Shown: in pieces, positions 1 to 64,000 of the stretch | Numbering within the stretch: the stretch's first letter is position 1 | Layout: every line of letters begins with the position of its first letter | Source: Thermotogota bacterium | GTDB lineage: Bacteria; Thermotogota; Thermotogae; MWEM01 | Assembly: GCA_036743375.1 (NCBI GenBank) | Contig: DAINPP010000001.1 | Location: 80,154 to 144,153, forward strand | Reading direction: 5' to 3' | DNA: 64,000 nucleotides | Translations under genes and position numbers: made by a program | Notes under the pieces: generated by a model | The model's database searches: none | What the model saw: only the letters and a program-made list of their open reading frames with translations | Told to the model about the DNA's origin: nothing

Positions 1-620
1 GAAGAGACTCGGAGTTACTGACCCGGATCCTGATAGAACATTTCCCCATGAAATTAAGTGAAGTGTTTTCTTCAGAAGTAAAAAAAATGTTTGCAAAGTA
101 TTACGGAAAACCTCTGACAGAATTCAGTATGTCCGAAATGATAACGGAAACGTTTAAACTGATCAGATCCCATAAGGTTCAGGTCCCCGGTCAATTACTA
201 TTGATGGGGAAAGTCATATTGATGATAGAAGGCATTGCGAGAAAACTGGATCCTTCTTTCAACGCCATCACCTTTCTCGATGATTATTTGAGGGAAAGAT
301 GGCTGAGTTTATACGCAGACCGAATGGATGCGTTGGAAGAAGAAGGCCTCTGGGGATTTCTGATGTCACCGAGAAACATTAAAAGCATACAGAATATCTA
401 CAATTCCGGAAGAATAAAACTTGATTTGGAATCGCGTAAAATAGAAACGCTTCTTCACGGTCTAAAAAATGGATTAAACAGTCTGGCCATATCCATAATA
501 ATCGCAGCGCTCCTCATCAGTATTGACAGTTTTGAAAACCAGCTCTTTGCTTATGCCAGCGTTTTTATCCTTGGGATACTCGTCATTTATGAATTCCTGA
601 CAGAAGAGAGGAGGAAATGA
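1..620 (+). CDS. UbiB/ABC1 (AarF) kinase family protein, C-terminal part. The ORF is open to the window edge, so the gene starts upstream of the window.
   Basis: No stop in frame from nt 3. C-terminal region has two hydrophobic helices (AISIIIAALLISI, VFILGILVIY) typical of UbiB-family tails, and a conserved ...IEG..RKLDP... segment. Confidence 0.55.
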   Translation, partial: RDSELLTRILIEHFPMKLSEVFSSEVKKMFAKYYGKPLTEFSMSEMITETFKLIRSHKVQVPGQLLLMGKVILMIEGIARKLDPSFNAITFLDDYLRERWLSLYADRMDALEEEGLWGFLMSPRNIKSIQNIYNSGRIKLDLESRKIETLLHGLKNGLNSLAISIIIAALLISIDSFENQLFAYASVFILGILVIYEFLTEERRK

Positions 621-621
621 C

Positions 622-1044
622 ATGGCCCTTTCTGATGATGTATTTTTAATAACTGTCGGAGTATTTGCCGAAATGAAAAAAAAGATTGAAGATTTGATCA
701 ATCAAGGAAAAATAAGTCAACAGGAGGCACAGAGATTGTTTGATAATCTGAACGAAGATCAGTTGAAGAACAAACATCTCAGTCCTCTGGCATTAAGTGT
801 GGGGTTTTCCGTGTATATAAACAGAAAGATATATGATTTACTTTCCGATCTTCAGCAAAAAGGGAAAATCTCTTCCGAAGAGGCCAAAAAATATTATCAG
901 AAATATGTTCCGGATGAATTCAGACATCGTTTCGTAAGGGAAAAATACGAAAAGAAATCGGATTTTGTTCAATCAAGTGATTTTGATAAAATTGTGGAGA
1001 AACTCGAAGTAATAGATAAGTTGATTTCTGAAAAGAAAATTTGA
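622..1044 (+). CDS. Small hypothetical protein with two SHOCT-like internal repeats (QGKISQQEAQRLF / QKGKISSEEAKKYY).
   Basis: ATG 1 nt after the upstream stop. Internal duplication is visible in the translation. No catalytic motif. Confidence 0.45.
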   Translation: MALSDDVFLITVGVFAEMKKKIEDLINQGKISQQEAQRLFDNLNEDQLKNKHLSPLALSVGFSVYINRKIYDLLSDLQQKGKISSEEAKKYYQKYVPDEFRHRFVREKYEKKSDFVQSSDFDKIVEKLEVIDKLISEKKI

Positions 1045-1805
1045 AAGGAGAATATGCGGAAAATAATCTGCTGAATATGTCTGAGATAATCATAATAATA
1101 GTAACGATAACTACCCTTTTATTGATTTTGGTATTTAGTTTTTTGTTTTTACGAAATGGCAGAAAGAAGGATAATACTACCGCTGAAATAGATCTTTCGG
1201 GATTTGAGGACAGTGTTTTGGAGTTGGTGAGTAAATTTCAGCATATTTCCGCCACAAGGTTGTCATCGTTAGAAAATAAGATTAATGAGATGAATAAATT
1301 ATTAAAGGATGCCAACGAAATATACTTTAAATTATCATCAATTCTATCGGATGCCACTAAAAAAATGACGGAACTCGAAAAGAGAAGCAACGAATTGGGG
1401 ATAAGCGGGCAGAAAGAAATGGTAGAGAAGAAAAACACCCCACAAACATCAGATACTACTTTGTACGGACAAATGAAAACTGAAACGTTTAACGGTGAAT
1501 CTGATTTAGCCTCTTCTCGAATCAAAAAAATGCCCTATTCAAAAAATGACAATTCATTTTCCGATGTATTGCTTGAAACACCCGCAATGGAATTCCAGAA
1601 TACGGATAGTCATGTTAATAATAACTCTCGTCCAACTATTGAAGAAATCGAAAAGCCATTTGATTTAAAGAGCAGTTCACTTGAACATAAGATACTTAAT
1701 CTGTCCTCGGAAGGGATGGATTCAACAGAGATCGCAAAAAGACTTGGAGTGGGTAAAGGTGAAGTAGAACTTGTTCTTGGATTGTTTAAAAGAAAATTTA
1801 TCTAA
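1041..1805 (+). CDS. Membrane-anchored protein with a C-terminal helix-turn-helix (LuxR/sigma-70 region 4-like).
   Basis: TTG start overlaps the upstream stop (TTGA). N-terminal TM helix IIIIIVTITTLLLILVFSFLFL, a coiled-coil middle, and C-terminal STEIAKRLGVGKGEVELVLGLFKRK HTH. Confidence 0.5.
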   Translation: MKGEYAENNLLNMSEIIIIIVTITTLLLILVFSFLFLRNGRKKDNTTAEIDLSGFEDSVLELVSKFQHISATRLSSLENKINEMNKLLKDANEIYFKLSSILSDATKKMTELEKRSNELGISGQKEMVEKKNTPQTSDTTLYGQMKTETFNGESDLASSRIKKMPYSKNDNSFSDVLLETPAMEFQNTDSHVNNNSRPTIEEIEKPFDLKSSSLEHKILNLSSEGMDSTEIAKRLGVGKGEVELVLGLFKRKFI

Positions 1806-1823
1806 TATATTAAGAGGTGTTGT

Positions 1824-2318
1824 GTGAGAAGTATTTTAAGAGAAAAAACTTCAGATTTCTTTGTGATGCTGCAATACGATAAGGCAGACTGGCTCAAGTT
1901 CTGGAATCTGTATTGTTCAGAAAATAGGGAGTTCATGAAGGGGTACATAGAAAAGTATCAATTGAACGATGAGGGGGTAAAAGAAATTCTTCAGGGTTAT
2001 GAAAGACCTTTTCTCGATCAGATTAAACAGAAAAACGAACAAATCAAACATTTAAAACAGGCAACGGTAAAAAACCTGAACAAGAGCAGTAAAGAACTCG
2101 AATTAATAAAAGAGGACTTCGTCATTTTTTTAATTGGTGCACTTGGGATTGAAGATGTTTCATTTATAGAACGGAAAGACAAACACCTTATACTCATAGA
2201 TCTTGTTTCTCTTGGAAAAAACCAACGGATCGACGATTTGCAGAATATTGTATTGGGCTCTGCTTATGCAATAAGAGATAGAATAAATACAAAAGAAAAA
2301 AATTTGGAGGAGATTTAA
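1824..2318 (+). CDS. Hypothetical protein
   Basis: GTG start 6 nt after an AGAGGTG RBS. The stop overlaps the pfkA start. No recognisable domain. Confidence 0.45.
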   Translation: MRSILREKTSDFFVMLQYDKADWLKFWNLYCSENREFMKGYIEKYQLNDEGVKEILQGYERPFLDQIKQKNEQIKHLKQATVKNLNKSSKELELIKEDFVIFLIGALGIEDVSFIERKDKHLILIDLVSLGKNQRIDDLQNIVLGSAYAIRDRINTKEKNLEEI

Positions 2319-3284
2319 ATGGCTGTTAAAAGAATCGGAATTATGACAAGTGGCGGAGATGCCCCAGGTATGAACGCTGCAGTACGATCAGCAACAAGAT
2401 ATGCAATAAAGAGTGGGATAGAAGTATATGGAATATTCAGAGGATATTCCGGTATTCTCGATGAAGATATCAGAAAGCTTGAGTATAAAGATGTTGCCGG
2501 AATAATGGAAAGAGGCGGAACTTTTCTCAGAACCGCAAGGTGTCCTGAATTCAAGGTTGCCGAAGTCAGAGAAGAAGCTGCTCAGATACTGAAAAAAAAT
2601 GAAATCGAAGCATTGATTATCATTGGCGGAGACGGAAGCCTTCACGGAGCGGCTTATTTGAATGATGATCATGGAATTCCAACGGTGGGAATTCCCGGAA
2701 GTATCGATAACGATATCTTTGGCACCGACATGTGTATTGGAGTTGATACCTGTCTCAACACAACGATGGATGCAATTCAGAAATTAAAGGATACGGCAAG
2801 TTCGCATGAAAGGGCCTTCATCGTTGAAGTTATGGGTAGGGAAAATGGTTATATTGCTTTGATGTCAGCCATTATAACAGGCTCAGAAGCAGCGATAATT
2901 CCGGAAGTCCCGGTTGATTATGATGAATTGTCAAACAGATTGCTTGAAGAAAGAAAAAGGGGCAAAATAAACAGTATTATTATAGTAGCTGAAGGGGCTG
3001 CAAGCGCTTATACGGTTTCAAGACATCTTGAACATAAAATTGGTTACGAGACTAGAATTACCATCCTTGGTCATGTTCAGCGCGGAGGAAGCCCATCTGC
3101 CTTTGACAGAATCATGGCTACCAGAATGGGCCTTCAATCTGTAGAGGCTGTTCTTGATGGTGACTTTGGAAAGATGATAGCCCTTCAGGGAAGCCAGATG
3201 GTCAGAATACCCTATAGCGATTTACTGGACAAAAAAAAGAAAATCAATATGGATCTTTACAAGCTGTCTTACGTTCTTTCCTGA
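2319..3284 (+). CDS. pfkA: ATP-dependent 6-phosphofructokinase
   Basis: [15 protein letters not shown] and IIGGDGS motifs. GGAGG RBS. About 320 aa. Confidence 0.95.
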
Positions 3285-3300
3285 GGTCAGGTGTCCAAGT

Positions 3301-4725
3301 ATGCGGAGGACAAAAATTGTTGCAACTTTAGGCCCTGCTTCCAGAGAAGAAGCCATGCTGAGAAAGCTGATCAGTGCCGGAGTCAATGTATTCAGGTTAA
3401 ATACCTCTCATGAAGCTCCGGAGATGCACATGGAAGTTGTAAAAAGAATAAAAAAGTTAAGAGAAGAATTACAGATACCACTCGCTATTTTACTCGATCT
3501 TGAAGGTCCTAAAATACGAACGGGGAAATTAGAGACAGATACCATATTACTCGAAGAGGGCCAGAAATTCACTTTAACCAGCGAAGACATCATCGGTAAT
3601 AAAGAGATTTGTTCCATCAGTTATAAAAGTCTGTCAAAGGATGTTCGACACGGTGATATCATCTTGTTATACGATGGCCTTATCGGTTTGAAGGTTCTGG
3701 AAAAAGATGACAATAATATTATTACCACGGTCATGAATTCCGGTTATATCTCTCATCATAAAGGAGTTAACGTTCCCGGTGTTGATATAGGCCTACCACC
3801 TTTAACGGAAAAGGATAAAATTTATATAAAACTTGCCGTCAAAGAAGGGGTAGATTATATCGCACAATCTTTTGTCAGGAACCCGGAAGATATAGATATC
3901 TGCAGAGAAGAACAGAAAAAATACAAAGGCAAAATCCCCATAATAGCGAAAATAGAGACGAAACAGGCTATGCAGCATCTGAGGAGTATTATTTACAAGG
4001 CAGACGGGATAATGGTTGCAAGGGGTGATCTCGGTGTAGAAATTCCCACGGAAGAGGTTCCCGTCGCTCAGAAACTGATTATAAAAATGACCAATGAGCA
4101 AAGGAAACCGGTTATCACAGCGACTCAAATGCTTGAATCAATGGTAGAGAATCCGAGACCCACCAGGGCAGAGGCAACCGATATTGCCAATGCCATCATA
4201 GACGGAACCGATGCCGTAATGCTGTCTGGTGAAACAACCATAGGCAAACATCCTATTGAAGCGGTCAAAGTCATGGATAAAATAGCTGAAAAAACGGAAG
4301 AGGATCTTTATGATCTGATTTACAACAAGAATACCGATGAGCATTACACAGAGGCTTTTATCAATACAGATGAAGGGGCTGTGGCCAAATCATGCAAAGA
4401 GATATGCCGACTTCTTGGCATTAATGTCATCGTAACATCAACCGTCACTGGACATACCGCCCGTGTCGTTTCGAGCTTTAAACCGAATGCAAATTTGATA
4501 GGTGTTACACCGAGTACGGAAACATATTATACGCTTGCATTGGTTGGTGGAGTTACACCGGTACTTGTTCCAGAAACAAAGAATACGGATGAAATGATAG
4601 AAAAGGGCGTTGAAAGACTCCTTGAATTGGGTTTGGTAAAGAGAAGAGAAAAAATATTAATCACAGCAGGTATACCATGGGGAAAAGCGGGTACGACAAA
4701 TATGATAAAGATTCACTCCTGTTAA
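3301..4725 (+). CDS. pyk: Pyruvate kinase
   Basis: N-terminus TKIVATLGPAS and MVARGDLGVEIP motifs. 474 aa. Immediately downstream of pfkA, the classic pfkA-pyk operon. Confidence 0.95.
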   Translation: MRRTKIVATLGPASREEAMLRKLISAGVNVFRLNTSHEAPEMHMEVVKRIKKLREELQIPLAILLDLEGPKIRTGKLETDTILLEEGQKFTLTSEDIIGNKEICSISYKSLSKDVRHGDIILLYDGLIGLKVLEKDDNNIITTVMNSGYISHHKGVNVPGVDIGLPPLTEKDKIYIKLAVKEGVDYIAQSFVRNPEDIDICREEQKKYKGKIPIIAKIETKQAMQHLRSIIYKADGIMVARGDLGVEIPTEEVPVAQKLIIKMTNEQRKPVITATQMLESMVENPRPTRAEATDIANAIIDGTDAVMLSGETTIGKHPIEAVKVMDKIAEKTEEDLYDLIYNKNTDEHYTEAFINTDEGAVAKSCKEICRLLGINVIVTSTVTGHTARVVSSFKPNANLIGVTPSTETYYTLALVGGVTPVLVPETKNTDEMIEKGVERLLELGLVKRREKILITAGIPWGKAGTTNMIKIHSC

Positions 4726-5783
4726 AAGTTTTATTTATAATAATATTATTTACCTTTTTACCTTTCGTTTCATTTTCAGAAAGCGGGTTGTACCTCGAAA
4801 AGGTACAACCTTTTGTTGATCTGATCAATGATAAAGTTGAAGGATTAAATAGTAGATATCCGAATTTAAATCTGTCTGTAGAAACCGATGCCGATGGGCT
4901 CTTTCTTCTCAGCGATGATAGGGTAATTAATCGGATTACACCGGATAAAATTGACAGGATCGGTATCATAAGTCTGTTTTTAAAGACAGAGTTAACTGTC
5001 TCGATTAAATACGCCTTATTGAAAGACCTTCCCTTTGACCTTGATTCTGAATCTATTTTTGAATATCCCTATATCGATCCATCAGGGAAATTCCTTGTTT
5101 ATATCAGCGATAAGACGTACGGTAACAGAAATCCCTTTATACTTGACCTTGATACGCTGAGGGAGAAAGAAATAGTCATCCCTGAGTCAAGTGAATACTT
5201 TCCAGTTTATTTAAACGATCACCTCTACTATCTCTCTGGAAAGAAGGATCATTTTTCACTGCAACGGTATTCGTTAGAAACGGAAAAGACAACAGAAATC
5301 TCAAATGGCCAGATAAGTTGTCTAAGAACCTTCAAAGATCAGCTCTTTTTCAGTGATCGGGGAAAAATTACGGTATTGAATAACACCGGTTTACCGGTAT
5401 CTGACTATTTTTTTGATGGTTTTATTCAATCGTTTGCAGTAGATGAAAATTCTATTTATCTTTCTATGAATTTGGGAAATCAATTTGATATCTTTCATTA
5501 TTCAATAAAAAATAAGGTATTGATTAATCTTACTAATTCAAGGTATAATGAAATGGATGTTAATTTGTACAAGAAGCATTCGATTATCTTTACTTCAAAT
5601 GAAAATGGCATTTTTAATTTATATATTTATAATCTCGAAAACAATAGCAAAAGTATTATCCTCGAAGATCATCAGTTTGAATATTTTTATCCCTTTTATT
5701 CCGATGTCTTCGAGAAGATTATAGTATCTGTTTTTCAAAAGGATAAAGAACCGGTTTTCAGAATTATTCCCATTAAAGATTGA
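4677..5783 (+). CDS. Secreted hypothetical protein with a TolB/PD40-like beta-propeller character. Start codon is uncertain.
   Basis: N-terminal signal-like hydrophobic stretch LLLKVLFIIILFTFLPFVSFS. Repeated Y/F-rich beta-strand segments. The ORF overlaps the pyk 3' end by 49 nt and there is no alternative in-frame ATG nearby. Confidence 0.45.
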   Translation: MGKSGYDKYDKDSLLLKVLFIIILFTFLPFVSFSESGLYLEKVQPFVDLINDKVEGLNSRYPNLNLSVETDADGLFLLSDDRVINRITPDKIDRIGIISLFLKTELTVSIKYALLKDLPFDLDSESIFEYPYIDPSGKFLVYISDKTYGNRNPFILDLDTLREKEIVIPESSEYFPVYLNDHLYYLSGKKDHFSLQRYSLETEKTTEISNGQISCLRTFKDQLFFSDRGKITVLNNTGLPVSDYFFDGFIQSFAVDENSIYLSMNLGNQFDIFHYSIKNKVLINLTNSRYNEMDVNLYKKHSIIFTSNENGIFNLYIYNLENNSKSIILEDHQFEYFYPFYSDVFEKIIVSVFQKDKEPVFRIIPIKD

Positions 5784-5831
5784 ATCTTATTTGTTTTTAT
5801 TGTATTATATTCATTAAGCGGGGGTGATGAA

Positions 5832-6326
5832 GTGGAAAACATTTTTGATGAAGAAAAGAATAAATATTTTCTTCATCCTGGATATGTTTTTGTCAGTGAA
5901 GAGCCATATCTGATACACACCGTCCTTGGTTCATGTGTTTCTATTGCTGTTTGGGACAGAAACAAGAAATTTGGAGGAATGAATCATTTTGTTCTACCTG
6001 AGGCTGATGCAAAACCAAACGGAAGATATGGAAATGTCTCCATCCCTTATCTGTTTCATATGATGCAGAATATACACTCCGAAAAGAAGCACTGGGATAT
6101 TCATCTACTTGGCGGAGCTTCGAATGTTTCTATGAAATCTGCTGTGGGTAGTTTGAATGTCGATTTTGCGTTAAATTGGCTGGAAAAAAACCATTATGCC
6201 ATCTCTTCAAGGGATTTAGGAGGTTCTTTAGGCAGAAAAGTCATATTCAACACCGAAACAGGCGAATTACTCGTTTATAAAATAAAAAAGATCAGGGAAT
6301 CGGATTGGTATTCTGATGAAAAATAA
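5832..6326 (+). CDS. cheD: Chemoreceptor glutamine deamidase CheD
   Basis: GTG start after a G-rich RBS. Conserved HTVLGSCVSIAVWD and GGMNHFVLP CheD motifs. Confidence 0.85.
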   Translation: MENIFDEEKNKYFLHPGYVFVSEEPYLIHTVLGSCVSIAVWDRNKKFGGMNHFVLPEADAKPNGRYGNVSIPYLFHMMQNIHSEKKHWDIHLLGGASNVSMKSAVGSLNVDFALNWLEKNHYAISSRDLGGSLGRKVIFNTETGELLVYKIKKIRESDWYSDEK

Positions 6327-7377
6327 AAAGATAAAAATAATCATAATAGACGATTCCGTAGTTGTCAGAAAAACCGTATCGGATATTATTAATCGCGAAC
6401 CGGATATGGAGGTTATTGCTACGGCAAAAGACCCTTATGAAGGCAGAGATAAGATTGTCTATCTGAACCCGGATGTTTTGATATTGGATATAGAAATGCC
6501 AAAAATGGACGGATTGACATTTTTAGGAAAACTCATGAAATCAAAACCCATGCCCGTTATTATATTCAGTTCTCTTGCAAAAGACCGATCAAAATATGAA
6601 TATACCGCTTTTGATCTCGGTGCAGTTGGAGTAATCGAAAAGCCTCTTAACAAGGAATCTGCTTCAGATATTTATGAAGAGATGTTTGATTTGATAAGAA
6701 CCAGCTCTGGATTGACTCAAATTCAATTACGAGCACTTGAAAGAAGGATTATTCAAAAAAACGTTACGATAAAGGAATTGTCAAAAAATTTTTTACTCAC
6801 GAAACCTGTTATTGCTATAGGTGCTTCTACAGGAGGCACTCACGCGATAAGAAAAATAATTTCCAGATTACCCGAGAAGATGCCCCCTATTGTCATGACA
6901 CAGCATATGCCTAAAAACTTCACGACTCAATTTGCAAGTAATTTGAACAGTTGCTCTCAATTGACGGTATTGGAAGCACAAGGAGGTGAACAACTGAAAA
7001 ATGGTATCGTTTATCTGTCGCCCGGAGGAATGCATATGCAAATTGAGAAAAAAGGCGCTTTTTACTACACAAAGATCGTTGACGGACCATTGGTTCACCA
7101 TCAAAAACCGGCGGTAGAGGTCTTATTCAATTCGATTGCTGAAGTAATGAAGAAAGATGCCGTAGGGATTCTCCTTACCGGAATGGGTGTTGATGGAGCC
7201 GAAGGTCTTTTGAACATGAGACGAAACGGGGCGTTTACGATCGCTCAGAATGAGCAGAGCTGTGTCGTATTCGGGATGCCCAAGGAAGCTATTAAATTGG
7301 AAGCTGCGGATAGAATTTTAGATATTAACGAAATACCTGATTTTCTTGTAAAATATCTGGAGGGAATCAATGGTTAA
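6316..7377 (+). CDS. cheB: Protein-glutamate methylesterase/response regulator CheB
   Basis: N-terminal REC domain (IIIIDDS...LILDIEMPKMDG) and C-terminal methylesterase domain (GASTGG, HMQ...). Overlaps the cheD stop. Confidence 0.9.
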   Translation: MKNKKIKIIIIDDSVVVRKTVSDIINREPDMEVIATAKDPYEGRDKIVYLNPDVLILDIEMPKMDGLTFLGKLMKSKPMPVIIFSSLAKDRSKYEYTAFDLGAVGVIEKPLNKESASDIYEEMFDLIRTSSGLTQIQLRALERRIIQKNVTIKELSKNFLLTKPVIAIGASTGGTHAIRKIISRLPEKMPPIVMTQHMPKNFTTQFASNLNSCSQLTVLEAQGGEQLKNGIVYLSPGGMHMQIEKKGAFYYTKIVDGPLVHHQKPAVEVLFNSIAEVMKKDAVGILLTGMGVDGAEGLLNMRRNGAFTIAQNEQSCVVFGMPKEAIKLEAADRILDINEIPDFLVKYLEGING

Positions 7378-8182
7378 TAAACATGTATTCACTATGGCTG
7401 CATACGAAAATTTCAGTCAGTATCTTGGATCCAGATTGGGTATGGAGTGTAAATTGAATAAAAAGGGGATGCTGGAGTCCAAACTGGATAGTTTTATGCG
7501 AATACATAATATCGAAAGATACGAAGAGTTGCTTGAGTATTTAAAAAAAAATGAGGGAACCGAAGTCTGGAATCAATTCGTTCATAGAATCACTACACAT
7601 AAGACAGATTTTTTTCGGGAGAACCAACACTTTGACTTTTTAAAGCAGAATTTAACAAAGATCATGGAAAGAAACAAAAGGATACTCTTAAACAGGGAAA
7701 TAAGAATTTGGAGTGCCGGCTGTTCAACAGGCGAAGAACCTTATACAATGGCGATGTTTTTTAACGAGAATTTTCCTGAAATCTATCCGAAAATACTCGC
7801 TACGGATATCAGCACAGAAAGTTTGAAAGCGGCAATGAAGGGATTTTATCCGTTCTCCATAAAAAACGAAATGCAGCCTTATTATATCACTAAATACTTC
7901 ATCAGAACGGGAAAAGGCTTTCAAATCGATGATAGTCTAAAAAAATATATTACCTTCAGAAGTTTTAATCTCACCAAGGAGTTCTGCTTTAAAAAGGGCT
8001 TTGATATTATCTTCTGTAGAAATGTCATGATTTATTTTGGTGAATCAGTCAGAGAAACTTTGGTAAATAAATTCTACAAAGCACTGGTTACATCGGGTCT
8101 CTTCATCATCGGTCATTCCGAAAGCCTTATTAATCTGAAACAGGATTTTAAATACTTAAAGCCTACAATTTATATCAAATAA
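7370..8182 (+). CDS. cheR: Chemotaxis protein methyltransferase CheR
   Basis: IWSAGCSTGEEPYTMAM SAM-binding motif and CheR N-terminal domain. Overlaps the cheB stop. Confidence 0.9.
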   Translation: MVNKHVFTMAAYENFSQYLGSRLGMECKLNKKGMLESKLDSFMRIHNIERYEELLEYLKKNEGTEVWNQFVHRITTHKTDFFRENQHFDFLKQNLTKIMERNKRILLNREIRIWSAGCSTGEEPYTMAMFFNENFPEIYPKILATDISTESLKAAMKGFYPFSIKNEMQPYYITKYFIRTGKGFQIDDSLKKYITFRSFNLTKEFCFKKGFDIIFCRNVMIYFGESVRETLVNKFYKALVTSGLFIIGHSESLINLKQDFKYLKPTIYIK

Positions 8183-8188
8183 GCCATC

Positions 8189-9028
8189 CTATCCCTTTAC
8201 GCCGCCAGCTGTTAACCCTTTGATAATATATTTCTGTAAGCAAAGTGTGAAAACAATAATCGGAATAAGAATTATTGTACCCGAAGCGGCGAGCTGTCCC
8301 CATTTTGGGGCATATTGTCCCATAAAACCGTTAACGGCAAGCGGAGCGGTCTTTGTTGCATTCCCGGTAAGAACCAGCGCGTAGATATATTCGTTCCAGG
8401 CCATGATGAATCCAAAAACCGCCGATACAACGAGGCCAGGTGCTGTAAGTGGAAGAAAAATCTTCCAGAAAACCTGTTTTTTTGTACACCCATCAACCAT
8501 TGCCGCTTCTTCAAATGACGGCGATACAGCACTGAAAAAAGGTAACAACAACCAAATGATATACGGAAGGTTAAAACTGGTGTATGCCAGAATTAAAGCA
8601 ATATGAGAATCCGTCAGAGATAATTTGTCAAATAGCATGAACATCGGAACGGATAATGCTATCTGAGGGACCATCCTCGAAATCAGGAATGAATAGGACA
8701 TCATCTTTCTTCCCTTAAATCTGAATCTTGCAATTCCATAAGCAGCCATCGAACCAAAAATCAACGATATAAACGTTGAAGAAAGCCCTATAATCAAACT
8801 GTTTCCAATGGAAGGAAGAAAGTCACTTTTCTGAAATATCAGTTCATAACTCTTTGTAGTGAATTGAAACTCAAAAGGATTGCTGTTCCTTATATCCAGA
8901 TCCCGTTTAAATCCATTGGAGATCACTATCCAGATAGGAAAAAGTTCAGCAAGTACAATAATCAGGGCAACAATAAATATCAGCCATTTTTTTATTCTCT
9001 TTTTATTTTTCATCTTTATCATTTTCAT
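8189..9028 (-). CDS. Carbohydrate ABC transporter permease (MalG-like, CUT1 family)
   Basis: Six TM segments and the EAA loop (EEAAMVDGCTKKQVFWKIFLP). Confidence 0.9.
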   Translation of the reverse strand: MKMIKMKNKKRIKKWLIFIVALIIVLAELFPIWIVISNGFKRDLDIRNSNPFEFQFTTKSYELIFQKSDFLPSIGNSLIIGLSSTFISLIFGSMAAYGIARFRFKGRKMMSYSFLISRMVPQIALSVPMFMLFDKLSLTDSHIALILAYTSFNLPYIIWLLLPFFSAVSPSFEEAAMVDGCTKKQVFWKIFLPLTAPGLVVSAVFGFIMAWNEYIYALVLTGNATKTAPLAVNGFMGQYAPKWGQLAASGTIILIPIIVFTLCLQKYIIKGLTAGGVKG

Positions 9029-9034
9029 GCCCCT

Positions 9035-9982
9035 TTACATCGTATCAATAGCCATATTTTTTCTGACGAGACCAAATGCAAACAACAGTGAAATCACGAT
9101 CAAAAGGACAGCCATAGCGGATGCATAGCCAAGTTTTCCAAATTCAAACGCTTGTTTGTGTATGTATAGAGAAAACAGCATGGTTCCATTTCCCGGGCCA
9201 CCTTTTGTCATGACAAATACCTCTGAGAATATTCTCAGGGCATCAATTGTTCTCAACAATATTGCGGTTGCAATTGTTCCCCTTAACATGGGTAGAGTGA
9301 TTGAAAAAGTTTTTTTGAAAAAACCGGCTCCATCAATTTCAGCCGCCTCCATAATATCACCGGGTAAGCTGCTGATCCCCGCATAAAGAATCATAAACAT
9401 AAACGGCCACATTCTCCAGATATCTTGGACGATAACCGCGGTATATGCAAGTGATTGATCGCTCAGGATCCCCTGTGGAAATTCAAGACCAATCAGTGAT
9501 AACAAATACGTTAAAGCGCCATATCTAGGTTGCAGCATCAATTTCCACGTTAAACCGGATAGAATAGGAAGGATAAATACCGGTAAAAGGAGAAGAGTTC
9601 TCAAAAAAGCGGATAATGGAAATTCATGATTGAACAAGATAGCGACTAAAAAGCCTATAATCAATTCTACGGGAATTGCTATAATGATAAATCCGAGTTG
9701 TAAGGCCAGTGATCTCCAGAATTCGCCATCTTTAAACAAGTCAAAATAATTATTTAAACCGACAAATCCCCTTGTCCCATCATCTACCTGCGGCCAATTG
9801 AAAAATGAGAGACCCGTTCCGTAAATAACGGGAAAAACCAGAACGACACCAACAATAATGACTGCGGGAAGAATAAAATATAAAAAAGGCTTCCCCTCCT
9901 TACGGGGGGAAAGCCCTTTGTTAAAAATCGGATTATTCATATTTCTCCAGTAATTCGTCAAGCCCATTGATTGTCGATTCAA
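9035..9982 (-). CDS. Carbohydrate ABC transporter permease (MalF-like). Start may be the internal ATG at 9967 or 9940.
   Basis: EAA loop MEAAEIDGAGFFKKTFSITLP with multiple TM helices. The longest ORF overlaps the binding-protein gene by 50 nt, so a later start is likely. Confidence 0.85.
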   Translation of the reverse strand: MNRQSMGLTNYWRNMNNPIFNKGLSPRKEGKPFLYFILPAVIIVGVVLVFPVIYGTGLSFFNWPQVDDGTRGFVGLNNYFDLFKDGEFWRSLALQLGFIIIAIPVELIIGFLVAILFNHEFPLSAFLRTLLLLPVFILPILSGLTWKLMLQPRYGALTYLLSLIGLEFPQGILSDQSLAYTAVIVQDIWRMWPFMFMILYAGISSLPGDIMEAAEIDGAGFFKKTFSITLPMLRGTIATAILLRTIDALRIFSEVFVMTKGGPGNGTMLFSLYIHKQAFEFGKLGYASAMAVLLIVISLLFAFGLVRKNMAIDTM

Positions 9983-11195
9983 CGGCTTCTTCTGGAGTCA
10001 TTTTTTCTGTTACTGCTGCAAGCCAGTATGTTTTTATTACATCCGAGTATTCCGGATAATGTGTACTTCTATTGGGTCTGCTAACTGCATATACTCCAGC
10101 TTCTGCCATTCCGGCATACCACGGCTTTTCCGAAGAGAGTTCCTGAAGAAGATCTGTTCTAACAGGAGTCATTCCAAGTTCAGCGAGTTTAAGCCCCACC
10201 GTGTAATTGTTTACCCAATAGGCGAATTCAGCGGCAGCGGATTGGTGTTCTGAAGCCTTCGGAATACCGAATATCCAACATCCCCTTACAGCCGCTCTTT
10301 TTTCCGGACCGGAAGGTGGCGCTGTATAAAGAATCTGACCGGCTACCATTGATTCATCTTCATTTTCATGTGATGGAACTATTCCCGGCCACTGGAACAT
10401 TGAAAATACGAGTCCGTCGCTAAAGGCCCCTATTCTTTCCGCATGACCCATGCTGAGAGAACCTTCCGGAGAGTACTTTATAAGCTCTTTGTAGTAATTA
10501 ATTGCTTCTGCCGCTTTTGTCCGATCAAGTGTTACTTCATATTTTCCATCTACCATCGTCAATGGACTGGTTCCAAACGATTCATAGAAGAGAATCGCTT
10601 CACAGGTTGCGCCTTCACTGTTTGCAGTAAATGGGGCAAATCCGAATATTCCCTGTTCACTGAAAAATATGGACATATCAAGCAGCTGATCGAACGTCTC
10701 GGGTACTTGAAGATCGTATCCGTATTCCGCTTGAAATGCTTTTTGATTTGACTCATCCTCGACAAGGTCTTTTCTTGTCATCCAGATATACATATTTCCA
10801 TTATTTGGGATACCGACAAGTTCCCCGTCCCATTCTGCCGCTGCAAAAATTGCCGCAGGAATATCATCTGTTCCTACCTTTGGGAATATTTTCCCTTCCG
10901 GCCACTGTGAATAAGGTATAAGAAGGTCTCCGAACTTTGCAACATTTCCCTCATCAATCGCTACAAGATCGTAATTTGCCTTGTTCTCCGTTACATTAAG
11001 TGATGTTTTCTGAAGCATTGACCCCGATGGAATTAATTCAAGGGATACTTTGATTCCAGTTGCCTTTTCAAACTCTGATGTAAGCGTTTTCCAGGACTGC
11101 GAATGAGCATCATCCCAGGTTAAAACCTTAATTGTTTCCGCAAACATCATAGTCGAAGATAAAACGACTAACATAACTAAAAAAAGTTTCCTCAT
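9933..11195 (-). CDS. Extracellular sugar-binding protein of an ABC transporter
   Basis: Signal peptide MRKLFLVMLVVLSSTMMFAETIKV. About 420 aa, typical of family 1 solute-binding proteins. First gene of the sbp-perm-perm operon. Confidence 0.85.
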   Translation of the reverse strand: MRKLFLVMLVVLSSTMMFAETIKVLTWDDAHSQSWKTLTSEFEKATGIKVSLELIPSGSMLQKTSLNVTENKANYDLVAIDEGNVAKFGDLLIPYSQWPEGKIFPKVGTDDIPAAIFAAAEWDGELVGIPNNGNMYIWMTRKDLVEDESNQKAFQAEYGYDLQVPETFDQLLDMSIFFSEQGIFGFAPFTANSEGATCEAILFYESFGTSPLTMVDGKYEVTLDRTKAAEAINYYKELIKYSPEGSLSMGHAERIGAFSDGLVFSMFQWPGIVPSHENEDESMVAGQILYTAPPSGPEKRAAVRGCWIFGIPKASEHQSAAAEFAYWVNNYTVGLKLAELGMTPVRTDLLQELSSEKPWYAGMAEAGVYAVSRPNRSTHYPEYSDVIKTYWLAAVTEKMTPEEAVESTINGLDELLEKYE

Positions 11196-11425
11196 TTAAT
11201 AAAACCTCCCTGAAAAGATTGAGATCTAATTATTATAGAGCTTAAATTAATACCAAAACTATTATACTCAACAAAACTATATAATGCAAAACAGAAATCT
11301 GCCGTTTTTTAAAGTAACTTACAGGATATTAACCAATAGGCGAGTATTTATCTGATAGTTGTACCAAATCATAAATAATAGGGTATTTTGATTTTAATTA
11401 AAACTTTTAATTTATTTTTGTTTTT

Positions 11426-11434
11426 TGGTATAAT
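11426..11434 (+). promoter_or_regulatory. Extended -10 element (TGGTATAAT) of the ROK/sugar-operon promoter
   Basis: TGnTATAAT consensus about 35 nt upstream of the ROK start. AGAGGAAAGG RBS follows. Confidence 0.5.
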
Positions 11435-11467
11435 TCAAACTGGTACAAAAAGAGGAAAGGTGATTTG

Positions 11468-12706
11468 ATGAAAAAAACAATAATGGATCTTAATTCAATT
11501 AAAGTGGCAAACAGATCGGTCTTGTTGAAAATTCTCAGTGAAAATGGCCCGATGTCAAGAAAAGATATTTCGGAATTGTCAGGATTATCTGCGGGCGCCA
11601 TCACGATTATTTCAAACGAACTGTTGAATGAAGGGATTATCAAAGAAGTTGGACATGCAGACTCTACGGGAAAAGCCGGGAGGAAAAAAATTCTGATAGA
11701 CATAGAAAAAAAACACAAATATATACTCGGTATCAACATAGAAAAAGAGCGTATTTCGCTTGCGATATCCGATCTTGATCTTAATATCATCATAGATGAT
11801 GAATTTGATATGGAGAATGATATCCCCCCGGAAGAACTGTTTCTTGATATTGTAGAGAAGATAAAAGACCTCCTCTGGAAAATGGATATCTCAAAGAGTA
11901 ATGTCCTCGGTATAGGTGTAGGGGTTGTAGGAAGGGTAGATCCGGTAAATGGAATCAGTATGGAAGCCTATGATATCTGGAATGAACAGGTGCCTATCAA
12001 AGATTTGTTGGAAAGAAGTCTGAAAATTCCCGTTGTAGTGGATAATAATGTAAGAGCACTTGCGCTGGCCGAGATTTATTGTTCGGAAATGAAAGATCTG
12101 AGTGATTTTATTTTTCTTAAGCACGGTCCGGGACTTGGTGCCGCCATTGTAATAAACAGAAAGCTTCTGTATGGATTTCAGAATATGGCCGGTGAGATTG
12201 GCCATATCATTGTGGATCCTGAAGGACCTGAATGCGGTTGTGGCCAACGCGGCTGTCTTGAAACACTCATATCAACGAGGCGATTAAAAAAAGAGATAAA
12301 GGAGAATTTCAATGAAACTGAGTATCCGGTTCTTTATAAACTGTGTAATGGAGAAAAAGACATCATCAGAAGTTCTATGATTTTCAGAGCTTTTGAGCTC
12401 GGAGAAGAAAAGATCATTGAGAAAATCCAAAAAAATCTGATTTATCTTTCTGTCGGAATAATCAGTATCATGAAAACGGTAGATCCGGAAAAAATCATCT
12501 TTTTTGGAGATTTGTTTAAACACAGTGTACTAATTGAACAGCTTAAAAAAACTATGATTTCACAGATAAATGATGAATCTATTGGTGAAAAATTAATAAC
12601 AAGTTGTCTTGAGTATCGAAGTCCCGCCATAGGAAGTCTTGCCATAGCCCTTGAAAGACTTTTTTATGAAACCGGAGCCATTTACAAATCATACAGACTG
12701 GAGTGA
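11468..12706 (+). CDS. ROK-family transcriptional regulator (NagC/XylR type)
   Basis: N-terminal winged HTH (SRKDISELSGLSAGAITIISNELLNEGII), ROK sugar-kinase-like fold, and Zn motif GHIIVDPEGPECGCGQRGCLE. ATG at 11468 after an RBS. Confidence 0.85.
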   Translation: MKKTIMDLNSIKVANRSVLLKILSENGPMSRKDISELSGLSAGAITIISNELLNEGIIKEVGHADSTGKAGRKKILIDIEKKHKYILGINIEKERISLAISDLDLNIIIDDEFDMENDIPPEELFLDIVEKIKDLLWKMDISKSNVLGIGVGVVGRVDPVNGISMEAYDIWNEQVPIKDLLERSLKIPVVVDNNVRALALAEIYCSEMKDLSDFIFLKHGPGLGAAIVINRKLLYGFQNMAGEIGHIIVDPEGPECGCGQRGCLETLISTRRLKKEIKENFNETEYPVLYKLCNGEKDIIRSSMIFRAFELGEEKIIEKIQKNLIYLSVGIISIMKTVDPEKIIFFGDLFKHSVLIEQLKKTMISQINDESIGEKLITSCLEYRSPAIGSLAIALERLFYETGAIYKSYRLE

Positions 12707-12710
12707 TTAT

Positions 12711-14027
12711 ATGAGCGAGAAGTTAAAAATAGGGGTCGTCTGTCTTGTCAGAAAGACGTTTGATTTTGAGGCAGCTGCTGAGATTTATCAGGAGATCATA
12801 AAAAAATATGGAAGAAGAGAGGATGTTGAATATATATTCATAAAACGGACAATCGTTGAACCCGAGGAGGCAAAAAATGCCGCAGATGAACTGTTGAAAA
12901 GCAATATCGACGGTGTGGTCATCATAAGCGGGACTTTCCATCTGGGGCATCTCGCACTGATTATCAACAGGGAAATAAAAAAGCCACTTTTACTCTGGGG
13001 GCTTCCAGAATTACCCTATAACGGGGGTAAAATCAGATTGAATTCCGTGTGCGGAGTTAATTTAAATGCCTCCAATCTTTATAAATCCGGTAATGATACA
13101 TTCCATGTCTCCGTATCCGGTGAAATGGATGAAGATTGGATCAATGCACTGAAGATAAAAAAAATTCTCAGCAGTTCTCACATCGGAATTCTCGGTTACA
13201 GGGCAAGGGGTTTTTTTAATGTTGGCATAGATGAACTGGGAAGTTATGCGGAAACAGGAATGCTCCTTGATCATTACGATCTGATAGATGTTATGAATAC
13301 TGAAACGGATTGGGTATCGGTTGAAAAGGCCGAAGAAGAAATAAAGAGTATTTTCAACACAAAACCTGTTACTTCAGATCAATTAAGAAAAGTGGCGGAA
13401 TTGTCTGTGAAATTTGAAAATTTCATGACCTCAAATCATATTGATGCACTCGCTATCCGTTGCTGGCCTGAATTTGCCGCTCAATATGGCATAGCACCAT
13501 GTGCTTCAATGTCTTATCTGCAGTCAAAGGGATTTATTCTCGGCTGTGAGGGAGATGTTGAAGGGGTAATGAGTATGCTCGCCCACAAGGCTGTTGGTGC
13601 AGAAACACCTTTTCTCGCAGATTTCTCGCAAGTCGATCTTGAAAATAATTTTGCCCTGCTATGGCATTGCGGTGTAGCACCATGTAATCTTACCGATGGA
13701 GTCTGTGACTGTTCGCTTGATGCCTATCATATGGGGGGAAAAGGTGTGACGGCAGATTTTGTCATGAAATCTGGTGAAATATCGGTTCTCCGGATAGATA
13801 CGGCAAGGGGGAAAACGCGAATGCTGCTTGCCAGGGGAACAGCTTACCCCATGGAAAAAGAACTTCGGGGGACGTATATGAAATCAAGGTTTGATATCCC
13901 GTTAAATGAATTACTCGATAAAGTCGTTTATAACGGCATTGCACATCATATTTCAGTCGTATACGGCGATTATACAAAATCATTTGAAATTCTCTCACAT
14001 ATCAACAAATGGGAAATTATCAGATAG
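12711..14027 (+). CDS. Aldose-ketose isomerase of the L-fucose/L-arabinose isomerase (FucI/AraA) superfamily. Candidate sugar (sulfoquinovose?) isomerase.
   Basis: ATG at 12711 after a GGAGTG RBS, 4 nt past the ROK stop. Motif FILGCEGDVEGVMSML resembles the AraA catalytic GAEGDWK region, and RCWPEF resembles conserved FucI/AraA-like segments. Confidence 0.6.
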   Translation: MSEKLKIGVVCLVRKTFDFEAAAEIYQEIIKKYGRREDVEYIFIKRTIVEPEEAKNAADELLKSNIDGVVIISGTFHLGHLALIINREIKKPLLLWGLPELPYNGGKIRLNSVCGVNLNASNLYKSGNDTFHVSVSGEMDEDWINALKIKKILSSSHIGILGYRARGFFNVGIDELGSYAETGMLLDHYDLIDVMNTETDWVSVEKAEEEIKSIFNTKPVTSDQLRKVAELSVKFENFMTSNHIDALAIRCWPEFAAQYGIAPCASMSYLQSKGFILGCEGDVEGVMSMLAHKAVGAETPFLADFSQVDLENNFALLWHCGVAPCNLTDGVCDCSLDAYHMGGKGVTADFVMKSGEISVLRIDTARGKTRMLLARGTAYPMEKELRGTYMKSRFDIPLNELLDKVVYNGIAHHISVVYGDYTKSFEILSHINKWEIIR

Positions 14028-14042
14028 GTATTTTCTAATTCT

Positions 14043-14948
14043 ATGAGTGGGAAATCTATCGTTTCATTATTATTACTTAATCTGATTTGGGGGAGTTTTT
14101 ATGTGGCGAATAAATTCTCCCTCTCAACACTATCCCCTCTGTTTGTTGGTACATCGGTCAGATTTCTCGCTATGCTTTTTCTAACTGTGTATATCATCCT
14201 CAAAGGGGATTTCAGAAACCTTTTCAACGTAAAACCGGTTATACATAAACTTATTATAATAGGTATGCTTGGATTCTCCCTTGATATAACCGCCTTTCTC
14301 GGGCTACAGCTTTCTACGGCCTCAAATGCCTCTATTCTTTTAAAAGCCGATGTTCTGTTTACAAATTTGATCTCAGTATTTGTCTTAAAACAGAAATTCA
14401 CAAAAAAGGACTGGCTGTTAACGGGTATTATTCTCTTTGGGACATTCCTTGTTATGGATGTTGATCTCACACGGTTTCAACTGAATGGAGTCGGGGATTT
14501 CCTGTTTATTGCAAGCGCTTTCTGTGTTGCCTTAAACGGATTTGTGATTAAATCAGTTCAACAGGATACACGTGTAAATATACGGGATACAACCGTGGCT
14601 TTTTATAACAACGGCATAACGTTTGGGATCTTCTTTATACTGTTTCTGATATACGATAAACAGGTTCCATTCGAACAGATTGAATCGAACAATCTGGTAA
14701 TCTACTCCCTCTTTTACACCGGATTGATGCAGACTGCCATATATATCCTGTATTATTATAATCTGAGAATGTTGCAGGTTTGGATTGTCAGAATAATGTT
14801 ACTACTGATGCCAATTGTTGCTTCTTTTACCAGTTTCTTCGTTCTTGGAGAGACACTCGATCTATTTCAGATCGTCGGAATGATCACTGTAATACTCGGA
14901 ACAATGGGAATAATACTCGAACATAAAGGGGAAAATAAGGGGGAATAA
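14043..14948 (+). CDS. EamA/DMT-family transporter. Candidate exporter of the pathway end product.
   Basis: Ten predicted TM helices in two EamA-like halves. N-terminus LNLIWGSFYVANKF is typical. Confidence 0.8.
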   Translation: MSGKSIVSLLLLNLIWGSFYVANKFSLSTLSPLFVGTSVRFLAMLFLTVYIILKGDFRNLFNVKPVIHKLIIIGMLGFSLDITAFLGLQLSTASNASILLKADVLFTNLISVFVLKQKFTKKDWLLTGIILFGTFLVMDVDLTRFQLNGVGDFLFIASAFCVALNGFVIKSVQQDTRVNIRDTTVAFYNNGITFGIFFILFLIYDKQVPFEQIESNNLVIYSLFYTGLMQTAIYILYYYNLRMLQVWIVRIMLLLMPIVASFTSFFVLGETLDLFQIVGMITVILGTMGIILEHKGENKGE

Positions 14949-14951
14949 CAC

Positions 14952-16067
14952 ATGGACTTCAGATTTTTTGTACCTGTAGAAATCTATTTTGGTCAAGACG
15001 AGATAAACAGGTTAAATACGATAATAAAAAATGGCCGTTGCCTGATTATCAGCGATCCCGTCCTTAAAGAGACAGGAATTGTTGATAGGATTAAAGAGCG
15101 TCTTTCATCCGAATGCATTGTCAACGAATTTTGCGAAGTAGAGCCAAATCCTTCCTGCGAAACGGTAGAAAGAGGAGCCGCCCTGATAAAGAAGATAAAT
15201 GTCGATTTCATCATTGCAGCAGGTGGAGGAAGTACAATTGATGTGGCAAAGGCCATTTCCTGTTTAAGTACTGCCGAAGGCGATTTCAAAGAATATCTTT
15301 ACGGGGAAAGGATATTTGACAGAAGAAACACAAAATTGATAGCCATCCCAACCACTTCTGGAACCGGCAGTGAAGTGACAAATGTCGGTGTTTATACAGA
15401 TCTGTCAAAGGGAATAAAAATGCCACTCGTAACAGATTTGTTCTGGTGTGATTATGCCATAATAGATCCGACACTGACAGTAACACTCCCCAAAAGGGCA
15501 ACAGCTTCTACATCACTTGATGCATTTACTCATGCGATAGAAGCTTATTGGGCGGATTCCACACAGCCAATCAGTAAATCGCTTTCCCTGCAGGCGATGA
15601 AATTAATTATAGAAAACCTTGAGCTTGCTATTATCACGCCAGATAATTACTCTGCCAGGGAAAATCTCCTCTTCGCAAGTCTGATAGCAGGTATGTCTTT
15701 TGCACAGACAAGAACAACAATTCTTCATGCCCTGAGCTTCCCACTAACCAGTCGGTACGGACTCGAACATGGGTTTGCCTGCGCTATTGCGCTTCCGGAA
15801 GTCATGAAAGATAATTATGAATTTTACAAAGATGAAATGGACAACCTGTTAAAATATCTTGATTTCGAAGATATTGAAGGCCTTTCCGCTTATTTTTCAG
15901 ACATGATGAAAAATGTTGGAGCACCGGTGTGTTTAAGCGAAATCGGAATCAGCTCAGAAGATCTTGATGAAATTGTCTTGACCACTTTGAATGCACCGAT
16001 TTCAAAGTTGAATCCAAAAAAATATACCTACGAAGAACTCAAAAGAACACTTAACAAAATCTTATAA
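14952..16067 (+). CDS. Iron-containing alcohol dehydrogenase. Candidate sulfoacetaldehyde reductase of the TauF/SqwF type.
   Basis: Fe-ADH signature AAGGGSTIDVAKAI plus downstream His-rich metal site (HAIEAYW, ILHALSFPL). Confidence 0.9.
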   Translation: MDFRFFVPVEIYFGQDEINRLNTIIKNGRCLIISDPVLKETGIVDRIKERLSSECIVNEFCEVEPNPSCETVERGAALIKKINVDFIIAAGGGSTIDVAKAISCLSTAEGDFKEYLYGERIFDRRNTKLIAIPTTSGTGSEVTNVGVYTDLSKGIKMPLVTDLFWCDYAIIDPTLTVTLPKRATASTSLDAFTHAIEAYWADSTQPISKSLSLQAMKLIIENLELAIITPDNYSARENLLFASLIAGMSFAQTRTTILHALSFPLTSRYGLEHGFACAIALPEVMKDNYEFYKDEMDNLLKYLDFEDIEGLSAYFSDMMKNVGAPVCLSEIGISSEDLDEIVLTTLNAPISKLNPKKYTYEELKRTLNKIL

Positions 16068-16071
16068 AGAG

Positions 16072-16911
16072 GTGAATGTCTTGACTGAAACGGAAATTAA
16101 GTACCTTGAAAAAAAGGCAAAAGAAATCAGAAGTCTTACTATTGAAATGATAGGCAGACTTGGGGTCGGTCATATTGGTGGATCCCTTTCTATCATCGAT
16201 GCGCTGGTTGCACTTTATTATCATGAAATGAAAATTGATCCCAAAGATCCAAAATGGGTAGAAAGAGATCATTTCATTCTCTCAAAGGGACACGGTGGGC
16301 CCGGAGTATACGCGGTACTGGCCGATAAAGGCTTCTTTCCTAGAGAATGGATAAGCACGTTAAATCAGCCAAATACAAATCTGCCTTCTCATTGCGATAA
16401 AAATCTGACGCCGGGTATCGATATGACGGCCGGTTCATTGGGTCAGGGATTGTCTGCAGCCATTGGTATGGCTATTGCGAAGAAGATAGATAAGAGGGAT
16501 TCAAGAGTTTACTGTATTATCGGAGATGGAGAAAGTCAGGAAGGGCAGATATGGGAAGCGGCAATGCTTGCACCTGCCAAAAAACTTGATAATCTCACCG
16601 TTTTTCAGGATTACAACAAGATGCAGATCGATGGAACGATTGAAGAGATCAACGCTCTCGAACCATTGACGGATAAATGGACGGCATTTGGCTGGAACGT
16701 TTATTCAGTCGATGGACACAACATTGAAGCGATTTGTACGGCTATAGAAAAGGGTAAAGAAGTAAAAGATAAACCGACTATGATAGTACTCCATACGATA
16801 AAGGGAAAAGGCGCCTTCTTCGCTGAAGGAAAATTATCCTGTCATAATATGAAAGTTTCAGAAGAGGATTGGAAAAAGGCCGTAGAAGAATTGACAAAGG
16901 AAGAGGTGTAA
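16072..16911 (+). CDS. Transketolase, N-terminal (TPP-binding) subunit
   Basis: GHIGGSLS, SKGHGGP and GDGESQEG thiamine-diphosphate motifs. Split-TK architecture. GTG at 16072, alternative TTG at 16081. Confidence 0.9.
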   Translation: MNVLTETEIKYLEKKAKEIRSLTIEMIGRLGVGHIGGSLSIIDALVALYYHEMKIDPKDPKWVERDHFILSKGHGGPGVYAVLADKGFFPREWISTLNQPNTNLPSHCDKNLTPGIDMTAGSLGQGLSAAIGMAIAKKIDKRDSRVYCIIGDGESQEGQIWEAAMLAPAKKLDNLTVFQDYNKMQIDGTIEEINALEPLTDKWTAFGWNVYSVDGHNIEAICTAIEKGKEVKDKPTMIVLHTIKGKGAFFAEGKLSCHNMKVSEEDWKKAVEELTKEEV

Positions 16912-16915
16912 GCAT

Positions 16916-17854
16916 ATGATGCACGAAAAGGAAATGAGACAGGTATACGCCGAACTTCTCGTTGAAAGAGCAGAGAAAGATGATAGAATAGTCGTTCTCG
17001 AAGCTGATCTGATGAAAGCGACGGGAACAACACCTTTTAAGGAAAAATTCCCCGAGAGGTTTGTGGATGTTGGAGTTGCCGAAGCAAACATGATCGGAAC
17101 AGCTGCAGGTATGGCCGTTATGGGAAAGATTCCCTTCGCCCATTCATTTACACCTTTTGCAACAAGAAGGGTACTGGACCAAATAGCCATCTCTATCGCT
17201 TACGCAAAAGTTAATGCAAAGATTGGGGGCACAGATCCCGGAATCATGGCCGAATTGAACGGGGGAACCCATATGAGTGTGTCCGATGCGGGTCTTATCA
17301 GAGGTCTTCCGAATATGATAGTGGTAGAACCCGCCGATGCAATACAGCTGAAATCTCTATTCCCTCAGATTACCGATGTTGAAAACCCTGTCTATATGAG
17401 ACTTGCCAGAAAAGCTAAAGAACTGTATTTTGAGGATGAAACTGAATTTGAATTGGGTAAGATTTACCAGATGAAAGAGGGACATGATGTCACCATTATT
17501 TGTTCAGGCCTGATGATCAAGTATTCAAAGATGGCAGTGGAAATCCTTGAAAAAGAGGGTATCAGTGTCAGATTGCTTAACATGCATACCCTTAAGCCGG
17601 TCGATAAAGAAATGATCATTAAAGCAGCAGAAGAAACCGGTGCCATTGTTACCGCTGAAAATCACAGTATTGTCAACGGATGGGGAACGGCCGTTGCAGA
17701 AGTTGTTGTAGAGAATTGCCCGGTCCCGATGGAAAGAATAGGCATCAGGGATCATTTTGGTGAGGTAGGACTCGTTCCATTTCTGCTTGAAAAATATCAC
17801 ATGACGGAAAAAGATATCGTAGATGCCGTAAAAAAAGTGTTAAAGAGAAAATAA
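16916..17854 (+). CDS. Transketolase, C-terminal (pyrimidine-binding) subunit
   Basis: VDVGVAEANMIGTAAGMA motif. Follows the N-terminal subunit gene by 4 nt. Confidence 0.9.
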   Translation: MMHEKEMRQVYAELLVERAEKDDRIVVLEADLMKATGTTPFKEKFPERFVDVGVAEANMIGTAAGMAVMGKIPFAHSFTPFATRRVLDQIAISIAYAKVNAKIGGTDPGIMAELNGGTHMSVSDAGLIRGLPNMIVVEPADAIQLKSLFPQITDVENPVYMRLARKAKELYFEDETEFELGKIYQMKEGHDVTIICSGLMIKYSKMAVEILEKEGISVRLLNMHTLKPVDKEMIIKAAEETGAIVTAENHSIVNGWGTAVAEVVVENCPVPMERIGIRDHFGEVGLVPFLLEKYHMTEKDIVDAVKKVLKRK

Positions 17855-17864
17855 GGCGATTCGC

Positions 17865-19907
17865 ATGATAAAAATAGTTGAAGGGACAGAGGAACTCGAG
17901 ATCTTTTTCAAAGACAGAAAATTAATAAAACATTCGGAAGGATTTCCCGCTTTTTCATTTGGAAACGGAAAGGCTGTTTTCGATATGTATCATGGAAATT
18001 TTGATATCAAAAACGCGCTTGAATCAAAATACCCTCTAAGGCATTTTGAAGTGATAGAGGCGGGGGAAAGAAATGCCATCATAAGGTTTTTCTATAACGG
18101 TTTGTGTCTGAAACTCCTCCTCAATGTAACAGATGAAGGATTGTTAGAACTCTTTCCACATTGCGAAGGGGGGACATTCAACAGATTCTGGATAAGGTTC
18201 TGTTCTCAGAAGGATGAAGCGGTTTACGGTTGTGGTGAACAGTATTCGGAGCTTAATTTAAAGGGAAAAAGAGTCCCTTTGTGGGTATCGGAGCAGGGGA
18301 TCGGTCGGAATAAAAACGAATTACTGACCTTCTTCGCGGATAAATTTGAAAGAGCAGGGGGAGACTGGTATACAACTTATTTCCCTCAACCCTCCTTTAT
18401 CACCTCTTCAGCTTTTTTCTGTCATGTTAATGATACCAGCTATATGGAATTCGACTTTACACCTGAAGATTATACAGAACTGGAAACATGGCACATTCCT
18501 TCAAAAATAGTCATTGGTGTTGAAGAGAATTTTTTAGAAACGGTTGAAAGCCAAAGTAAATATCTTGGATTACAGCCGGAGTTACCGGACTGGATATTTG
18601 ATGGTGTTATTCTTGGATTACAGGGTGGCACGGAAGTTGTTCTTCCAAAGGTGGAGCAGGCCATAGAAAAGAAGGTAAAAATTTCTGCCATGTGGATACA
18701 GGACTGGGAAGGGAAAAGAATCACAACTTTCGGAAAACAGCTTATGTGGGATTGGCATTATGAAAAAGAGATGTATCCAAATCTTCCGGAAACGATTAAG
18801 CAATTAAAGGAAAAGGGTATTCGTACGATGGGCTATATCAATCCTTTTCTCGCTACTGAAGGACAATTGTACAAAGAGGCACATGAAAAAGGCTATACCC
18901 TTAAAAACAATGCGGGAGAAGAATATCTCGTTGTCGTCACCACTTTTCCTGTTGCAATCGTGGACCTGACCAATCCGGATGCATATAACTGGCTAAAAGA
19001 GGTTATCAAATCGAATATGATAGGTATTGGGTTATCAGGCTGGATGGCTGATTTTGCCGAATACACCCCGACAGATTCTCACCCGTTCAGCGGGGAAGAT
19101 GCTGAATTACTTCACAACAGATTCCCGGTTTTATGGGCACAGTTAAACAGAGAAGCCGTTGAAGACTCCGGAAAGCTCGGAGAAGTTGTTTTTTTCATGC
19201 GGGCCGGTTACAGTTTTTCACAGAAGTATAATACGCTGATGTGGAGTGGGGATCAGATGGTAGACTGGAGTATTGACGATGGTCTTCCTTCCGTTATCCC
19301 ATCGGCCTTATCACTTGGGTTGAGTGGTTTTGGCATCTGTCATTCAGATATTGGCGGCTATACAACCATTGCCAATCAGATGGGAAATGTTCACCGATCT
19401 AAAGAACTTTTTATGAGATGGACCGAACAATCGGCCTTTTCTCCGGTTATGAGAACACATGAGGGAAACAGACCCGATTTAAATATTCAGTTTGATTCAG
19501 ATGATGAAATACTGGAACATTTTGCAGAGATGATCAGAATACACGTGAAGATGAAAAAATACCTGATGTATCTCAACGTTGAAAATGCAGAAAAGGGGTT
19601 ACCCTTCATGCGATCTTTGTACATGCACTATTCCAGTACGGCAAAAGCCGAAGAATATGGATTAAAAGATATTAAATATCAGTATCTTCTCGGCCGGGAT
19701 CTCCTGGTATGTCCGGTTATTGAGCCTGGACAGACAAGAAAAACCGTTTTGTTACCTGAAGATCGCTGGTTGAATATCTGGACAGGGGAAGAATATGAAC
19801 ACGGTATTTATGAAGTAAGCTCGCCTTTAAGAAGGCCCCCGGTTTTTGTGAGAAAAGAATCGGAATTCAAGGATTTTTTCTTGAAGTTGAAGGAGGAAAA
19901 CCAATGA
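17865..19907 (+). CDS. Glycoside hydrolase family 31. Candidate sulfoquinovosidase (YihQ-like).
   Basis: GH31 nucleophile motif GWMADFAEYTP, acid/base motif MWSGDQ, and HSDIGGYTT with Tyr (alpha-glucosidases have Phe here). QDWEGKR...GKQLMWDW region. Confidence 0.8.
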   Translation: MIKIVEGTEELEIFFKDRKLIKHSEGFPAFSFGNGKAVFDMYHGNFDIKNALESKYPLRHFEVIEAGERNAIIRFFYNGLCLKLLLNVTDEGLLELFPHCEGGTFNRFWIRFCSQKDEAVYGCGEQYSELNLKGKRVPLWVSEQGIGRNKNELLTFFADKFERAGGDWYTTYFPQPSFITSSAFFCHVNDTSYMEFDFTPEDYTELETWHIPSKIVIGVEENFLETVESQSKYLGLQPELPDWIFDGVILGLQGGTEVVLPKVEQAIEKKVKISAMWIQDWEGKRITTFGKQLMWDWHYEKEMYPNLPETIKQLKEKGIRTMGYINPFLATEGQLYKEAHEKGYTLKNNAGEEYLVVVTTFPVAIVDLTNPDAYNWLKEVIKSNMIGIGLSGWMADFAEYTPTDSHPFSGEDAELLHNRFPVLWAQLNREAVEDSGKLGEVVFFMRAGYSFSQKYNTLMWSGDQMVDWSIDDGLPSVIPSALSLGLSGFGICHSDIGGYTTIANQMGNVHRSKELFMRWTEQSAFSPVMRTHEGNRPDLNIQFDSDDEILEHFAEMIRIHVKMKKYLMYLNVENAEKGLPFMRSLYMHYSSTAKAEEYGLKDIKYQYLLGRDLLVCPVIEPGQTRKTVLLPEDRWLNIWTGEEYEHGIYEVSSPLRRPPVFVRKESEFKDFFLKLKEENQ

Positions 19908-20377
19908 AAAAAATTGTTATTGGAGCCGATAAGTCGGGATTTACACTTAAAGAGGCATTAAAAGAGCATCTTTTTGAGCAGGGATATGAGGTTGAAGATC
20001 TTGGCATGAAGACACCGGAAGATTTTCAGGCTTATTATGAAGTTGCCCCAAAGGTAGCCCGAAAGATACAGGCGGGGGAGTACGAAAAGGGACTACTCTG
20101 CTGCGGAACCGGAATGGGAATGGCAATCGTCGCCAATAAATTCAAAGGGATCTATGCCGCAGTCGTTGAAGGCAGTTACGGGGCAAAGATGTGCAAAGTC
20201 ATCAACAACGCAAACATTCTGACAATGGGTGGCTGGAAACTGGCTCCTCAGGAAGCCATAGACATGCTTGACAGATGGCTGAATACGGAATTTCTTGAAG
20301 GCTTTGAATTTAAAAAGGATTTTCTTACAAATGCTTTTGAGGAAGTTAAAAGGATAGAAGATGAAAATTTCAAGTAA
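19904..20377 (+). CDS. RpiB/LacA/LacB-family sugar(-phosphate) isomerase. Candidate 4-deoxy-4-sulfoerythrose isomerase of the SqwI type.
   Basis: KIVIGADKSGF and CCGTGMGMAIVANK motifs diagnostic of the RpiB family. AAGGAGG RBS. Overlaps the GH31 stop by 4 nt. Confidence 0.85.
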   Translation: MKKIVIGADKSGFTLKEALKEHLFEQGYEVEDLGMKTPEDFQAYYEVAPKVARKIQAGEYEKGLLCCGTGMGMAIVANKFKGIYAAVVEGSYGAKMCKVINNANILTMGGWKLAPQEAIDMLDRWLNTEFLEGFEFKKDFLTNAFEEVKRIEDENFK

Positions 20378-20391
20378 TTGATATAAAATAA

Positions 20392-20442
20392 AAGAGATTT
20401 CTTTTGGCCTTCCTCGCCGGTTGAAGTCTCTTTTTCTTTTTA
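20392..20442 (+). terminator. Rho-independent terminator closing the sugar operon
   Basis: Stem AAGAGATTTC...GAAGTCTCTT (one mismatch) followed by TTTTTCTTTTT. Confidence 0.7.
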
Positions 20443-20485
20443 TCTATACAATTTTATTAAAATATTTCTTCTAAAAAGCAAAATA

Positions 20486-20494
20486 TGATATAAT
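20486..20494 (+). promoter_or_regulatory. Extended -10 (TGATATAAT) of the smc promoter
   Basis: TGnTATAAT about 100 nt upstream of the smc start. Confidence 0.4.
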
Positions 20495-20595
20495 TTTTAG
20501 TGATACTGGGTAGAACAAAATTCTTATCTTAAGTACCAGGTTAAATTTTCTTTTGGGGTTGTGTAACTCCTGGGGATGATGTGGGGGACATCATA

Positions 20596-23500
20596 ATGAA
20601 ATTAAAAAATATTCATCTTGAAGGTTTTAAATCTTTTGCAAGACCGGTTGATCTCGATCTTACCGATGGAATTAATTCCATTGTGGGGCCAAACGGGAGT
20701 GGTAAATCCAATATAGTCGATGCCATTTTGTGGGTTTATGGTGAACATTCGATGAAAAATATCAGGGCAAATGATAAGACAGATGTCATTTTCTCCGGCT
20801 CTGATGGTTCTTCTCCTGCTTCAAGAGCTGTTGCCACGCTTACTTTCGAAAGAGATGATCATTCAGATCTTTCTATCTCCCGTGAACTATACCGAAACGG
20901 AAAAAACACTTATTATCTGAATGGAGAGAAGGCAAGATTGAATGATATTAAGGATATCTTTGCCGGAACCGGTGCTGGAAAGGAACTCTACTCGATAGTA
21001 AGTCAGGGAAGGGTGGATAAGATATTAAATTCTTCACCAGAAGAGATAAGGCTTCTTGTGGAAGAAGCTGCAGGTATTGCTGTTTACAAAAAGAAGAAAA
21101 AGGAAACAATTTCAAAGATAGAATCTACTGACGATAACCTTTCCCGCGTTGTTGATATCCTGAACGAACTCTCAAAGCAGAAGAAATCGCTTTATCTGAA
21201 AGCCAAAAGAGCCGAGAAGTATATTGAGTATTCCGGAGAGTTAAAGGAAGGACAGCATAAGCTTTTTTCCCATTTAAATCAGAAATGGATGGATAAGAAG
21301 GATGATTTATACGCAGAAATAGAAACCAATAAGAAGAGAATACAGGAAATTCAAAAGGAACTGATCAAGACTGAAAGTGTCTACCATGAATTGCGAGATA
21401 GTTATGATGATTCAGATAAGGAGATGGAAGGGGTAACTTCAGTCTTAGAAGAATACAAAGAGCGTCAGAATCATTTGAACGAGACACGTACGATGTATGC
21501 AAAGAACCTTTCGGAAAAGGAATCCAAATATGTGGAATACGTCACTAAGCTCGATTCTTTGAAAGAACAGGATGAAAAATTAAACAACAGAAAAAGTGAA
21601 CTTGATATGTTGCTTGAAACAATCATAGATAATCTGGACAAGATTACCATTCAGCTGGCGGAGAAGAAGAAAGCCAAAGAGGAAATTACGGAAAATTGTA
21701 CGGAAGAAGAACAGGCCATACTTGAACTTCAACAGAATCTTGAAAGCGCCGAAAGGGAATTTGGCAAGCTTGAAAATGAGTATTTACGACTCGAAGACTC
21801 TATAGAAGACAACGAAAAAAGGATTATCGTTATAAAAAACCAGCTTGAGCAGAAGAAGGAAAGACTTGAAGGACTCCTTACCGAGCTGGATGAATTGAGG
21901 AACAGAGGTTCGGATAGTTCCATGAAGGAAGCCGAATTGAAAGATGAACTCGAAATGGTCAAGGAAAGGCTTATAGAAGTAGAAAAGACGCTCAGGGATA
22001 TAGAAGAAAAAAAATACTCGGACATTCAGAAGGAAAAGCATCTTGATGCCGAAAGGGCCGTTCTTGAAAGACAGATTAAGGAATTTTCAGGATATTCAAG
22101 ATCTGTAAAGGCTCTTTTTGTAAAAAAACAGAAAGATGAAAATCTGAGAAACATGATAGATGTTCTCGCAAACCTCATAGAATTCGATAGGGAATACGAG
22201 ACCGCTTTTGAGGTGTTGATAGGCAGTCGGGCACAGAATATCGTTACAAAAGATGCCGATACGGCTAAATATGCCGTTAATATCTTAAAATCAGAAGATC
22301 TCGGAAGGGCTACTTTCCTTCCACTCGATATTCTGCGTGTCAAACCGGTATTGCAGGGAGCCAGGTTTGAAAATCATCCCGGCTTTGTGGGTTACGCATC
22401 CGAACTGGTAAGAACGGGCGAAGAGTTCGTACAGCTTCCACTCTACCTGTTTACAGATACCATATTGGTAAAAACGATTGATGATGGTCTGGATCTTAAG
22501 AAAAAATATGGGGTCTCGAATCAGATCGTTTCCCTTGATGGACAACTGATTGCCTCGAGAGGTGCCATCACCGGCGGAAGCTTGAAAATAGACCGTAAAG
22601 GCTCATTTATTTCAAGAACAGCAAGGCTTTCAGAAATAAACGAAGAACTTGAAAGTCTCAGTAAAAAGATCATCTCCTTGGAAAATCGTGAAAGGGAACA
22701 AAAGGATGAGCAGGATCAGATCATCAGATTAAAGAGGACTCTGGACGATGAATTGAATGAGATAATGCTCAAGAACGCATCTATCAGACGAACACTTCAG
22801 AGCCTTACGAGCGAAATTGGGGAACTGGATAAAGAAGTTACCGATCTTGAAAAATTGAATGTTGATTACAGCGCAAAAATAGCGGGATCTAAAGCAAGAC
22901 AAGGGATCATCGTCGAAGAAAAGGCCGAATACTCTTCTGAAATTCGTATCTCTTCCGAGAAACTCTCCAAGGTGAGTCAGACGATAAGGGAGAAGAGGGC
23001 CGAACTTCAGATACTGAATGAACAGATCACGGATATCCGGCTCGAAGTGAATTCAAATTCCGACAGAAAGAAACAATATACATCCGAGCTAAACGATATT
23101 TATGAAACGTTGCGAAAAAACAGGGATGTAGAAGGGGATTGTAAATTTAACCTTGAGCACATAGAAAAGGCGCTTACAGGTGAAAAAGAAAGAGTAGAAG
23201 AACTGGATATCGAATTGAAGAGCCTGAAAAGCGAGATTTCCAAACTGTTTGAAAACATGAAATACCAGCAGGAAGATCGGCAGAATATGGCAAACCAGAT
23301 CAAGGATTTTGAAACGACACTGGAAAACCTCAGAAATGAACGGGCAACGTTGAGAGATAACGAGCATCACTATGATTTAAAATCACAGGAGATAGAGTAC
23401 AATGTTCAGTCTCTCATCGAGAAGATGATAAACGCCGATATAAAAACTGAAGATCTTGAGGCGGTTAAACTTGATGAAATCGAAGAAAGGTCGATTACGG

Positions 23501-24138
23501 AATTTGTCGATCAACTTGAAAATAAAATAAAATATCTCGGGGCAGTTGATTTAAATGCCATCGAAGAATACAACGAAATCGAAGCGAGATACGTCGATAT
23601 GGATTCTCAGAAACAGGATCTTGAGGCGGCAAGGGCTTCACTTGAAGAATTGCTTGAGCAAACGGATTCAGAGGCCAAGAAGATCTTTATGGAAACCTTC
23701 AATTTGATCAATAAATACTTCAATGAGATGATCCAAATCCTTTTTGGCGGCGGAAATGGTGTATTGAAGATCCTTCCGGATAACGATTTACTTGAAACGG
23801 GTATAGAAATTTCGGTAAAAAGACCTGGGAAACGTTCTCAGAAGATGTATCTGCTTTCCGGTGGGGAAAAGTCACTCGTCGGTATTGCACTGGTATTCTC
23901 CATGCTGAAGATCAGCCCCTCTCCTTTTTATATTCTGGACGAGGTCGATGCGGCACTTGATGATTTTAACGCCGAAAGACTTAAAAATCTGATCCATGAA
24001 AATAAGCATCTCTCACAGTTTATCGTAATCACCCATAATAAACTGGTTATGGAAATAGCGGATATTCTTTACGGTATCACACAATCCAATGGAATTTCTA
24101 TGGTTATGACGGTGGAACTTGAACAGTATGCAATCTAA
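20596..24138 (+). CDS. smc: Chromosome segregation protein SMC
   Basis: N-terminal Walker A (GPNGSGKSNIVDAI), long coiled coils with hinge, and C-terminal signature LSGGEKSL plus Walker B ILDEVDAALD. ATG at 20596 after a GGGGGA RBS. Confidence 0.92.
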   Translation: MKLKNIHLEGFKSFARPVDLDLTDGINSIVGPNGSGKSNIVDAILWVYGEHSMKNIRANDKTDVIFSGSDGSSPASRAVATLTFERDDHSDLSISRELYRNGKNTYYLNGEKARLNDIKDIFAGTGAGKELYSIVSQGRVDKILNSSPEEIRLLVEEAAGIAVYKKKKKETISKIESTDDNLSRVVDILNELSKQKKSLYLKAKRAEKYIEYSGELKEGQHKLFSHLNQKWMDKKDDLYAEIETNKKRIQEIQKELIKTESVYHELRDSYDDSDKEMEGVTSVLEEYKERQNHLNETRTMYAKNLSEKESKYVEYVTKLDSLKEQDEKLNNRKSELDMLLETIIDNLDKITIQLAEKKKAKEEITENCTEEEQAILELQQNLESAEREFGKLENEYLRLEDSIEDNEKRIIVIKNQLEQKKERLEGLLTELDELRNRGSDSSMKEAELKDELEMVKERLIEVEKTLRDIEEKKYSDIQKEKHLDAERAVLERQIKEFSGYSRSVKALFVKKQKDENLRNMIDVLANLIEFDREYETAFEVLIGSRAQNIVTKDADTAKYAVNILKSEDLGRATFLPLDILRVKPVLQGARFENHPGFVGYASELVRTGEEFVQLPLYLFTDTILVKTIDDGLDLKKKYGVSNQIVSLDGQLIASRGAITGGSLKIDRKGSFISRTARLSEINEELESLSKKIISLENREREQKDEQDQIIRLKRTLDDELNEIMLKNASIRRTLQSLTSEIGELDKEVTDLEKLNVDYSAKIAGSKARQGIIVEEKAEYSSEIRISSEKLSKVSQTIREKRAELQILNEQITDIRLEVNSNSDRKKQYTSELNDIYETLRKNRDVEGDCKFNLEHIEKALTGEKERVEELDIELKSLKSEISKLFENMKYQQEDRQNMANQIKDFETTLENLRNERATLRDNEHHYDLKSQEIEYNVQSLIEKMINADIKTEDLEAVKLDEIEERSITEFVDQLENKIKYLGAVDLNAIEEYNEIEARYVDMDSQKQDLEAARASLEELLEQTDSEAKKIFMETFNLINKYFNEMIQILFGGGNGVLKILPDNDLLETGIEISVKRPGKRSQKMYLLSGGEKSLVGIALVFSMLKISPSPFYILDEVDAALDDFNAERLKNLIHENKHLSQFIVITHNKLVMEIADILYGITQSNGISMVMTVELEQYAI

Positions 24139-25081
24139 AGACAACAGGAATAATGAAACCGATTATATAGAAATTAAGGTAAACGAATTATGTGTTGGTG
24201 AACGGCTCGATAGCTTTGTGGTAAAAAATACACCTGAATGGGTTTCAAGGAATCTGATCCAAACCGCAATCAAAGAAAGAAAAATTTTTGTGAATTCTGT
24301 CTCAAAAAAGCAATCCTATAAAGTCAAATTTGGTGAAACAGTTGTACTTGAAGTCCCGTCGAAACCAGAAATTACCGTAGAACCGGAAAATATTCCACTC
24401 AATATCATCTATGAAGATGAAGATATCATCGTGATTAATAAACCGGCAAATATGATCGTCCACCCTGTCCCCAACAACACTTCCGGAACGCTTGTAAATG
24501 CGCTTTTGTATCATTTCAAACAGTTTCAGGACTGGGAAGATCTTGAAAGACCTGGGATTGTACACAGACTTGATAAAGATACTTCCGGTGCCATTATCGT
24601 GGCAAAAAATCAGAAAGCACTTAAGAATCTCTCGGAACAATTTCATGATAGAAAAAATAAAAAGGAATATATAACCATCGTGGAGGGAATAATCGAAAAA
24701 GATAGAGGTCAAATAGAAAAGCCTCTCGCCAGAAATCAGAAAAACAGAATAAAGATGGCTGTTGATTATTCCGGAAAATATGCACTATCCTATTATACGG
24801 TATTAAAGAGATTTTCCGATACAGCAACGCTTGTAATGGTTCAGATAAAAACCGGCAGGACGCATCAGATAAGGGTTCACATGAAGAGCATCGGACATCC
24901 GGTGCTTGGAGACGAGATTTATGCGTTCAGGGACTCGACCCCTGAAAAGTATGATTGCAAAAGACAGATGCTACATGCTTTGAAACTTGGAATATTCCAC
25001 CCATCAAGTGGAGAATGGATGGAATTTATCGCACCGCTTCATGAGGATTTCAAAGCGGTCATAAGATCTTTGAATGCTTAA
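24128..25081 (+). CDS. rluD: RluA/RluD-family 23S rRNA pseudouridine synthase
   Basis: N-terminal S4-like domain and catalytic HRLDKDTSGAIIVAKN motif. Overlaps the smc 3' end. Confidence 0.85.
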   Translation: MQSKDNRNNETDYIEIKVNELCVGERLDSFVVKNTPEWVSRNLIQTAIKERKIFVNSVSKKQSYKVKFGETVVLEVPSKPEITVEPENIPLNIIYEDEDIIVINKPANMIVHPVPNNTSGTLVNALLYHFKQFQDWEDLERPGIVHRLDKDTSGAIIVAKNQKALKNLSEQFHDRKNKKEYITIVEGIIEKDRGQIEKPLARNQKNRIKMAVDYSGKYALSYYTVLKRFSDTATLVMVQIKTGRTHQIRVHMKSIGHPVLGDEIYAFRDSTPEKYDCKRQMLHALKLGIFHPSSGEWMEFIAPLHEDFKAVIRSLNA

Positions 25082-25083
25082 GG

Positions 25084-25686
25084 TTAAGAATTTATCTTCT
25101 GTATGGTTGCATCATAAATGATATTTAATCCAACCGAATTGAAGCCACCTTCGGGAAGAATCAAATCGGCATAGTATTTTTGTGGTTCAACAAAGCTTTT
25201 AAACGATGGTGCAACATACTTTCTATATTGACCGATGATACTCTCGATTGAGCGATTCCTCTCTTTCATGTCTCGTTCTATACGTCTGAGAAGTCTTTCA
25301 TCATCTGGGGTATCGATGAAAACGGAAAGGTCAAAGAGGCTTCTGAAGCGTTCTTCATACAACACGAGTATACCTTCCACTATCACAACATCTTTCGGAG
25401 AGACTTCATGAAAAATCCCCGGCTCCCTGCGGTAAGTGATAAAGCTGTAATCCGGAACTTGTACCGGATTACCATTCTTCAGCTCATTAATATGTTTATA
25501 GAACAGATCAAAATCGAAAGCGACTGGTGAATCAAAATTCACATCCTGCGGACTTGTTCCCGGTGGGAGATCTTTATAGTAATTGTCCATCTTTATCAAG
25601 GTGCTTCTCTCTTTTAGCCTGCTGTTTATCTTCCGTGCAACGGTTGTCTTACCGGAACCACTTCCGCCAATGATAGCGATCATCAA
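25084..25686 (-). CDS. udk: Uridine kinase
   Basis: P-loop IIGGSGSGKTTVA. About 200 aa. Confidence 0.9.
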   Translation of the reverse strand: MMIAIIGGSGSGKTTVARKINSRLKERSTLIKMDNYYKDLPPGTSPQDVNFDSPVAFDFDLFYKHINELKNGNPVQVPDYSFITYRREPGIFHEVSPKDVVIVEGILVLYEERFRSLFDLSVFIDTPDDERLLRRIERDMKERNRSIESIIGQYRKYVAPSFKSFVEPQKYYADLILPEGGFNSVGLNIIYDATIQKINS

Positions 25687-26750
25687 GGCAAATCACACTC
25701 CCATATCTCCTGTTCTGTCAAGAAAGGATCGAATATCTCATGCTTTCCATAATTAAAGAGAATATTCGAATCTTTGAATTCATCAATAATTTTCCTTGCC
25801 GCTTCGATCCTCTTGGATTTTATCATCGGAACAACAAGCCAGAGCTTGAGAAACGAAGGACCTTCATGCTTGATCAAATATTCCTGAATCCCGTTTTCAA
25901 CCACATCGTATTTCTCTTTTTTTAAATTTACCGAAGCCCATATCTCCATTTCAGTTGGATTTTGAGGTTTTGTCTTTTCTATTTCATCCTCATAAGTCAT
26001 CGCCTCTTTCAAATCACCATTTGCCGTAAGAAGTGAGACCAGATTTATCTTGCCCATTAAATGATTCGGGTATCTCATGATCATCTGCTTCAAAACACGT
26101 ATTGCAGAAGCGTTATCCTTGAGATTAAGATAAGAATCGACAAGTGTAAAATAAGATATGATATCGTCCGGATTGAGTTTTATCATCTTTTTCCAGATAT
26201 CAACAGCCTTTTCGTACTCTTTTCTGTTAAAATAAGCCTGAGCCAATGTAGAAAGGGGCTCAACCATTTCATCGTCTAGTTCCACCGCTTTTTGAAGATA
26301 AACGATACTCCCTTCTATATCACCCATATCATATTTCACCGTTCCAAGTAAATCATAGCCATAAGCAGAATCTTTGTCTAATTTTATCAACAACTCGGCA
26401 TATTGCTCAACAAGATCGTTGTCATCATTCAATAAAGCCTCATTTGCGAGATCATACAAAACGTCGAGATCACATTGATTATGGAGATTAGACAGATTGA
26501 TTTTTGCCGTCTCAAAAAAACCGACTATTTCTGTCGGTGTGGTAGGCAAAAAGAGAGCACTGCCTATTGCCGGAAAGGCTTCCTCTATTCTCTTCGCGCA
26601 TAAGATATTTTCAGCAATGAAAGCATTTTCTTCCGATATGCCAAGAAACTCATCCCATTTTCCGTAAAAAAGAAGATCACGAATCACGAAAAAATAGGGA
26701 GTCCATTCATCAATCAGGATATCACTCTGATTATGAAGAATTTTAATCAT
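25683..26750 (-). CDS. Tetratricopeptide-repeat protein
   Basis: Multiple TPR-like A/Y/L-periodic helices (EAMTYEDE..., YFNRKEYEKAVDIWKKMIKLNP...). Confidence 0.6.
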   Translation of the reverse strand: MIKILHNQSDILIDEWTPYFFVIRDLLFYGKWDEFLGISEENAFIAENILCAKRIEEAFPAIGSALFLPTTPTEIVGFFETAKINLSNLHNQCDLDVLYDLANEALLNDDNDLVEQYAELLIKLDKDSAYGYDLLGTVKYDMGDIEGSIVYLQKAVELDDEMVEPLSTLAQAYFNRKEYEKAVDIWKKMIKLNPDDIISYFTLVDSYLNLKDNASAIRVLKQMIMRYPNHLMGKINLVSLLTANGDLKEAMTYEDEIEKTKPQNPTEMEIWASVNLKKEKYDVVENGIQEYLIKHEGPSFLKLWLVVPMIKSKRIEAARKIIDEFKDSNILFNYGKHEIFDPFLTEQEIWECDLP

Positions 26751-26831
26751 CGTATCACTCCTTTACTATTAAGCTGTTCTTAATCATTATAACACGAAGA
26801 AAATGTAGTTATACATATAGATAATAAAACT

Positions 26832-28358
26832 TTATTTTAATATATATTGAACAGCTTCAGGGATCAATTCACAGATATCCGAAGGTAAAAAACTCCCAAT
26901 ATACTTTTCCCCCGAATAAATCTCCGCCGTTAATCCATGGATATATACACCTATACAGGTTGCAATCTCCCCGCATAGGCCCTGAGCAAGAAAAGTACCT
27001 ATCATCCCTGAAAGTACATCGCCACTTCCACCGGTTGCCAGTCCGTTATTCCCCATGGTGTTTATAAATATCTTTTTTTCAGGCGTACAGATCGTTGTCG
27101 TAGAATCCTTCAAAACAATGGTCGCATTACATTCTACGGAATATTGCTGAAGGACGGTTATTCTATCTCTTATTATCCGTTCGACAGAGAATCCCGTAAG
27201 TCTGGAAAATTCTTTCATATGCGGAGTCATAATCGTTTGAGTATTTCTCCCCCTTAGGATTCGGGCAGCCGAATTATCTGAAACGGCAAACAAGGCATCC
27301 GCATCTATCAATACGGGTTTACTATAATCCGAGAGAAACCTCTTTACAAATCCAATCGTCGATTCATCTCTCCCGAGTCCTGGGCCAATAACCGCTGCAT
27401 CATAGGCCTCCGCCTCCCGTAAAAGTATTTCGTAATTCGTCAGATCATGGTGATGATGTCCGGTTATATCCGTTTCGATTATCATTTCAGGAGAATACAT
27501 ATGACAGGGTTCATCATACTTTGGAATAATCCCTTTGATAAGTCCAATTCCCGTTTTTAATGCGGCTTTCATCGATAACACAGGTGCACCCTTATAGCTT
27601 TCACTTCCCCCGATTACGCATAATTTGCCAAAGGTTCCTTTATGCCCCCATTTGCTTCTATGCGGGATGATGTTTGAAATAAAGGTCTGATCAAGAAGAT
27701 ATTTATTCTCCCAACCAACAGATTCGGGAACGTTGGAGTTGATACCTATATAAGTACAGTCCATCTGACCGACATAATCTCTTGCCGGATAATACAGCAT
27801 CCCGGTTTTCGGAAAGGCAAACGTCACCGTTACATCCGCTTTAAAAGGATTTTCAGCGAACAGAAGCCCCGTTCGGGCATCTATCCCCGTTGGAACATCA
27901 ACGGCAATCCTTTTCGCGTTTGATTCGTTTAGTTTTTTCAACAGTCGGTCAATGGAACCGGGAACCATTCTGTTCAACCCCGTACCAAATACTGCATCTA
28001 TGATTATTTCATACGAATCAAAATTTATGGTATCATCCGGCATTCCGGAATGTATACAACAGGAGGTTTTACTTAAGAGATTCATCTCGGCATTTGCATC
28101 TTCCGTTAATCCCGAAAGTCCTAGAATCATGAATAACTCGCAGTGACATCCCAGATCTTGCAATTCTCTTGCAATCGCAAGACCGTCCCCGCCGTTATTC
28201 CCGGACCCACATAAAATCAATACATTTTCCGGAACATGTCTCAACCAACGGATTATGGATTCACAGACTGAATGAGCGGCTTTCTCCATCAAAACGATTG
28301 ATGGAATACCGATGTTCTGAATGGAATACTGATCACATTTTCTCATTTCATCCGGCAT
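26832..28358 (-). CDS. nnr: Bifunctional NAD(P)H-hydrate repair enzyme Nnr (epimerase/dehydratase, YjeF N+C)
   Basis: N-terminal YjeF_N (LILCGSGNNGGDGLAIAREL) and C-terminal carbohydrate-kinase-like domain (GPGLG, GGSGDVLSG). Confidence 0.85.
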   Translation of the reverse strand: MPDEMRKCDQYSIQNIGIPSIVLMEKAAHSVCESIIRWLRHVPENVLILCGSGNNGGDGLAIARELQDLGCHCELFMILGLSGLTEDANAEMNLLSKTSCCIHSGMPDDTINFDSYEIIIDAVFGTGLNRMVPGSIDRLLKKLNESNAKRIAVDVPTGIDARTGLLFAENPFKADVTVTFAFPKTGMLYYPARDYVGQMDCTYIGINSNVPESVGWENKYLLDQTFISNIIPHRSKWGHKGTFGKLCVIGGSESYKGAPVLSMKAALKTGIGLIKGIIPKYDEPCHMYSPEMIIETDITGHHHHDLTNYEILLREAEAYDAAVIGPGLGRDESTIGFVKRFLSDYSKPVLIDADALFAVSDNSAARILRGRNTQTIMTPHMKEFSRLTGFSVERIIRDRITVLQQYSVECNATIVLKDSTTTICTPEKKIFINTMGNNGLATGGSGDVLSGMIGTFLAQGLCGEIATCIGVYIHGLTAEIYSGEKYIGSFLPSDICELIPEAVQYILK

Positions 28359-28381
28359 TAATACTTTTATACAAAATCACC

Positions 28382-30898
28382 TCAAAACATTCTGATTTGC
28401 TGATTTTTCTTTTTATCTATCTTTGTTTTCCGGGTTTTTTTCTTGATGTTCTCCATCTGTTGAAGTCCCAGAACCCTGACCTTTTCATCAAGGTTCTTTT
28501 CAGTTGTGATTGTTTCAAGGACATCATAGGCTCTATTGACAACATTTTCAGGTAATCCGGCTATTTTAGCCACTTCTATCCCATAACTTCTTGATGAAAT
28601 ACCTTCTCCCACTTTATGAAGGAAAACAACTTCATTATCTTCCTCAAGCACCTTTACACACATATTACTCATACCCTCATAGACGTTAGCGAGCTCCGTT
28701 AATTCATTATAATGTGTTGCAAAAACAGAATAAGATTGGATGGTATTATACAGATATTCCGAAACAACCCATGCAATGCTTATACCGTCATAGGTACTCG
28801 TTCCCCTTCCAACTTCATCAAGTATAACAAGTGATTCGTCCGTTGCGTTGTTGAGTATGGTCGCAGTTTCAGACATTTCCACCAGAAAGGTACTTTTTCC
28901 CGATGTCAGATCATCCCTTGCACCAATTCGGGTGAAAATCCTGTCAAGTACGGGAAGATTAACGGAAGTTGCAGGAACATAAGAACCAATCTGTGCTAAA
29001 AGAGAAATTAAGGCAATTTGTCTGAGATAGGTAGACTTACCGGACATATTCGGTCCGGTTAAAATGACAAAGTTGTGCTTCTCATCCATGAATAGATCAT
29101 TCGGGATAAACTGTCCGGTCAATGATTTACTTCTTGAAAAACTCCATTCCACGAGCGGATGTCTGCCTTCCTTGATAAAAAATATTCCGTCATCGTTGAA
29201 TTCGGGTTCACAGTAATTGTTTTCACGCGCCGTTTTAGCCAAAGATAAAAACGCATCAAGACAAGCCAGAGATACCGCATTTAACTTCAATTGCGGAATA
29301 AATCTCACCGTCTCTTCAACAAGCTGCCTGAACAATTCTCTTTCTATCGAGTCAACCATTTCAGCGGCATTATTGAGTTTTTCTTCTATCGGCTTAAGTG
29401 CATCACTGATGTATCTCTCACTGGAGACAAGTGTTTGCTTCCGAATATAATCATCCGGTATTTTGGCTGTCTGTGCCTTCGATACTTCTATGTAATAACC
29501 AAAGATCTTATTCTTTCTGATCTTCAATCCGGAAATCCCGGTCCTGTTTCTTTCGTACTCTTCAAGTTCCTTCAACTTCCTACCACTTCCGTAAAGCAGT
29601 TCACGATACTCATCGAGCCGCTCGGAATATCCATCGTTAATCGTCTTCCCCAATCCGATCTGATTATCCGGCTCCTCTTTTAAGGCAGCTTCTAATAAAG
29701 AAACCAGTTCATCTATCGGATCAAGATCGGTAATAATATCTGAAAAGACAGGTTCATTTGACAAAGAATCGATAATCTGAGGGATCTTTTTAAGTGTGGT
29801 TTTCAGTGAAACAAAATCAGCCGGAGTAATCTTTTTATAGGATAATCTCGAAATAATCCGTTCGATGTCGTAGACCTCATTCAGATATTCACCAATTTCC
29901 TCAGAAAGGAACGGGTTGTCAAAAAAGATTCTGACATGATCAAGTCTTTCTTTTATTTCACTCTCGTCTCTCAGAGGAGAAAGCAACCAGTCTTTCAATT
30001 TCCGACTACCCAGAGAGGTAGATGTATTGTTGATAACGTCAAAAAGAGAGTAAGCGGATTTATCCCCCCTCTTTGAAATCAATTCTAGATTTTCGACTGT
30101 TATATTGTCAAGTATCATTCTATTGGAAGTATCCATAAACACAGGCCTGCTAAGGTGTTCAAAGGCATCCATATGCTGAAAATCAAGGTATTTCAAGGTT
30201 GCTCCGAAAACCGCACAGGCTTCATCGGATAGTTCAAGAAAACTGAGATCTTTTACATTAAAGACCCTTTTCATCTGTGAGACGGCTTCATCGTTGTTAT
30301 AGTACCACCCGGGAAGCGATTCGGTGTACAGCCCCTTGAGATATGTCTTTAAGACATTGATGTTTTCTCTAAACTGAAAATTCTCCGGAAAGAGCAACTG
30401 AACGATATCAAACTTTCTGATGATATCTTCCACTTCTTTCCAGTCATTCTTTTTGAATATCATGGAATAACCTGTAGTTATATCAAGTAAAACACAATAA
30501 AATTCATTTGCCTTGCTTACTGATGCCAAATAACTGTTCTGACTTTCAACAAGCATAGAATCTTCTACCACAGTTCCGGGAGTAACCACACGGGTTACTT
30601 CTCTTCTGACGATTCCCTTGGCTTCACTCGGATCTTCAACCTGATCACAGATGGCTATTTTTAAACCGGCTTCCACCAACTTCTTGAGATAATTATCCAA
30701 TGCATGATGCGGAATGCCCGCCATCTCATTTCCATTTCTATGAGTCAGTACAAGCTGTAATACTTTAGCTATCTTCTTAGCATCATCAAAAAAAGCCTCA
30801 TAAAAATCTCCAAGTCTGAACAATAATACCGCATCTTCATATTTCGATTTTATCGACAAATACTGCTGCATCATTGGAGTCAGCTTTTTTTCATCCAA
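28382..30898 (-). CDS. mutS: DNA mismatch repair protein MutS
   Basis: N-terminal mismatch-binding domain (TPMMQQYLSIKSKYEDAVLLFRLGDFYEAF), Walker A GPNMSGKST, and C-terminal HTH-like tail. Confidence 0.95.
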   Translation of the reverse strand: MDEKKLTPMMQQYLSIKSKYEDAVLLFRLGDFYEAFFDDAKKIAKVLQLVLTHRNGNEMAGIPHHALDNYLKKLVEAGLKIAICDQVEDPSEAKGIVRREVTRVVTPGTVVEDSMLVESQNSYLASVSKANEFYCVLLDITTGYSMIFKKNDWKEVEDIIRKFDIVQLLFPENFQFRENINVLKTYLKGLYTESLPGWYYNNDEAVSQMKRVFNVKDLSFLELSDEACAVFGATLKYLDFQHMDAFEHLSRPVFMDTSNRMILDNITVENLELISKRGDKSAYSLFDVINNTSTSLGSRKLKDWLLSPLRDESEIKERLDHVRIFFDNPFLSEEIGEYLNEVYDIERIISRLSYKKITPADFVSLKTTLKKIPQIIDSLSNEPVFSDIITDLDPIDELVSLLEAALKEEPDNQIGLGKTINDGYSERLDEYRELLYGSGRKLKELEEYERNRTGISGLKIRKNKIFGYYIEVSKAQTAKIPDDYIRKQTLVSSERYISDALKPIEEKLNNAAEMVDSIERELFRQLVEETVRFIPQLKLNAVSLACLDAFLSLAKTARENNYCEPEFNDDGIFFIKEGRHPLVEWSFSRSKSLTGQFIPNDLFMDEKHNFVILTGPNMSGKSTYLRQIALISLLAQIGSYVPATSVNLPVLDRIFTRIGARDDLTSGKSTFLVEMSETATILNNATDESLVILDEVGRGTSTYDGISIAWVVSEYLYNTIQSYSVFATHYNELTELANVYEGMSNMCVKVLEEDNEVVFLHKVGEGISSRSYGIEVAKIAGLPENVVNRAYDVLETITTEKNLDEKVRVLGLQQMENIKKKTRKTKIDKKKNQQIRMF

Positions 30899-32215
30899 TC
30901 AAATCACCTCACCATAAAGCGGTCCGGCAGAAACACGGTTTATTTTAATCGTTTTCCATTCCCCTATCTCTGATTGATCCGACTCAAAAATCACTATCTT
31001 ATTCCTATCCGTTCTCCCATAAAGAAGATGTGGCTTTCTCGGAAGGGCAGCTTCTGCAATAACTTCTACGATCTTATCCTGATAGATTTCATTAAATACC
31101 TTATTCATATTTTTCTGAATATCCAGCAGGTTGTTAAGTCTCTTTTTCTTCAGTTCAAGCGGAACATCATCCGGAAGGTTTTTATAGGCAACGGTTCCCT
31201 CACGCTCGGAATAGATCGCCAGATTAACCTTTTCAAAACCTACCTCCCTGACAAGATTCACCGTATCCAGATAATCTTCTTCAGTTTCTCCGGGAAATCC
31301 GATGATGATATCGCTGGTCAGCGAAACCTCGGGAAATCCCTTCTTTATCCTATTAACCAGTGCAAGATAATCTTCTCTTGTATACCTCCGATTCATTGCC
31401 TTTAATATCCTATTACTGCCCGATTGAACGGGAAGATGGATATTTTTGGCAAATTTATCCGAAGAGGCCAGCACTTCTATCACTTCATCCGAAAAATCAG
31501 AAGGATACGAAGTTAAAAACCAGATTCTCTGTAAGCCGTCTATTTTCGACACTTCCCGTAAAAGATTGGCAAAATTGACTTTTTCATCATCCACATCAAG
31601 GCCATAAGAATCAACATTCTGACCGAGCAATGTTATCTCTTTGTATCCCTTTCCGGCAAGCTCATCGCATTCTCGAATAATATCATCGAATGGTCGACTC
31701 AATTCTCTTCCACGTGTATAGGGCACGATACAATAGGTACAGAATTTGTTGCATCCATAGGCAATTGTTACATAGGCATGATGAGAACTATCCCTTATGA
31801 TCGGCGTGTCGTAACTGATTTCATCAATATAATCGTCAAACGCCAAAAATCTTTCGCCTTTCTTGGCCCTTATTGCATGTTCCTCAATTCTGGTTATCGC
31901 CCTTGTACCAAAAACAAAATCAACTCCCTGACGACGCAAAAGCATTTTCCTCTCTTTTTCCGCCGCACAACCGCAAACACCAACTTTAATCTTTTTACCT
32001 TCTTCTATCTTCATTTTGTTCAATCGGCCAATGAAGGCATATGCCTTTTCTTCCGATTTCTGCCTGACCGCACATGTGTTAACGATTATTATTTCCGCCT
32101 CTTCAAGCTCGGAAATTTCATGACCTTTCCGTACGAGAATCCCCTTCATTATCTCAGAGTCATTGACGTTCATCTGACATCCGTATGTTTCAAAATAAAA
32201 TTTCAATTGGTTCAT
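30899..32215 (-). CDS. miaB: tRNA methylthiotransferase MiaB (radical SAM + TRAM)
   Basis: N-terminal MTTase cysteines (YFETYGCQMNVNDSE), radical-SAM CTYCIVP, and C-terminal TRAM. Confidence 0.85.
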   Translation of the reverse strand: MNQLKFYFETYGCQMNVNDSEIMKGILVRKGHEISELEEAEIIIVNTCAVRQKSEEKAYAFIGRLNKMKIEEGKKIKVGVCGCAAEKERKMLLRRQGVDFVFGTRAITRIEEHAIRAKKGERFLAFDDYIDEISYDTPIIRDSSHHAYVTIAYGCNKFCTYCIVPYTRGRELSRPFDDIIRECDELAGKGYKEITLLGQNVDSYGLDVDDEKVNFANLLREVSKIDGLQRIWFLTSYPSDFSDEVIEVLASSDKFAKNIHLPVQSGSNRILKAMNRRYTREDYLALVNRIKKGFPEVSLTSDIIIGFPGETEEDYLDTVNLVREVGFEKVNLAIYSEREGTVAYKNLPDDVPLELKKKRLNNLLDIQKNMNKVFNEIYQDKIVEVIAEAALPRKPHLLYGRTDRNKIVIFESDQSEIGEWKTIKINRVSAGPLYGEVI

Positions 32216-32227
32216 CCACCCTTTCTA

Positions 32228-33079
32228 TTATCTGTACTTTTCCATCGAGACCTGATACATGATTATCGAAGTTGACACGGCAACATTCAGAGAATCACAG
32301 GATCCCCTCATCGGTATTTTTATTCGCTTATCATCATAATTATACCATTCTCCGGTAATACCATATCTTTCACTTCCAGCAACAATTGCAATGTTTCCAC
32401 TGTAATTCGTCTGATCATAATCAACCTCTGCATCGGTATCCGTTAAGACTATTTTTACATCATTCTCCTTTAGCCATTCGATTGCCGTACTGACCTCACA
32501 TTCGATAACCGGTATACTAAATACGGCTCCCTGACTTCCTTTTATGACCTTGGGATGTGTCAGACGGGCACGCCTGTTGCAGATAATCACACCTCTTATA
32601 CCTGCTCCGTCACAACTTCTGAAAATAGTTCCTATATTTCCCGGGATTTCCACGCCATCAAGTACGATATATATCGAATTACCGTCCGGTTTCATATCTG
32701 CAAATTCATAAGCGGGCATTTCACAAACAGCGAGTATTCCATCGGGTTTTTTATATTCACTGATCCTTGCAAACACTTTATCGGAACAGATACATCTGTC
32801 AAATTCTTCAGATTTTGAGATGAGCTTTTCTGCAAGAATCTCAGAATTATCCGATAAGAACAACTCCGGTGAAAATAATACCGCATCAAAATTCAACCCT
32901 TTTTCCAGACATTTCTCTACTCCCCAAAATCCTTCAACGACAATTAAATTCCGTGGATTTGATTTGGTATTTTTTATAATCGACTGAACCTGCTTGATCC
33001 TCGGATGTTTTATTCCGGCAAATTTTAATTTCCCGGAATGTTTTTCCATAAACTGATTTCTCTTTTCTTCTGAATTCAT
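32228..33079 (-). CDS. TrmH/SpoU-family RNA 2'-O-methyltransferase
   Basis: SPOUT motifs (VLDGVEIPGNIGTIFRSCDGAG, LNVAVSTSIIMY). Confidence 0.75.
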   Translation of the reverse strand: MNSEEKRNQFMEKHSGKLKFAGIKHPRIKQVQSIIKNTKSNPRNLIVVEGFWGVEKCLEKGLNFDAVLFSPELFLSDNSEILAEKLISKSEEFDRCICSDKVFARISEYKKPDGILAVCEMPAYEFADMKPDGNSIYIVLDGVEIPGNIGTIFRSCDGAGIRGVIICNRRARLTHPKVIKGSQGAVFSIPVIECEVSTAIEWLKENDVKIVLTDTDAEVDYDQTNYSGNIAIVAGSERYGITGEWYNYDDKRIKIPMRGSCDSLNVAVSTSIIMYQVSMEKYR

Positions 33080-33082
33080 ATT

Positions 33083-34321
33083 TTACCCCTTAACCTTGAG
33101 AAGTTTCTTTGGGGAGATGACCGTATGAACCAAATCATGTCCCGGAAAATACGGAATAAATTTAAAATCCGGTATATTCCATAGAACAACAGAGGCCTGT
33201 TTTCCATTTTCAATACTACCATACTCATTCGCCAATCCTATCGCTGACGCCGCATTCAATGTCATCGCGGTTAAGATTTCTTCAGGAGACATTTTCAGTT
33301 TCGATGATGCGAGATGAGCGATAAATCCCGGATCATTAATTGTACAGGATCCTGGATTAAAATCACTGGCAAGCGCAACGGCTGCACCCGAATCAATCAA
33401 TGCCCTGGCAGGAGCAAAAGGTTTGCCGAGAAAGAAACTGGTTCCAGGCAGTAAAGTTGCAACAGTATCACTATCAGAAATAGCAGAAATGGCCTCCTCA
33501 CCAATTTGAATCAGATGATCAGCGGACTGTGCGTGATACTTAGCAGCCAATCGGCTTGCTCCTATATCTTTTATTTCATCCGCATGCATTTTGATTCTGA
33601 ATCCTTTTTCTATGGCTGACTGAATATATCTTTCACTCTGCAAAATATCAAAGACCCCTTCTTCACAAAAAACATCGACAAAGATATCCGTTCCAAACTC
33701 CCCTTTTATTGCATCAAGCATCGTTTCGATAATCTCATCCATGAATGACGAATACTCTTTAAATTCAGGGGCCAAAGCATGAGGACCAAGAAATGTCTTT
33801 ACAATTTTCTGCGGACTTTTTTCCTCAAGTATTTTTAATACTCTTAACTGTTTCAACTCTGATTCTGTATCAAGCCCGTAACCACTTTTACCCTCGAATA
33901 CGGTTACACCCCTTTTAAACAGCTCATCGCTAAACTTAAGGTTAAAAGCAACCATTTCTTCTATCGTTGCTTTTCTGACCGCCTGCGTCGTATTGACTAT
34001 GCCACCGCCAGATTTCATTATTTCCATATATGTGGCCCCCTGCTGCCTCATAAAGTATTCATCATATCTGAATCCATAAAATGGTATATGTGTATGTGGA
34101 TCTATCAGCCCGGGAGTGGCCGTTAACCCTTCAGCATTGATAACCTCCCCACAATAGCCTTCCGGAATTTGGATATTCTTGTCTACTCTTTTTATCAGTG
34201 AATTTTCTATCAGAATATCAGTATTTTCATATAGCCGTATCTCTTTCATCTTTGCACTTTTTTTCATTTTTTCCCCTGAAGGTGTGGCAATCTGTTTAAT
34301 ATTCTTAATCAGTAAATCCAT
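33083..34321 (-). CDS. hutI: Imidazolonepropionase-like amidohydrolase
   Basis: GLIDPHTHIPF metal-binding start and an HutI-like length and pattern. No other hut genes nearby, so a broader amidohydrolase role is possible. Confidence 0.7.
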   Translation of the reverse strand: MDLLIKNIKQIATPSGEKMKKSAKMKEIRLYENTDILIENSLIKRVDKNIQIPEGYCGEVINAEGLTATPGLIDPHTHIPFYGFRYDEYFMRQQGATYMEIMKSGGGIVNTTQAVRKATIEEMVAFNLKFSDELFKRGVTVFEGKSGYGLDTESELKQLRVLKILEEKSPQKIVKTFLGPHALAPEFKEYSSFMDEIIETMLDAIKGEFGTDIFVDVFCEEGVFDILQSERYIQSAIEKGFRIKMHADEIKDIGASRLAAKYHAQSADHLIQIGEEAISAISDSDTVATLLPGTSFFLGKPFAPARALIDSGAAVALASDFNPGSCTINDPGFIAHLASSKLKMSPEEILTAMTLNAASAIGLANEYGSIENGKQASVVLWNIPDFKFIPYFPGHDLVHTVISPKKLLKVKG

Positions 34322-34396
34322 TATTTGTCATCCCCTTTTCTATCATTTCAACATATTATATCAAATCTGTATTTTCAGAAAATAAAAAAAGATATA

Positions 34397-34405
34397 TGCT
34401 ATAAT
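34397..34405 (+). promoter_or_regulatory. Extended -10 (TGCTATAAT) upstream of the MCP gene
   Basis: TGnTATAAT about 45 nt before the start. GGGGAGG RBS. Confidence 0.45.
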
Positions 34406-34453
34406 TCAAGTGAATCCTAAGTTTTCTTAATTTATTTTTACGGGGAGGCATTT

Positions 34454-36481
34454 ATGTTCAAATCATTCAGTCTATACACGAGAATATTGATAGGTTTTGC
34501 AGTGATTACAATTCTTCTACTGCTTATTTCTGTTTTGACATTAACCGCGATAAACAGCAGCTTGAACAGTTTCAACGAATATAGTGAGACTGTAGGTGTT
34601 CTTGAAGTGGCAACGGATATAGAAAAAGAAATATTAACATCTATGATGCTTAGTCAGGAGTATCTCGAATCCAATGATGAAGGGGTTGCTACACAATTTA
34701 CCGCTACCATCAACGAAGTCAAACAGAATATCAGTGAATTGAGACAAATCTCACAGAATTCCGAGATAACCGATAAAGGCGGTATCATACTCGACAATAT
34801 CGATTCTTTTGATAACGCATTTAAAAGTATTGTGGAATATACAAACAAACAGAACGAACTCGTCAACAATTTTATCATGCCGTACGGAGATAAAATAGAG
34901 GAACAGTTGACGGGATTGATGGATGATGCTTTCGGAAACGGAGATACACTGGCTTCCTTTGGATCGGGTCAGGCTGTTAAAAACATTCTCAGAACCAGAA
35001 ACGCAATTTTTAGGTTACTTAATACAAGGAATCTTGAGATGACGGAGACCATCAACGAAGAGATTACGTTAACCGAAGAGAGCATCTCTTTCCTTGATCA
35101 AATGATTACTAATCTTACAATGAGACATTATGTTGATGATACGAAAGATGATTTTGAGATTATGAGGGACAATTATGTAGAATTGGAAAGTTCTATGAAA
35201 GAAAGAGAAGATGTGACCATTCAGTTCAATCATCTTCAGGAAACCATCTTTGAGAACACGGAAGATTTAAGGGAAAGTATTTATCAGATACAAATTGAAG
35301 TTGGAAGTAGTATAGAAGAGCAGAACAGAACGATAAAGACAGTTGTTATCATTCTCATGTTAGGTTCTGTGGCATTGAGTCTGATCGTCTCATTTATCGT
35401 GGCAAAGAGTATCATTAAACCAATTGCCATGCTTGAAGCCACCATCAAGAAATTTGGGGAAGGAGATCTGACACAGGATTTCAGTATGAAGGGGAAGAAC
35501 GAAGTCGTCCGTATGGCAGATATTCTTCAGGATATGGCAAATTCTCTGAGACACTCTATCTCTTCGATTCACGAAGCGGTAGACCAGATTAACAACTCAT
35601 CTGAAAACCTGAATGTCATTGCACAGGAAGCCAATGAAAATTCAGAAACACTCTCAAGGGAAAGCACTGTGATCGAAGACAGTATTATCAGCACCACTTC
35701 TTCATTAGAAGAAACAAATGCCGGTATCGCTGAGATAGCAAATTCATCACAGAATGTTGCCAGAGTCGCTCAGGACCTCGCAGAAGATACGGAAAGCGCT
35801 GAAAGAAAAACAAAAGACGGAAATCAAATCGTTTCAGATATGCTTTTAAGTATGAAAAATGTCAGCAATCAAAGTCGGGAAACGACAGAAATCGTAGCAG
35901 ATCTATCCGGAAATGCCAAAAATGTTGGAGAAATTGTTGAAACGATCTCTTCTATCGCGGAACAAACCAATCTTCTTGCCCTGAATGCTGCTATAGAAGC
36001 GGCACGAGCAGGAGAAGCCGGTAAAGGGTTTGCCGTGGTAGCCGATGAAATCAGAAAACTGGCGGAAGAGAGCCGAAAGGCAACGGAAACGATCGATTCC
36101 ATACTGAAGGAGATTCAGAAGGGAACGTCCATGGTACAGAAGGCAAGCGAGAAGAATGTGAATTATGTAGATTCGCTGACAGATAATGCCCGAAACGTGG
36201 AAAATGCCTTTTCTGTTATTCTCGAAAGTATAGAACACATCTCAAATTCTGTTGAAGATCTTGCAGGTTCTGCAGAGGAACAAAGTGCTTCAACACTTGA
36301 AATTACGAGAGCCGTTGAGGTCTCAACAAACAGCATGAGTCAAATTTCTAACGAGATAAAGATACTCTCAGACAGCGCTGAAAAACAAGCCTCTAATTCA
36401 GAAAATATAAGTTCATTAGTGGCTGAACTCTATGCCATGGGCGAATCACTTGAAGAGCAGCTAAAACACTTCAAGTATTAA
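34454..36481 (+). CDS. Methyl-accepting chemotaxis protein
   Basis: Two TM helices flank a periplasmic sensor domain of about 280 aa. HAMP domain, then a full MCP signalling domain with tip motif [38 protein letters not shown]. Confidence 0.9.
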
Positions 36482-36531
36482 GGTGTTTCATCATCTTTAA
36501 ACCAAAGTTTTTTAAGGCATATATCCCTGCA

Positions 36532-38031
36532 ATGATCATTGCAGGGATTGCTTTATGTCTCATGTTTCTTTCAGTCAACCTGTTACTTGAGGAAAATTCC
36601 CGAAAGGCCAACCTAAAACGAGAAACTGAGATTTTATCCCAATATGAAAGCTGGATGGATTCAAAGCTTGACATTTTATTATCCGACAGCCGTTTATCTG
36701 ATATCCTGTCGATCATGGATCAGACAGATGATTTAAAAAGCACATTAAAGACCATTCATGCCGATCAGGATGGAATGCTTAAGATGATCGGAAATTCTCT
36801 TTCTACCATGCTTTCTGCTATTTTTGATCTTATGGATTATCAGATGGATTTGATTTCCGATAGAGATTATTCAACAGATTTTTCTCTTTCTCATGTATCT
36901 ATATACAAGATGACTCAGAAACTTTTCATGGAAATCATCTCCGTCAATCTTCAAATCATCACCTCAAGGTTTATCTATTCGGACACTACTCCTGAAGATA
37001 TCCTTCATTCGATAGAAGTAATTACTTCTCAGTCCACTTTATTACAGGAGTCCTTGATGACTTCCGAAGAAGAAAAAATATTCGATCGTTATCGATTAAA
37101 TGAAATGAAGTGGAGAACGAACATAGAAAACCTCCTGAACAATGACGACAGAAAAAGAGAGCTTACGAATGCTATTCATTTTTCGCTTGGAGAAATCTCT
37201 AACCATACCTATCTACCATCGATAATAATGATTTCTATCCTTCTCTCTTTACTTCTTTTTATTCTCGCCATTGTCCTTTTTACGATCAGTCAAAAACAAA
37301 GGAAAACGAATCTGTTGTCTATTACTGAAATGATACAACTTAAGCAAATCAATGCGTCCCTTGAAGAAGAAAACTATCAGTTGAAAATCCAATTGACAGA
37401 AAAGGATACCGATTTAATCAAGATTAACCGAATCATTGAAAAAAAGAATATAGAAGCAGAAGAGGGACGGGCACGACTTTCCACTCTTGAAACAGAAATC
37501 AGAGATTTACAGGCGATAAATGATCAATTAAAAAGTGAAATAGAAGTAGTCGCCAAACAAAAAATACTCAACACGTCAACAGATGATATTGATACCTTTA
37601 TTAAAGCGTTTGACTTTATTTCTGATTCGCTTACATCATTCATTAGAGAATATCATGAGCTTTTTTCAAATACAGAATTATTCTCTGAAGTTCAACAAAT
37701 TGATCAATTGATCTCATACCTTGAAGACTTATTTGGCGAAACACGATTGCTTTCTTTAAATGCGGCGGTTGAATCTGCGCGAGCGGGTGAGAGTGGAAAA
37801 GGATTCGGAATTGTCGCGGATAAGATCCGAGAAATATCGGAAAAAAGTCAGAATTTATCAAAAGATTTAAAGAAAATCCTCCGGTTGCTTACCAGAAGAC
37901 TTGAACATGAAACTCAAAATAAGCGTGATAACATGAGCAAGTTAACGGCTGAATTGGAAGAACTGACTGATTATTCGCAGGAAATGATTAAAACAATCAA
38001 CACGATAAAAAATAAAAATCACCCTTCCTGA
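36532..38031 (+). CDS. MCP-like membrane protein with a truncated signalling domain
   Basis: Hairpin-tip motif RLLSLNAAVESARAGESGKGFGIVADKIREISEKS is present, but only about 150 aa of MCP-like helix overall. Coiled-coil middle and TM segments. Confidence 0.6.
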   Translation: MIIAGIALCLMFLSVNLLLEENSRKANLKRETEILSQYESWMDSKLDILLSDSRLSDILSIMDQTDDLKSTLKTIHADQDGMLKMIGNSLSTMLSAIFDLMDYQMDLISDRDYSTDFSLSHVSIYKMTQKLFMEIISVNLQIITSRFIYSDTTPEDILHSIEVITSQSTLLQESLMTSEEEKIFDRYRLNEMKWRTNIENLLNNDDRKRELTNAIHFSLGEISNHTYLPSIIMISILLSLLLFILAIVLFTISQKQRKTNLLSITEMIQLKQINASLEEENYQLKIQLTEKDTDLIKINRIIEKKNIEAEEGRARLSTLETEIRDLQAINDQLKSEIEVVAKQKILNTSTDDIDTFIKAFDFISDSLTSFIREYHELFSNTELFSEVQQIDQLISYLEDLFGETRLLSLNAAVESARAGESGKGFGIVADKIREISEKSQNLSKDLKKILRLLTRRLEHETQNKRDNMSKLTAELEELTDYSQEMIKTINTIKNKNHPS

Positions 38032-38134
38032 TAGGCTTTTTCAGTAAAACCCGGTATAAGAAGCTTGAATTCCCTTCAGTAATTGATCCTGTCTGATTTT
38101 TTGATTTTCATTCTTCTACATGTAGGAAAGGATG

Positions 38135-39043
38135 TTATAAGATTCCTATCTCAGAAAGAAATTTTTTGCATTTATCAAAATATTTTTCCCTGTTTATCTT
38201 GTAAGAATCGGCATGTTTCCCCTGTTCTACAAGAAGAAGATCCCGTTTACCATGTGTTTTTTCATTGTATAAATCTACAGACATAGAATAGGGAACCATA
38301 TAATCCCGTTTACCGTGCACAAATAAGATCGGAACATCTATATTCCGTATTATTTTTTTTATAGACACCTTTTTTATTGGCAAATTTGACGTTATTTTCA
38401 TAAAAAGGTTAATGAGGGGTAGGAAAAATAATGGGACAAGATGCAATCGCTTGAAATTCTTTCTAAAAAGTAACCTGAGATCTGAAAAGGCACTATCGGC
38501 TATAAGGAAGGATGTTCTTTTATCTATTTCCGCATGCTGTAAGGCAATTACGGCACCCAGTGATTCACCATGAACACCTAAAAGGCTGCCGTGTCCAAAC
38601 CTTTCAAAGGCAAAATCGCATATTTTCTTAAGATCATATCTTTCATAAATTCCGTATGTACATTTTTTCCCCCCTGATTTTCCGTGCCCCCTGTGATCAT
38701 AAAGAATAATATTAAATCCAAGCTTGTAAAAATCTACAACATACTTCATAGAACCCCATAAAGACCAGGTAATTCCATGAGAAAAGACTATAATTTTACT
38801 ACTCCCGGGATGGGGATATACAAAACCGTGTAGTTTATAGCCATAATCCGAATCGATATAGAATTCCTCATTTTGAAGTGAGAATATCGTTTTAATATCC
38901 AGATTATCCACTTGTATAGAGACTTTTTTAGTCAGTTCATATTTCCTCACTCTGGGATTCACATACCGAAATGCCAGATATCCTATAAAAAGAATATCCA
39001 GGATTAAAAATATGATTATATACAGCACACTGATGTCCTCCAA
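38135..39043 (-). CDS. Alpha/beta-fold hydrolase
   Basis: N-terminal TM anchor. Nucleophile elbow GESLG and an HG oxyanion region (VFSHG). Confidence 0.75.
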   Translation of the reverse strand: MEDISVLYIIIFLILDILFIGYLAFRYVNPRVRKYELTKKVSIQVDNLDIKTIFSLQNEEFYIDSDYGYKLHGFVYPHPGSSKIIVFSHGITWSLWGSMKYVVDFYKLGFNIILYDHRGHGKSGGKKCTYGIYERYDLKKICDFAFERFGHGSLLGVHGESLGAVIALQHAEIDKRTSFLIADSAFSDLRLLFRKNFKRLHLVPLFFLPLINLFMKITSNLPIKKVSIKKIIRNIDVPILFVHGKRDYMVPYSMSVDLYNEKTHGKRDLLLVEQGKHADSYKINREKYFDKCKKFLSEIGIL

Positions 39044-39045
39044 AG

Positions 39046-39086
39046 ATAAAAACCTTAAATCCGATAATAAATTTAAGGTTTTTATT
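39046..39086. terminator. Bidirectional intrinsic terminator downstream of etfA
   Basis: Perfect 11-bp stem AAACCTTAAAT/ATTTAAGGTTT flanked by an A-run and a T-run. Confidence 0.65.
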
Positions 39087-39124
39087 GAATCACTTAATGG
39101 AATAGAATAGAGATAAAGAACTTG

Positions 39125-40117
39125 TTAACTATCAGCCTCAAGTCGCTTGATCATTTCCGGAATAATCTTATGAACATCCCCCACTATGGCAAGATCGGCA
39201 ATCTTCATAATTGGTGCATCCTCATTTTTATTGATGGCTATTATAAAATCACTTTCCTGCATCCCTGCTATATGCTGTAAGGCACCAGAAATACCACAAG
39301 CGATATATAGTCTTGGTCTGACGGTTTTACCAGTTTGTCCAACCTGATGACTCTTATCAATCCACCCCTGATCAATGACCGGCCTTGAAGCGGCAACCGT
39401 TCCATCAAGCAGTTCGGCAAGTTTCTTCAGCATATCAAAACCGGCTTTACCACCCATACCCCTTCCACCGGCGATTAAAACCTTGGCTTCGGAGATATTG
39501 GCCGTTTCCTTCTTTTGTTTCACCTGCTCAAGAATCTTCCCCCTTACCTTTGTCAGATCGGCAGTGGAAATAAACATCTCCGGGTTGGTAAAGGGTCCTT
39601 CTTTTTTTTCACCTTTTGAAAATACCCCTGGTCTAACGGTTGCCATCTGTGGTCTGTGATTTTCACAAGTAATGGTTGCCATCAGATTACCGCCAAAAGC
39701 AGGCCTTGTCATTAACAGAAGTCCATCTTCATCAAATTCCAATTCTGTACAATCTGCTGTTAATCCCGTCCTGTTTCTTGCCGCAAGTCGCGGGGCAAGA
39801 TCTCTCCCCTGTGGTGTTGCACCGATAAACACAACATCAGGTTTGAACTTGTCAAAAAACTCTGAAATAACAGTCGTATAAGCATCCGTATTGTAATATT
39901 GAAAGGCTTCGTTCTCTACGTAATACACTTTATCTATATCATAACGGGCAACTTCCTCCGCAATCTTTTTGGTGGAAGATCCTATCAGCAATGCATAAAC
40001 ATCGTGACCATGCACTTTGGATAATTCTCGTGATTTTTGAATCAATTCAAGTGTCACATGATTCAAGATTCCATCTTTCTGCTCACCCACAACCAGTATC
40101 ATTTTATTCTGATTCAT
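39125..40117 (-). CDS. etfA: Electron transfer flavoprotein alpha subunit
   Basis: FAD-binding C-terminal domain (PRLYIACGISGALQHIAGM). Confidence 0.9.
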   Translation of the reverse strand: MNQNKMILVVGEQKDGILNHVTLELIQKSRELSKVHGHDVYALLIGSSTKKIAEEVARYDIDKVYYVENEAFQYYNTDAYTTVISEFFDKFKPDVVFIGATPQGRDLAPRLAARNRTGLTADCTELEFDEDGLLLMTRPAFGGNLMATITCENHRPQMATVRPGVFSKGEKKEGPFTNPEMFISTADLTKVRGKILEQVKQKKETANISEAKVLIAGGRGMGGKAGFDMLKKLAELLDGTVAASRPVIDQGWIDKSHQVGQTGKTVRPRLYIACGISGALQHIAGMQESDFIIAINKNEDAPIMKIADLAIVGDVHKIIPEMIKRLEADS

Positions 40118-40917
40118 GAAATCACCTCTGAACTGATCAGTTTCTTTTCATTCAGTTTCTTTAAAAGAATGTCTACAGCCTCTTTCGGATTTGTCTTAAT
40201 AATCTCGCCGGCACCGCCTATTTCTCGAGTTCTTGACTTTCGAACCTTCGTAGGAGATCCTTTTAATCCCAACTGAGATAGATCAACGTCAAGATCTTCA
40301 GCCTTTAATATTTCTATTTCCTTTTCAAAGACATTAAAAATAAGAGAGGGCTTCATATATCTTGGCGTATTTAATTCTTTTATAGCGGTAATCAGTATTG
40401 GCATCTGATATTCTACAATCTCAAATCCATCATCCAGCATTCTTTCAACCTGAATTGTCTTTTCATCGTTGATAACTATGTTTTTCGCGTAGGTTGCCTG
40501 CGGGATATTCAAATGTTCTGCAATTTCAGGTCCAACCTGTGCCGTATCTCCATCAATTGCCTGTCTCCCCGCAAGAATCAAATCATAGTCATATTTCTTG
40601 ATTGCCGCAGCAAGCGTCAAGGATGTGGATAACGTATCAGCACCGGCAAATTTTGCATCCGACAACAGAACGGCTTTATCCGCCCCCATTGCCATCGCCT
40701 CATACAATGCATTCTTTGCCTGTGGAGGCCCCATTGTAATAACGGTGATTTCGGCTCCCCTCTCTTCTTTTATTTTCAAAGCCGCTTCCAAAGCATTTTT
40801 ATCTTCAGGATTAATAATGGTGGGGATACCATTCCTGATCAAAGTCCCTGTCTCTTTATCGATTTTAACTTCCGTTGTATCCGGAACCTGTTTTATACAT
40901 ACAATTATTTTCAACAT
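40114..40917 (-). CDS. etfB: Electron transfer flavoprotein beta subunit
   Basis: MLKIIVCIKQVPDT start typical of EtfB. Confidence 0.9.
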   Translation of the reverse strand: MLKIIVCIKQVPDTTEVKIDKETGTLIRNGIPTIINPEDKNALEAALKIKEERGAEITVITMGPPQAKNALYEAMAMGADKAVLLSDAKFAGADTLSTSLTLAAAIKKYDYDLILAGRQAIDGDTAQVGPEIAEHLNIPQATYAKNIVINDEKTIQVERMLDDGFEIVEYQMPILITAIKELNTPRYMKPSLIFNVFEKEIEILKAEDLDVDLSQLGLKGSPTKVRKSRTREIGGAGEIIKTNPKEAVDILLKKLNEKKLISSEVIS

Positions 40918-40931
40918 AAAAAATCTCCTCC

Positions 40932-42059
40932 TTATGAAAGTGCACTTGATGCAATAATCATTTTTTGAACTTCTGAAGTCCCTTCATAGATTTCAGTAAT
41001 CTTTGCATCCCTGAACATTCTTTCAACAGGATAATCTTTTGTATAACCATATCCTCCAAATATCTGTATGGCCTTTGTCGTAACATCCATAGCCGTTTCA
41101 GCGGAAAAGAGTTTGGCCCTCGCCGCTTCTACGGAAAACCGTTCTCCTGAAACCTTTTTCATGACAGCCCTTTTTACTAATTCTCTTGTAGCGGCGATTT
41201 TAACATCCATATCGGCAATCATCCACTGCAGTCCCTGAAATTTTGCAATAGATCTTCCAAATTGTTTTCTTTCTTTCATATAATTTACCGCTTCCTCAAA
41301 AGCACCTTCCGCAATCCCGAGCGCCTGAGCCGCAATACTGATTCTTCCACTATCAAGTGTCTTCATGGCAATCCCGAAGCCTTTTCCCTCCTTGCCAAGG
41401 AGATTTTCTACAGGGACCTCACAATCCTGAAAAATCAGTTCCGCTGTCGATGAAGCCCTGATCCCAAGTTTTTCTTCTATCTTTCCTACCTCAAATCCCG
41501 GAAATTTCTTTTCAACAATAAAGGCACTTATCCCCCTCGTTCCCTTTTCCGGTTCGGTCATGGCAAAAACAGTAAAGACATCAGCTGAAGCACCGTTCGT
41601 GATAAATATCTTGTTGCCGTTTAATATATACTTATCCCCTTTTTTCACGGCTGTGGTCTGTTGCCCGGAGGCATCAGTCCCTGCGTTTGGTTCCGTCAAG
41701 GCAAATCCACCTATCATTTTACCTTGTGCAAGCGGAATCAGATACTTTTCCTTTTGTTCATGCGTCCCGAATTCATTAATACTCCCTGCACCGAGAGATG
41801 TATGAGCCGCAAGGATAACTCCCGTCGTTGCACAGTACTTACTGAACTCTGTAACGGTCATGATATAGGAATACACATCACCACCGGCTCCTCCGTATCT
41901 CTTTTCAAACGGGATACCCATCAATCCATTTTCCGCCATTTTTCTGACAGTGTTAAGTGGAAATTCTTCTGTTTCATCTATTTCCGCTGCATAAGGTTGA
42001 ATTTCATTTTTTGCAAATTCTTCAATCATTTGTTTAAACAAAATCTGTTCCTGTGTCAT
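40932..42059 (-). CDS. bcd: Acyl-CoA dehydrogenase (butyryl-CoA dehydrogenase-like)
   Basis: ACAD fold motifs (GFALTEPNAGTDASG, catalytic YEGTSEVQ near the C-terminus). Upstream of etfBA. Confidence 0.9.
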   Translation of the reverse strand: MTQEQILFKQMIEEFAKNEIQPYAAEIDETEEFPLNTVRKMAENGLMGIPFEKRYGGAGGDVYSYIMTVTEFSKYCATTGVILAAHTSLGAGSINEFGTHEQKEKYLIPLAQGKMIGGFALTEPNAGTDASGQQTTAVKKGDKYILNGNKIFITNGASADVFTVFAMTEPEKGTRGISAFIVEKKFPGFEVGKIEEKLGIRASSTAELIFQDCEVPVENLLGKEGKGFGIAMKTLDSGRISIAAQALGIAEGAFEEAVNYMKERKQFGRSIAKFQGLQWMIADMDVKIAATRELVKRAVMKKVSGERFSVEAARAKLFSAETAMDVTTKAIQIFGGYGYTKDYPVERMFRDAKITEIYEGTSEVQKMIIASSALS

Positions 42060-42214
42060 AATAACCTCCTTTAATCAATATCCATTTTTCTATTTATATT
42101 TTAGCACTTTCTCATTGATATATTTTTCACAATATGTGAATAAAATATTTTGTATGTTAGAATGGTTTGGAATAATAGAGGAAGACATTTTCTAAAACAA
42201 ATTGGGGGGGAAAT

Positions 42215-43198
42215 ATGAAAATTTCAATATTAGGATTTGGAAGCTGGGGAACCGCTATTTCACAGGTACTCGCTAATAACGGCCACTCGATATCTGCCTG
42301 GACTGTTGATGAAAGGATCGTTGAGAGTATGAAATGGCATGAGAATCCATATTATTTTCCCAGGAAGAAATTATCCGAAAATATTACTGTATCTACCGAT
42401 CTGAACAGAGTCTGTAAAGATTCAGAGATGATAGTCATCGCAGTACCCACTCAGGCAATCAGAGAAATCATAAAAAGAATAACAGATGATTCACAAGTTA
42501 TCGTGAGCCTTTCCAAGGGAATAGAGATTAATTCGGGTCGATTGATTCATCAGATTATAGCTGAAGAGCTTCATATAACAGAACGTTATGTTGCCCTATC
42601 GGGTCCGACGCATGCCGAAGAGGTCATGGTAGAAATACCGACAAATATCGTTGCCGCCGGAACTGATGAAAAAACGTTGACACTGGTTCAGAACACATTC
42701 GGAAATGACTTTTTCAGAGTGTATACGAATGACGACATACTCGGAGTAGAATTGTGTGGTGCACTGAAAAACATATATGCCATCGCCGCCGGAGTGATTG
42801 ACGGATTGGGCCCATGGGATAATACGAAAGCGGCATTGATTACAAGGGCTGTCATGGAGATCAGGAGATTTGGCGAACATCTCGGTGCTCGTCGAGAAAC
42901 CTTCCTCGGACTGGCAGGTGTAGGGGATATGATAGTAACCTGTACGAGTAAACACAGTAGAAACAGATATGTTGGGGAGCATTTGGGAAGGGGGGGAACA
43001 ATAGAAGCCATTCTTAAAGATATGAATATGGTCGCGGAAGGTGTCTATACTTCGCTCGCTTTAAAAAGGATGCTTGAACGGCAGCCGGTGGAGATGCCTA
43101 TCGCAGAAAAGATTTATGAGGTAATCCATGAAGGAAAAAATCCGAAAGAAGCCATACAGGAGCTGATGAATAGATGTCCAAAACCGGAATTCTGGTGA
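42215..43198 (+). CDS. gpsA: NAD(P)H-dependent glycerol-3-phosphate dehydrogenase
   Basis: MKISILGFGSWGTA Rossmann start and conserved GpsA C-terminal domain. Confidence 0.9.
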   Translation: MKISILGFGSWGTAISQVLANNGHSISAWTVDERIVESMKWHENPYYFPRKKLSENITVSTDLNRVCKDSEMIVIAVPTQAIREIIKRITDDSQVIVSLSKGIEINSGRLIHQIIAEELHITERYVALSGPTHAEEVMVEIPTNIVAAGTDEKTLTLVQNTFGNDFFRVYTNDDILGVELCGALKNIYAIAAGVIDGLGPWDNTKAALITRAVMEIRRFGEHLGARRETFLGLAGVGDMIVTCTSKHSRNRYVGEHLGRGGTIEAILKDMNMVAEGVYTSLALKRMLERQPVEMPIAEKIYEVIHEGKNPKEAIQELMNRCPKPEFW

Positions 43199-43309
43199 TA
43201 ACAGCCTCTCTCCAAATCTATTCCCATTACCTGAGGCGGAGACGTCTTACCGCTCATGCTCCAGGTTAATGATCCTATAGAATTCCTTCGAGATCATCAG
43301 ATCAAAAGA

Positions 43310-44032
43310 CTATTTCACGTTCGGGACAAACAGTTTCTGTAGCTCATCTTCGTTTATTTCCCTGTACTCTCCCGGATGCAATGTCTCATCAAGCATCAGA
43401 TCTCCTATTGACTGTCGGTGCAGCGTTAGCACCTCTGAACCGACCGCTTGAAACATCCTTTTCACCTGATGGTATTTACCTTCTGTTATCCCAATTAATA
43501 CCTTAAAATTGCCCTTAGCTTCATCCTTCAATTCAAAGTGGGTAACGGGCTTTGTTACATATCCATTTTCTATTTCTATCCCTTTAAAAAAAAGCGCCGT
43601 TTTCTTCAGATCAAATGGTAATACTTCTGCAATATATAACTTTTGCACCTCTTTTTTTGGAGAAATAATCCGGTGCACCAACTGACCATCAGTAGATAAT
43701 ATCAGCAAGCCCGTCGTATCCGCATCAAGCCTACCCGCTATACTATAATCCGGATGCGGAAAAGAGAGAAGTTCCATTACAGACGGATACTCTCCGTCAT
43801 CTTCGTTTGAAGATAAATATCCCGATGGTTTATTCATCATGAGGGTACTCTGAGTAATCACCGAAACTAACTCGGAATCTATAGAAATACGACTCTCCGG
43901 TATTATTTTCAATCCGGGATCAGTCACCAGTTTCCCATCACAACTTACCCTCTTTTGTCTGATCAACGTTTTGATCTCTTTTCTCGAGCCATAGCCCGCA
44001 TTTGATAAATGTTTGTCTATTCTTATTACCAA
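43310..44032 (-). CDS. rsuA: RsuA/RluB-family rRNA pseudouridine synthase
   Basis: S4 domain at the N-terminus and catalytic GRLDADTTGLLILS. Confidence 0.8.
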   Translation of the reverse strand: MVIRIDKHLSNAGYGSRKEIKTLIRQKRVSCDGKLVTDPGLKIIPESRISIDSELVSVITQSTLMMNKPSGYLSSNEDDGEYPSVMELLSFPHPDYSIAGRLDADTTGLLILSTDGQLVHRIISPKKEVQKLYIAEVLPFDLKKTALFFKGIEIENGYVTKPVTHFELKDEAKGNFKVLIGITEGKYHQVKRMFQAVGSEVLTLHRQSIGDLMLDETLHPGEYREINEDELQKLFVPNVK

Positions 44033-44895
44033 TTTTTTTTACCCCTCGCCGTATATATCCCTTTACAGATCAGTCTTATTCTTTCCAAAACAAACTCCTC
44101 ATCCGAATGAACAAGATACCCAGTCTTAAACATCGCCAACTCAATCAGACGTGGATCATCTATGAATACTGCCGCTTTATCTTCTAATTTCATCCTTAAG
44201 GGCTCGGAAAATATCTCGTAATCCTCATAAGTTCCAAGCGCTTTAAGTTGAACGATTGTATTAAGCAGAATTTCCTCCCTTAATGCCAGAAATCTATCCT
44301 CATCGACAATCCAGGACCAGGGTAATTCTTTCAGCATCGTTCTATTATATACATTCGCCCTGAAATCATCGATCACAGGAAGGGCCAAAGAAAGAAGACG
44401 ATACTCGGAATATTCACGATTATCCGTAAATATCGCCGGAAAAACCTTCCTGAATTTCAAATTGTCTATAAAGGCATCATCCAATCCATACTTCGCACTT
44501 AAAACAGGAAAGACACCTCCCGCTAAAAGGCCATTGGCTACGGCTTCAACGATCTGAGCACATTGATAGGAACTAATAGAAAAAAAGGGGGCTATCGTCT
44601 CATTAAAATTACCCTCTACGTTGAGCACCGTCAGATCAAGCGGTTCTGCATAACCAATCACACAGGCATCTGCCCCGTTGGTTTTGGTGATTGTAGAGAG
44701 AAAGAGTCCATACTCAAAAAGAAGAGCCTCATCACTTACACTTCCGATACAGAAAGGGGTAACATCCTTCATCAGCTCTTCATAACGGGGAAGTAAGATC
44801 CTGTAGCCGTCAGCAGTAACATATATGTCTTCAGCACCTGCTATACAACCTATCGGGAAAAACATGACAAAGAGCATGAAAAACACCGTCTTCAT
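44026..44895 (-). CDS. Putative lipoprotein (hypothetical). Start placed at the internal ATG.
   Basis: From the internal ATG at 44895 the N-terminus reads MKTVFFMLFVMFFPIGCIAG, a lipobox-like signal. The longer ORF to 45006 would overlap the upstream HAD gene by 176 nt. Confidence 0.45.
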   Translation of the reverse strand: MKTVFFMLFVMFFPIGCIAGAEDIYVTADGYRILLPRYEELMKDVTPFCIGSVSDEALLFEYGLFLSTITKTNGADACVIGYAEPLDLTVLNVEGNFNETIAPFFSISSYQCAQIVEAVANGLLAGGVFPVLSAKYGLDDAFIDNLKFRKVFPAIFTDNREYSEYRLLSLALPVIDDFRANVYNRTMLKELPWSWIVDEDRFLALREEILLNTIVQLKALGTYEDYEIFSEPLRMKLEDKAAVFIDDPRLIELAMFKTGYLVHSDEEFVLERIRLICKGIYTARGKKNW

Positions 44896-45658
44896 TGTTG
44901 GTTTTCTCAAGCGTATACGAAGCTGCTTTTTTAAGTTTGTCCGTCGCATTTCCCATGGCAATCGAGTATCCAACCACTTCAAAGGCAAAGACATCATTAT
45001 CACCATCTCCGATCATTATTGTCTCTTGAGGATCAAGATCATAGTATTTCAACAGTTCCAATATGGCTATTCCTTTATTGGTCTTTTTAGGGATGTAGTC
45101 AAGATAAGTAGAAAAGGATTTAAAAATGTTTACATCTTTACCAAAGCGTTCCTGACTGCCTGATTCTACCTGTTCCAGAAATTCCCCATTGCCTATTGCA
45201 AGAATTTTATCCGTTCTGCCTCTCTTTTCTATTTCACCGACAAGATCCTCAACAACCACATAATCCATTCCAGAATGGATCGAATACCGTCTGATTAATT
45301 CGTTATCCTCTTCCACGATTATCTGATCATCTATATAGATCTGCCTGTGGCAGTTAAGATCGCGAAGATATTTGATTATTTTTACCGCATATGGGTCTTC
45401 TATGTACTCATGGAATATTTCTCTCTTTTCATCGGGTAAGTAGATGATACTGCCGTTGTAACCGATTATCGGGAAATGAACAGAAAAATATTTATCGATT
45501 ATCTTCTGTGCGGATGACAACATTCTCCCCGTACAGATAAATACATTCTTACCGGAGTTCCTCAGCTCTTCAATCGCGTTAGCCGTTTTTCCTGAAACGG
45601 TCAATTCATCAGTCAGTATCGTCCCATCAATATCAAGTACAATCGTCTCGTATTGCAA
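44831..45658 (-). CDS. Cof-type HAD-IIB phosphatase
   Basis: DxDGT motif (VLDIDGTIL) and GDGDNDVF motif. Confidence 0.8.
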   Translation of the reverse strand: MQYETIVLDIDGTILTDELTVSGKTANAIEELRNSGKNVFICTGRMLSSAQKIIDKYFSVHFPIIGYNGSIIYLPDEKREIFHEYIEDPYAVKIIKYLRDLNCHRQIYIDDQIIVEEDNELIRRYSIHSGMDYVVVEDLVGEIEKRGRTDKILAIGNGEFLEQVESGSQERFGKDVNIFKSFSTYLDYIPKKTNKGIAILELLKYYDLDPQETIMIGDGDNDVFAFEVVGYSIAMGNATDKLKKAASYTLEKTNNEDGVFHALCHVFPDRLYSRC

Positions 45659-45722
45659 TATGTTTTCCTCTCTTTCATTTTATCCGGTCGACTTCTCTCT
45701 TCAATTATCATTTAATCCTTCT

Positions 45723-47636
45723 TTATCCGATTAATTCTTTTATTTGTCCGATAATCTTCTCACAGGTCAGTCCAGTTTCCTCCAGTAATTCATTCCTGGT
45801 TCCATGTGTAATAAATCCCTCAATCGCAATAATCCTGCTATCAGAAATCCTATCTCTAAACCTTGTATTTAAACATGAAATTAAATGCTCTCCAAATCCC
45901 CCAGTCCGGACACCTTCTTCGACTGTTACAATATACTTCCGATTTCTTGTTATAAACAGAGATTCAATCGTCGCTTCGTCAAAAGGTTTTACTGAACTGA
46001 CTTTAATAAGTTTAAACGGAAATTCAAATCGATCGATCTGTCCTTTAATTATATTGTACATAGTGCCAACCGTAAAGATCAGAATCTCTACCGCTTCAGT
46101 CCGAACACCAAATTCTTCCACTTCCCAATGATACGGATCTGTCCGACGGTTTTCAACTATCAAATCTTCTATTTCAGCATATGAAAAAGATTCTTTTTCT
46201 CTCGGATATCTGATGAAAACTGGTCGTTTTACATTCCATGATCCGTTGAGCAGAAAATTCATTATTTCCACAAGATTTCCGATAGAATTCGGCGCTATCA
46301 CTTCAATTTGAGGAATCGGATTCAACATGGCAAGATCAAACGTTCCATGATGCGTAGGTCCATCACTTCCTACAAGTCCCGCCCGATCAATTCCAACAAG
46401 TAAGGGAATCTTTTGTAAAGCAATATCATGAATAATCTGATCATAAGAACGTTGGAGAAAGGTGGAATATACCGCATATACCGGATGATATCCCTTCAAC
46501 GCCATGGCCCCGGCAAAAGTCAACGAGCTCTGCTCTGTAATTCCCAAATCAAAAAATCTCCCATTGTCCAACTTTTTAAAATGGTAAAGTCCCGTTCCTA
46601 TATCCATTGCAGAAGTAATCACGACAAGCTTCTCATCTTTTTCTGCATATCTTGACAGGGTATACCCAAAGGCATCACTGAAGGATAATTTCTTTTCCTT
46701 ATCCTTAGATTCTCCATTCTTTTTTTCTATCGGACCTATTCCATGATATTTACTCGGTTTTCGTTCCGCATAATCAAGGCCATATCCTTTTCGGGTATGG
46801 ATATGTAAGACAACCGGTTTTTCATACCCTTCATTCAAATTCGAAAAGACCTTTATCAAGGCTTCCATATCGTGTCCGTCGATGGGTCCGAGATATTTAA
46901 ATCCCATCGCCTCAAAGATCGAAGTAGGAATAAGATTGTGTTTAAGACTGTTCCTCATCCATTCAAGCAAAGATTCGAGTCCCTTTAAATGGGTTTCAGT
47001 TAAAAAGGCCTTCATTTGCCTTTTAAAATTGTTGTAGCCCTTGCTTGTTCTGATCAAAGAAAGATTATTTGCAAATGAACCCACATTATCTGATATGGAC
47101 ATTCCATTATCATTTATGATAATTTTCATTTTACTATTCTGTCCAGTAACCTGATTAAGCGCTTCCAATGCATTTCCTGAAGTCAGCGCACCATCACCTA
47201 TCACCGAAATCACTTCTCCAGATTCATTATTTAATCTCTTTGCCCGATCGAATCCCAAAGCAGCTGCAATTGAAGTACCAACATGACCCGCACCAAATGA
47301 ATCAAATCTGCTTTCAAATATATTCGTATAACCGCTTAACCCATCTTTTTTTCTTATCGTTTTAAAGGCTTCTGCCCGTTCGGTAATAATTTTGTGTGCA
47401 TAAGTCTGATGTCCAGTATCCCAGACAAGAATATCCTTTTCGGGAAAGTCAAAAACATAATAAAGGGCAAGCGTCAATTCAACAGTGCCAAGATTTGAAG
47501 CAAGATGCCCACCATTATCACTGACAGTATCTATGATATAGTTCCTTATCTCATCGGCATACAGGTAAAGCTCTTCTATTGTAGCATCCTTTATTCTTCT
47601 GATAATATTCTCAGAACAGAGGATGTTATTCTTCAT
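45723..47636 (-). CDS. dxs: 1-deoxy-D-xylulose-5-phosphate synthase
   Basis: GGHLASNLGTVELTLALYYVF, TPP motif GDGALTSG, 637 aa. Confidence 0.95.
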   Translation of the reverse strand: MKNNILCSENIIRRIKDATIEELYLYADEIRNYIIDTVSDNGGHLASNLGTVELTLALYYVFDFPEKDILVWDTGHQTYAHKIITERAEAFKTIRKKDGLSGYTNIFESRFDSFGAGHVGTSIAAALGFDRAKRLNNESGEVISVIGDGALTSGNALEALNQVTGQNSKMKIIINDNGMSISDNVGSFANNLSLIRTSKGYNNFKRQMKAFLTETHLKGLESLLEWMRNSLKHNLIPTSIFEAMGFKYLGPIDGHDMEALIKVFSNLNEGYEKPVVLHIHTRKGYGLDYAERKPSKYHGIGPIEKKNGESKDKEKKLSFSDAFGYTLSRYAEKDEKLVVITSAMDIGTGLYHFKKLDNGRFFDLGITEQSSLTFAGAMALKGYHPVYAVYSTFLQRSYDQIIHDIALQKIPLLVGIDRAGLVGSDGPTHHGTFDLAMLNPIPQIEVIAPNSIGNLVEIMNFLLNGSWNVKRPVFIRYPREKESFSYAEIEDLIVENRRTDPYHWEVEEFGVRTEAVEILIFTVGTMYNIIKGQIDRFEFPFKLIKVSSVKPFDEATIESLFITRNRKYIVTVEEGVRTGGFGEHLISCLNTRFRDRISDSRIIAIEGFITHGTRNELLEETGLTCEKIIGQIKELIG

Positions 47637-47829
47637 TCTCTATATCTCTTTTTATTTCTTCAATCTTCAATTCAGACTCTTTCAGTTGTTTTTCCGCCTT
47701 TTGATACAATAATACAGCATCTTTATATTTTTTGATAGAATCCTCAAGAGGAATATCCTTATCTTCCATCTCCTCAACGAGCTTCTCCAGGTCAGAAATA
47801 ATCTCTTCTATTCTTTTTTTAGTCGCCAC
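47626..47829 (-). CDS. xseB: Exodeoxyribonuclease VII small subunit
   Basis: 67-aa helical protein in the conserved xseA-xseB-dxs context. IEEIISDLEKLVEEMEDKDIPLEDSIKKYKDAVLLYQKAEKQL motif. Confidence 0.8.
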   Translation of the reverse strand: MATKKRIEEIISDLEKLVEEMEDKDIPLEDSIKKYKDAVLLYQKAEKQLKESELKIEEIKRDIENEE

Positions 47830-47845
47830 GAAAATCCTCCCGGAA

Positions 47846-49108
47846 TCAATTTTTAAGTATATTTTTTACTTTTGCCTTTAAAATACCGTCTTTTAAATAG
47901 ATATCAATTACATCACCAGCGCTTAATTGTACCACACTAGAAATAGTTTCCCCTTTATTCTCTATTCTCGAATAACCCAATTTAAGATATTTATCAGGAT
48001 CAGAGGCAAGAATTTTCTCATTGATAACGAGCATTCTCGATTTGATTCTTTCAAACCTCGACTCGATCATATGATACTTCCCTATATATTCCATGCTCAA
48101 CAATCTATGTTTCAAACCGTTTACCCTGTTAATCAGGATGTTTTCCGCTTTTATTAAAAGATCATCGATTTTGTCTCTCACCCTTTCTATTTCAAGAAGT
48201 GGATCTTTGTACGAGAGAATACGATTCAGTGAAAAAAGCTGTATCTTGATCTCATTGATCCGTTTTTCCAAGATAAAATCAAGCCGACTGATGACAGCTT
48301 TTTTATGAGCCAAATAAGCAAAGATATCAGGAGCAGAGACCATTGCAGCAGCTGTTGGCGTAGAAGCAATATAATCCGCGGCATATTCTGAAAGTGTATG
48401 GTCTGTTTCGTGACCGATTCCAGAAACAACCGGCTTTGTGCAATATCTAATCTTTTTGACCACATTCTCATCGTTGAAACACCATAAATCCTCTATAGAA
48501 CCCCCGCCTCGTGCGATGATAAGAAAATCAACATCTGAATTTTCAGCCATTGTTATCGCGTCAATAATTTGTTTCTCCACTTTTCCCTGTACACCCGTAT
48601 GAAAAATATTCAGTGTTATTTCGGGGTATCGGGTTTTAAAGGTTTTAATAATATCCTGAAGCGCTGCACCCTTTCTTGAGGTAATTATTCCAATTTTTTC
48701 AGGAAATTCATGTAACACCCTTCTCTCACTTTCTTTTCTTGGAATGACACCTTCCTTGAGTAATTTTTGTTTGAGTTCCTCAAATTTCTGCTGAAAAACA
48801 CCGGTTTTTGAGATTTCTCTGGCCGATTTTATGTAGAACTGAAATTCTCCCCGTTGTTCATAAATTGACAGATAACCAAAGGCTTCTATCATGGATCCCT
48901 CTTTGAATTTTTCAGCATTCTCATCAGAGATATTAAAATAAACCCCTTTTAATATGGAAGAATCCTCTTTTAAGGATAAATAGGCATGTTTTCCGTATAA
49001 CTTTATCGTCCCTATTTCTCCGATTATAGAAATATACCCACCAATTTCAGGATTATTTTCGATTAATTCCTTTGATTTGCGTAGAACTTCACTAATAGTA
49101 AAAGGCAT
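47846..49108 (-). CDS. xseA: Exodeoxyribonuclease VII large subunit
   Basis: N-terminal OB-fold and catalytic core (IARGGGSIEDLWCFNDE). Confidence 0.9.
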   Translation of the reverse strand: MPFTISEVLRKSKELIENNPEIGGYISIIGEIGTIKLYGKHAYLSLKEDSSILKGVYFNISDENAEKFKEGSMIEAFGYLSIYEQRGEFQFYIKSAREISKTGVFQQKFEELKQKLLKEGVIPRKESERRVLHEFPEKIGIITSRKGAALQDIIKTFKTRYPEITLNIFHTGVQGKVEKQIIDAITMAENSDVDFLIIARGGGSIEDLWCFNDENVVKKIRYCTKPVVSGIGHETDHTLSEYAADYIASTPTAAAMVSAPDIFAYLAHKKAVISRLDFILEKRINEIKIQLFSLNRILSYKDPLLEIERVRDKIDDLLIKAENILINRVNGLKHRLLSMEYIGKYHMIESRFERIKSRMLVINEKILASDPDKYLKLGYSRIENKGETISSVVQLSAGDVIDIYLKDGILKAKVKNILKN

Positions 49109-49147
49109 ATTTACTCCTGTAGAAATTTTTTCGGATTTTTTTCGTCA

Positions 49148-49174
49148 CATATATACCCCAGAGGGGTATATATG
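49148..49174. promoter_or_regulatory. Perfect 12-bp inverted repeat CATATATACCCC-AGA-GGGGTATATATG in the xseA/grx divergent region. Candidate operator.
   Basis: Read directly from the sequence. Sits between the xseA start (49108) and the glutaredoxin start (49185), overlapping the RBS-proximal region of the latter. Confidence 0.5.
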
Positions 49175-49184
49175 GAGGTGCTTT

Positions 49185-49424
49185 ATGCATAAAAAAATCA
49201 CTATTTATTCTACACCAAATTGTCCACATTGTGTCAGTGCAAAGAGGTATTTCAAGAGTCTTGGAATACCATTTAAAGATTATGACGTTTCAAAAGATCG
49301 GAAAGCGGCAGAAAACATGGTAAAAAAAACCGGCCAAATGGGAGTTCCTGTTATTGAAATAGGTAATCAGATCATTATAGGATTCAACAAGGGACGGATA
49401 GAAAATATGTTAGAAGGAAGATAA
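49185..49424 (+). CDS. Glutaredoxin-like protein (NrdH/YruB-like)
   Basis: ATG at 49185 after a GGAGGTG RBS. CPHC active site (YSTPNCPHCVSAKRYF). 79 aa. Confidence 0.75.
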   Translation: MHKKITIYSTPNCPHCVSAKRYFKSLGIPFKDYDVSKDRKAAENMVKKTGQMGVPVIEIGNQIIIGFNKGRIENMLEGR

Positions 49425-49431
49425 TGAGGAT

Positions 49432-51204
49432 TTAATCCTCATTATCTTCTTTTATCAGGAGCTTTCCAAAAGCCGCTTCAAAGTTTCTTATATTCTTTTC
49501 TATTACAGAAAAATCCGTTTTAAGGTCTATATGAACACCGAGTTGTTTTATTTTTTCTTCTATAGATATTTTTTCACCGATTTGTCTGATCTTTTCCTTT
49601 ACTTTCTCATATTCAAAATCATAAAAATAAACAAGATAAAAACCCTCTTTGTAGGTTCCGAGAATATCACTCTTTCTTATTTCACTTTTTAAAACGGCGG
49701 ACACGGAATCATTGATCATCTGAAAAATATCAGGACCATATCTACCGATAATATCTTCACGATTGTTTATAACAAAGCAGGCGAGAACCCCCTTTAAATT
49801 GTATCTGTAAACTTTATGGATTTCTTTTGAAACAAGCTCTGTGAACAGCTGAAAATTCCTTGTGGAATTTAATTCATTCGTATACTCATTACTTTTAATA
49901 AAATAAAGGTAAAGCAGATATTTAACGAAAATATCAAATAGCAATAATTCCAACTGTCTGAAATCATAGTTCTTTTTTTCTTCAAAGACTATTTTAATTT
50001 GTACCTTATACGGACCTAATTCGACTATTTTCTCTATTAACTCAAATGTTTTTTCCGTTTTTTCACCACATGAGAAGATTTCCTCATCATTGACCGCTAT
50101 TACGGCAAAGATCGTAGAATTATTTTCAGCAAAAAACATCCTGAAAATATCAATGACGGCTTCTTCAAGCTGTATCGTCTCTTTAAGCTGTAATTCCTCA
50201 AAATATCTCTGTATGTATTCCAGATTTAATTTTAAATTCTTATGATATTCAGAAAAATCACCGAGTTTTTCCGAATATCTTAAAATCTCTTTTTTATAAA
50301 CATCCGCTTTTTCTATCAATTGATTGACTTCACTATATATGAGCTGATTGACATCTCTATTGATTCCATATAAGTCTTCGGGGATTTTTTCACCGGATTC
50401 AATCATTTGAGAAACGGCGCTTATCTCCTCCGATCTACTTGAGAAATCGGAAAAGAGCATTCTCTTGACGAGGTTGATGATAAGAAAACCTATAAAAAAT
50501 GGTAAAAGAAACAGGAGAAACAGCGGCAATATTTTATTTAAAACCGGAGAAAAAGAGATGAAGTGCAATAAATCGACAGTGGTTTCAGAATAATAATATA
50601 CCGTGTTATCAATACGGAAAAGAGAAGCGTTAAGCCATTTTATCTTCTGACCGTTATTTTTATTAACGGCAATAAAATTATTCTCTTTCAATAAATACCC
50701 GTAATCATTATCGTCGAGTACAATAAACTCACACAGATCAGCATTTCTCAGAAATTTGTTGATTGATTCATCTAATGTGATTGTACCGATATATACCCTG
50801 TTTTTACTCTTTAATCCTATATCAAAGCAGACCTTTTTAATCACCGGATCAAAATAAAAATTTGAAATGGAATAATCATCAGATACGATTTTACCAAAGA
50901 TCGGATTTCCATTCAGAACATCCAGTCCAGGTATCAGATTCCCATACTGTATAAGTACCTGCCCCTCCATATCAGAAACAACAACCCGCTCAAAATCCTC
51001 AGGATTTGAAACAAGTTGCAATGAATTCTGATGTAATACGGTTTTAAACAGATTTATCATTAGGAGATTTTCTCTGTTCAAATCACTGATAACCGCTGAA
51101 TATGAAAAGTAACCGGCTATAACGATGAAAAGCATATACATGACAATCCATAAAAGATATATATTGACTAATTTTTTATTTATCAATGCAAAAGAATTCT
51201 TCAT
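49432..51204 (-). CDS. Membrane sensor protein with a degenerate GGDEF-like domain (GPDIF)
   Basis: Two TM helices bracket an extracytoplasmic region of about 170 aa. The C-terminal REDIIGRYGPDIF aligns to the GGDEF core R..D.. RYGG[DE]EF, with the second Gly replaced by Pro. Confidence 0.5.
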   Translation of the reverse strand: MKNSFALINKKLVNIYLLWIVMYMLFIVIAGYFSYSAVISDLNRENLLMINLFKTVLHQNSLQLVSNPEDFERVVVSDMEGQVLIQYGNLIPGLDVLNGNPIFGKIVSDDYSISNFYFDPVIKKVCFDIGLKSKNRVYIGTITLDESINKFLRNADLCEFIVLDDNDYGYLLKENNFIAVNKNNGQKIKWLNASLFRIDNTVYYYSETTVDLLHFISFSPVLNKILPLFLLFLLPFFIGFLIINLVKRMLFSDFSSRSEEISAVSQMIESGEKIPEDLYGINRDVNQLIYSEVNQLIEKADVYKKEILRYSEKLGDFSEYHKNLKLNLEYIQRYFEELQLKETIQLEEAVIDIFRMFFAENNSTIFAVIAVNDEEIFSCGEKTEKTFELIEKIVELGPYKVQIKIVFEEKKNYDFRQLELLLFDIFVKYLLYLYFIKSNEYTNELNSTRNFQLFTELVSKEIHKVYRYNLKGVLACFVINNREDIIGRYGPDIFQMINDSVSAVLKSEIRKSDILGTYKEGFYLVYFYDFEYEKVKEKIRQIGEKISIEEKIKQLGVHIDLKTDFSVIEKNIRNFEAAFGKLLIKEDNED

Positions 51205-51238
51205 TTCTCACCAATCATTCCATAATCCGTTGATTATC

Positions 51239-52246
51239 CTATTCAACGGTATATAGTCCATTTTTCCCAAATTTTACATGATATAAATTCATAATGACCT
51301 GATCTTCATCATTAATGGTAAAAAAATCACCATTCTGCTCATTTTGAAAATAAATCCATTCTGCCTTATCAAATCTACCGTATTCTCTTATAAAATCAGC
51401 AACTGATGCCGAAAACATTCTGTATAATTCTCTTTCATTATCAAATACAGGTGAATCAAATTCCTTCGATACCGTTATTCCATTCACTCCATAAGAATTC
51501 GCCCCTGTATAATACACCGTTTCTTTGTTTGTATTCTGTAAGAGTAGAAATATCTTCTCCCGCGGGTAACCAACGATAGAATCAAGAATACTGATCGTGT
51601 CAAATTTATTCGTGTTTAAAACGATATAATCTGGATCGTAGGTCTCGATCATATCAATAATCTCATTTATGCTATCTTTAAAATTCTCAGCGGGATTAAA
51701 GGGATACGATCGGACTTTTCCGTTGATACGGCTCGAAAAATCAAACTCGGTCTGATATTCATCGATGATTAAAGTAATCGAATCCTCATTCAAATTGCAG
51801 AATCTATTTAGTGCCAAAGATATTTGATTTAAATCAGGCATCAAATTGATACTGTTATTGAGTAACTCCGATTTTTCAAAAAAAAGGGTAACAAACAAAG
51901 ATTCTATCTCGTTCATCCGCTGTAGATTTAGGAAACGATCGGAATACCCCAGGTCAAGAAAAAACAAGTCATATTTATCTCTATCTATCGATGGGATAAG
52001 TTCCTGAAATTCACCCTCAGATAACACCGCTTCAGACGTAAACCCAACCTGAACGGCATTATCCTTCAAGCCTTCGCTTATCTCCTGATAGATGGTATAT
52101 GAAGCCTTTGACTCAAAGATAGAGAAATCAGACTTCGTCAGGCAAAAAACATTCAACGTTGTCTTTTGATTAAAAAAAGAGAAGAATATTATAGCCAAAA
52201 AAATAAGTAGTAATGAGACAAAAATATACTTTTTTATATCCCCCAT
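51239..52246 (-). CDS. Membrane-anchored hypothetical protein (extracytoplasmic), immediately upstream of the sensor gene
   Basis: Single N-terminal TM helix (YIFVSLLLIFLAIIFFSFF). No known motif. Confidence 0.5.
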   Translation of the reverse strand: MGDIKKYIFVSLLLIFLAIIFFSFFNQKTTLNVFCLTKSDFSIFESKASYTIYQEISEGLKDNAVQVGFTSEAVLSEGEFQELIPSIDRDKYDLFFLDLGYSDRFLNLQRMNEIESLFVTLFFEKSELLNNSINLMPDLNQISLALNRFCNLNEDSITLIIDEYQTEFDFSSRINGKVRSYPFNPAENFKDSINEIIDMIETYDPDYIVLNTNKFDTISILDSIVGYPREKIFLLLQNTNKETVYYTGANSYGVNGITVSKEFDSPVFDNERELYRMFSASVADFIREYGRFDKAEWIYFQNEQNGDFFTINDEDQVIMNLYHVKFGKNGLYTVE

Positions 52247-52268
52247 ATCTCACCTTCAGCATTTCACG

Positions 52269-52895
52269 TCAAGATATCTTTTCAGATCTGTATACTCTGA
52301 TACCGCCGCTCTTTTCCAGTGTCTTTACATTGGAAAAAATCTCCCTCATAAAAGTTCTGATTCTTGCCCCGCCTTTGTTATGGTAGGCAACTATCTGAAG
52401 ATCTCCGTTCTTTTCAAGATAATCGACTGAGTCCTTGATGGCCTTTTCCCATGTTTCTTTTCCTGCTGCCATAGGGGGATTGAACAAAATAGAATCAAAT
52501 TTCATTCCCTGCCATGGCTCAAACAAATCCCCTTCGCGGACATCTACATTCAAATTCTGATTCAGGGCATTTTCTTTCGCAAACCTGACAGCCCTTTTGT
52601 TGATATCACTCATAAAGACATGAACAAATGGATTCTCTTTCGCTATTATCGTACCGACTACACCGTACCCACATCCCAAATCAAGAATCTTACCGGGCCT
52701 CACGATTAAATTTTCCAGAAAAACAAGTGTTGCCCTATTTGACTTACCATAGGCAAATACACCGGAAGGACTTCTGAAGACATACTCATGTCCGTTTTTC
52801 AACTTAATTGCTACATCTCTTACAATTAGCGCTGATTGTGGATTGGGGGAAAAATAATGATCGTTGACCTGTTTTTCCATCTTTTCACTCTTCAT
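52269..52895 (-). CDS. Class I SAM-dependent methyltransferase (RsmC/YabB-like small-domain MTase)
   Basis: ILDLGCGYGVVG motif I and NPPM motif IV (FNPPMAAGKE). Start chosen to avoid a long overlap with ricT. Confidence 0.7.
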   Translation of the reverse strand: MKSEKMEKQVNDHYFSPNPQSALIVRDVAIKLKNGHEYVFRSPSGVFAYGKSNRATLVFLENLIVRPGKILDLGCGYGVVGTIIAKENPFVHVFMSDINKRAVRFAKENALNQNLNVDVREGDLFEPWQGMKFDSILFNPPMAAGKETWEKAIKDSVDYLEKNGDLQIVAYHNKGGARIRTFMREIFSNVKTLEKSGGIRVYRSEKIS

Positions 52896-53754
52896 CCGGT
52901 AATTCTTCCAATTCATCATCGTGACTATCAGGCTGAGAAATAACCGAATCCTTTCTTTCCTTGAAATAATCAAACGCAATCTCGTAATTCTTTCCATCAT
53001 CCGTTAAAACTGAAACATTTTTTGTAAAAATATTGCAGCTTATCACCTTGCATATCTCATCGTTATACTGAACAATACTTCCCTGTACCGGTACATCCTG
53101 CATAATCTCTTCATAGGTATCAAGTTCATATTTCAAACAGCAAAGTAGTCTTTTACACTGACCGGATATCTTTGCTGGATTAATCATCATCTGCTGCTTT
53201 TTTGCATCTTTTAAAGTAATTTTATCAAATTCTCTCTTGAACCTCCGACAACAAACGGGCTGTCCACACATACCGATACTGCCTATGAATTTCAGTTCAT
53301 CTCTGACACCTACCTGCCTCAGCTCGATTCTGGTTCTGAAACTATGCGCCAATTCTTTCACAAGTTCTCTGAAATCCACACGCCCTTCAGCACTGAAATA
53401 AAACAGCAACTTTGAACGATCAAACATATACTGTGCTTTAAGCAGTTTCATCGGTAAAGAAAGTTTCAGAATCTTTTCCATACATATATCATAGGCCGCT
53501 GCAGCATCTGCTATGTTAATTTCATGTTTTTGCATATCGTCTTCCGTTAGCGGTCTCATTAAAGGTTTGATCTCATAATCGACTTCGTTTATATCTATTT
53601 CAAATGGTCCTTTAATAATCTTTCCCACGTCAAGTCCAAAAAAGCTCATTCCCAACACGAGGGTACCGGGAGATAATTCTCCCTCATAAGTAAAATAATT
53701 TATCTTCCCATATTTTAAAAATTCTACTTCATAAACCTTTGCAATCATTTCCAT
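52885..53754 (-). CDS. ricT: PSP1 C-terminal domain protein RicT/YaaT
   Basis: PSP1 domain with Cys cluster (CGQPVCCRRF ... CKRLLCCLKYE). Confidence 0.8.
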   Translation of the reverse strand: MEMIAKVYEVEFLKYGKINYFTYEGELSPGTLVLGMSFFGLDVGKIIKGPFEIDINEVDYEIKPLMRPLTEDDMQKHEINIADAAAAYDICMEKILKLSLPMKLLKAQYMFDRSKLLFYFSAEGRVDFRELVKELAHSFRTRIELRQVGVRDELKFIGSIGMCGQPVCCRRFKREFDKITLKDAKKQQMMINPAKISGQCKRLLCCLKYELDTYEEIMQDVPVQGSIVQYNDEICKVISCNIFTKNVSVLTDDGKNYEIAFDYFKERKDSVISQPDSHDDELEELPDEE

Positions 53755-53761
53755 TTTTGTC

Positions 53762-54889
53762 CTACTTTCTTTTTAATATTTTTTTGATACCTGTCAGATA
53801 ATTATAAAACAACAACTCTCGATTACAATTGATCTGTACACTGTTTTTTATTCGTTCAAGAAATTTCAAAAATTCTAACAGTTCGACAAAATTAAAGGTC
53901 AAACCTGTCTCCAGTAACTTTATTGTTAAATGAGTATACGTTATTAAATCATTAAATTCAGAGTTCTCAGATTTGTATATCGAATAAAGGAGTTTTTCCG
54001 TTGTACAAAAGAGTTCTTTGAAAAATATATTTGTAAAAGGCGATTCCATGCCCTTTACAAAATCGGAAGAATCAAGCAGAAGTTCCTGATACACCCAATC
54101 AGAATCGGAAAACAACAATTTTTCCACAATACAGAGAGAAAACAGTTTTCGAAGGATTTTCCCTTCAAACTCCATATTTTCTATCTTCAAGGAATTTTCT
54201 CCTGAACAGATTAGTGAATAATCAACAAACAATTCTTTTATCTCTCTTCCCCTTAAAGATTCCAAGATTGTCTTCTGTTCCGAATAATCCATATCCGATG
54301 CCAGTTTAAGGATTTCTAAAGAACTGTCTGATATCCAATAAAACTCATCAGTATTCATTCCTTCAAAATCAGATAACTTTATTCTAACGGGAAGCTGGAT
54401 CTTAAACAACCTACTTTGAACCGTACTTAAAAGAGCCGAGAAAGAAGTTGTTGTACAGATAAACACGGTACCTTCAGAAGGTTCTTCTATTAATTTCAAC
54501 AAACTGTTTAGTGAATAAACATTGGCCTTCTCTATATTCTTTACGACGATATACTTGTAATTAAGAAATTCCTTCTTAAAAGAGGAAAAGGAAATCAATT
54601 GGCGAACATCCTCTATCTTTATCACATCATCAGACGCACCGATTTCAAAATAATCATTTGAATTGAAAATAGAACTGTATTTGATACGTTTCTCTTTATT
54701 CTCCTCTATCCTTTCCAAAAGATTTTCAAGAAACAGATTAATCAATTCACCCTCTTCTCCAGAAAGGCATATCGCCGGAATCTTCTCATTGGACTCCCTT
54801 TCGTCTTCTTTGGATAAAAGGGAGAAAATTTTTTCTATTTCACTTTCATAGCTCTTATTAATCTTTGTTTTTAAGACTTCTCTTTCCAT
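53762..54889 (-). CDS. Hypothetical protein at the holB (DNA polymerase III delta') position. Divergent, no clear Walker A.
   Basis: Assigned only by conserved gene order yaaR-holB-ricT-MTase. No GxxGxGK motif in the sequence. Confidence 0.35.
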   Translation of the reverse strand: MEREVLKTKINKSYESEIEKIFSLLSKEDERESNEKIPAICLSGEEGELINLFLENLLERIEENKEKRIKYSSIFNSNDYFEIGASDDVIKIEDVRQLISFSSFKKEFLNYKYIVVKNIEKANVYSLNSLLKLIEEPSEGTVFICTTTSFSALLSTVQSRLFKIQLPVRIKLSDFEGMNTDEFYWISDSSLEILKLASDMDYSEQKTILESLRGREIKELFVDYSLICSGENSLKIENMEFEGKILRKLFSLCIVEKLLFSDSDWVYQELLLDSSDFVKGMESPFTNIFFKELFCTTEKLLYSIYKSENSEFNDLITYTHLTIKLLETGLTFNFVELLEFLKFLERIKNSVQINCNRELLFYNYLTGIKKILKRK

Positions 54890-54901
54890 GTATTTAAACC
54901 C

Positions 54902-55375
54902 TTATCGATACAAATCAAGGACAAGCCCATTTATTTCTTCAACTTTCCCAGCAAAGCTCATCGTATTTTTTTCATTTTCCATTAACAACCCAGCAAGCTG
55001 ATGTATTTTATCATCGACTTTTTCCGCCACCATATACAATTTTGGATAATCCACATCCATTCCCATATCTTCCTTAATCTTGTAGAGTCCTTTTTCAATA
55101 AACTGTAAAAACTTTTTCAGTGAATCTCTATAGCCTTGAAAATTCCTGTGCGTAGGAGACCTTGAAAACTTATTCCCCGCACTTAACACATATTCCAAAT
55201 AGCGTCTGGATTCTTCTTCTATCTGCTCTAATTTCACTTCGCCAAGCATATCCATAAAACCGTTCCAGCCCTCAGTATCCACTTTTGCATTACCAGAGTT
55301 GATTGACTTTTTCCTCTTGGCCTTAGATGATTTTTTGTCTTTATCGATTGAATTGTTTGGCGGATTTACTCTCAT
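54902..55375 (-). CDS. YaaR/DUF327-family protein
   Basis: About 150 aa with a basic N-terminal tail, matching the YaaR length and pattern. Sits upstream of the holB-like and ricT genes. Confidence 0.55.
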   Translation of the reverse strand: MRVNPPNNSIDKDKKSSKAKRKKSINSGNAKVDTEGWNGFMDMLGEVKLEQIEEESRRYLEYVLSAGNKFSRSPTHRNFQGYRDSLKKFLQFIEKGLYKIKEDMGMDVDYPKLYMVAEKVDDKIHQLAGLLMENEKNTMSFAGKVEEINGLVLDLYR

Positions 55376-55388
55376 ATTATTTACCTTC

Positions 55389-57767
55389 TTATTTTGGTTT
55401 ATCTTTCACAAGATCTTTACACAGTTCCAAAGCACCCGTGGCGTCTCTCGAATAGCCATCACAGCCAAAGTCTTCTGCCAATTTCCGGTTCATGGATGCC
55501 CCTCCTGAGATTAATTTAACCTCTATCCGCTTTTCCATCAACAGCTGTTTGACTTCCTGAACCCTTCCGACCGTTGTCGTCATCATCGCTGAAAGGCCGA
55601 GAATATCGGGTCTTTCTCTCGATACGGCCTCCAATATATCTTCAGATTTACAATCTTTCCCCAAATCGATTACTTCAAATCCCCCACTGCTTAACACCGT
55701 ACCGACGATCTTCTTCCCTATATCATGCACATCGCCTTCAACAGTTGCAACCAGTACCTTCCCTATAGATTTTATCGACTTTCCTGATAAATCATTTAGT
55801 CTGTCAAAGACTGGTTTCGATGTCTCAGCCGCAAGAATAAGTTGTGGAAGATGAATTTCCTTTTTCCCATACAGGACACCTATCTCATTCATAGCCGCTC
55901 CTAAGGTTTCCTGGCTGATCTCAAGGGGGGATTTTGTTTTCAGTTCAACATCGATAACCGTATTGATTTTTTCACTCTGACCGTTGAGGAGATATTCTGT
56001 TATCTCATTCTCGGTATTTATCTTTTCATCATTTTCATATTTTTCACCTTTCAGACTCAATGAACCCTGCATTACACCGAATAATTCCAAATCGCCCGTA
56101 TTCATTATCGCCGAAGAAAGTCCTCTTTCTATAGCTCTTGACAGGAATGCCGCGTTGATTCCTGAACGCAGAGGCATTCCAAAACTCAGGTTTGACAACC
56201 CCATCGTCGTATTTATTCCAAGGGCTGTTAATGCCTGGACGGTCTTGAGTGTAACTTCCGGATCGTTCCCTGCCCCAAGAGAAAGCACAAGAGGATCTGC
56301 AATGATCCTGTTCGCACTGATTCCCAATTCATCCAGCCAGTTTATTCCCTCTAGTATCACCTGAACCCGTTCCTCCGCAGTCGTCGGAATCTTTTTTCCC
56401 ATTGCAAGCAGAATCAGAACGCCTCCATGCCGTTTCAGGATTTCCGCTTTTTTTTCTATACTTTTCTCTGTAACCCTTGCGGAGTTAATCAACGGTCTTC
56501 CCGCATATTCATCCAGAGCCCTGTAAAGATATTTTGTCGTTTGAATATCAAATGACAACGGGTTGGAAGATATCCTGTCCAATTCAATAACCGCTTGATT
56601 AAAATGGTCCTGGGCCAGAATTTTTTCTATGCCGAGGTTTAAATCAAGCAATTTGGCACCTTCAGCTTCCTGTTCCTTGGCAATAGAAACAATCCTGTGA
56701 TAATCCATTCTTTCTATTTCTTCCTGAAATCTCTTTCTTGAAGCGGGATTAATGCGCTCACCGATAGGCATAAAGGGAGAGAGTTGTATTAATTTAGTTC
56801 TGGAAGAAAAATAAACCTGCTCTGTCTCCTGTTTAAAGTCTCCACTGGCCCTTTTTTTGGCCTCATCATAGGTATAGGAAGGATTTTTCAAAACAAGCTC
56901 TTTTAAAGCTGAAATATGTTCGGGACCTGTTCCACAGCAGCCCCCAATAATTCCAGCGCCTTCCATTACGATATCCGATGCATAGACTGCAAATTCATCT
57001 GCACTCATTTTATAAAAGAGTCTGCCATTTTCAAGAAAGGGATCTCCGGCATTAGGTTCTACCGAAATTGGTTTTTCAGTATACCGTCGTAGCTCAGAAA
57101 AAACGTTAAAGATTTCTTTTGGACCAAGAGAACAGTTTATGCCAACTACATCCACATCCATATCATTCATCAAGTTGGCGAATACAGACACAGGCGTGCC
57201 GGTAACACTTCGAGGCTCTTCATTTTCATTGAGATCAAACGTCATCTGCACAATCAGCGGCTTTTCCCTGTTGACATCCCTAATCGCGAGGACAGCGAGT
57301 TTCGTTTCCTTAAAATCGGTCATCGTTTCTATAATAAACCCATCTACTCCATATTTATCGAGGATCGAGGCCTGTTCGTAAAATGTCTCGTATACCGTTT
57401 GGGAATCGGCCTTTCCAACAGGAACGGGAAACTCTCCGGTCGATGAAATATCTCCAAACACGAGTGTGTTTTTTCCGGACGCCTCTCTCGCGATTAAAAC
57501 CCCTTTCTTGTTGATCTCTTCTATCTCCTGTTCAAGACCATGAGACGTCAGTTTCATCCTGTTGGCATTAAAAGTATTCGTCAGCAAGATATCACATCCT
57601 GCATCAACATATTCTTTCTGAAGGCTTAATACAACATCCGGTTTTATTAGATTTAACTCTTCACCAAGTACGTCACCAAAGCCCCTTTTAAAAAATTGTG
57701 CCCCATAGGATCCATCAAGGATCAAAGGACCGGTTTCGAGACGTTTTATAAATTCCGCTCTATTCAT
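55389..57767 (-). CDS. metH: Cobalamin-dependent methionine synthase MetH core (Hcy + pterin + B12 domains, no reactivation domain)
   Basis: Homocysteine-methyltransferase N-terminus (ILDGSYGAQF ... GGCCGTGPEHI), pterin-binding domain, and B12-binding DVHDIGKKIV. Ends after the B12 domain (792 aa). Confidence 0.9.
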   Translation of the reverse strand: MNRAEFIKRLETGPLILDGSYGAQFFKRGFGDVLGEELNLIKPDVVLSLQKEYVDAGCDILLTNTFNANRMKLTSHGLEQEIEEINKKGVLIAREASGKNTLVFGDISSTGEFPVPVGKADSQTVYETFYEQASILDKYGVDGFIIETMTDFKETKLAVLAIRDVNREKPLIVQMTFDLNENEEPRSVTGTPVSVFANLMNDMDVDVVGINCSLGPKEIFNVFSELRRYTEKPISVEPNAGDPFLENGRLFYKMSADEFAVYASDIVMEGAGIIGGCCGTGPEHISALKELVLKNPSYTYDEAKKRASGDFKQETEQVYFSSRTKLIQLSPFMPIGERINPASRKRFQEEIERMDYHRIVSIAKEQEAEGAKLLDLNLGIEKILAQDHFNQAVIELDRISSNPLSFDIQTTKYLYRALDEYAGRPLINSARVTEKSIEKKAEILKRHGGVLILLAMGKKIPTTAEERVQVILEGINWLDELGISANRIIADPLVLSLGAGNDPEVTLKTVQALTALGINTTMGLSNLSFGMPLRSGINAAFLSRAIERGLSSAIMNTGDLELFGVMQGSLSLKGEKYENDEKINTENEITEYLLNGQSEKINTVIDVELKTKSPLEISQETLGAAMNEIGVLYGKKEIHLPQLILAAETSKPVFDRLNDLSGKSIKSIGKVLVATVEGDVHDIGKKIVGTVLSSGGFEVIDLGKDCKSEDILEAVSRERPDILGLSAMMTTTVGRVQEVKQLLMEKRIEVKLISGGASMNRKLAEDFGCDGYSRDATGALELCKDLVKDKPK

Positions 57768-57782
57768 ACCTCACTCCATCTC

Positions 57783-58679
57783 TCATCTTAATCCTGATAA
57801 TTTCACGATTTCATTAACCTGCTTCCAGCGATTCATCGTATACAAATGAAACCTTGTGATTCCATTCCGTTTTAGTTCTTCTATCTGTTTGACAGCGTAT
57901 TCTATTCCAAATTTCTCCATCTCTTCGGGTTTATCTTTGTATAATTCTATTTTTTCGTTCAAATCCTTGGGGATAGTTGCACCGGAAAGTGAGACAATTT
58001 TCCGAATCTGCTCAGCCCTGAGTATTGGCATTATCCCTGGAATAATTGGCATGTGCATCCCCGAATCCTCTACCTGATCCAGAAATTTAAAATACAGATC
58101 ATTGTTAAAAAAAAGTTGTGTGATAAAGAAATCGGCTCCCGCTTCGACTTTCACTTTCAAATGATCAACACTTATTTTCATATCCTTACAATCCTGATGT
58201 CCTTCTGGATAGGCCGCAGCTCCGATACAAAATCTCCCGTCGGATTTGATGACTGAAATAAGATCCTTCGCAAATTCAAAATCACACCAGGCCCCATACG
58301 GAAACGTAACATTCTGTGGAATATCTCCACGCAAAGCAAGGATGTTGCGAACTCCTTTATCGTATAATTTATCGAGAATTTCACCGATATCTTTTTTAGT
58401 GTATCCGACCGCCGTCAGATGGGCAAGCGCAACGGTTCCTTCATGACTTCCCATTTCGTGACGGTTTTCTATATATTCGGAAATCTCCACGGCCTTTCCC
58501 TTGTTTGTCCCTCCGGGGCCATAAGTTACACTGATGAAGTCTGGATTTAAATCGGTCAGTCTATTTATCGTTTGCTTTATTATCTCAAATTGTTTTTTCT
58601 GCCCTTTTTTAGGCGGGTAAACCTCGAAAGAAACGGAATCCCCTTTTCTTTGAAATATATCACTAATTCTACCTGTCAT
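57783..58679 (-). CDS. metF: Methylenetetrahydrofolate reductase
   Basis: SFEVYPPK N-terminal signature and TIM-barrel MTHFR pattern. Confidence 0.85.
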   Translation of the reverse strand: MTGRISDIFQRKGDSVSFEVYPPKKGQKKQFEIIKQTINRLTDLNPDFISVTYGPGGTNKGKAVEISEYIENRHEMGSHEGTVALAHLTAVGYTKKDIGEILDKLYDKGVRNILALRGDIPQNVTFPYGAWCDFEFAKDLISVIKSDGRFCIGAAAYPEGHQDCKDMKISVDHLKVKVEAGADFFITQLFFNNDLYFKFLDQVEDSGMHMPIIPGIMPILRAEQIRKIVSLSGATIPKDLNEKIELYKDKPEEMEKFGIEYAVKQIEELKRNGITRFHLYTMNRWKQVNEIVKLSGLR

Positions 58680-59211
58680 TCATTTCCTCCATTAATGTAT
58701 TGGAATACCAACCAATCATACAAACGGTACTCTTCTGTGGAATCAAAACGCCTGATTTGATATGGGCAGAAATCTTCTCCGCATTTAACAAGGCAATTAT
58801 CTTTATATTCTCCAGCAGGGAGACTTCGCCATACCCCGGTGAAAATCTCATGGTCCCTTCTCCATATTTTCGTCGCAACAGGATATCGTATTGATTATTT
58901 ATCTCCTCTACTGATTCAGAACCCCATGCATCCAGTAAAGAAGCCCTTAGTATCTCTCCCCTGTTCTGATAATCATCTATCCGATCATCAATTTCGGAAC
59001 CAATCGTACTGCAGAAATAGGTGAGATATTTTATTCCGTTAAATTTTTCAGGGATAATCATCGTATTCAGATTGCTTATTTTAAAAGTATCACTGTACAC
59101 AACACTTTCAACAAGATTCATCCCCTCAATATAAACCTGATTTACAATATCTCTCATATTTTCATCAAAATGACTTGTCTTCCCGTGAAACCCAGCCCTT
59201 AATAAAAACAA
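58669..59211 (-). CDS. Standalone MetH reactivation (AdoMet-binding activation) domain protein
   Basis: RFSPGYGE, the AdoMet-binding RxxPGYG motif of the MetH activation domain. About 180 aa. Adjacent to metF-metH. Confidence 0.65.
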   Translation of the reverse strand: MFLLRAGFHGKTSHFDENMRDIVNQVYIEGMNLVESVVYSDTFKISNLNTMIIPEKFNGIKYLTYFCSTIGSEIDDRIDDYQNRGEILRASLLDAWGSESVEEINNQYDILLRRKYGEGTMRFSPGYGEVSLLENIKIIALLNAEKISAHIKSGVLIPQKSTVCMIGWYSNTLMEEMNDR

Positions 59212-59272
59212 TTTTTTTGCCGGAAGACTTTCTTTTTTTAATGGATGATATATATACGAAATAATATTACTC

Positions 59273-60298
59273 CTAAAATAAGATCAAAACGACTACAATA
59301 ACAACTATTGCCAGAAGCAATAATATTGTCCCCACCATTATGAAATCAATCAGTCTTTCTTTTTCTTCAATAGCTTCTTCATCCCTTTTTACAGATCCGC
59401 CTTTCATCAATGTCTGTAAAAAATTCTTATCTTTATCCGGAGCCTCATTTAACAACTTTTTATGCTGCTTATCTTTCATAATCCTCATACTCGAAACAAT
59501 AATGGTCTTAGCTTCAAACCATTCATCGATAATGACCTTTATCAACATCGTTCCTTTTCCGTTTGAAAGGAATTCTCTTGCAGTAATATAAGCTTCAAAC
59601 GGTTTGATATTATTCCCATCTCCGTCAAACTTCTCAGGAAACAATGACACTAATCTTTCTCTATCCGATTCATTCGGGAAGTTCATAATACTGACATAAA
59701 TCATCTCTCCGACTTTAACGGTAGATATGGGATTTCCTTCCATAGGATCGACAATCGGGTAAAAATCAGGCAATTCAAGCAGGTCGTTTCTCCTGTTCGC
59801 GTAATTGGCGGCAGATTCCGCATCAATCTGACTCCCAGCTTTTAAAGCCTCGCCCGAACTCATCTCGGTATAAGTAGAATGCTCAAAATCAAACTTGATG
59901 TTTACTTCGCTTGTCCATTCATTAAAGAGCTCCTTAAGTTCTATTCTTATGGCCGACGAATCGCCTGTCGAAATCAAGGCACCTAATTTCTTACTGAAAG
60001 AAGTCCGGCCACCTTTTTTATTGATATATGTCTTGATATAATTCGTGAAATCATTTGATTTTGTAATCACATCTCCGGTTCTTGACAAGAGTTCTTTATA
60101 AACTATATTCAGTTTTTCACGAAAGTCGTTTATATCATCTTCTACATTAATCTTCGCAAAATTTTTAAATCTTCTTGCAAAAGTGACAAACTGAAAGTCT
60201 ATACGACCATCGACTTTTCCAAAAAAATAACCGATTATGATTTCATCAGACGACTGACTCTCAGCGTATAACTTGATTGTATAAAAATCAAAATCCAT
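59273..60298 (-). CDS. Tail-anchored hypothetical protein
   Basis: 341 aa with a single C-terminal TM helix (ILLLLAIVVIVVVLILF). No known motif. Confidence 0.45.
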   Translation of the reverse strand: MDFDFYTIKLYAESQSSDEIIIGYFFGKVDGRIDFQFVTFARRFKNFAKINVEDDINDFREKLNIVYKELLSRTGDVITKSNDFTNYIKTYINKKGGRTSFSKKLGALISTGDSSAIRIELKELFNEWTSEVNIKFDFEHSTYTEMSSGEALKAGSQIDAESAANYANRRNDLLELPDFYPIVDPMEGNPISTVKVGEMIYVSIMNFPNESDRERLVSLFPEKFDGDGNNIKPFEAYITAREFLSNGKGTMLIKVIIDEWFEAKTIIVSSMRIMKDKQHKKLLNEAPDKDKNFLQTLMKGGSVKRDEEAIEEKERLIDFIMVGTILLLLAIVVIVVVLILF

Positions 60299-60340
60299 AA
60301 ACGTCTCCTGTCAAATAGTATTCTATCTTAAGAGATTATA

Positions 60341-61111
60341 TCATGAATCGGTTCCGTTGATTTTTAAATTCAGACTTTTTTTTGATGAACCCGGAATCAG
60401 ACTAACTTCTTCCGATTTTGTCACACAGAAATTCAAAATCTCTCTTTTATCGTTAAAATGATACCGCGAATAGATAAAAAATGCATCAAATAAATCTCCA
60501 CTCCCCACCGTGTAGGGTAATTTTTTACCGTTCCCGGGAACAAAAATACCATCCCATAAGGCTCCATTGACTCCCTTTTTCACAATATTGCACTCACTGT
60601 TCACCGCCTCTGCTTCATTCCCGATGACTATCATATGATCTCGAATACGCTCAAAGGACCGGTTTCGGTAAGCAGGCCCCAAGTCAACATATACAAAGGC
60701 CCAATTTTTATCCATGATTTCCGACTGAAGCCTCTCATCTGTTTCCGTCGCAAACATCAAACAGATATCATCTGAAGTGTACTCAAAATTCATATTCAGT
60801 AAATCATTTTCCCCGTTAAGGTTTACAGCGAGTGGGCGATTATTTCTCGAAACAAAAAGATTTGTCTCATTCATATTCCGCTGTAAATACCGAAGATTAA
60901 CACCCGACGTATTTAACACCTCAAGGATATAATCCCCGTTTCTGTCATTTCCCAAGCACGAGTGAATATAAGTCTCAAACCCCAAATTGGATAATGCAAC
61001 AGATGCATTTACAGCAGAACCTCCAGCATCCTCAAAAACACGTGATACATGAATGTCCCCACCATATATGAGGATATCTTTAAAACCTCTTCCAAAGACG
61101 TGTATATTCAT
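60341..61111 (-). CDS. PfkB-family carbohydrate kinase-like protein (short)
   Basis: C-terminal GAGD-like anion-hole motif (VGSGDLFDAF) and an N-terminal sugar-binding-like region. 256 aa, shorter than typical ribokinases. Confidence 0.55.
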   Translation of the reverse strand: MNIHVFGRGFKDILIYGGDIHVSRVFEDAGGSAVNASVALSNLGFETYIHSCLGNDRNGDYILEVLNTSGVNLRYLQRNMNETNLFVSRNNRPLAVNLNGENDLLNMNFEYTSDDICLMFATETDERLQSEIMDKNWAFVYVDLGPAYRNRSFERIRDHMIVIGNEAEAVNSECNIVKKGVNGALWDGIFVPGNGKKLPYTVGSGDLFDAFFIYSRYHFNDKREILNFCVTKSEEVSLIPGSSKKSLNLKINGTDS

Positions 61112-62172
61112 TAAATTCCCACTTTAATCAGCTCATATCCTCTTTTTCCCAGTCCTATTTTTTCCGCATGCGCCAACTGTTCAGACCAGTCGGTTCCGGG
61201 ATGAATTTCTGAAAAAGGATCATGTCCCACCTCTTTAATGACAAGATCAATACAAGCCTGATCTAAGGCTACCGGATCTTCACTGACTGCTATTCCAATA
61301 TCCGGTGAAACGGGTATATCGTTAGAACTCCAGCAGTCACAATTCGGAGAAACGTTATTTATAAAAGAGATATGAAAGGATTTTTTATCTTTTAATACGG
61401 CAAGTGTATATTCAGCCATTTTCTTACACAATAAATCGGCAGATGCATCCCATACAGGAACTATCGCCCCATAATTACACATGGCCACACATTGACCACA
61501 TCCTATACATCTCTCGTAATCTATTACGGCAAATTCATCAACAACTATAGCATCAACGGGACAATTCCTTGCGCACAAGGTACATTTTATACAATTTTCT
61601 CTGATAGTTCTCGGTTTTGAAGTTGAATGCTGTTCCAATTTACCGGCCCTTGAAGCACACCCCATCCCAAGATTTTTAATTGCGCCACCAAAACCCGCCT
61701 GTTCATGACCTTTAAAATGGTTAACGGAAATAACCGTATCAGACTGAACAATCGCCGCCCCTACCTTAGCTTCCTTTACAAATTCACCGTTAATCGGGAT
61801 TTTGACTTCATCCGTTCCCCTGAGACCATCCGCGATAATAAGGGGGGCATCCACAACTTGTTTTGCAAAACCGTTAATCACAGCGGTTTCAAGATGATCA
61901 ACCGCATTGGAACGCGATCCCTTGTATAAAGTATTTGCATCGGTTAAAAAGGGTTTTGCAGAACTTTCCTTTATCATGTCCACAATCACCCTCAGATAAT
62001 TTGGTCTGATATACGCCAGATTTCCATATTCTCCAAAGTGGATCTTTATTGCAACAAGTGAATCTTCCGAAAAAGAATTTTTAAAACCGGAAATTTCCAG
62101 CAGATTTCTCAATTTTTTAAGTAAACTTACCCCAGGTTTTGTCCTGAATGTAGTGAAATAAACCTTTGCCAT
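61111..62172 (-). CDS. DUF362-domain protein with a 2x[4Fe-4S] ferredoxin domain
   Basis: CIKCTLCARNCP and CIGCGQCVAMC motifs. Start at the ATG 8 nt after an AAAGGAGAG RBS. Confidence 0.7.
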   Translation of the reverse strand: MAKVYFTTFRTKPGVSLLKKLRNLLEISGFKNSFSEDSLVAIKIHFGEYGNLAYIRPNYLRVIVDMIKESSAKPFLTDANTLYKGSRSNAVDHLETAVINGFAKQVVDAPLIIADGLRGTDEVKIPINGEFVKEAKVGAAIVQSDTVISVNHFKGHEQAGFGGAIKNLGMGCASRAGKLEQHSTSKPRTIRENCIKCTLCARNCPVDAIVVDEFAVIDYERCIGCGQCVAMCNYGAIVPVWDASADLLCKKMAEYTLAVLKDKKSFHISFINNVSPNCDCWSSNDIPVSPDIGIAVSEDPVALDQACIDLVIKEVGHDPFSEIHPGTDWSEQLAHAEKIGLGKRGYELIKVGI

Positions 62173-62283
62173 AATCATCTCTCCTTTCATAACACGTTAT
62201 GGAATTATACCATCACTTTTAATTCCACTCTCAATTCCAATAGGCATGTTATAATTCAAAGTCCGAAATTGTGAGGTGTAAAA

Positions 62284-63096
62284 ATGAAACTATATTTAAT
62301 AAAACAAAAAGCAGGACCCGGAATGTCAAAACGAATGTTTGATACGGTAAGATCCAGAACTGGTATCGACATCAATTACGATAATCTCGTCATCCCCCTC
62401 GATTACTACGATCAGGTTCTTGTCAGATTAAAAGAAGACGACGAAGTTGTCGGTTTTAACGTCACTATTCCATATAAGGTGAAAATCTGCGGAAATGTGA
62501 TACCGGATATTGACGTTCGGAATTGCGGTGCAGTAAATTGCGTAAAGATTGATCATAAAACCGGTGTATTTTACGGGTACAATACGGATTGGAAAGGAAT
62601 TTTCAATCCGTTAAAAAACAGAAAGGTCAATAACGCCATAATAGCGGGAGCCGGTGGAGCAGCAAGGGCTGCATGCTATGCATTGACTAAAATGGACGTG
62701 AAAGATATTTTTCTATTCAATCGTTCTGTAGAAAAAGCAGACTCATTAAAGACTTTTTTCCCACAATTGAAACTGTTACCGCTGGAACGACTTGATGAAT
62801 TTGTCAAATTAAACGGAATTGACCTAATCATCAACACGACACCCCTTGGAATGAATCCAAACCCCTGGACATCCATTCCTATACAGATGGAGACCCTTGA
62901 ACATTGCAGAATCGTATTTGACGCAGTCTATAAGCCATTGAAGACAAAATTACTCGTTTACGCTGAAAAAAGTGGTTGCGAATGTATCAACGGTTTGGAG
63001 ATGCTCATTGATCAGCATATAGAGAACGTCAAGATATGGCAGCTTCCCATGGAAAATGAAATAATAAAGATATTGGAAAGTTTCAAAAGGGCTTAG
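62284..63096 (+). CDS. aroE: Shikimate dehydrogenase
   Basis: NVTIPYK, NTDWKG and GAGGAARA motifs. Confidence 0.8.
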   Translation: MKLYLIKQKAGPGMSKRMFDTVRSRTGIDINYDNLVIPLDYYDQVLVRLKEDDEVVGFNVTIPYKVKICGNVIPDIDVRNCGAVNCVKIDHKTGVFYGYNTDWKGIFNPLKNRKVNNAIIAGAGGAARAACYALTKMDVKDIFLFNRSVEKADSLKTFFPQLKLLPLERLDEFVKLNGIDLIINTTPLGMNPNPWTSIPIQMETLEHCRIVFDAVYKPLKTKLLVYAEKSGCECINGLEMLIDQHIENVKIWQLPMENEIIKILESFKRA

Positions 63097-63182
63097 TTTT
63101 GCCAGATTCTATCGCTTAAAACTCACTATTGTTTTTGCCTTTTAAATGAAGCGAAAATCAATATCATTTCCGGTGTTCTTCA

Positions 63183-63228
63183 AAAAAGACACCGCAAAGG
63201 CAGTTCAAGGCCTCAGCGGTGTCTTTTC
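63183..63228. terminator. Bidirectional intrinsic terminator between the convergent aroE and fur genes
   Basis: Stem AAAGACACCGC ... GCGGTGTCTTT with flanking A- and T-runs. Confidence 0.7.
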
Positions 63229-63246
63229 ATTCATAACGTGAACCCA

Positions 63247-63684
63247 TTATTTTAGGTTTTTATCGCAATTCGCACATTTGCCGTAGAATTTAATGTTATG
63301 ATCATTCGGGATGAAACCCATATCGTCTTTCAGAAGTTTTTCTATCTTTTCCATCAGCTCATCTGATAATGTAATCACTTCTCCACAATCAGTACAAATC
63401 GCATGATGTTTGCCATGTTTGTTGCTATCGGCAAGTTCATACCGGATGATTCCCTCGTCAATCTCTATTTTCCTTAACAGGTCAAGTTCACTTAACAGCT
63501 CTACAGTCCTGTAAACCGTAGCCTTACTTATTCTGGATCTCTTATCGAGTAATTTCCTGTACACTTCTTCTACACTGAGATGATCTTCAGGGGACTCGGC
63601 AAATATCTTCATAATTAACTCCCTTTGTGCCGTTATCCTGAAATTTCTGTTTTTCAGCTCTTTTCTTAAAATATCATTGACCAT
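63247..63684 (-). CDS. Fur-family metalloregulator (Fur/PerR/Zur)
   Basis: Winged HTH (TAQRELIMKIF...SKATVYRTVELL), HHH metal site, and CxxC...CxxC structural Zn site. ATG at 63684 downstream of an AGGAGGTG RBS. Confidence 0.85.
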   Translation of the reverse strand: MVNDILRKELKNRNFRITAQRELIMKIFAESPEDHLSVEEVYRKLLDKRSRISKATVYRTVELLSELDLLRKIEIDEGIIRYELADSNKHGKHHAICTDCGEVITLSDELMEKIEKLLKDDMGFIPNDHNIKFYGKCANCDKNLK

Positions 63685-64000
63685 GCTTTGAAACTGCACC
63701 TCCTAAAATGCTGTATCTTAACTGCTCATAATTGTACCAGTTTTATGTTACTTTAATGACCCAAATGTATTATAATTTGTTTAATTTTTGCTTATGAACC
63801 TTGATATAATGATAGTTCCTACCACATTCAAAACAAGTAATACCAGAACGATATCTAATAAATAAATCAAACCAGATTCGTTTGAATATAATATAAAAAC
63901 AAGTAACAATTTGATCCCGATAGAATTTATCTGAACCAATAAATTCCAAATATCCTTGTATTTGACGGCATGCAATACCTGAAAAAAAATAAGTGCAACA

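Follow-up and report, generated by a model that had tools for sequence, protein, structure and literature searches.

A probable sulfoglycolytic transketolase operon with a variant YihQ-family glycosidase in a Thermotogota genome

Introduction

Sulfoquinovose, a sulfosugar of plants, can be broken down through the sulfoglycolytic transketolase (sulfo-TK) pathway. The sulfo-TK cluster of Clostridium sp. MSTE9 goes back to Liu et al. 2021 and is taken here from the accounts in PMC9594981 and PMC12890257. The canonical isomerase of this pathway is SqvD of the FucI family (PF02952) and not YihS (PMC9594981), and reviews already list Thermotogae among its carriers (PMC12890257). Further sulfo-TK clusters are known from rumen Sphaerochaetaceae, Caproiciproducens and Ca. 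Limivicinus (PMC13219744), and a bifurcated transketolase/transaldolase cluster from Faecalicatena sp. DSM22707 (PMC11659671). Metabolite data, together with transcript or proteome data, have been obtained for the isethionate-forming transketolase route in consortia, rumen microcosms and pure cultures, the latter including Faecalicatena sp. DSM22707 and Caproiciproducens KNHs216 (PMC13219744, PMC11659671).

Here, we describe a gene cluster of an uncultured Thermotogota bacterium, located in a window of 64,000 nucleotides (contig DAINPP010000001.1, positions 80,154 to 144,153; the coordinates below are those within the window). The homologies of its genes, their signature residues and the conserved gene neighbourhood suggest that the locus is a sulfo-TK operon, a reading to which we assign a probability of roughly 0.8.

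Results

Genes were assigned from the list of open reading frames and from Pfam and NCBIfam scans, which recovered every gene that an earlier sequence-only reading had described, at the coordinates given there. Eight co-oriented genes occupy positions 11465–20377, with every gap or overlap at 15 nt or less. From the isomerase through the GH31 gene the intergenic gaps are 15, 3, 4, 4 and 10 nt, and the GH31 and RpiB genes overlap by 4 nt. The sequence-only reading had proposed a seven-gene unit downstream of the ROK regulator; its spacing held, but because the ROK gene ends only 4 nt 5′ of the isomerase gene, the transcription unit more likely comprises eight genes than seven, probably with the regulator as its first gene. 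The clear terminator proposed after the RpiB gene was also borne out, despite a simple terminator scan that listed none there. Folding and an inverted repeat placed an intrinsic terminator-like hairpin with a U-tract at 20390–20445 (+). The fold of 20378–20452 reached −23.7 kcal/mol (z = −6.19; 0 of 200 shuffles folded as well), and the U-run 3′ of the hairpin lies partly inside the folded element.

The same eight-gene order, including the divergent importer, was found in an uncultured Thermotogae MAG (L001), where the proteins are 76–95% identical and the region is collinear with the present locus from CheR to MutS. Four further Thermotogaceae/Kosmotogaceae MAGs carry all or part of this arrangement, which is therefore not due to chance. 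Fervidobacterium carries the cluster in a rearranged form. Three clostridial clusters (L015, L016 and L019) hold the canonical sulfo-TK gene set, there also with TauE and DUF4867.

The YihQ-family GH31 glycosidase (17865–19907, +) is probably a sulfoquinovosidase of a type that we term Q-type. It scored 880.6 bits with the YihQ model NF007746 (cut-off 553), as against only 190 bits with the YicI alpha-xylosidase model and 131 bits with MalA, and matched E. coli YihQ with an E-value of 7e-213. Full-length identity to three kinetically characterised sulfoquinovosidases, E. coli YihQ (5AED), A. tumefaciens SQase (5OHS) and E. rectale SftG (6PNR), is about 55%. When the sulfonate-binding residues were compared, the sulfoquinovosidase role given to this protein in the sequence-only reading stood in part. 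Equivalents of Q288, W304 and Y508 are kept, as are the catalytic D405 and D472, but a Gln (Q292 of the present GH31) occupies the position of E. coli YihQ Arg301. The Arg301-Trp304-Tyr508 sulfonate pocket defines characterised sulfoquinovosidases, and the missing arginine counts against a sulfo-TK reading.

The Gln variant extends over a whole clade, with Q-type enzymes in 18 of the 79 species loci, and is coupled to a Lys or Arg at position 136 (17/18 Q-type versus 1/61 R-type loci) and to a remodelled loop at 357–364. In the present enzyme, Arg at position 136 replaces YihQ Pro145, and loop 366–373 of YihQ, (D/E)FGEF..G, reads VVTTFPVA. Arg occupies the Arg301 position in each of the six distinct sulfoquinovosidase-like sequences with a solved structure, there is no solved structure of any Q-type enzyme, and we found no description of the Q-type GH31 variant in the literature. 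Q-type genes adjoin DUF4867 and SqvD in other phyla, and one such gene, P0016 of Peptococcaceae, has no recognisable sulfoglycolysis cluster around it.

The first enzyme gene of the operon encodes a predicted SqvD/SftI-type sulfoquinovose-sulfofructose isomerase of the FucI superfamily (12711–14027, +). Its sole NCBIfam match, over the full length, was the sulfoquinovose isomerase SftI (E-value of 6e-57, 193 bits), which stayed below the 700-bit equivalog cut-off; Pfam Fucose_iso_C reached 28.8 bits, just below its cut-off of 29.3. Identity to the isomerases of L015, L016 and L019 is 57–59%, and E280, D282, D304, H319, H413, R250 and R361 are near-invariant among 48 YihQ-linked homologs.

Two adjacent genes encode a split transketolase resembling SqwGH. 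The N-terminal, ThDP-binding subunit (16072–16911, +; PF00456, 190 bits) is 57% identical to the subunits of the clostridial clusters and 66–89% identical to those of Thermotogota; the Logan gene call begins 9 nt later. In the C-terminal subunit (16916–17854, +; Transket_pyr and Transketolase_C), Ser is replaced by Ala at position 35 and His by Asp at position 107 relative to the ordinary split transketolase 6YAK, while R8 and R165 are kept. The subunit thus carries RAFDR instead of RSFHR, a signature of sulfofructose (SF) transketolases defined on the Faecalicatena enzyme (PMC11659671). Among its best 150 representatives from 1.84 billion proteins, ranks 1–12 all have Asp at the position of the phosphate-binding His, and the RSHR type appears from rank 13. 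A grouping with housekeeping transketolases, which would have spoken against the sequence-only reading, was not seen, as the subunit ranks with the Asp-type rather than the ordinary RSHR-type representatives.

The RpiB-family isomerase (19904–20377, +; RpiB/LacAB models) retains the catalytic CGTG motif, and its C-terminus has EGF-EFKKDFLTNA in place of the GGRHxxR phosphate motif. Sulfo-TK clusters of Clostridia, Spirochaetota and Fervidobacterium encode RpiB paralogs with which it shares 51–64% identity and a cross-phylum signature (D[KL]SG, INNAN and TMGGW). From these features the enzyme is predicted to be SqwI-like, converting 4-deoxy-4-sulfoerythrose to sulfoerythrulose.

The metal-dependent alcohol dehydrogenase (14952–16067, +; Fe-ADH and ADH_Fe_C) resembles the sulfoacetaldehyde reductases TauF and SqwF. 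Its best solved relative is BkTauF of B. kashiwanohense (6JKO/6JKP), with 204 bits versus 173 for the next match, which places it nearest to a characterised sulfoacetaldehyde reductase and not to the generic propanediol or butanol dehydrogenases. BkTauF residues D192, F252, T257, H261, F265 and H275 are kept and Q196 is replaced by His; the shared residues include the metal ligands and F252, T257 and F265, substrate residues defined by mutagenesis (PMC6616044). The motif F..(K/R)T...H..SFPLT is found in this enzyme and in the dehydrogenases of the clostridial sulfo-TK clusters but not in the Bacillus dehydrogenases of L043 and L065. Identity is about 32% to BkTauF and only 36–37% to the clostridial enzymes, and both values count against a sulfo-TK reading. 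The same applies to the scores of the isomerase, the dehydrogenase and the RpiB paralog, which lie below the equivalog cut-offs of their nearest NCBIfam models.

An EamA/DMT transporter with two repeats (14043–14948, +; PF00892, 119 bits) is, from its position, a candidate isethionate exporter and functional counterpart of SqwE. EamA homologs (29–39% identity) also occur in the YihQ clusters L010, L020 and L072, and no TauE homolog was found anywhere in the window.

A divergent sugar ABC importer, as the sequence-only reading had noted, lies upstream on the minus strand and consists of a solute-binding protein (9933–11195; SBP_bac_1 and SBP_bac_8), permease 1 (9035–9982; UgpA/MalF-like, PF00528) and permease 2 (8189–9028; MalG/GlcU-like, PF00528, 74 bits). 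Neither the neighbourhood of the importer nor the scanned ORFs of the window yielded an ABC ATPase gene, a few ORFs being unscanned or without a Pfam match. The top NCBIfam matches of permease 2 (GlcU and MalG) and permease 1 (UgpA and GlcT) were below cut-off. Permease 2 is 95% identical to its L001 counterpart, and homologs with 50–55% identity adjoin YihQ-like genes in Fervidobacterium, Pseudothermotoga and Halanaerobium. Other anaerobes likewise carry a conserved permease 1 next to YihQ-like genes. Read from its listed TTG start, the permease 1 gene overlaps the binding-protein gene by 50 nt, and translation may in fact begin further downstream. The binding protein had no NCBIfam equivalog. 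Among solved structures it matched T. maritima MalE3 best and did not match SmoF, a characterised SQ-glycerol binder, which counts against a sulfo-TK reading. As its homologs (39–51% identity) adjoin YihQ-like genes in L013, L018, L020 and L022, we consider it from this context a candidate sulfoquinovose or SQ-glycerol binder.

The ROK-family regulator (11465–12706, +; NagC/Mlc-like, PF00480, 169 bits) has an HTH_24/MarR winged helix-turn-helix at residues 19–60 and scored 182 bits with the NagC model, under the 650-bit cut-off. Homologs (38–41% identity) lie directly 5′ of the isomerase in L016 and L019. The divergent control region (11196–11464) has promoter-like sites for both operons, on both strands, and a palindrome at 11396–11412, AATTAAAA-n-TTTTAATT. 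Alignment with L001 and L003 showed conserved blocks that take in this palindrome and the TGGTATAAT extended −10 element. The palindrome is a candidate ROK operator.

Discussion

The sequence-only reading had mapped the enzyme set onto the published sulfo-TK route, and the locus indeed matches the described pathway gene for gene (PMC9594981, PMC12890257). Each of the sequence tests applied here spoke for this functional assignment as well. A CUT1-type ABC system, with its binding protein, two permeases and an ATPase encoded elsewhere, would import sulfoquinovose or sulfoquinovosyl-glycerol, and the GH31 enzyme would free sulfoquinovose. The SqvD-type isomerase would then form 6-deoxy-6-sulfofructose, from which the SqwGH-type transketolase would transfer C1-C2 to glyceraldehyde-3-phosphate, yielding xylulose-5-phosphate and 4-deoxy-4-sulfoerythrose. 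After isomerisation of sulfoerythrose to sulfoerythrulose by the SqwI-type RpiB paralog, a second transketolase round would release sulfoacetaldehyde, which the TauF-like Fe/Zn dehydrogenase would reduce to isethionate for export by the EamA transporter. The ROK protein may control both divergent units, probably through the conserved palindrome. Pfam and NCBIfam scans found no sugar kinase in the operon, which fits a substrate whose sulfonate replaces phosphate.

An unlikely but not negligible alternative keeps the same enzyme chemistry with an entry substrate other than SQ-glycerol: the GH31 would act on another sulfosugar conjugate or aglycone, or on a differently substituted C6. Replacement of the sulfonate-binding Arg by Gln, coupled to K/R136 and the remodelled loop across a coherent clade, would then mirror a changed glycoside specificity, and both the lack of solved Q-type structures and the isolated P0016 gene agree with this. 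However, the enzyme keeps both catalytic Asp residues together with Q288, W304 and Y508, Q-type genes adjoin DUF4867 and SqvD in other phyla, and the enzymes downstream in Q-type clusters bear the sulfo-specific signatures of R-type clusters. Given these downstream steps, the sugar must be a 6-sulfo-hexose that isomerises to a 2-ketose.

It is very unlikely that the genes form an ordinary neutral-sugar operon, with a GH31 alpha-glucosidase or alpha-xylosidase, a pentose-phosphate-type transketolase and RpiB, and a generic dehydrogenase acting on sulfonate-free compounds. All of these families, as well as sugar ABC importers and ROK regulators, are common in carbohydrate operons, and several proteins score under the cut-offs of sulfo-specific models. 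Against this stand the strong preference of the GH31 for the YihQ model, the loss of the phosphate-orienting Ser and His from the transketolase and of GGRHxxR from the RpiB paralog, the kinase-free operon, an anion-type exporter amid catabolic genes, the affinity of the dehydrogenase to sulfoacetaldehyde reductase, and the co-occurrence of the same gene set with TauE and DUF4867 in Clostridia. Marginally less probable still is another published branch, either the sulfoacetate-forming sulfo-TK variant (SqwD and SqwKL) or the bifurcated route that Faecalicatena and Caproiciproducens run with transketolase and transaldolase. Both have been described from anaerobes, Spirochaetes and Firmicutes among them. 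However, neither the operon nor the scanned ORFs of the window yielded an aldehyde dehydrogenase, a CoA ligase or a transaldolase, and the Fe-ADH and exporter fill the terminal positions.

We therefore favour an isethionate-forming sulfo-TK operon and compare it with the MSTE9 type, for which L015, L016 and L019, its equivalents in Clostridia, stand in place of MSTE9's own sequences. Both have the core of YihQ-family GH31, SqvD, SqwGH, RpiB-family SqwI and Fe-ADH SqwF, a sugar ABC importer, a ROK regulator adjoining the isomerase, and common transketolase, RpiB and dehydrogenase signatures. Identity to L019 is 59% for the isomerase, 57% and 52% for the N- and C-terminal transketolase subunits, 59% for RpiB, 50% for GH31, 41% for ROK and 36% for the dehydrogenase. 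In contrast to the MSTE9 type, the present genes are all co-directional and differently ordered, DUF4867 (SqvB/SftX) is absent, the exporter is EamA/DMT instead of TauE-type SqwE, and the GH31 is Q-type where the three clostridial clusters are R-type. Among the departures claimed in the sequence-only reading, only the exporter is a real architectural difference: a FucI-type isomerase is canonical for sulfo-TK (PMC9594981), and the lineage is a listed carrier (PMC12890257). The real differences, EamA for SqwE and the absent DUF4867, are modest. BkTauF serves taurine nitrogen assimilation, unlike the sulfoglycolytic role proposed for the present dehydrogenase (PMC6616044). With the rumen and Faecalicatena systems the locus has in common an isethionate-forming transketolase route, here predicted from sequence, in strict anaerobes. 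The Faecalicatena and Caproiciproducens clusters differ in having a transaldolase, and other clusters of those studies have an NAD-dependent GH188 sulfoquinovosidase or no YihQ, in place of the GH31 found here (PMC13219744, PMC11659671). Apart from the change in the GH31 sulfonate pocket, the cluster would be one more complete and unexceptional case of a pathway that has already been published.

A conserved operon predicted to degrade sulfoquinovose

The plus-strand genes between 11465 and 20377 encode, in this order, a ROK protein carrying a winged helix at its N terminus (11465-12706), an isomerase resembling FucI (12711-14027), a transporter of the EamA family (14043-14948), an Fe-ADH (14952-16067), the N and C subunits of a split transketolase (16072-16911 and 16916-17854), a GH31 glycosidase (17865-19907) and an RpiB-family isomerase (19904-20377). 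The ORF map together with Pfam and NCBIfam scans returned the same genes, at the same coordinates, as the sequence-only reading had listed. Successive genes are separated by 4, 15, 3, 4, 4 and 10 nt, and the last two overlap by 4 nt. As the ROK gene is spaced as tightly as the remaining genes, the operon is best counted as eight genes. It ends in a hairpin leading into a U-tract (fold of 20378-20452, -23.7 kcal/mol, z = -6.2). A consensus terminator scan reported no site after the RpiB gene, because the stem is A/U-rich and fails the G+C rule of the scan. Across a divergent intergenic region of 269 nt (11196-11464), the minus strand carries a Pfam-assigned ABC importer consisting of a solute-binding protein (SBP_bac_1, 9933-11195) and two permeases (BPD_transp_1, 9035-9982 and 8189-9028). 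Pfam scans of most of the window ORFs, including those adjoining the importer, found no gene for an ABC ATPase.

The cluster belongs to a chromosomal neighbourhood that is itself conserved, and it is not a recent island. Its flanks are housekeeping genes (CheD/CheB/CheR upstream; SMC, RluD and MutS downstream), as are the other genes of the window, and its G+C content matches that of the surrounding DNA. The nearest species-representative locus, L001 (OY763325.1), lies on the 3.98-Mb chromosome of an uncultured Thermotogae MAG and contains the entire cluster in identical order with 76-95% protein identity; the two regions are collinear from CheR to MutS at ~78% nucleotide identity. The same operon occurs in four more Thermotogaceae/Kosmotogaceae MAGs (L002-L005), and Fervidobacterium islandicum H-21 (L020), the one cultured carrier identified, has it in rearranged form. 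An identical GH31 protein is recorded in a single Logan assembly (SRR28385528, 26.8-kb contig). Our genome search covered the best 80 loci. These did not include Clostridium sp. MSTE9, for which three canonical clostridial sulfo-TK clusters (L015, L016 and L019) served as proxies.

Several other features of the window were recorded. The CheD-CheB-CheR chemotaxis set (5832-8182) directly borders the importer genes, and two genes for methyl-accepting chemotaxis proteins (34454-38031) lie 14 kb downstream of the sulfosugar locus. Within the whole 64 kb we found no tRNA genes and no Rfam families at the gathering threshold. Riboswitches are thus also absent ahead of the genes for ThDP-dependent enzymes, namely the split transketolase (16072-17854) and DXS (45723-47636). 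Four sizeable ORFs of 590, 335, 368 and 326 aa (within 49432-52246, 4677-5783 and 44026-45006) lacked Pfam matches at thresholds of E <= 1e-5 or 1e-6.

Core enzymes of the predicted pathway

The published sulfo-TK route converts SQ to isethionate and two xylulose-5-phosphate (PMC9594981). Homology, residue signatures and conserved gene context support the view, already put forward in the sequence-only reading, that the operon encodes this route. SQ or SQ-glycerol would be imported, the glycoside hydrolysed and SQ isomerised to sulfofructose. Ketol transfer to GAP would then yield xylulose-5-phosphate and sulfoerythrose, which would be isomerised to sulfoerythrulose. A second ketol transfer would release sulfoacetaldehyde, and after NADH-dependent reduction the product isethionate would be exported.

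The isomerase is of the SqvD/SftI type (FucI family, PF02952). Its sole NCBIfam match is the sulfoquinovose isomerase SftI, full length at E = 6e-57, with 193 bits against an equivalog cut-off of 700. Identity reaches 57-59% with isomerases from clostridial sulfo-TK clusters but 25-28% with the Bacillus type. This mirrors the published split between clostridial-type and SOS1-type isomerases (65% against 32% identity), the lower figure being that between the clostridial-type Faecalicatena isomerase and the SOS1 isomerase. The split suggests that clostridial-type isomerases score under the SftI cut-off, and the model appears to represent the Bacillus/Priestia type. No solved structure matched at E <= 0.01, and conservation was read from 48 YihQ-linked homologs in place of a FucI residue comparison. 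In Fervidobacterium (L020, 12019-13470) and Pseudothermotoga (L018, 11923-13239), the gene following GH31 is only 22-28% identical to the window isomerase, and the 483-aa L020 protein has no Pfam match; this gene may encode a further divergent type of SQ isomerase.

The transketolase carries a residue signature as well. Transketolases acting on sulfofructose, described in a Faecalicatena study, have RAFDR in place of the phosphate-orienting RSFHR of ordinary transketolases (PMC11659671). Compared with the ordinary split transketolase 6YAK, the window C subunit has Ala for Ser at position 35 and Asp for His at position 107, and it retains R8 and R165. The SqwGH-type motif is therefore recognised from four of its five residues, R8, A35, D107 and R165. 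When 1.84 billion representatives were searched exhaustively with this subunit, ranks 1-12 all had Asp at the His position and RSHR-type sequences began at rank 13, so the protein does not group with housekeeping transketolases.

Beside the transketolase, the RpiB paralog matches RpiB/LacAB models (PF02502 family) and keeps the catalytic CGTG. It shares D[KL]SG, INNAN and TMGGW with 12 paralogs linked to sulfo-TK genes in Thermotogota, Clostridia and Spirochaetota. In the window protein and all 12 relatives, the C-terminal phosphate-binding GGRHxxR is replaced by an EGF-EFKKDFLTNA-like sequence. In the literature the activity of SqwI has the status of a proposal (PMC9594981), and no diagnostic residues have been published.

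The dehydrogenase, a candidate for the sulfoacetaldehyde reductase SqwF, belongs clearly to PF00465. Its best solved relative, at 204 bits (next 173) and ~32% overall identity, is 6JKO/6JKP, the sulfoacetaldehyde reductase BkTauF (PMC6616044). Conserved between the two are the metal ligands and three substrate residues established by mutagenesis, F252, T257 and F265. ADHs from clostridial sulfo-TK clusters have the motif too, while the unrelated Fe-ADHs encoded near yihQ in Bacillus do not. Identity to the clostridial cluster ADHs is only 36%, and the score of 211 bits on the SarD model is far from its cut-off of 700.

A YihQ-like glycosidase with a different sulfonate pocket

The YihQ-family GH31 gene expected in a sulfo-TK cluster is present. 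The protein scored 880.6 bits on the YihQ model (NF007746/PRK10426; cut-off 553), compared with 190 bits on the YicI alpha-xylosidase model and 131 bits on MalA. Its alignments with E. coli YihQ (E = 7e-213) and E. rectale SftG (6PNR), both of which are sulfoquinovosidases with kinetic validation, span the full length. The catalytic D396 (equivalent to the nucleophile D405) and D463 (equivalent to the acid/base D472) are invariant in all 121 aligned sequences. Characterised sulfoquinovosidases hold the sulfonate with Arg301-Trp304-Tyr508, plus Q288 (PMC8006165, PMC12780224). The window enzyme retains the equivalents of W304, Y508 and Q288 but has Gln (Q292) at the Arg301 position. The earlier proposal of a sulfoquinovosidase is supported by the model score and by all of these residues except Arg301. 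As this defining residue is absent, we classify the protein as a YihQ-family enzyme of an uncharacterised Q-type and not as a proven sulfoquinovosidase.

Of the 121 database homologs closest to the enzyme, 59 have glutamine at this position, as do 18 of 79 species-representative loci (L001-L007, L013, L018, L020, L021, L035, L046, L048, L049, L055, L066 and L076). These Q-type sequences group apart from the Arg-bearing R-type: in a UPGMA and nearest-neighbour analysis, the nearest neighbour was of the same type for 115 of 119 sequences, although this analysis is crude, its UPGMA tree implies four state changes, and it does not establish Q-type monophyly. The types also differ elsewhere. Loop 357-364 reads VxTTFPxA in the Q-type and DxGEFxxG in the R-type, and Lys or Arg occupies position 136 (YihQ Pro145) in 17/18 Q-type versus 1/61 R-type loci (p = 4e-15 by Fisher's test, with no correction for phylogeny). 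In the window protein (17865-19907), the Q-type features are Q292, R136 and loop 357-364. Because the replacement is widespread, clusters separately and is coupled to the loop and to position 136, it is neither an error nor a one-off.

Genomic context separates the two types as well. Genes for a split transketolase and the RpiB paralog adjoin 9/18 Q-type and 4/61 R-type genes (p = 1e-4, uncorrected for phylogeny); further Q-type loci adjoin DUF4867 or SqvD, and one Peptococcaceae Q-type gene lies outside any such cluster. At the Peptococcaceae loci L081/L082 (732-4638), a lone Q-type YihQ gene is 5-9 kb from genes for an Ldh_2 protein, a PfkB kinase, a DHDPS-type aldolase and a SIS/HTH_6 regulator. 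Ldh_2 is the family that includes the sulfolactate dehydrogenase ComC, and this could be a different sulfosugar-related set.

All six distinct sequences among solved sulfoquinovosidase-like structures are R-type and none is Q-type, and we found no description of the Q-type variant in the searchable literature. The most economical explanation is that Q-type enzymes would still be sulfoquinovosidases with a re-built sulfonate pocket. More tentatively, and at somewhat short of even odds, the Q-type may be a large uncharacterised YihQ-like subclass (Thermotogota, Spirochaetota, some Bacillota and archaea) in which Arg301 was lost and the positive charge perhaps moved to Lys/Arg136, alongside the remodelling of the VxTTFPxA loop. 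It would then represent a second sulfonate-recognition architecture, possibly with an altered substrate range, that is preferentially tied to sulfo-TK.

Alternative substrates and pathways

An operon for a neutral sugar is very unlikely. Such a function would have to accommodate the YihQ-specific score of GH31 and an exporter embedded in the operon, as well as the phosphate sites that the transketolase and the RpiB paralog have each lost. Furthermore, the operon contains no sugar kinase, which together with the lost phosphate-binding residues fits a sulfonate standing in for phosphate. A narrower possibility is that the Q-type GH31 admits an entry glycoside other than SQ-glycerol. We regard this as improbable; the sugar itself is limited to a 6-sulfo-hexose by the downstream enzymes. 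Most window ORFs were scanned with Pfam, and among them we identified no transaldolase, aldehyde dehydrogenase, CoA ligase, sulfite reductase or isethionate lyase. A sulfoacetate-forming sulfo-TK pathway and the bifurcated TK/TAL variant were ruled out by the gene content of these ORFs.

Transport and regulation

From its position in the operon, the EamA protein would be the isethionate exporter; family models gave no specific assignment. It occupies the place of the TauE/SafE-type exporter SqwE, and neither the 64-kb window nor the Thermotogota loci yielded a TauE homolog by tblastn. The solute-binding protein showed no similarity to SmoF, a characterised SQ-glycerol binder, so that SQ or SQ-glycerol is a candidate importer substrate by context. 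Homologs of the binding protein repeatedly flank YihQ-like genes in other anaerobes. Some relatives carry an additional MFS_2 (GPH-family) transporter gene, from the family to which the yih-cluster transporters of E. coli belong. It is complete in L003 (4691-6148) and L005 (4680-6146), between the isomerase and EamA genes, and in L020 (4584-6023), between the importer genes and EamA; in L002 and L004 it is interrupted by the contig end. As tblastn found no MFS_2 gene in the window or L001, these two clusters would rely on the ABC system alone for uptake.

The ROK protein is a NagC/Mlc-type regulator. Homologs 38-41% identical to it are encoded in the clostridial clusters L016 (7437-8636), L019 (7442-8641) and L015 (13150-14349), directly upstream of the isomerase in L016 and L019. 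The only sulfosugar regulator treated in the literature examined is the E. coli repressor CsqR, and an SQ-responsive regulator of the ROK type thus appears to be unstudied. The divergent control region contains a perfect 8+8 palindrome at 11396-11412, AATTAAAA-c-TTTTAATT, just 5' of a conserved TGGTATAAT extended -10 element. The extended -10 is conserved and the palindrome partly conserved in L001 and L003, and we propose the palindrome as a candidate operator.

Comparison with known sulfo-TK clusters

Sulfoquinovose is produced on a gigatonne scale, and its anaerobic breakdown to isethionate supplies sulfide-producing bacteria. The locus contributes a predicted sulfo-TK operon, complete and conserved, from an uncultured Thermotogota lineage whose genome measures ~4 Mb. 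Its practical value is modest: the eight genes form a clean operon of compact content (no DUF4867, a DMT exporter). The signature residues of the transketolase C subunit, the RpiB paralog and the ADH can sharpen annotation. About a quarter of species-level YihQ homologs (18/79 loci) lack the Arg used to define sulfoquinovosidases, a point of consequence for surveys based on yihQ and for work on how sulfonates are recognised.

The sequence-only reading had presented the locus as a variant architecture in a lineage not obviously known for sulfoglycolysis, and on both counts it needs revision. The FucI-type isomerase is not a variant, since the canonical sulfo-TK isomerase SqvD is of that type, and the pathway is already reported from Clostridia, Spirochaetes and Thermotogae (PMC12890257), its carriage in Thermotogota being known from genome mining only.

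The rebuilt order of the clostridial cluster L019 is binding protein, two permeases, SqwG, SqwH, TauE exporter, SqwF, SqwI, ROK, SqvD, YihQ and DUF4867. The core enzymes of the Thermotogota cluster are alike, whereas its genes are all co-directional, unlike those of L019, and its exporter is EamA instead of TauE. It also lacks the DUF4867 gene (SqvB/SftX) of L019; tblastn with two query proteins found none in the window or the six Thermotogota loci L001-L005 and L020. DUF4867 is present in most but not all clusters, and as sulfo-TK clusters without it have been published (PMC11968277), it is not essential to cluster membership. By its predicted functions, the locus is a known pathway with a modestly different accessory set and a variant sulfonate pocket in its glycosidase.
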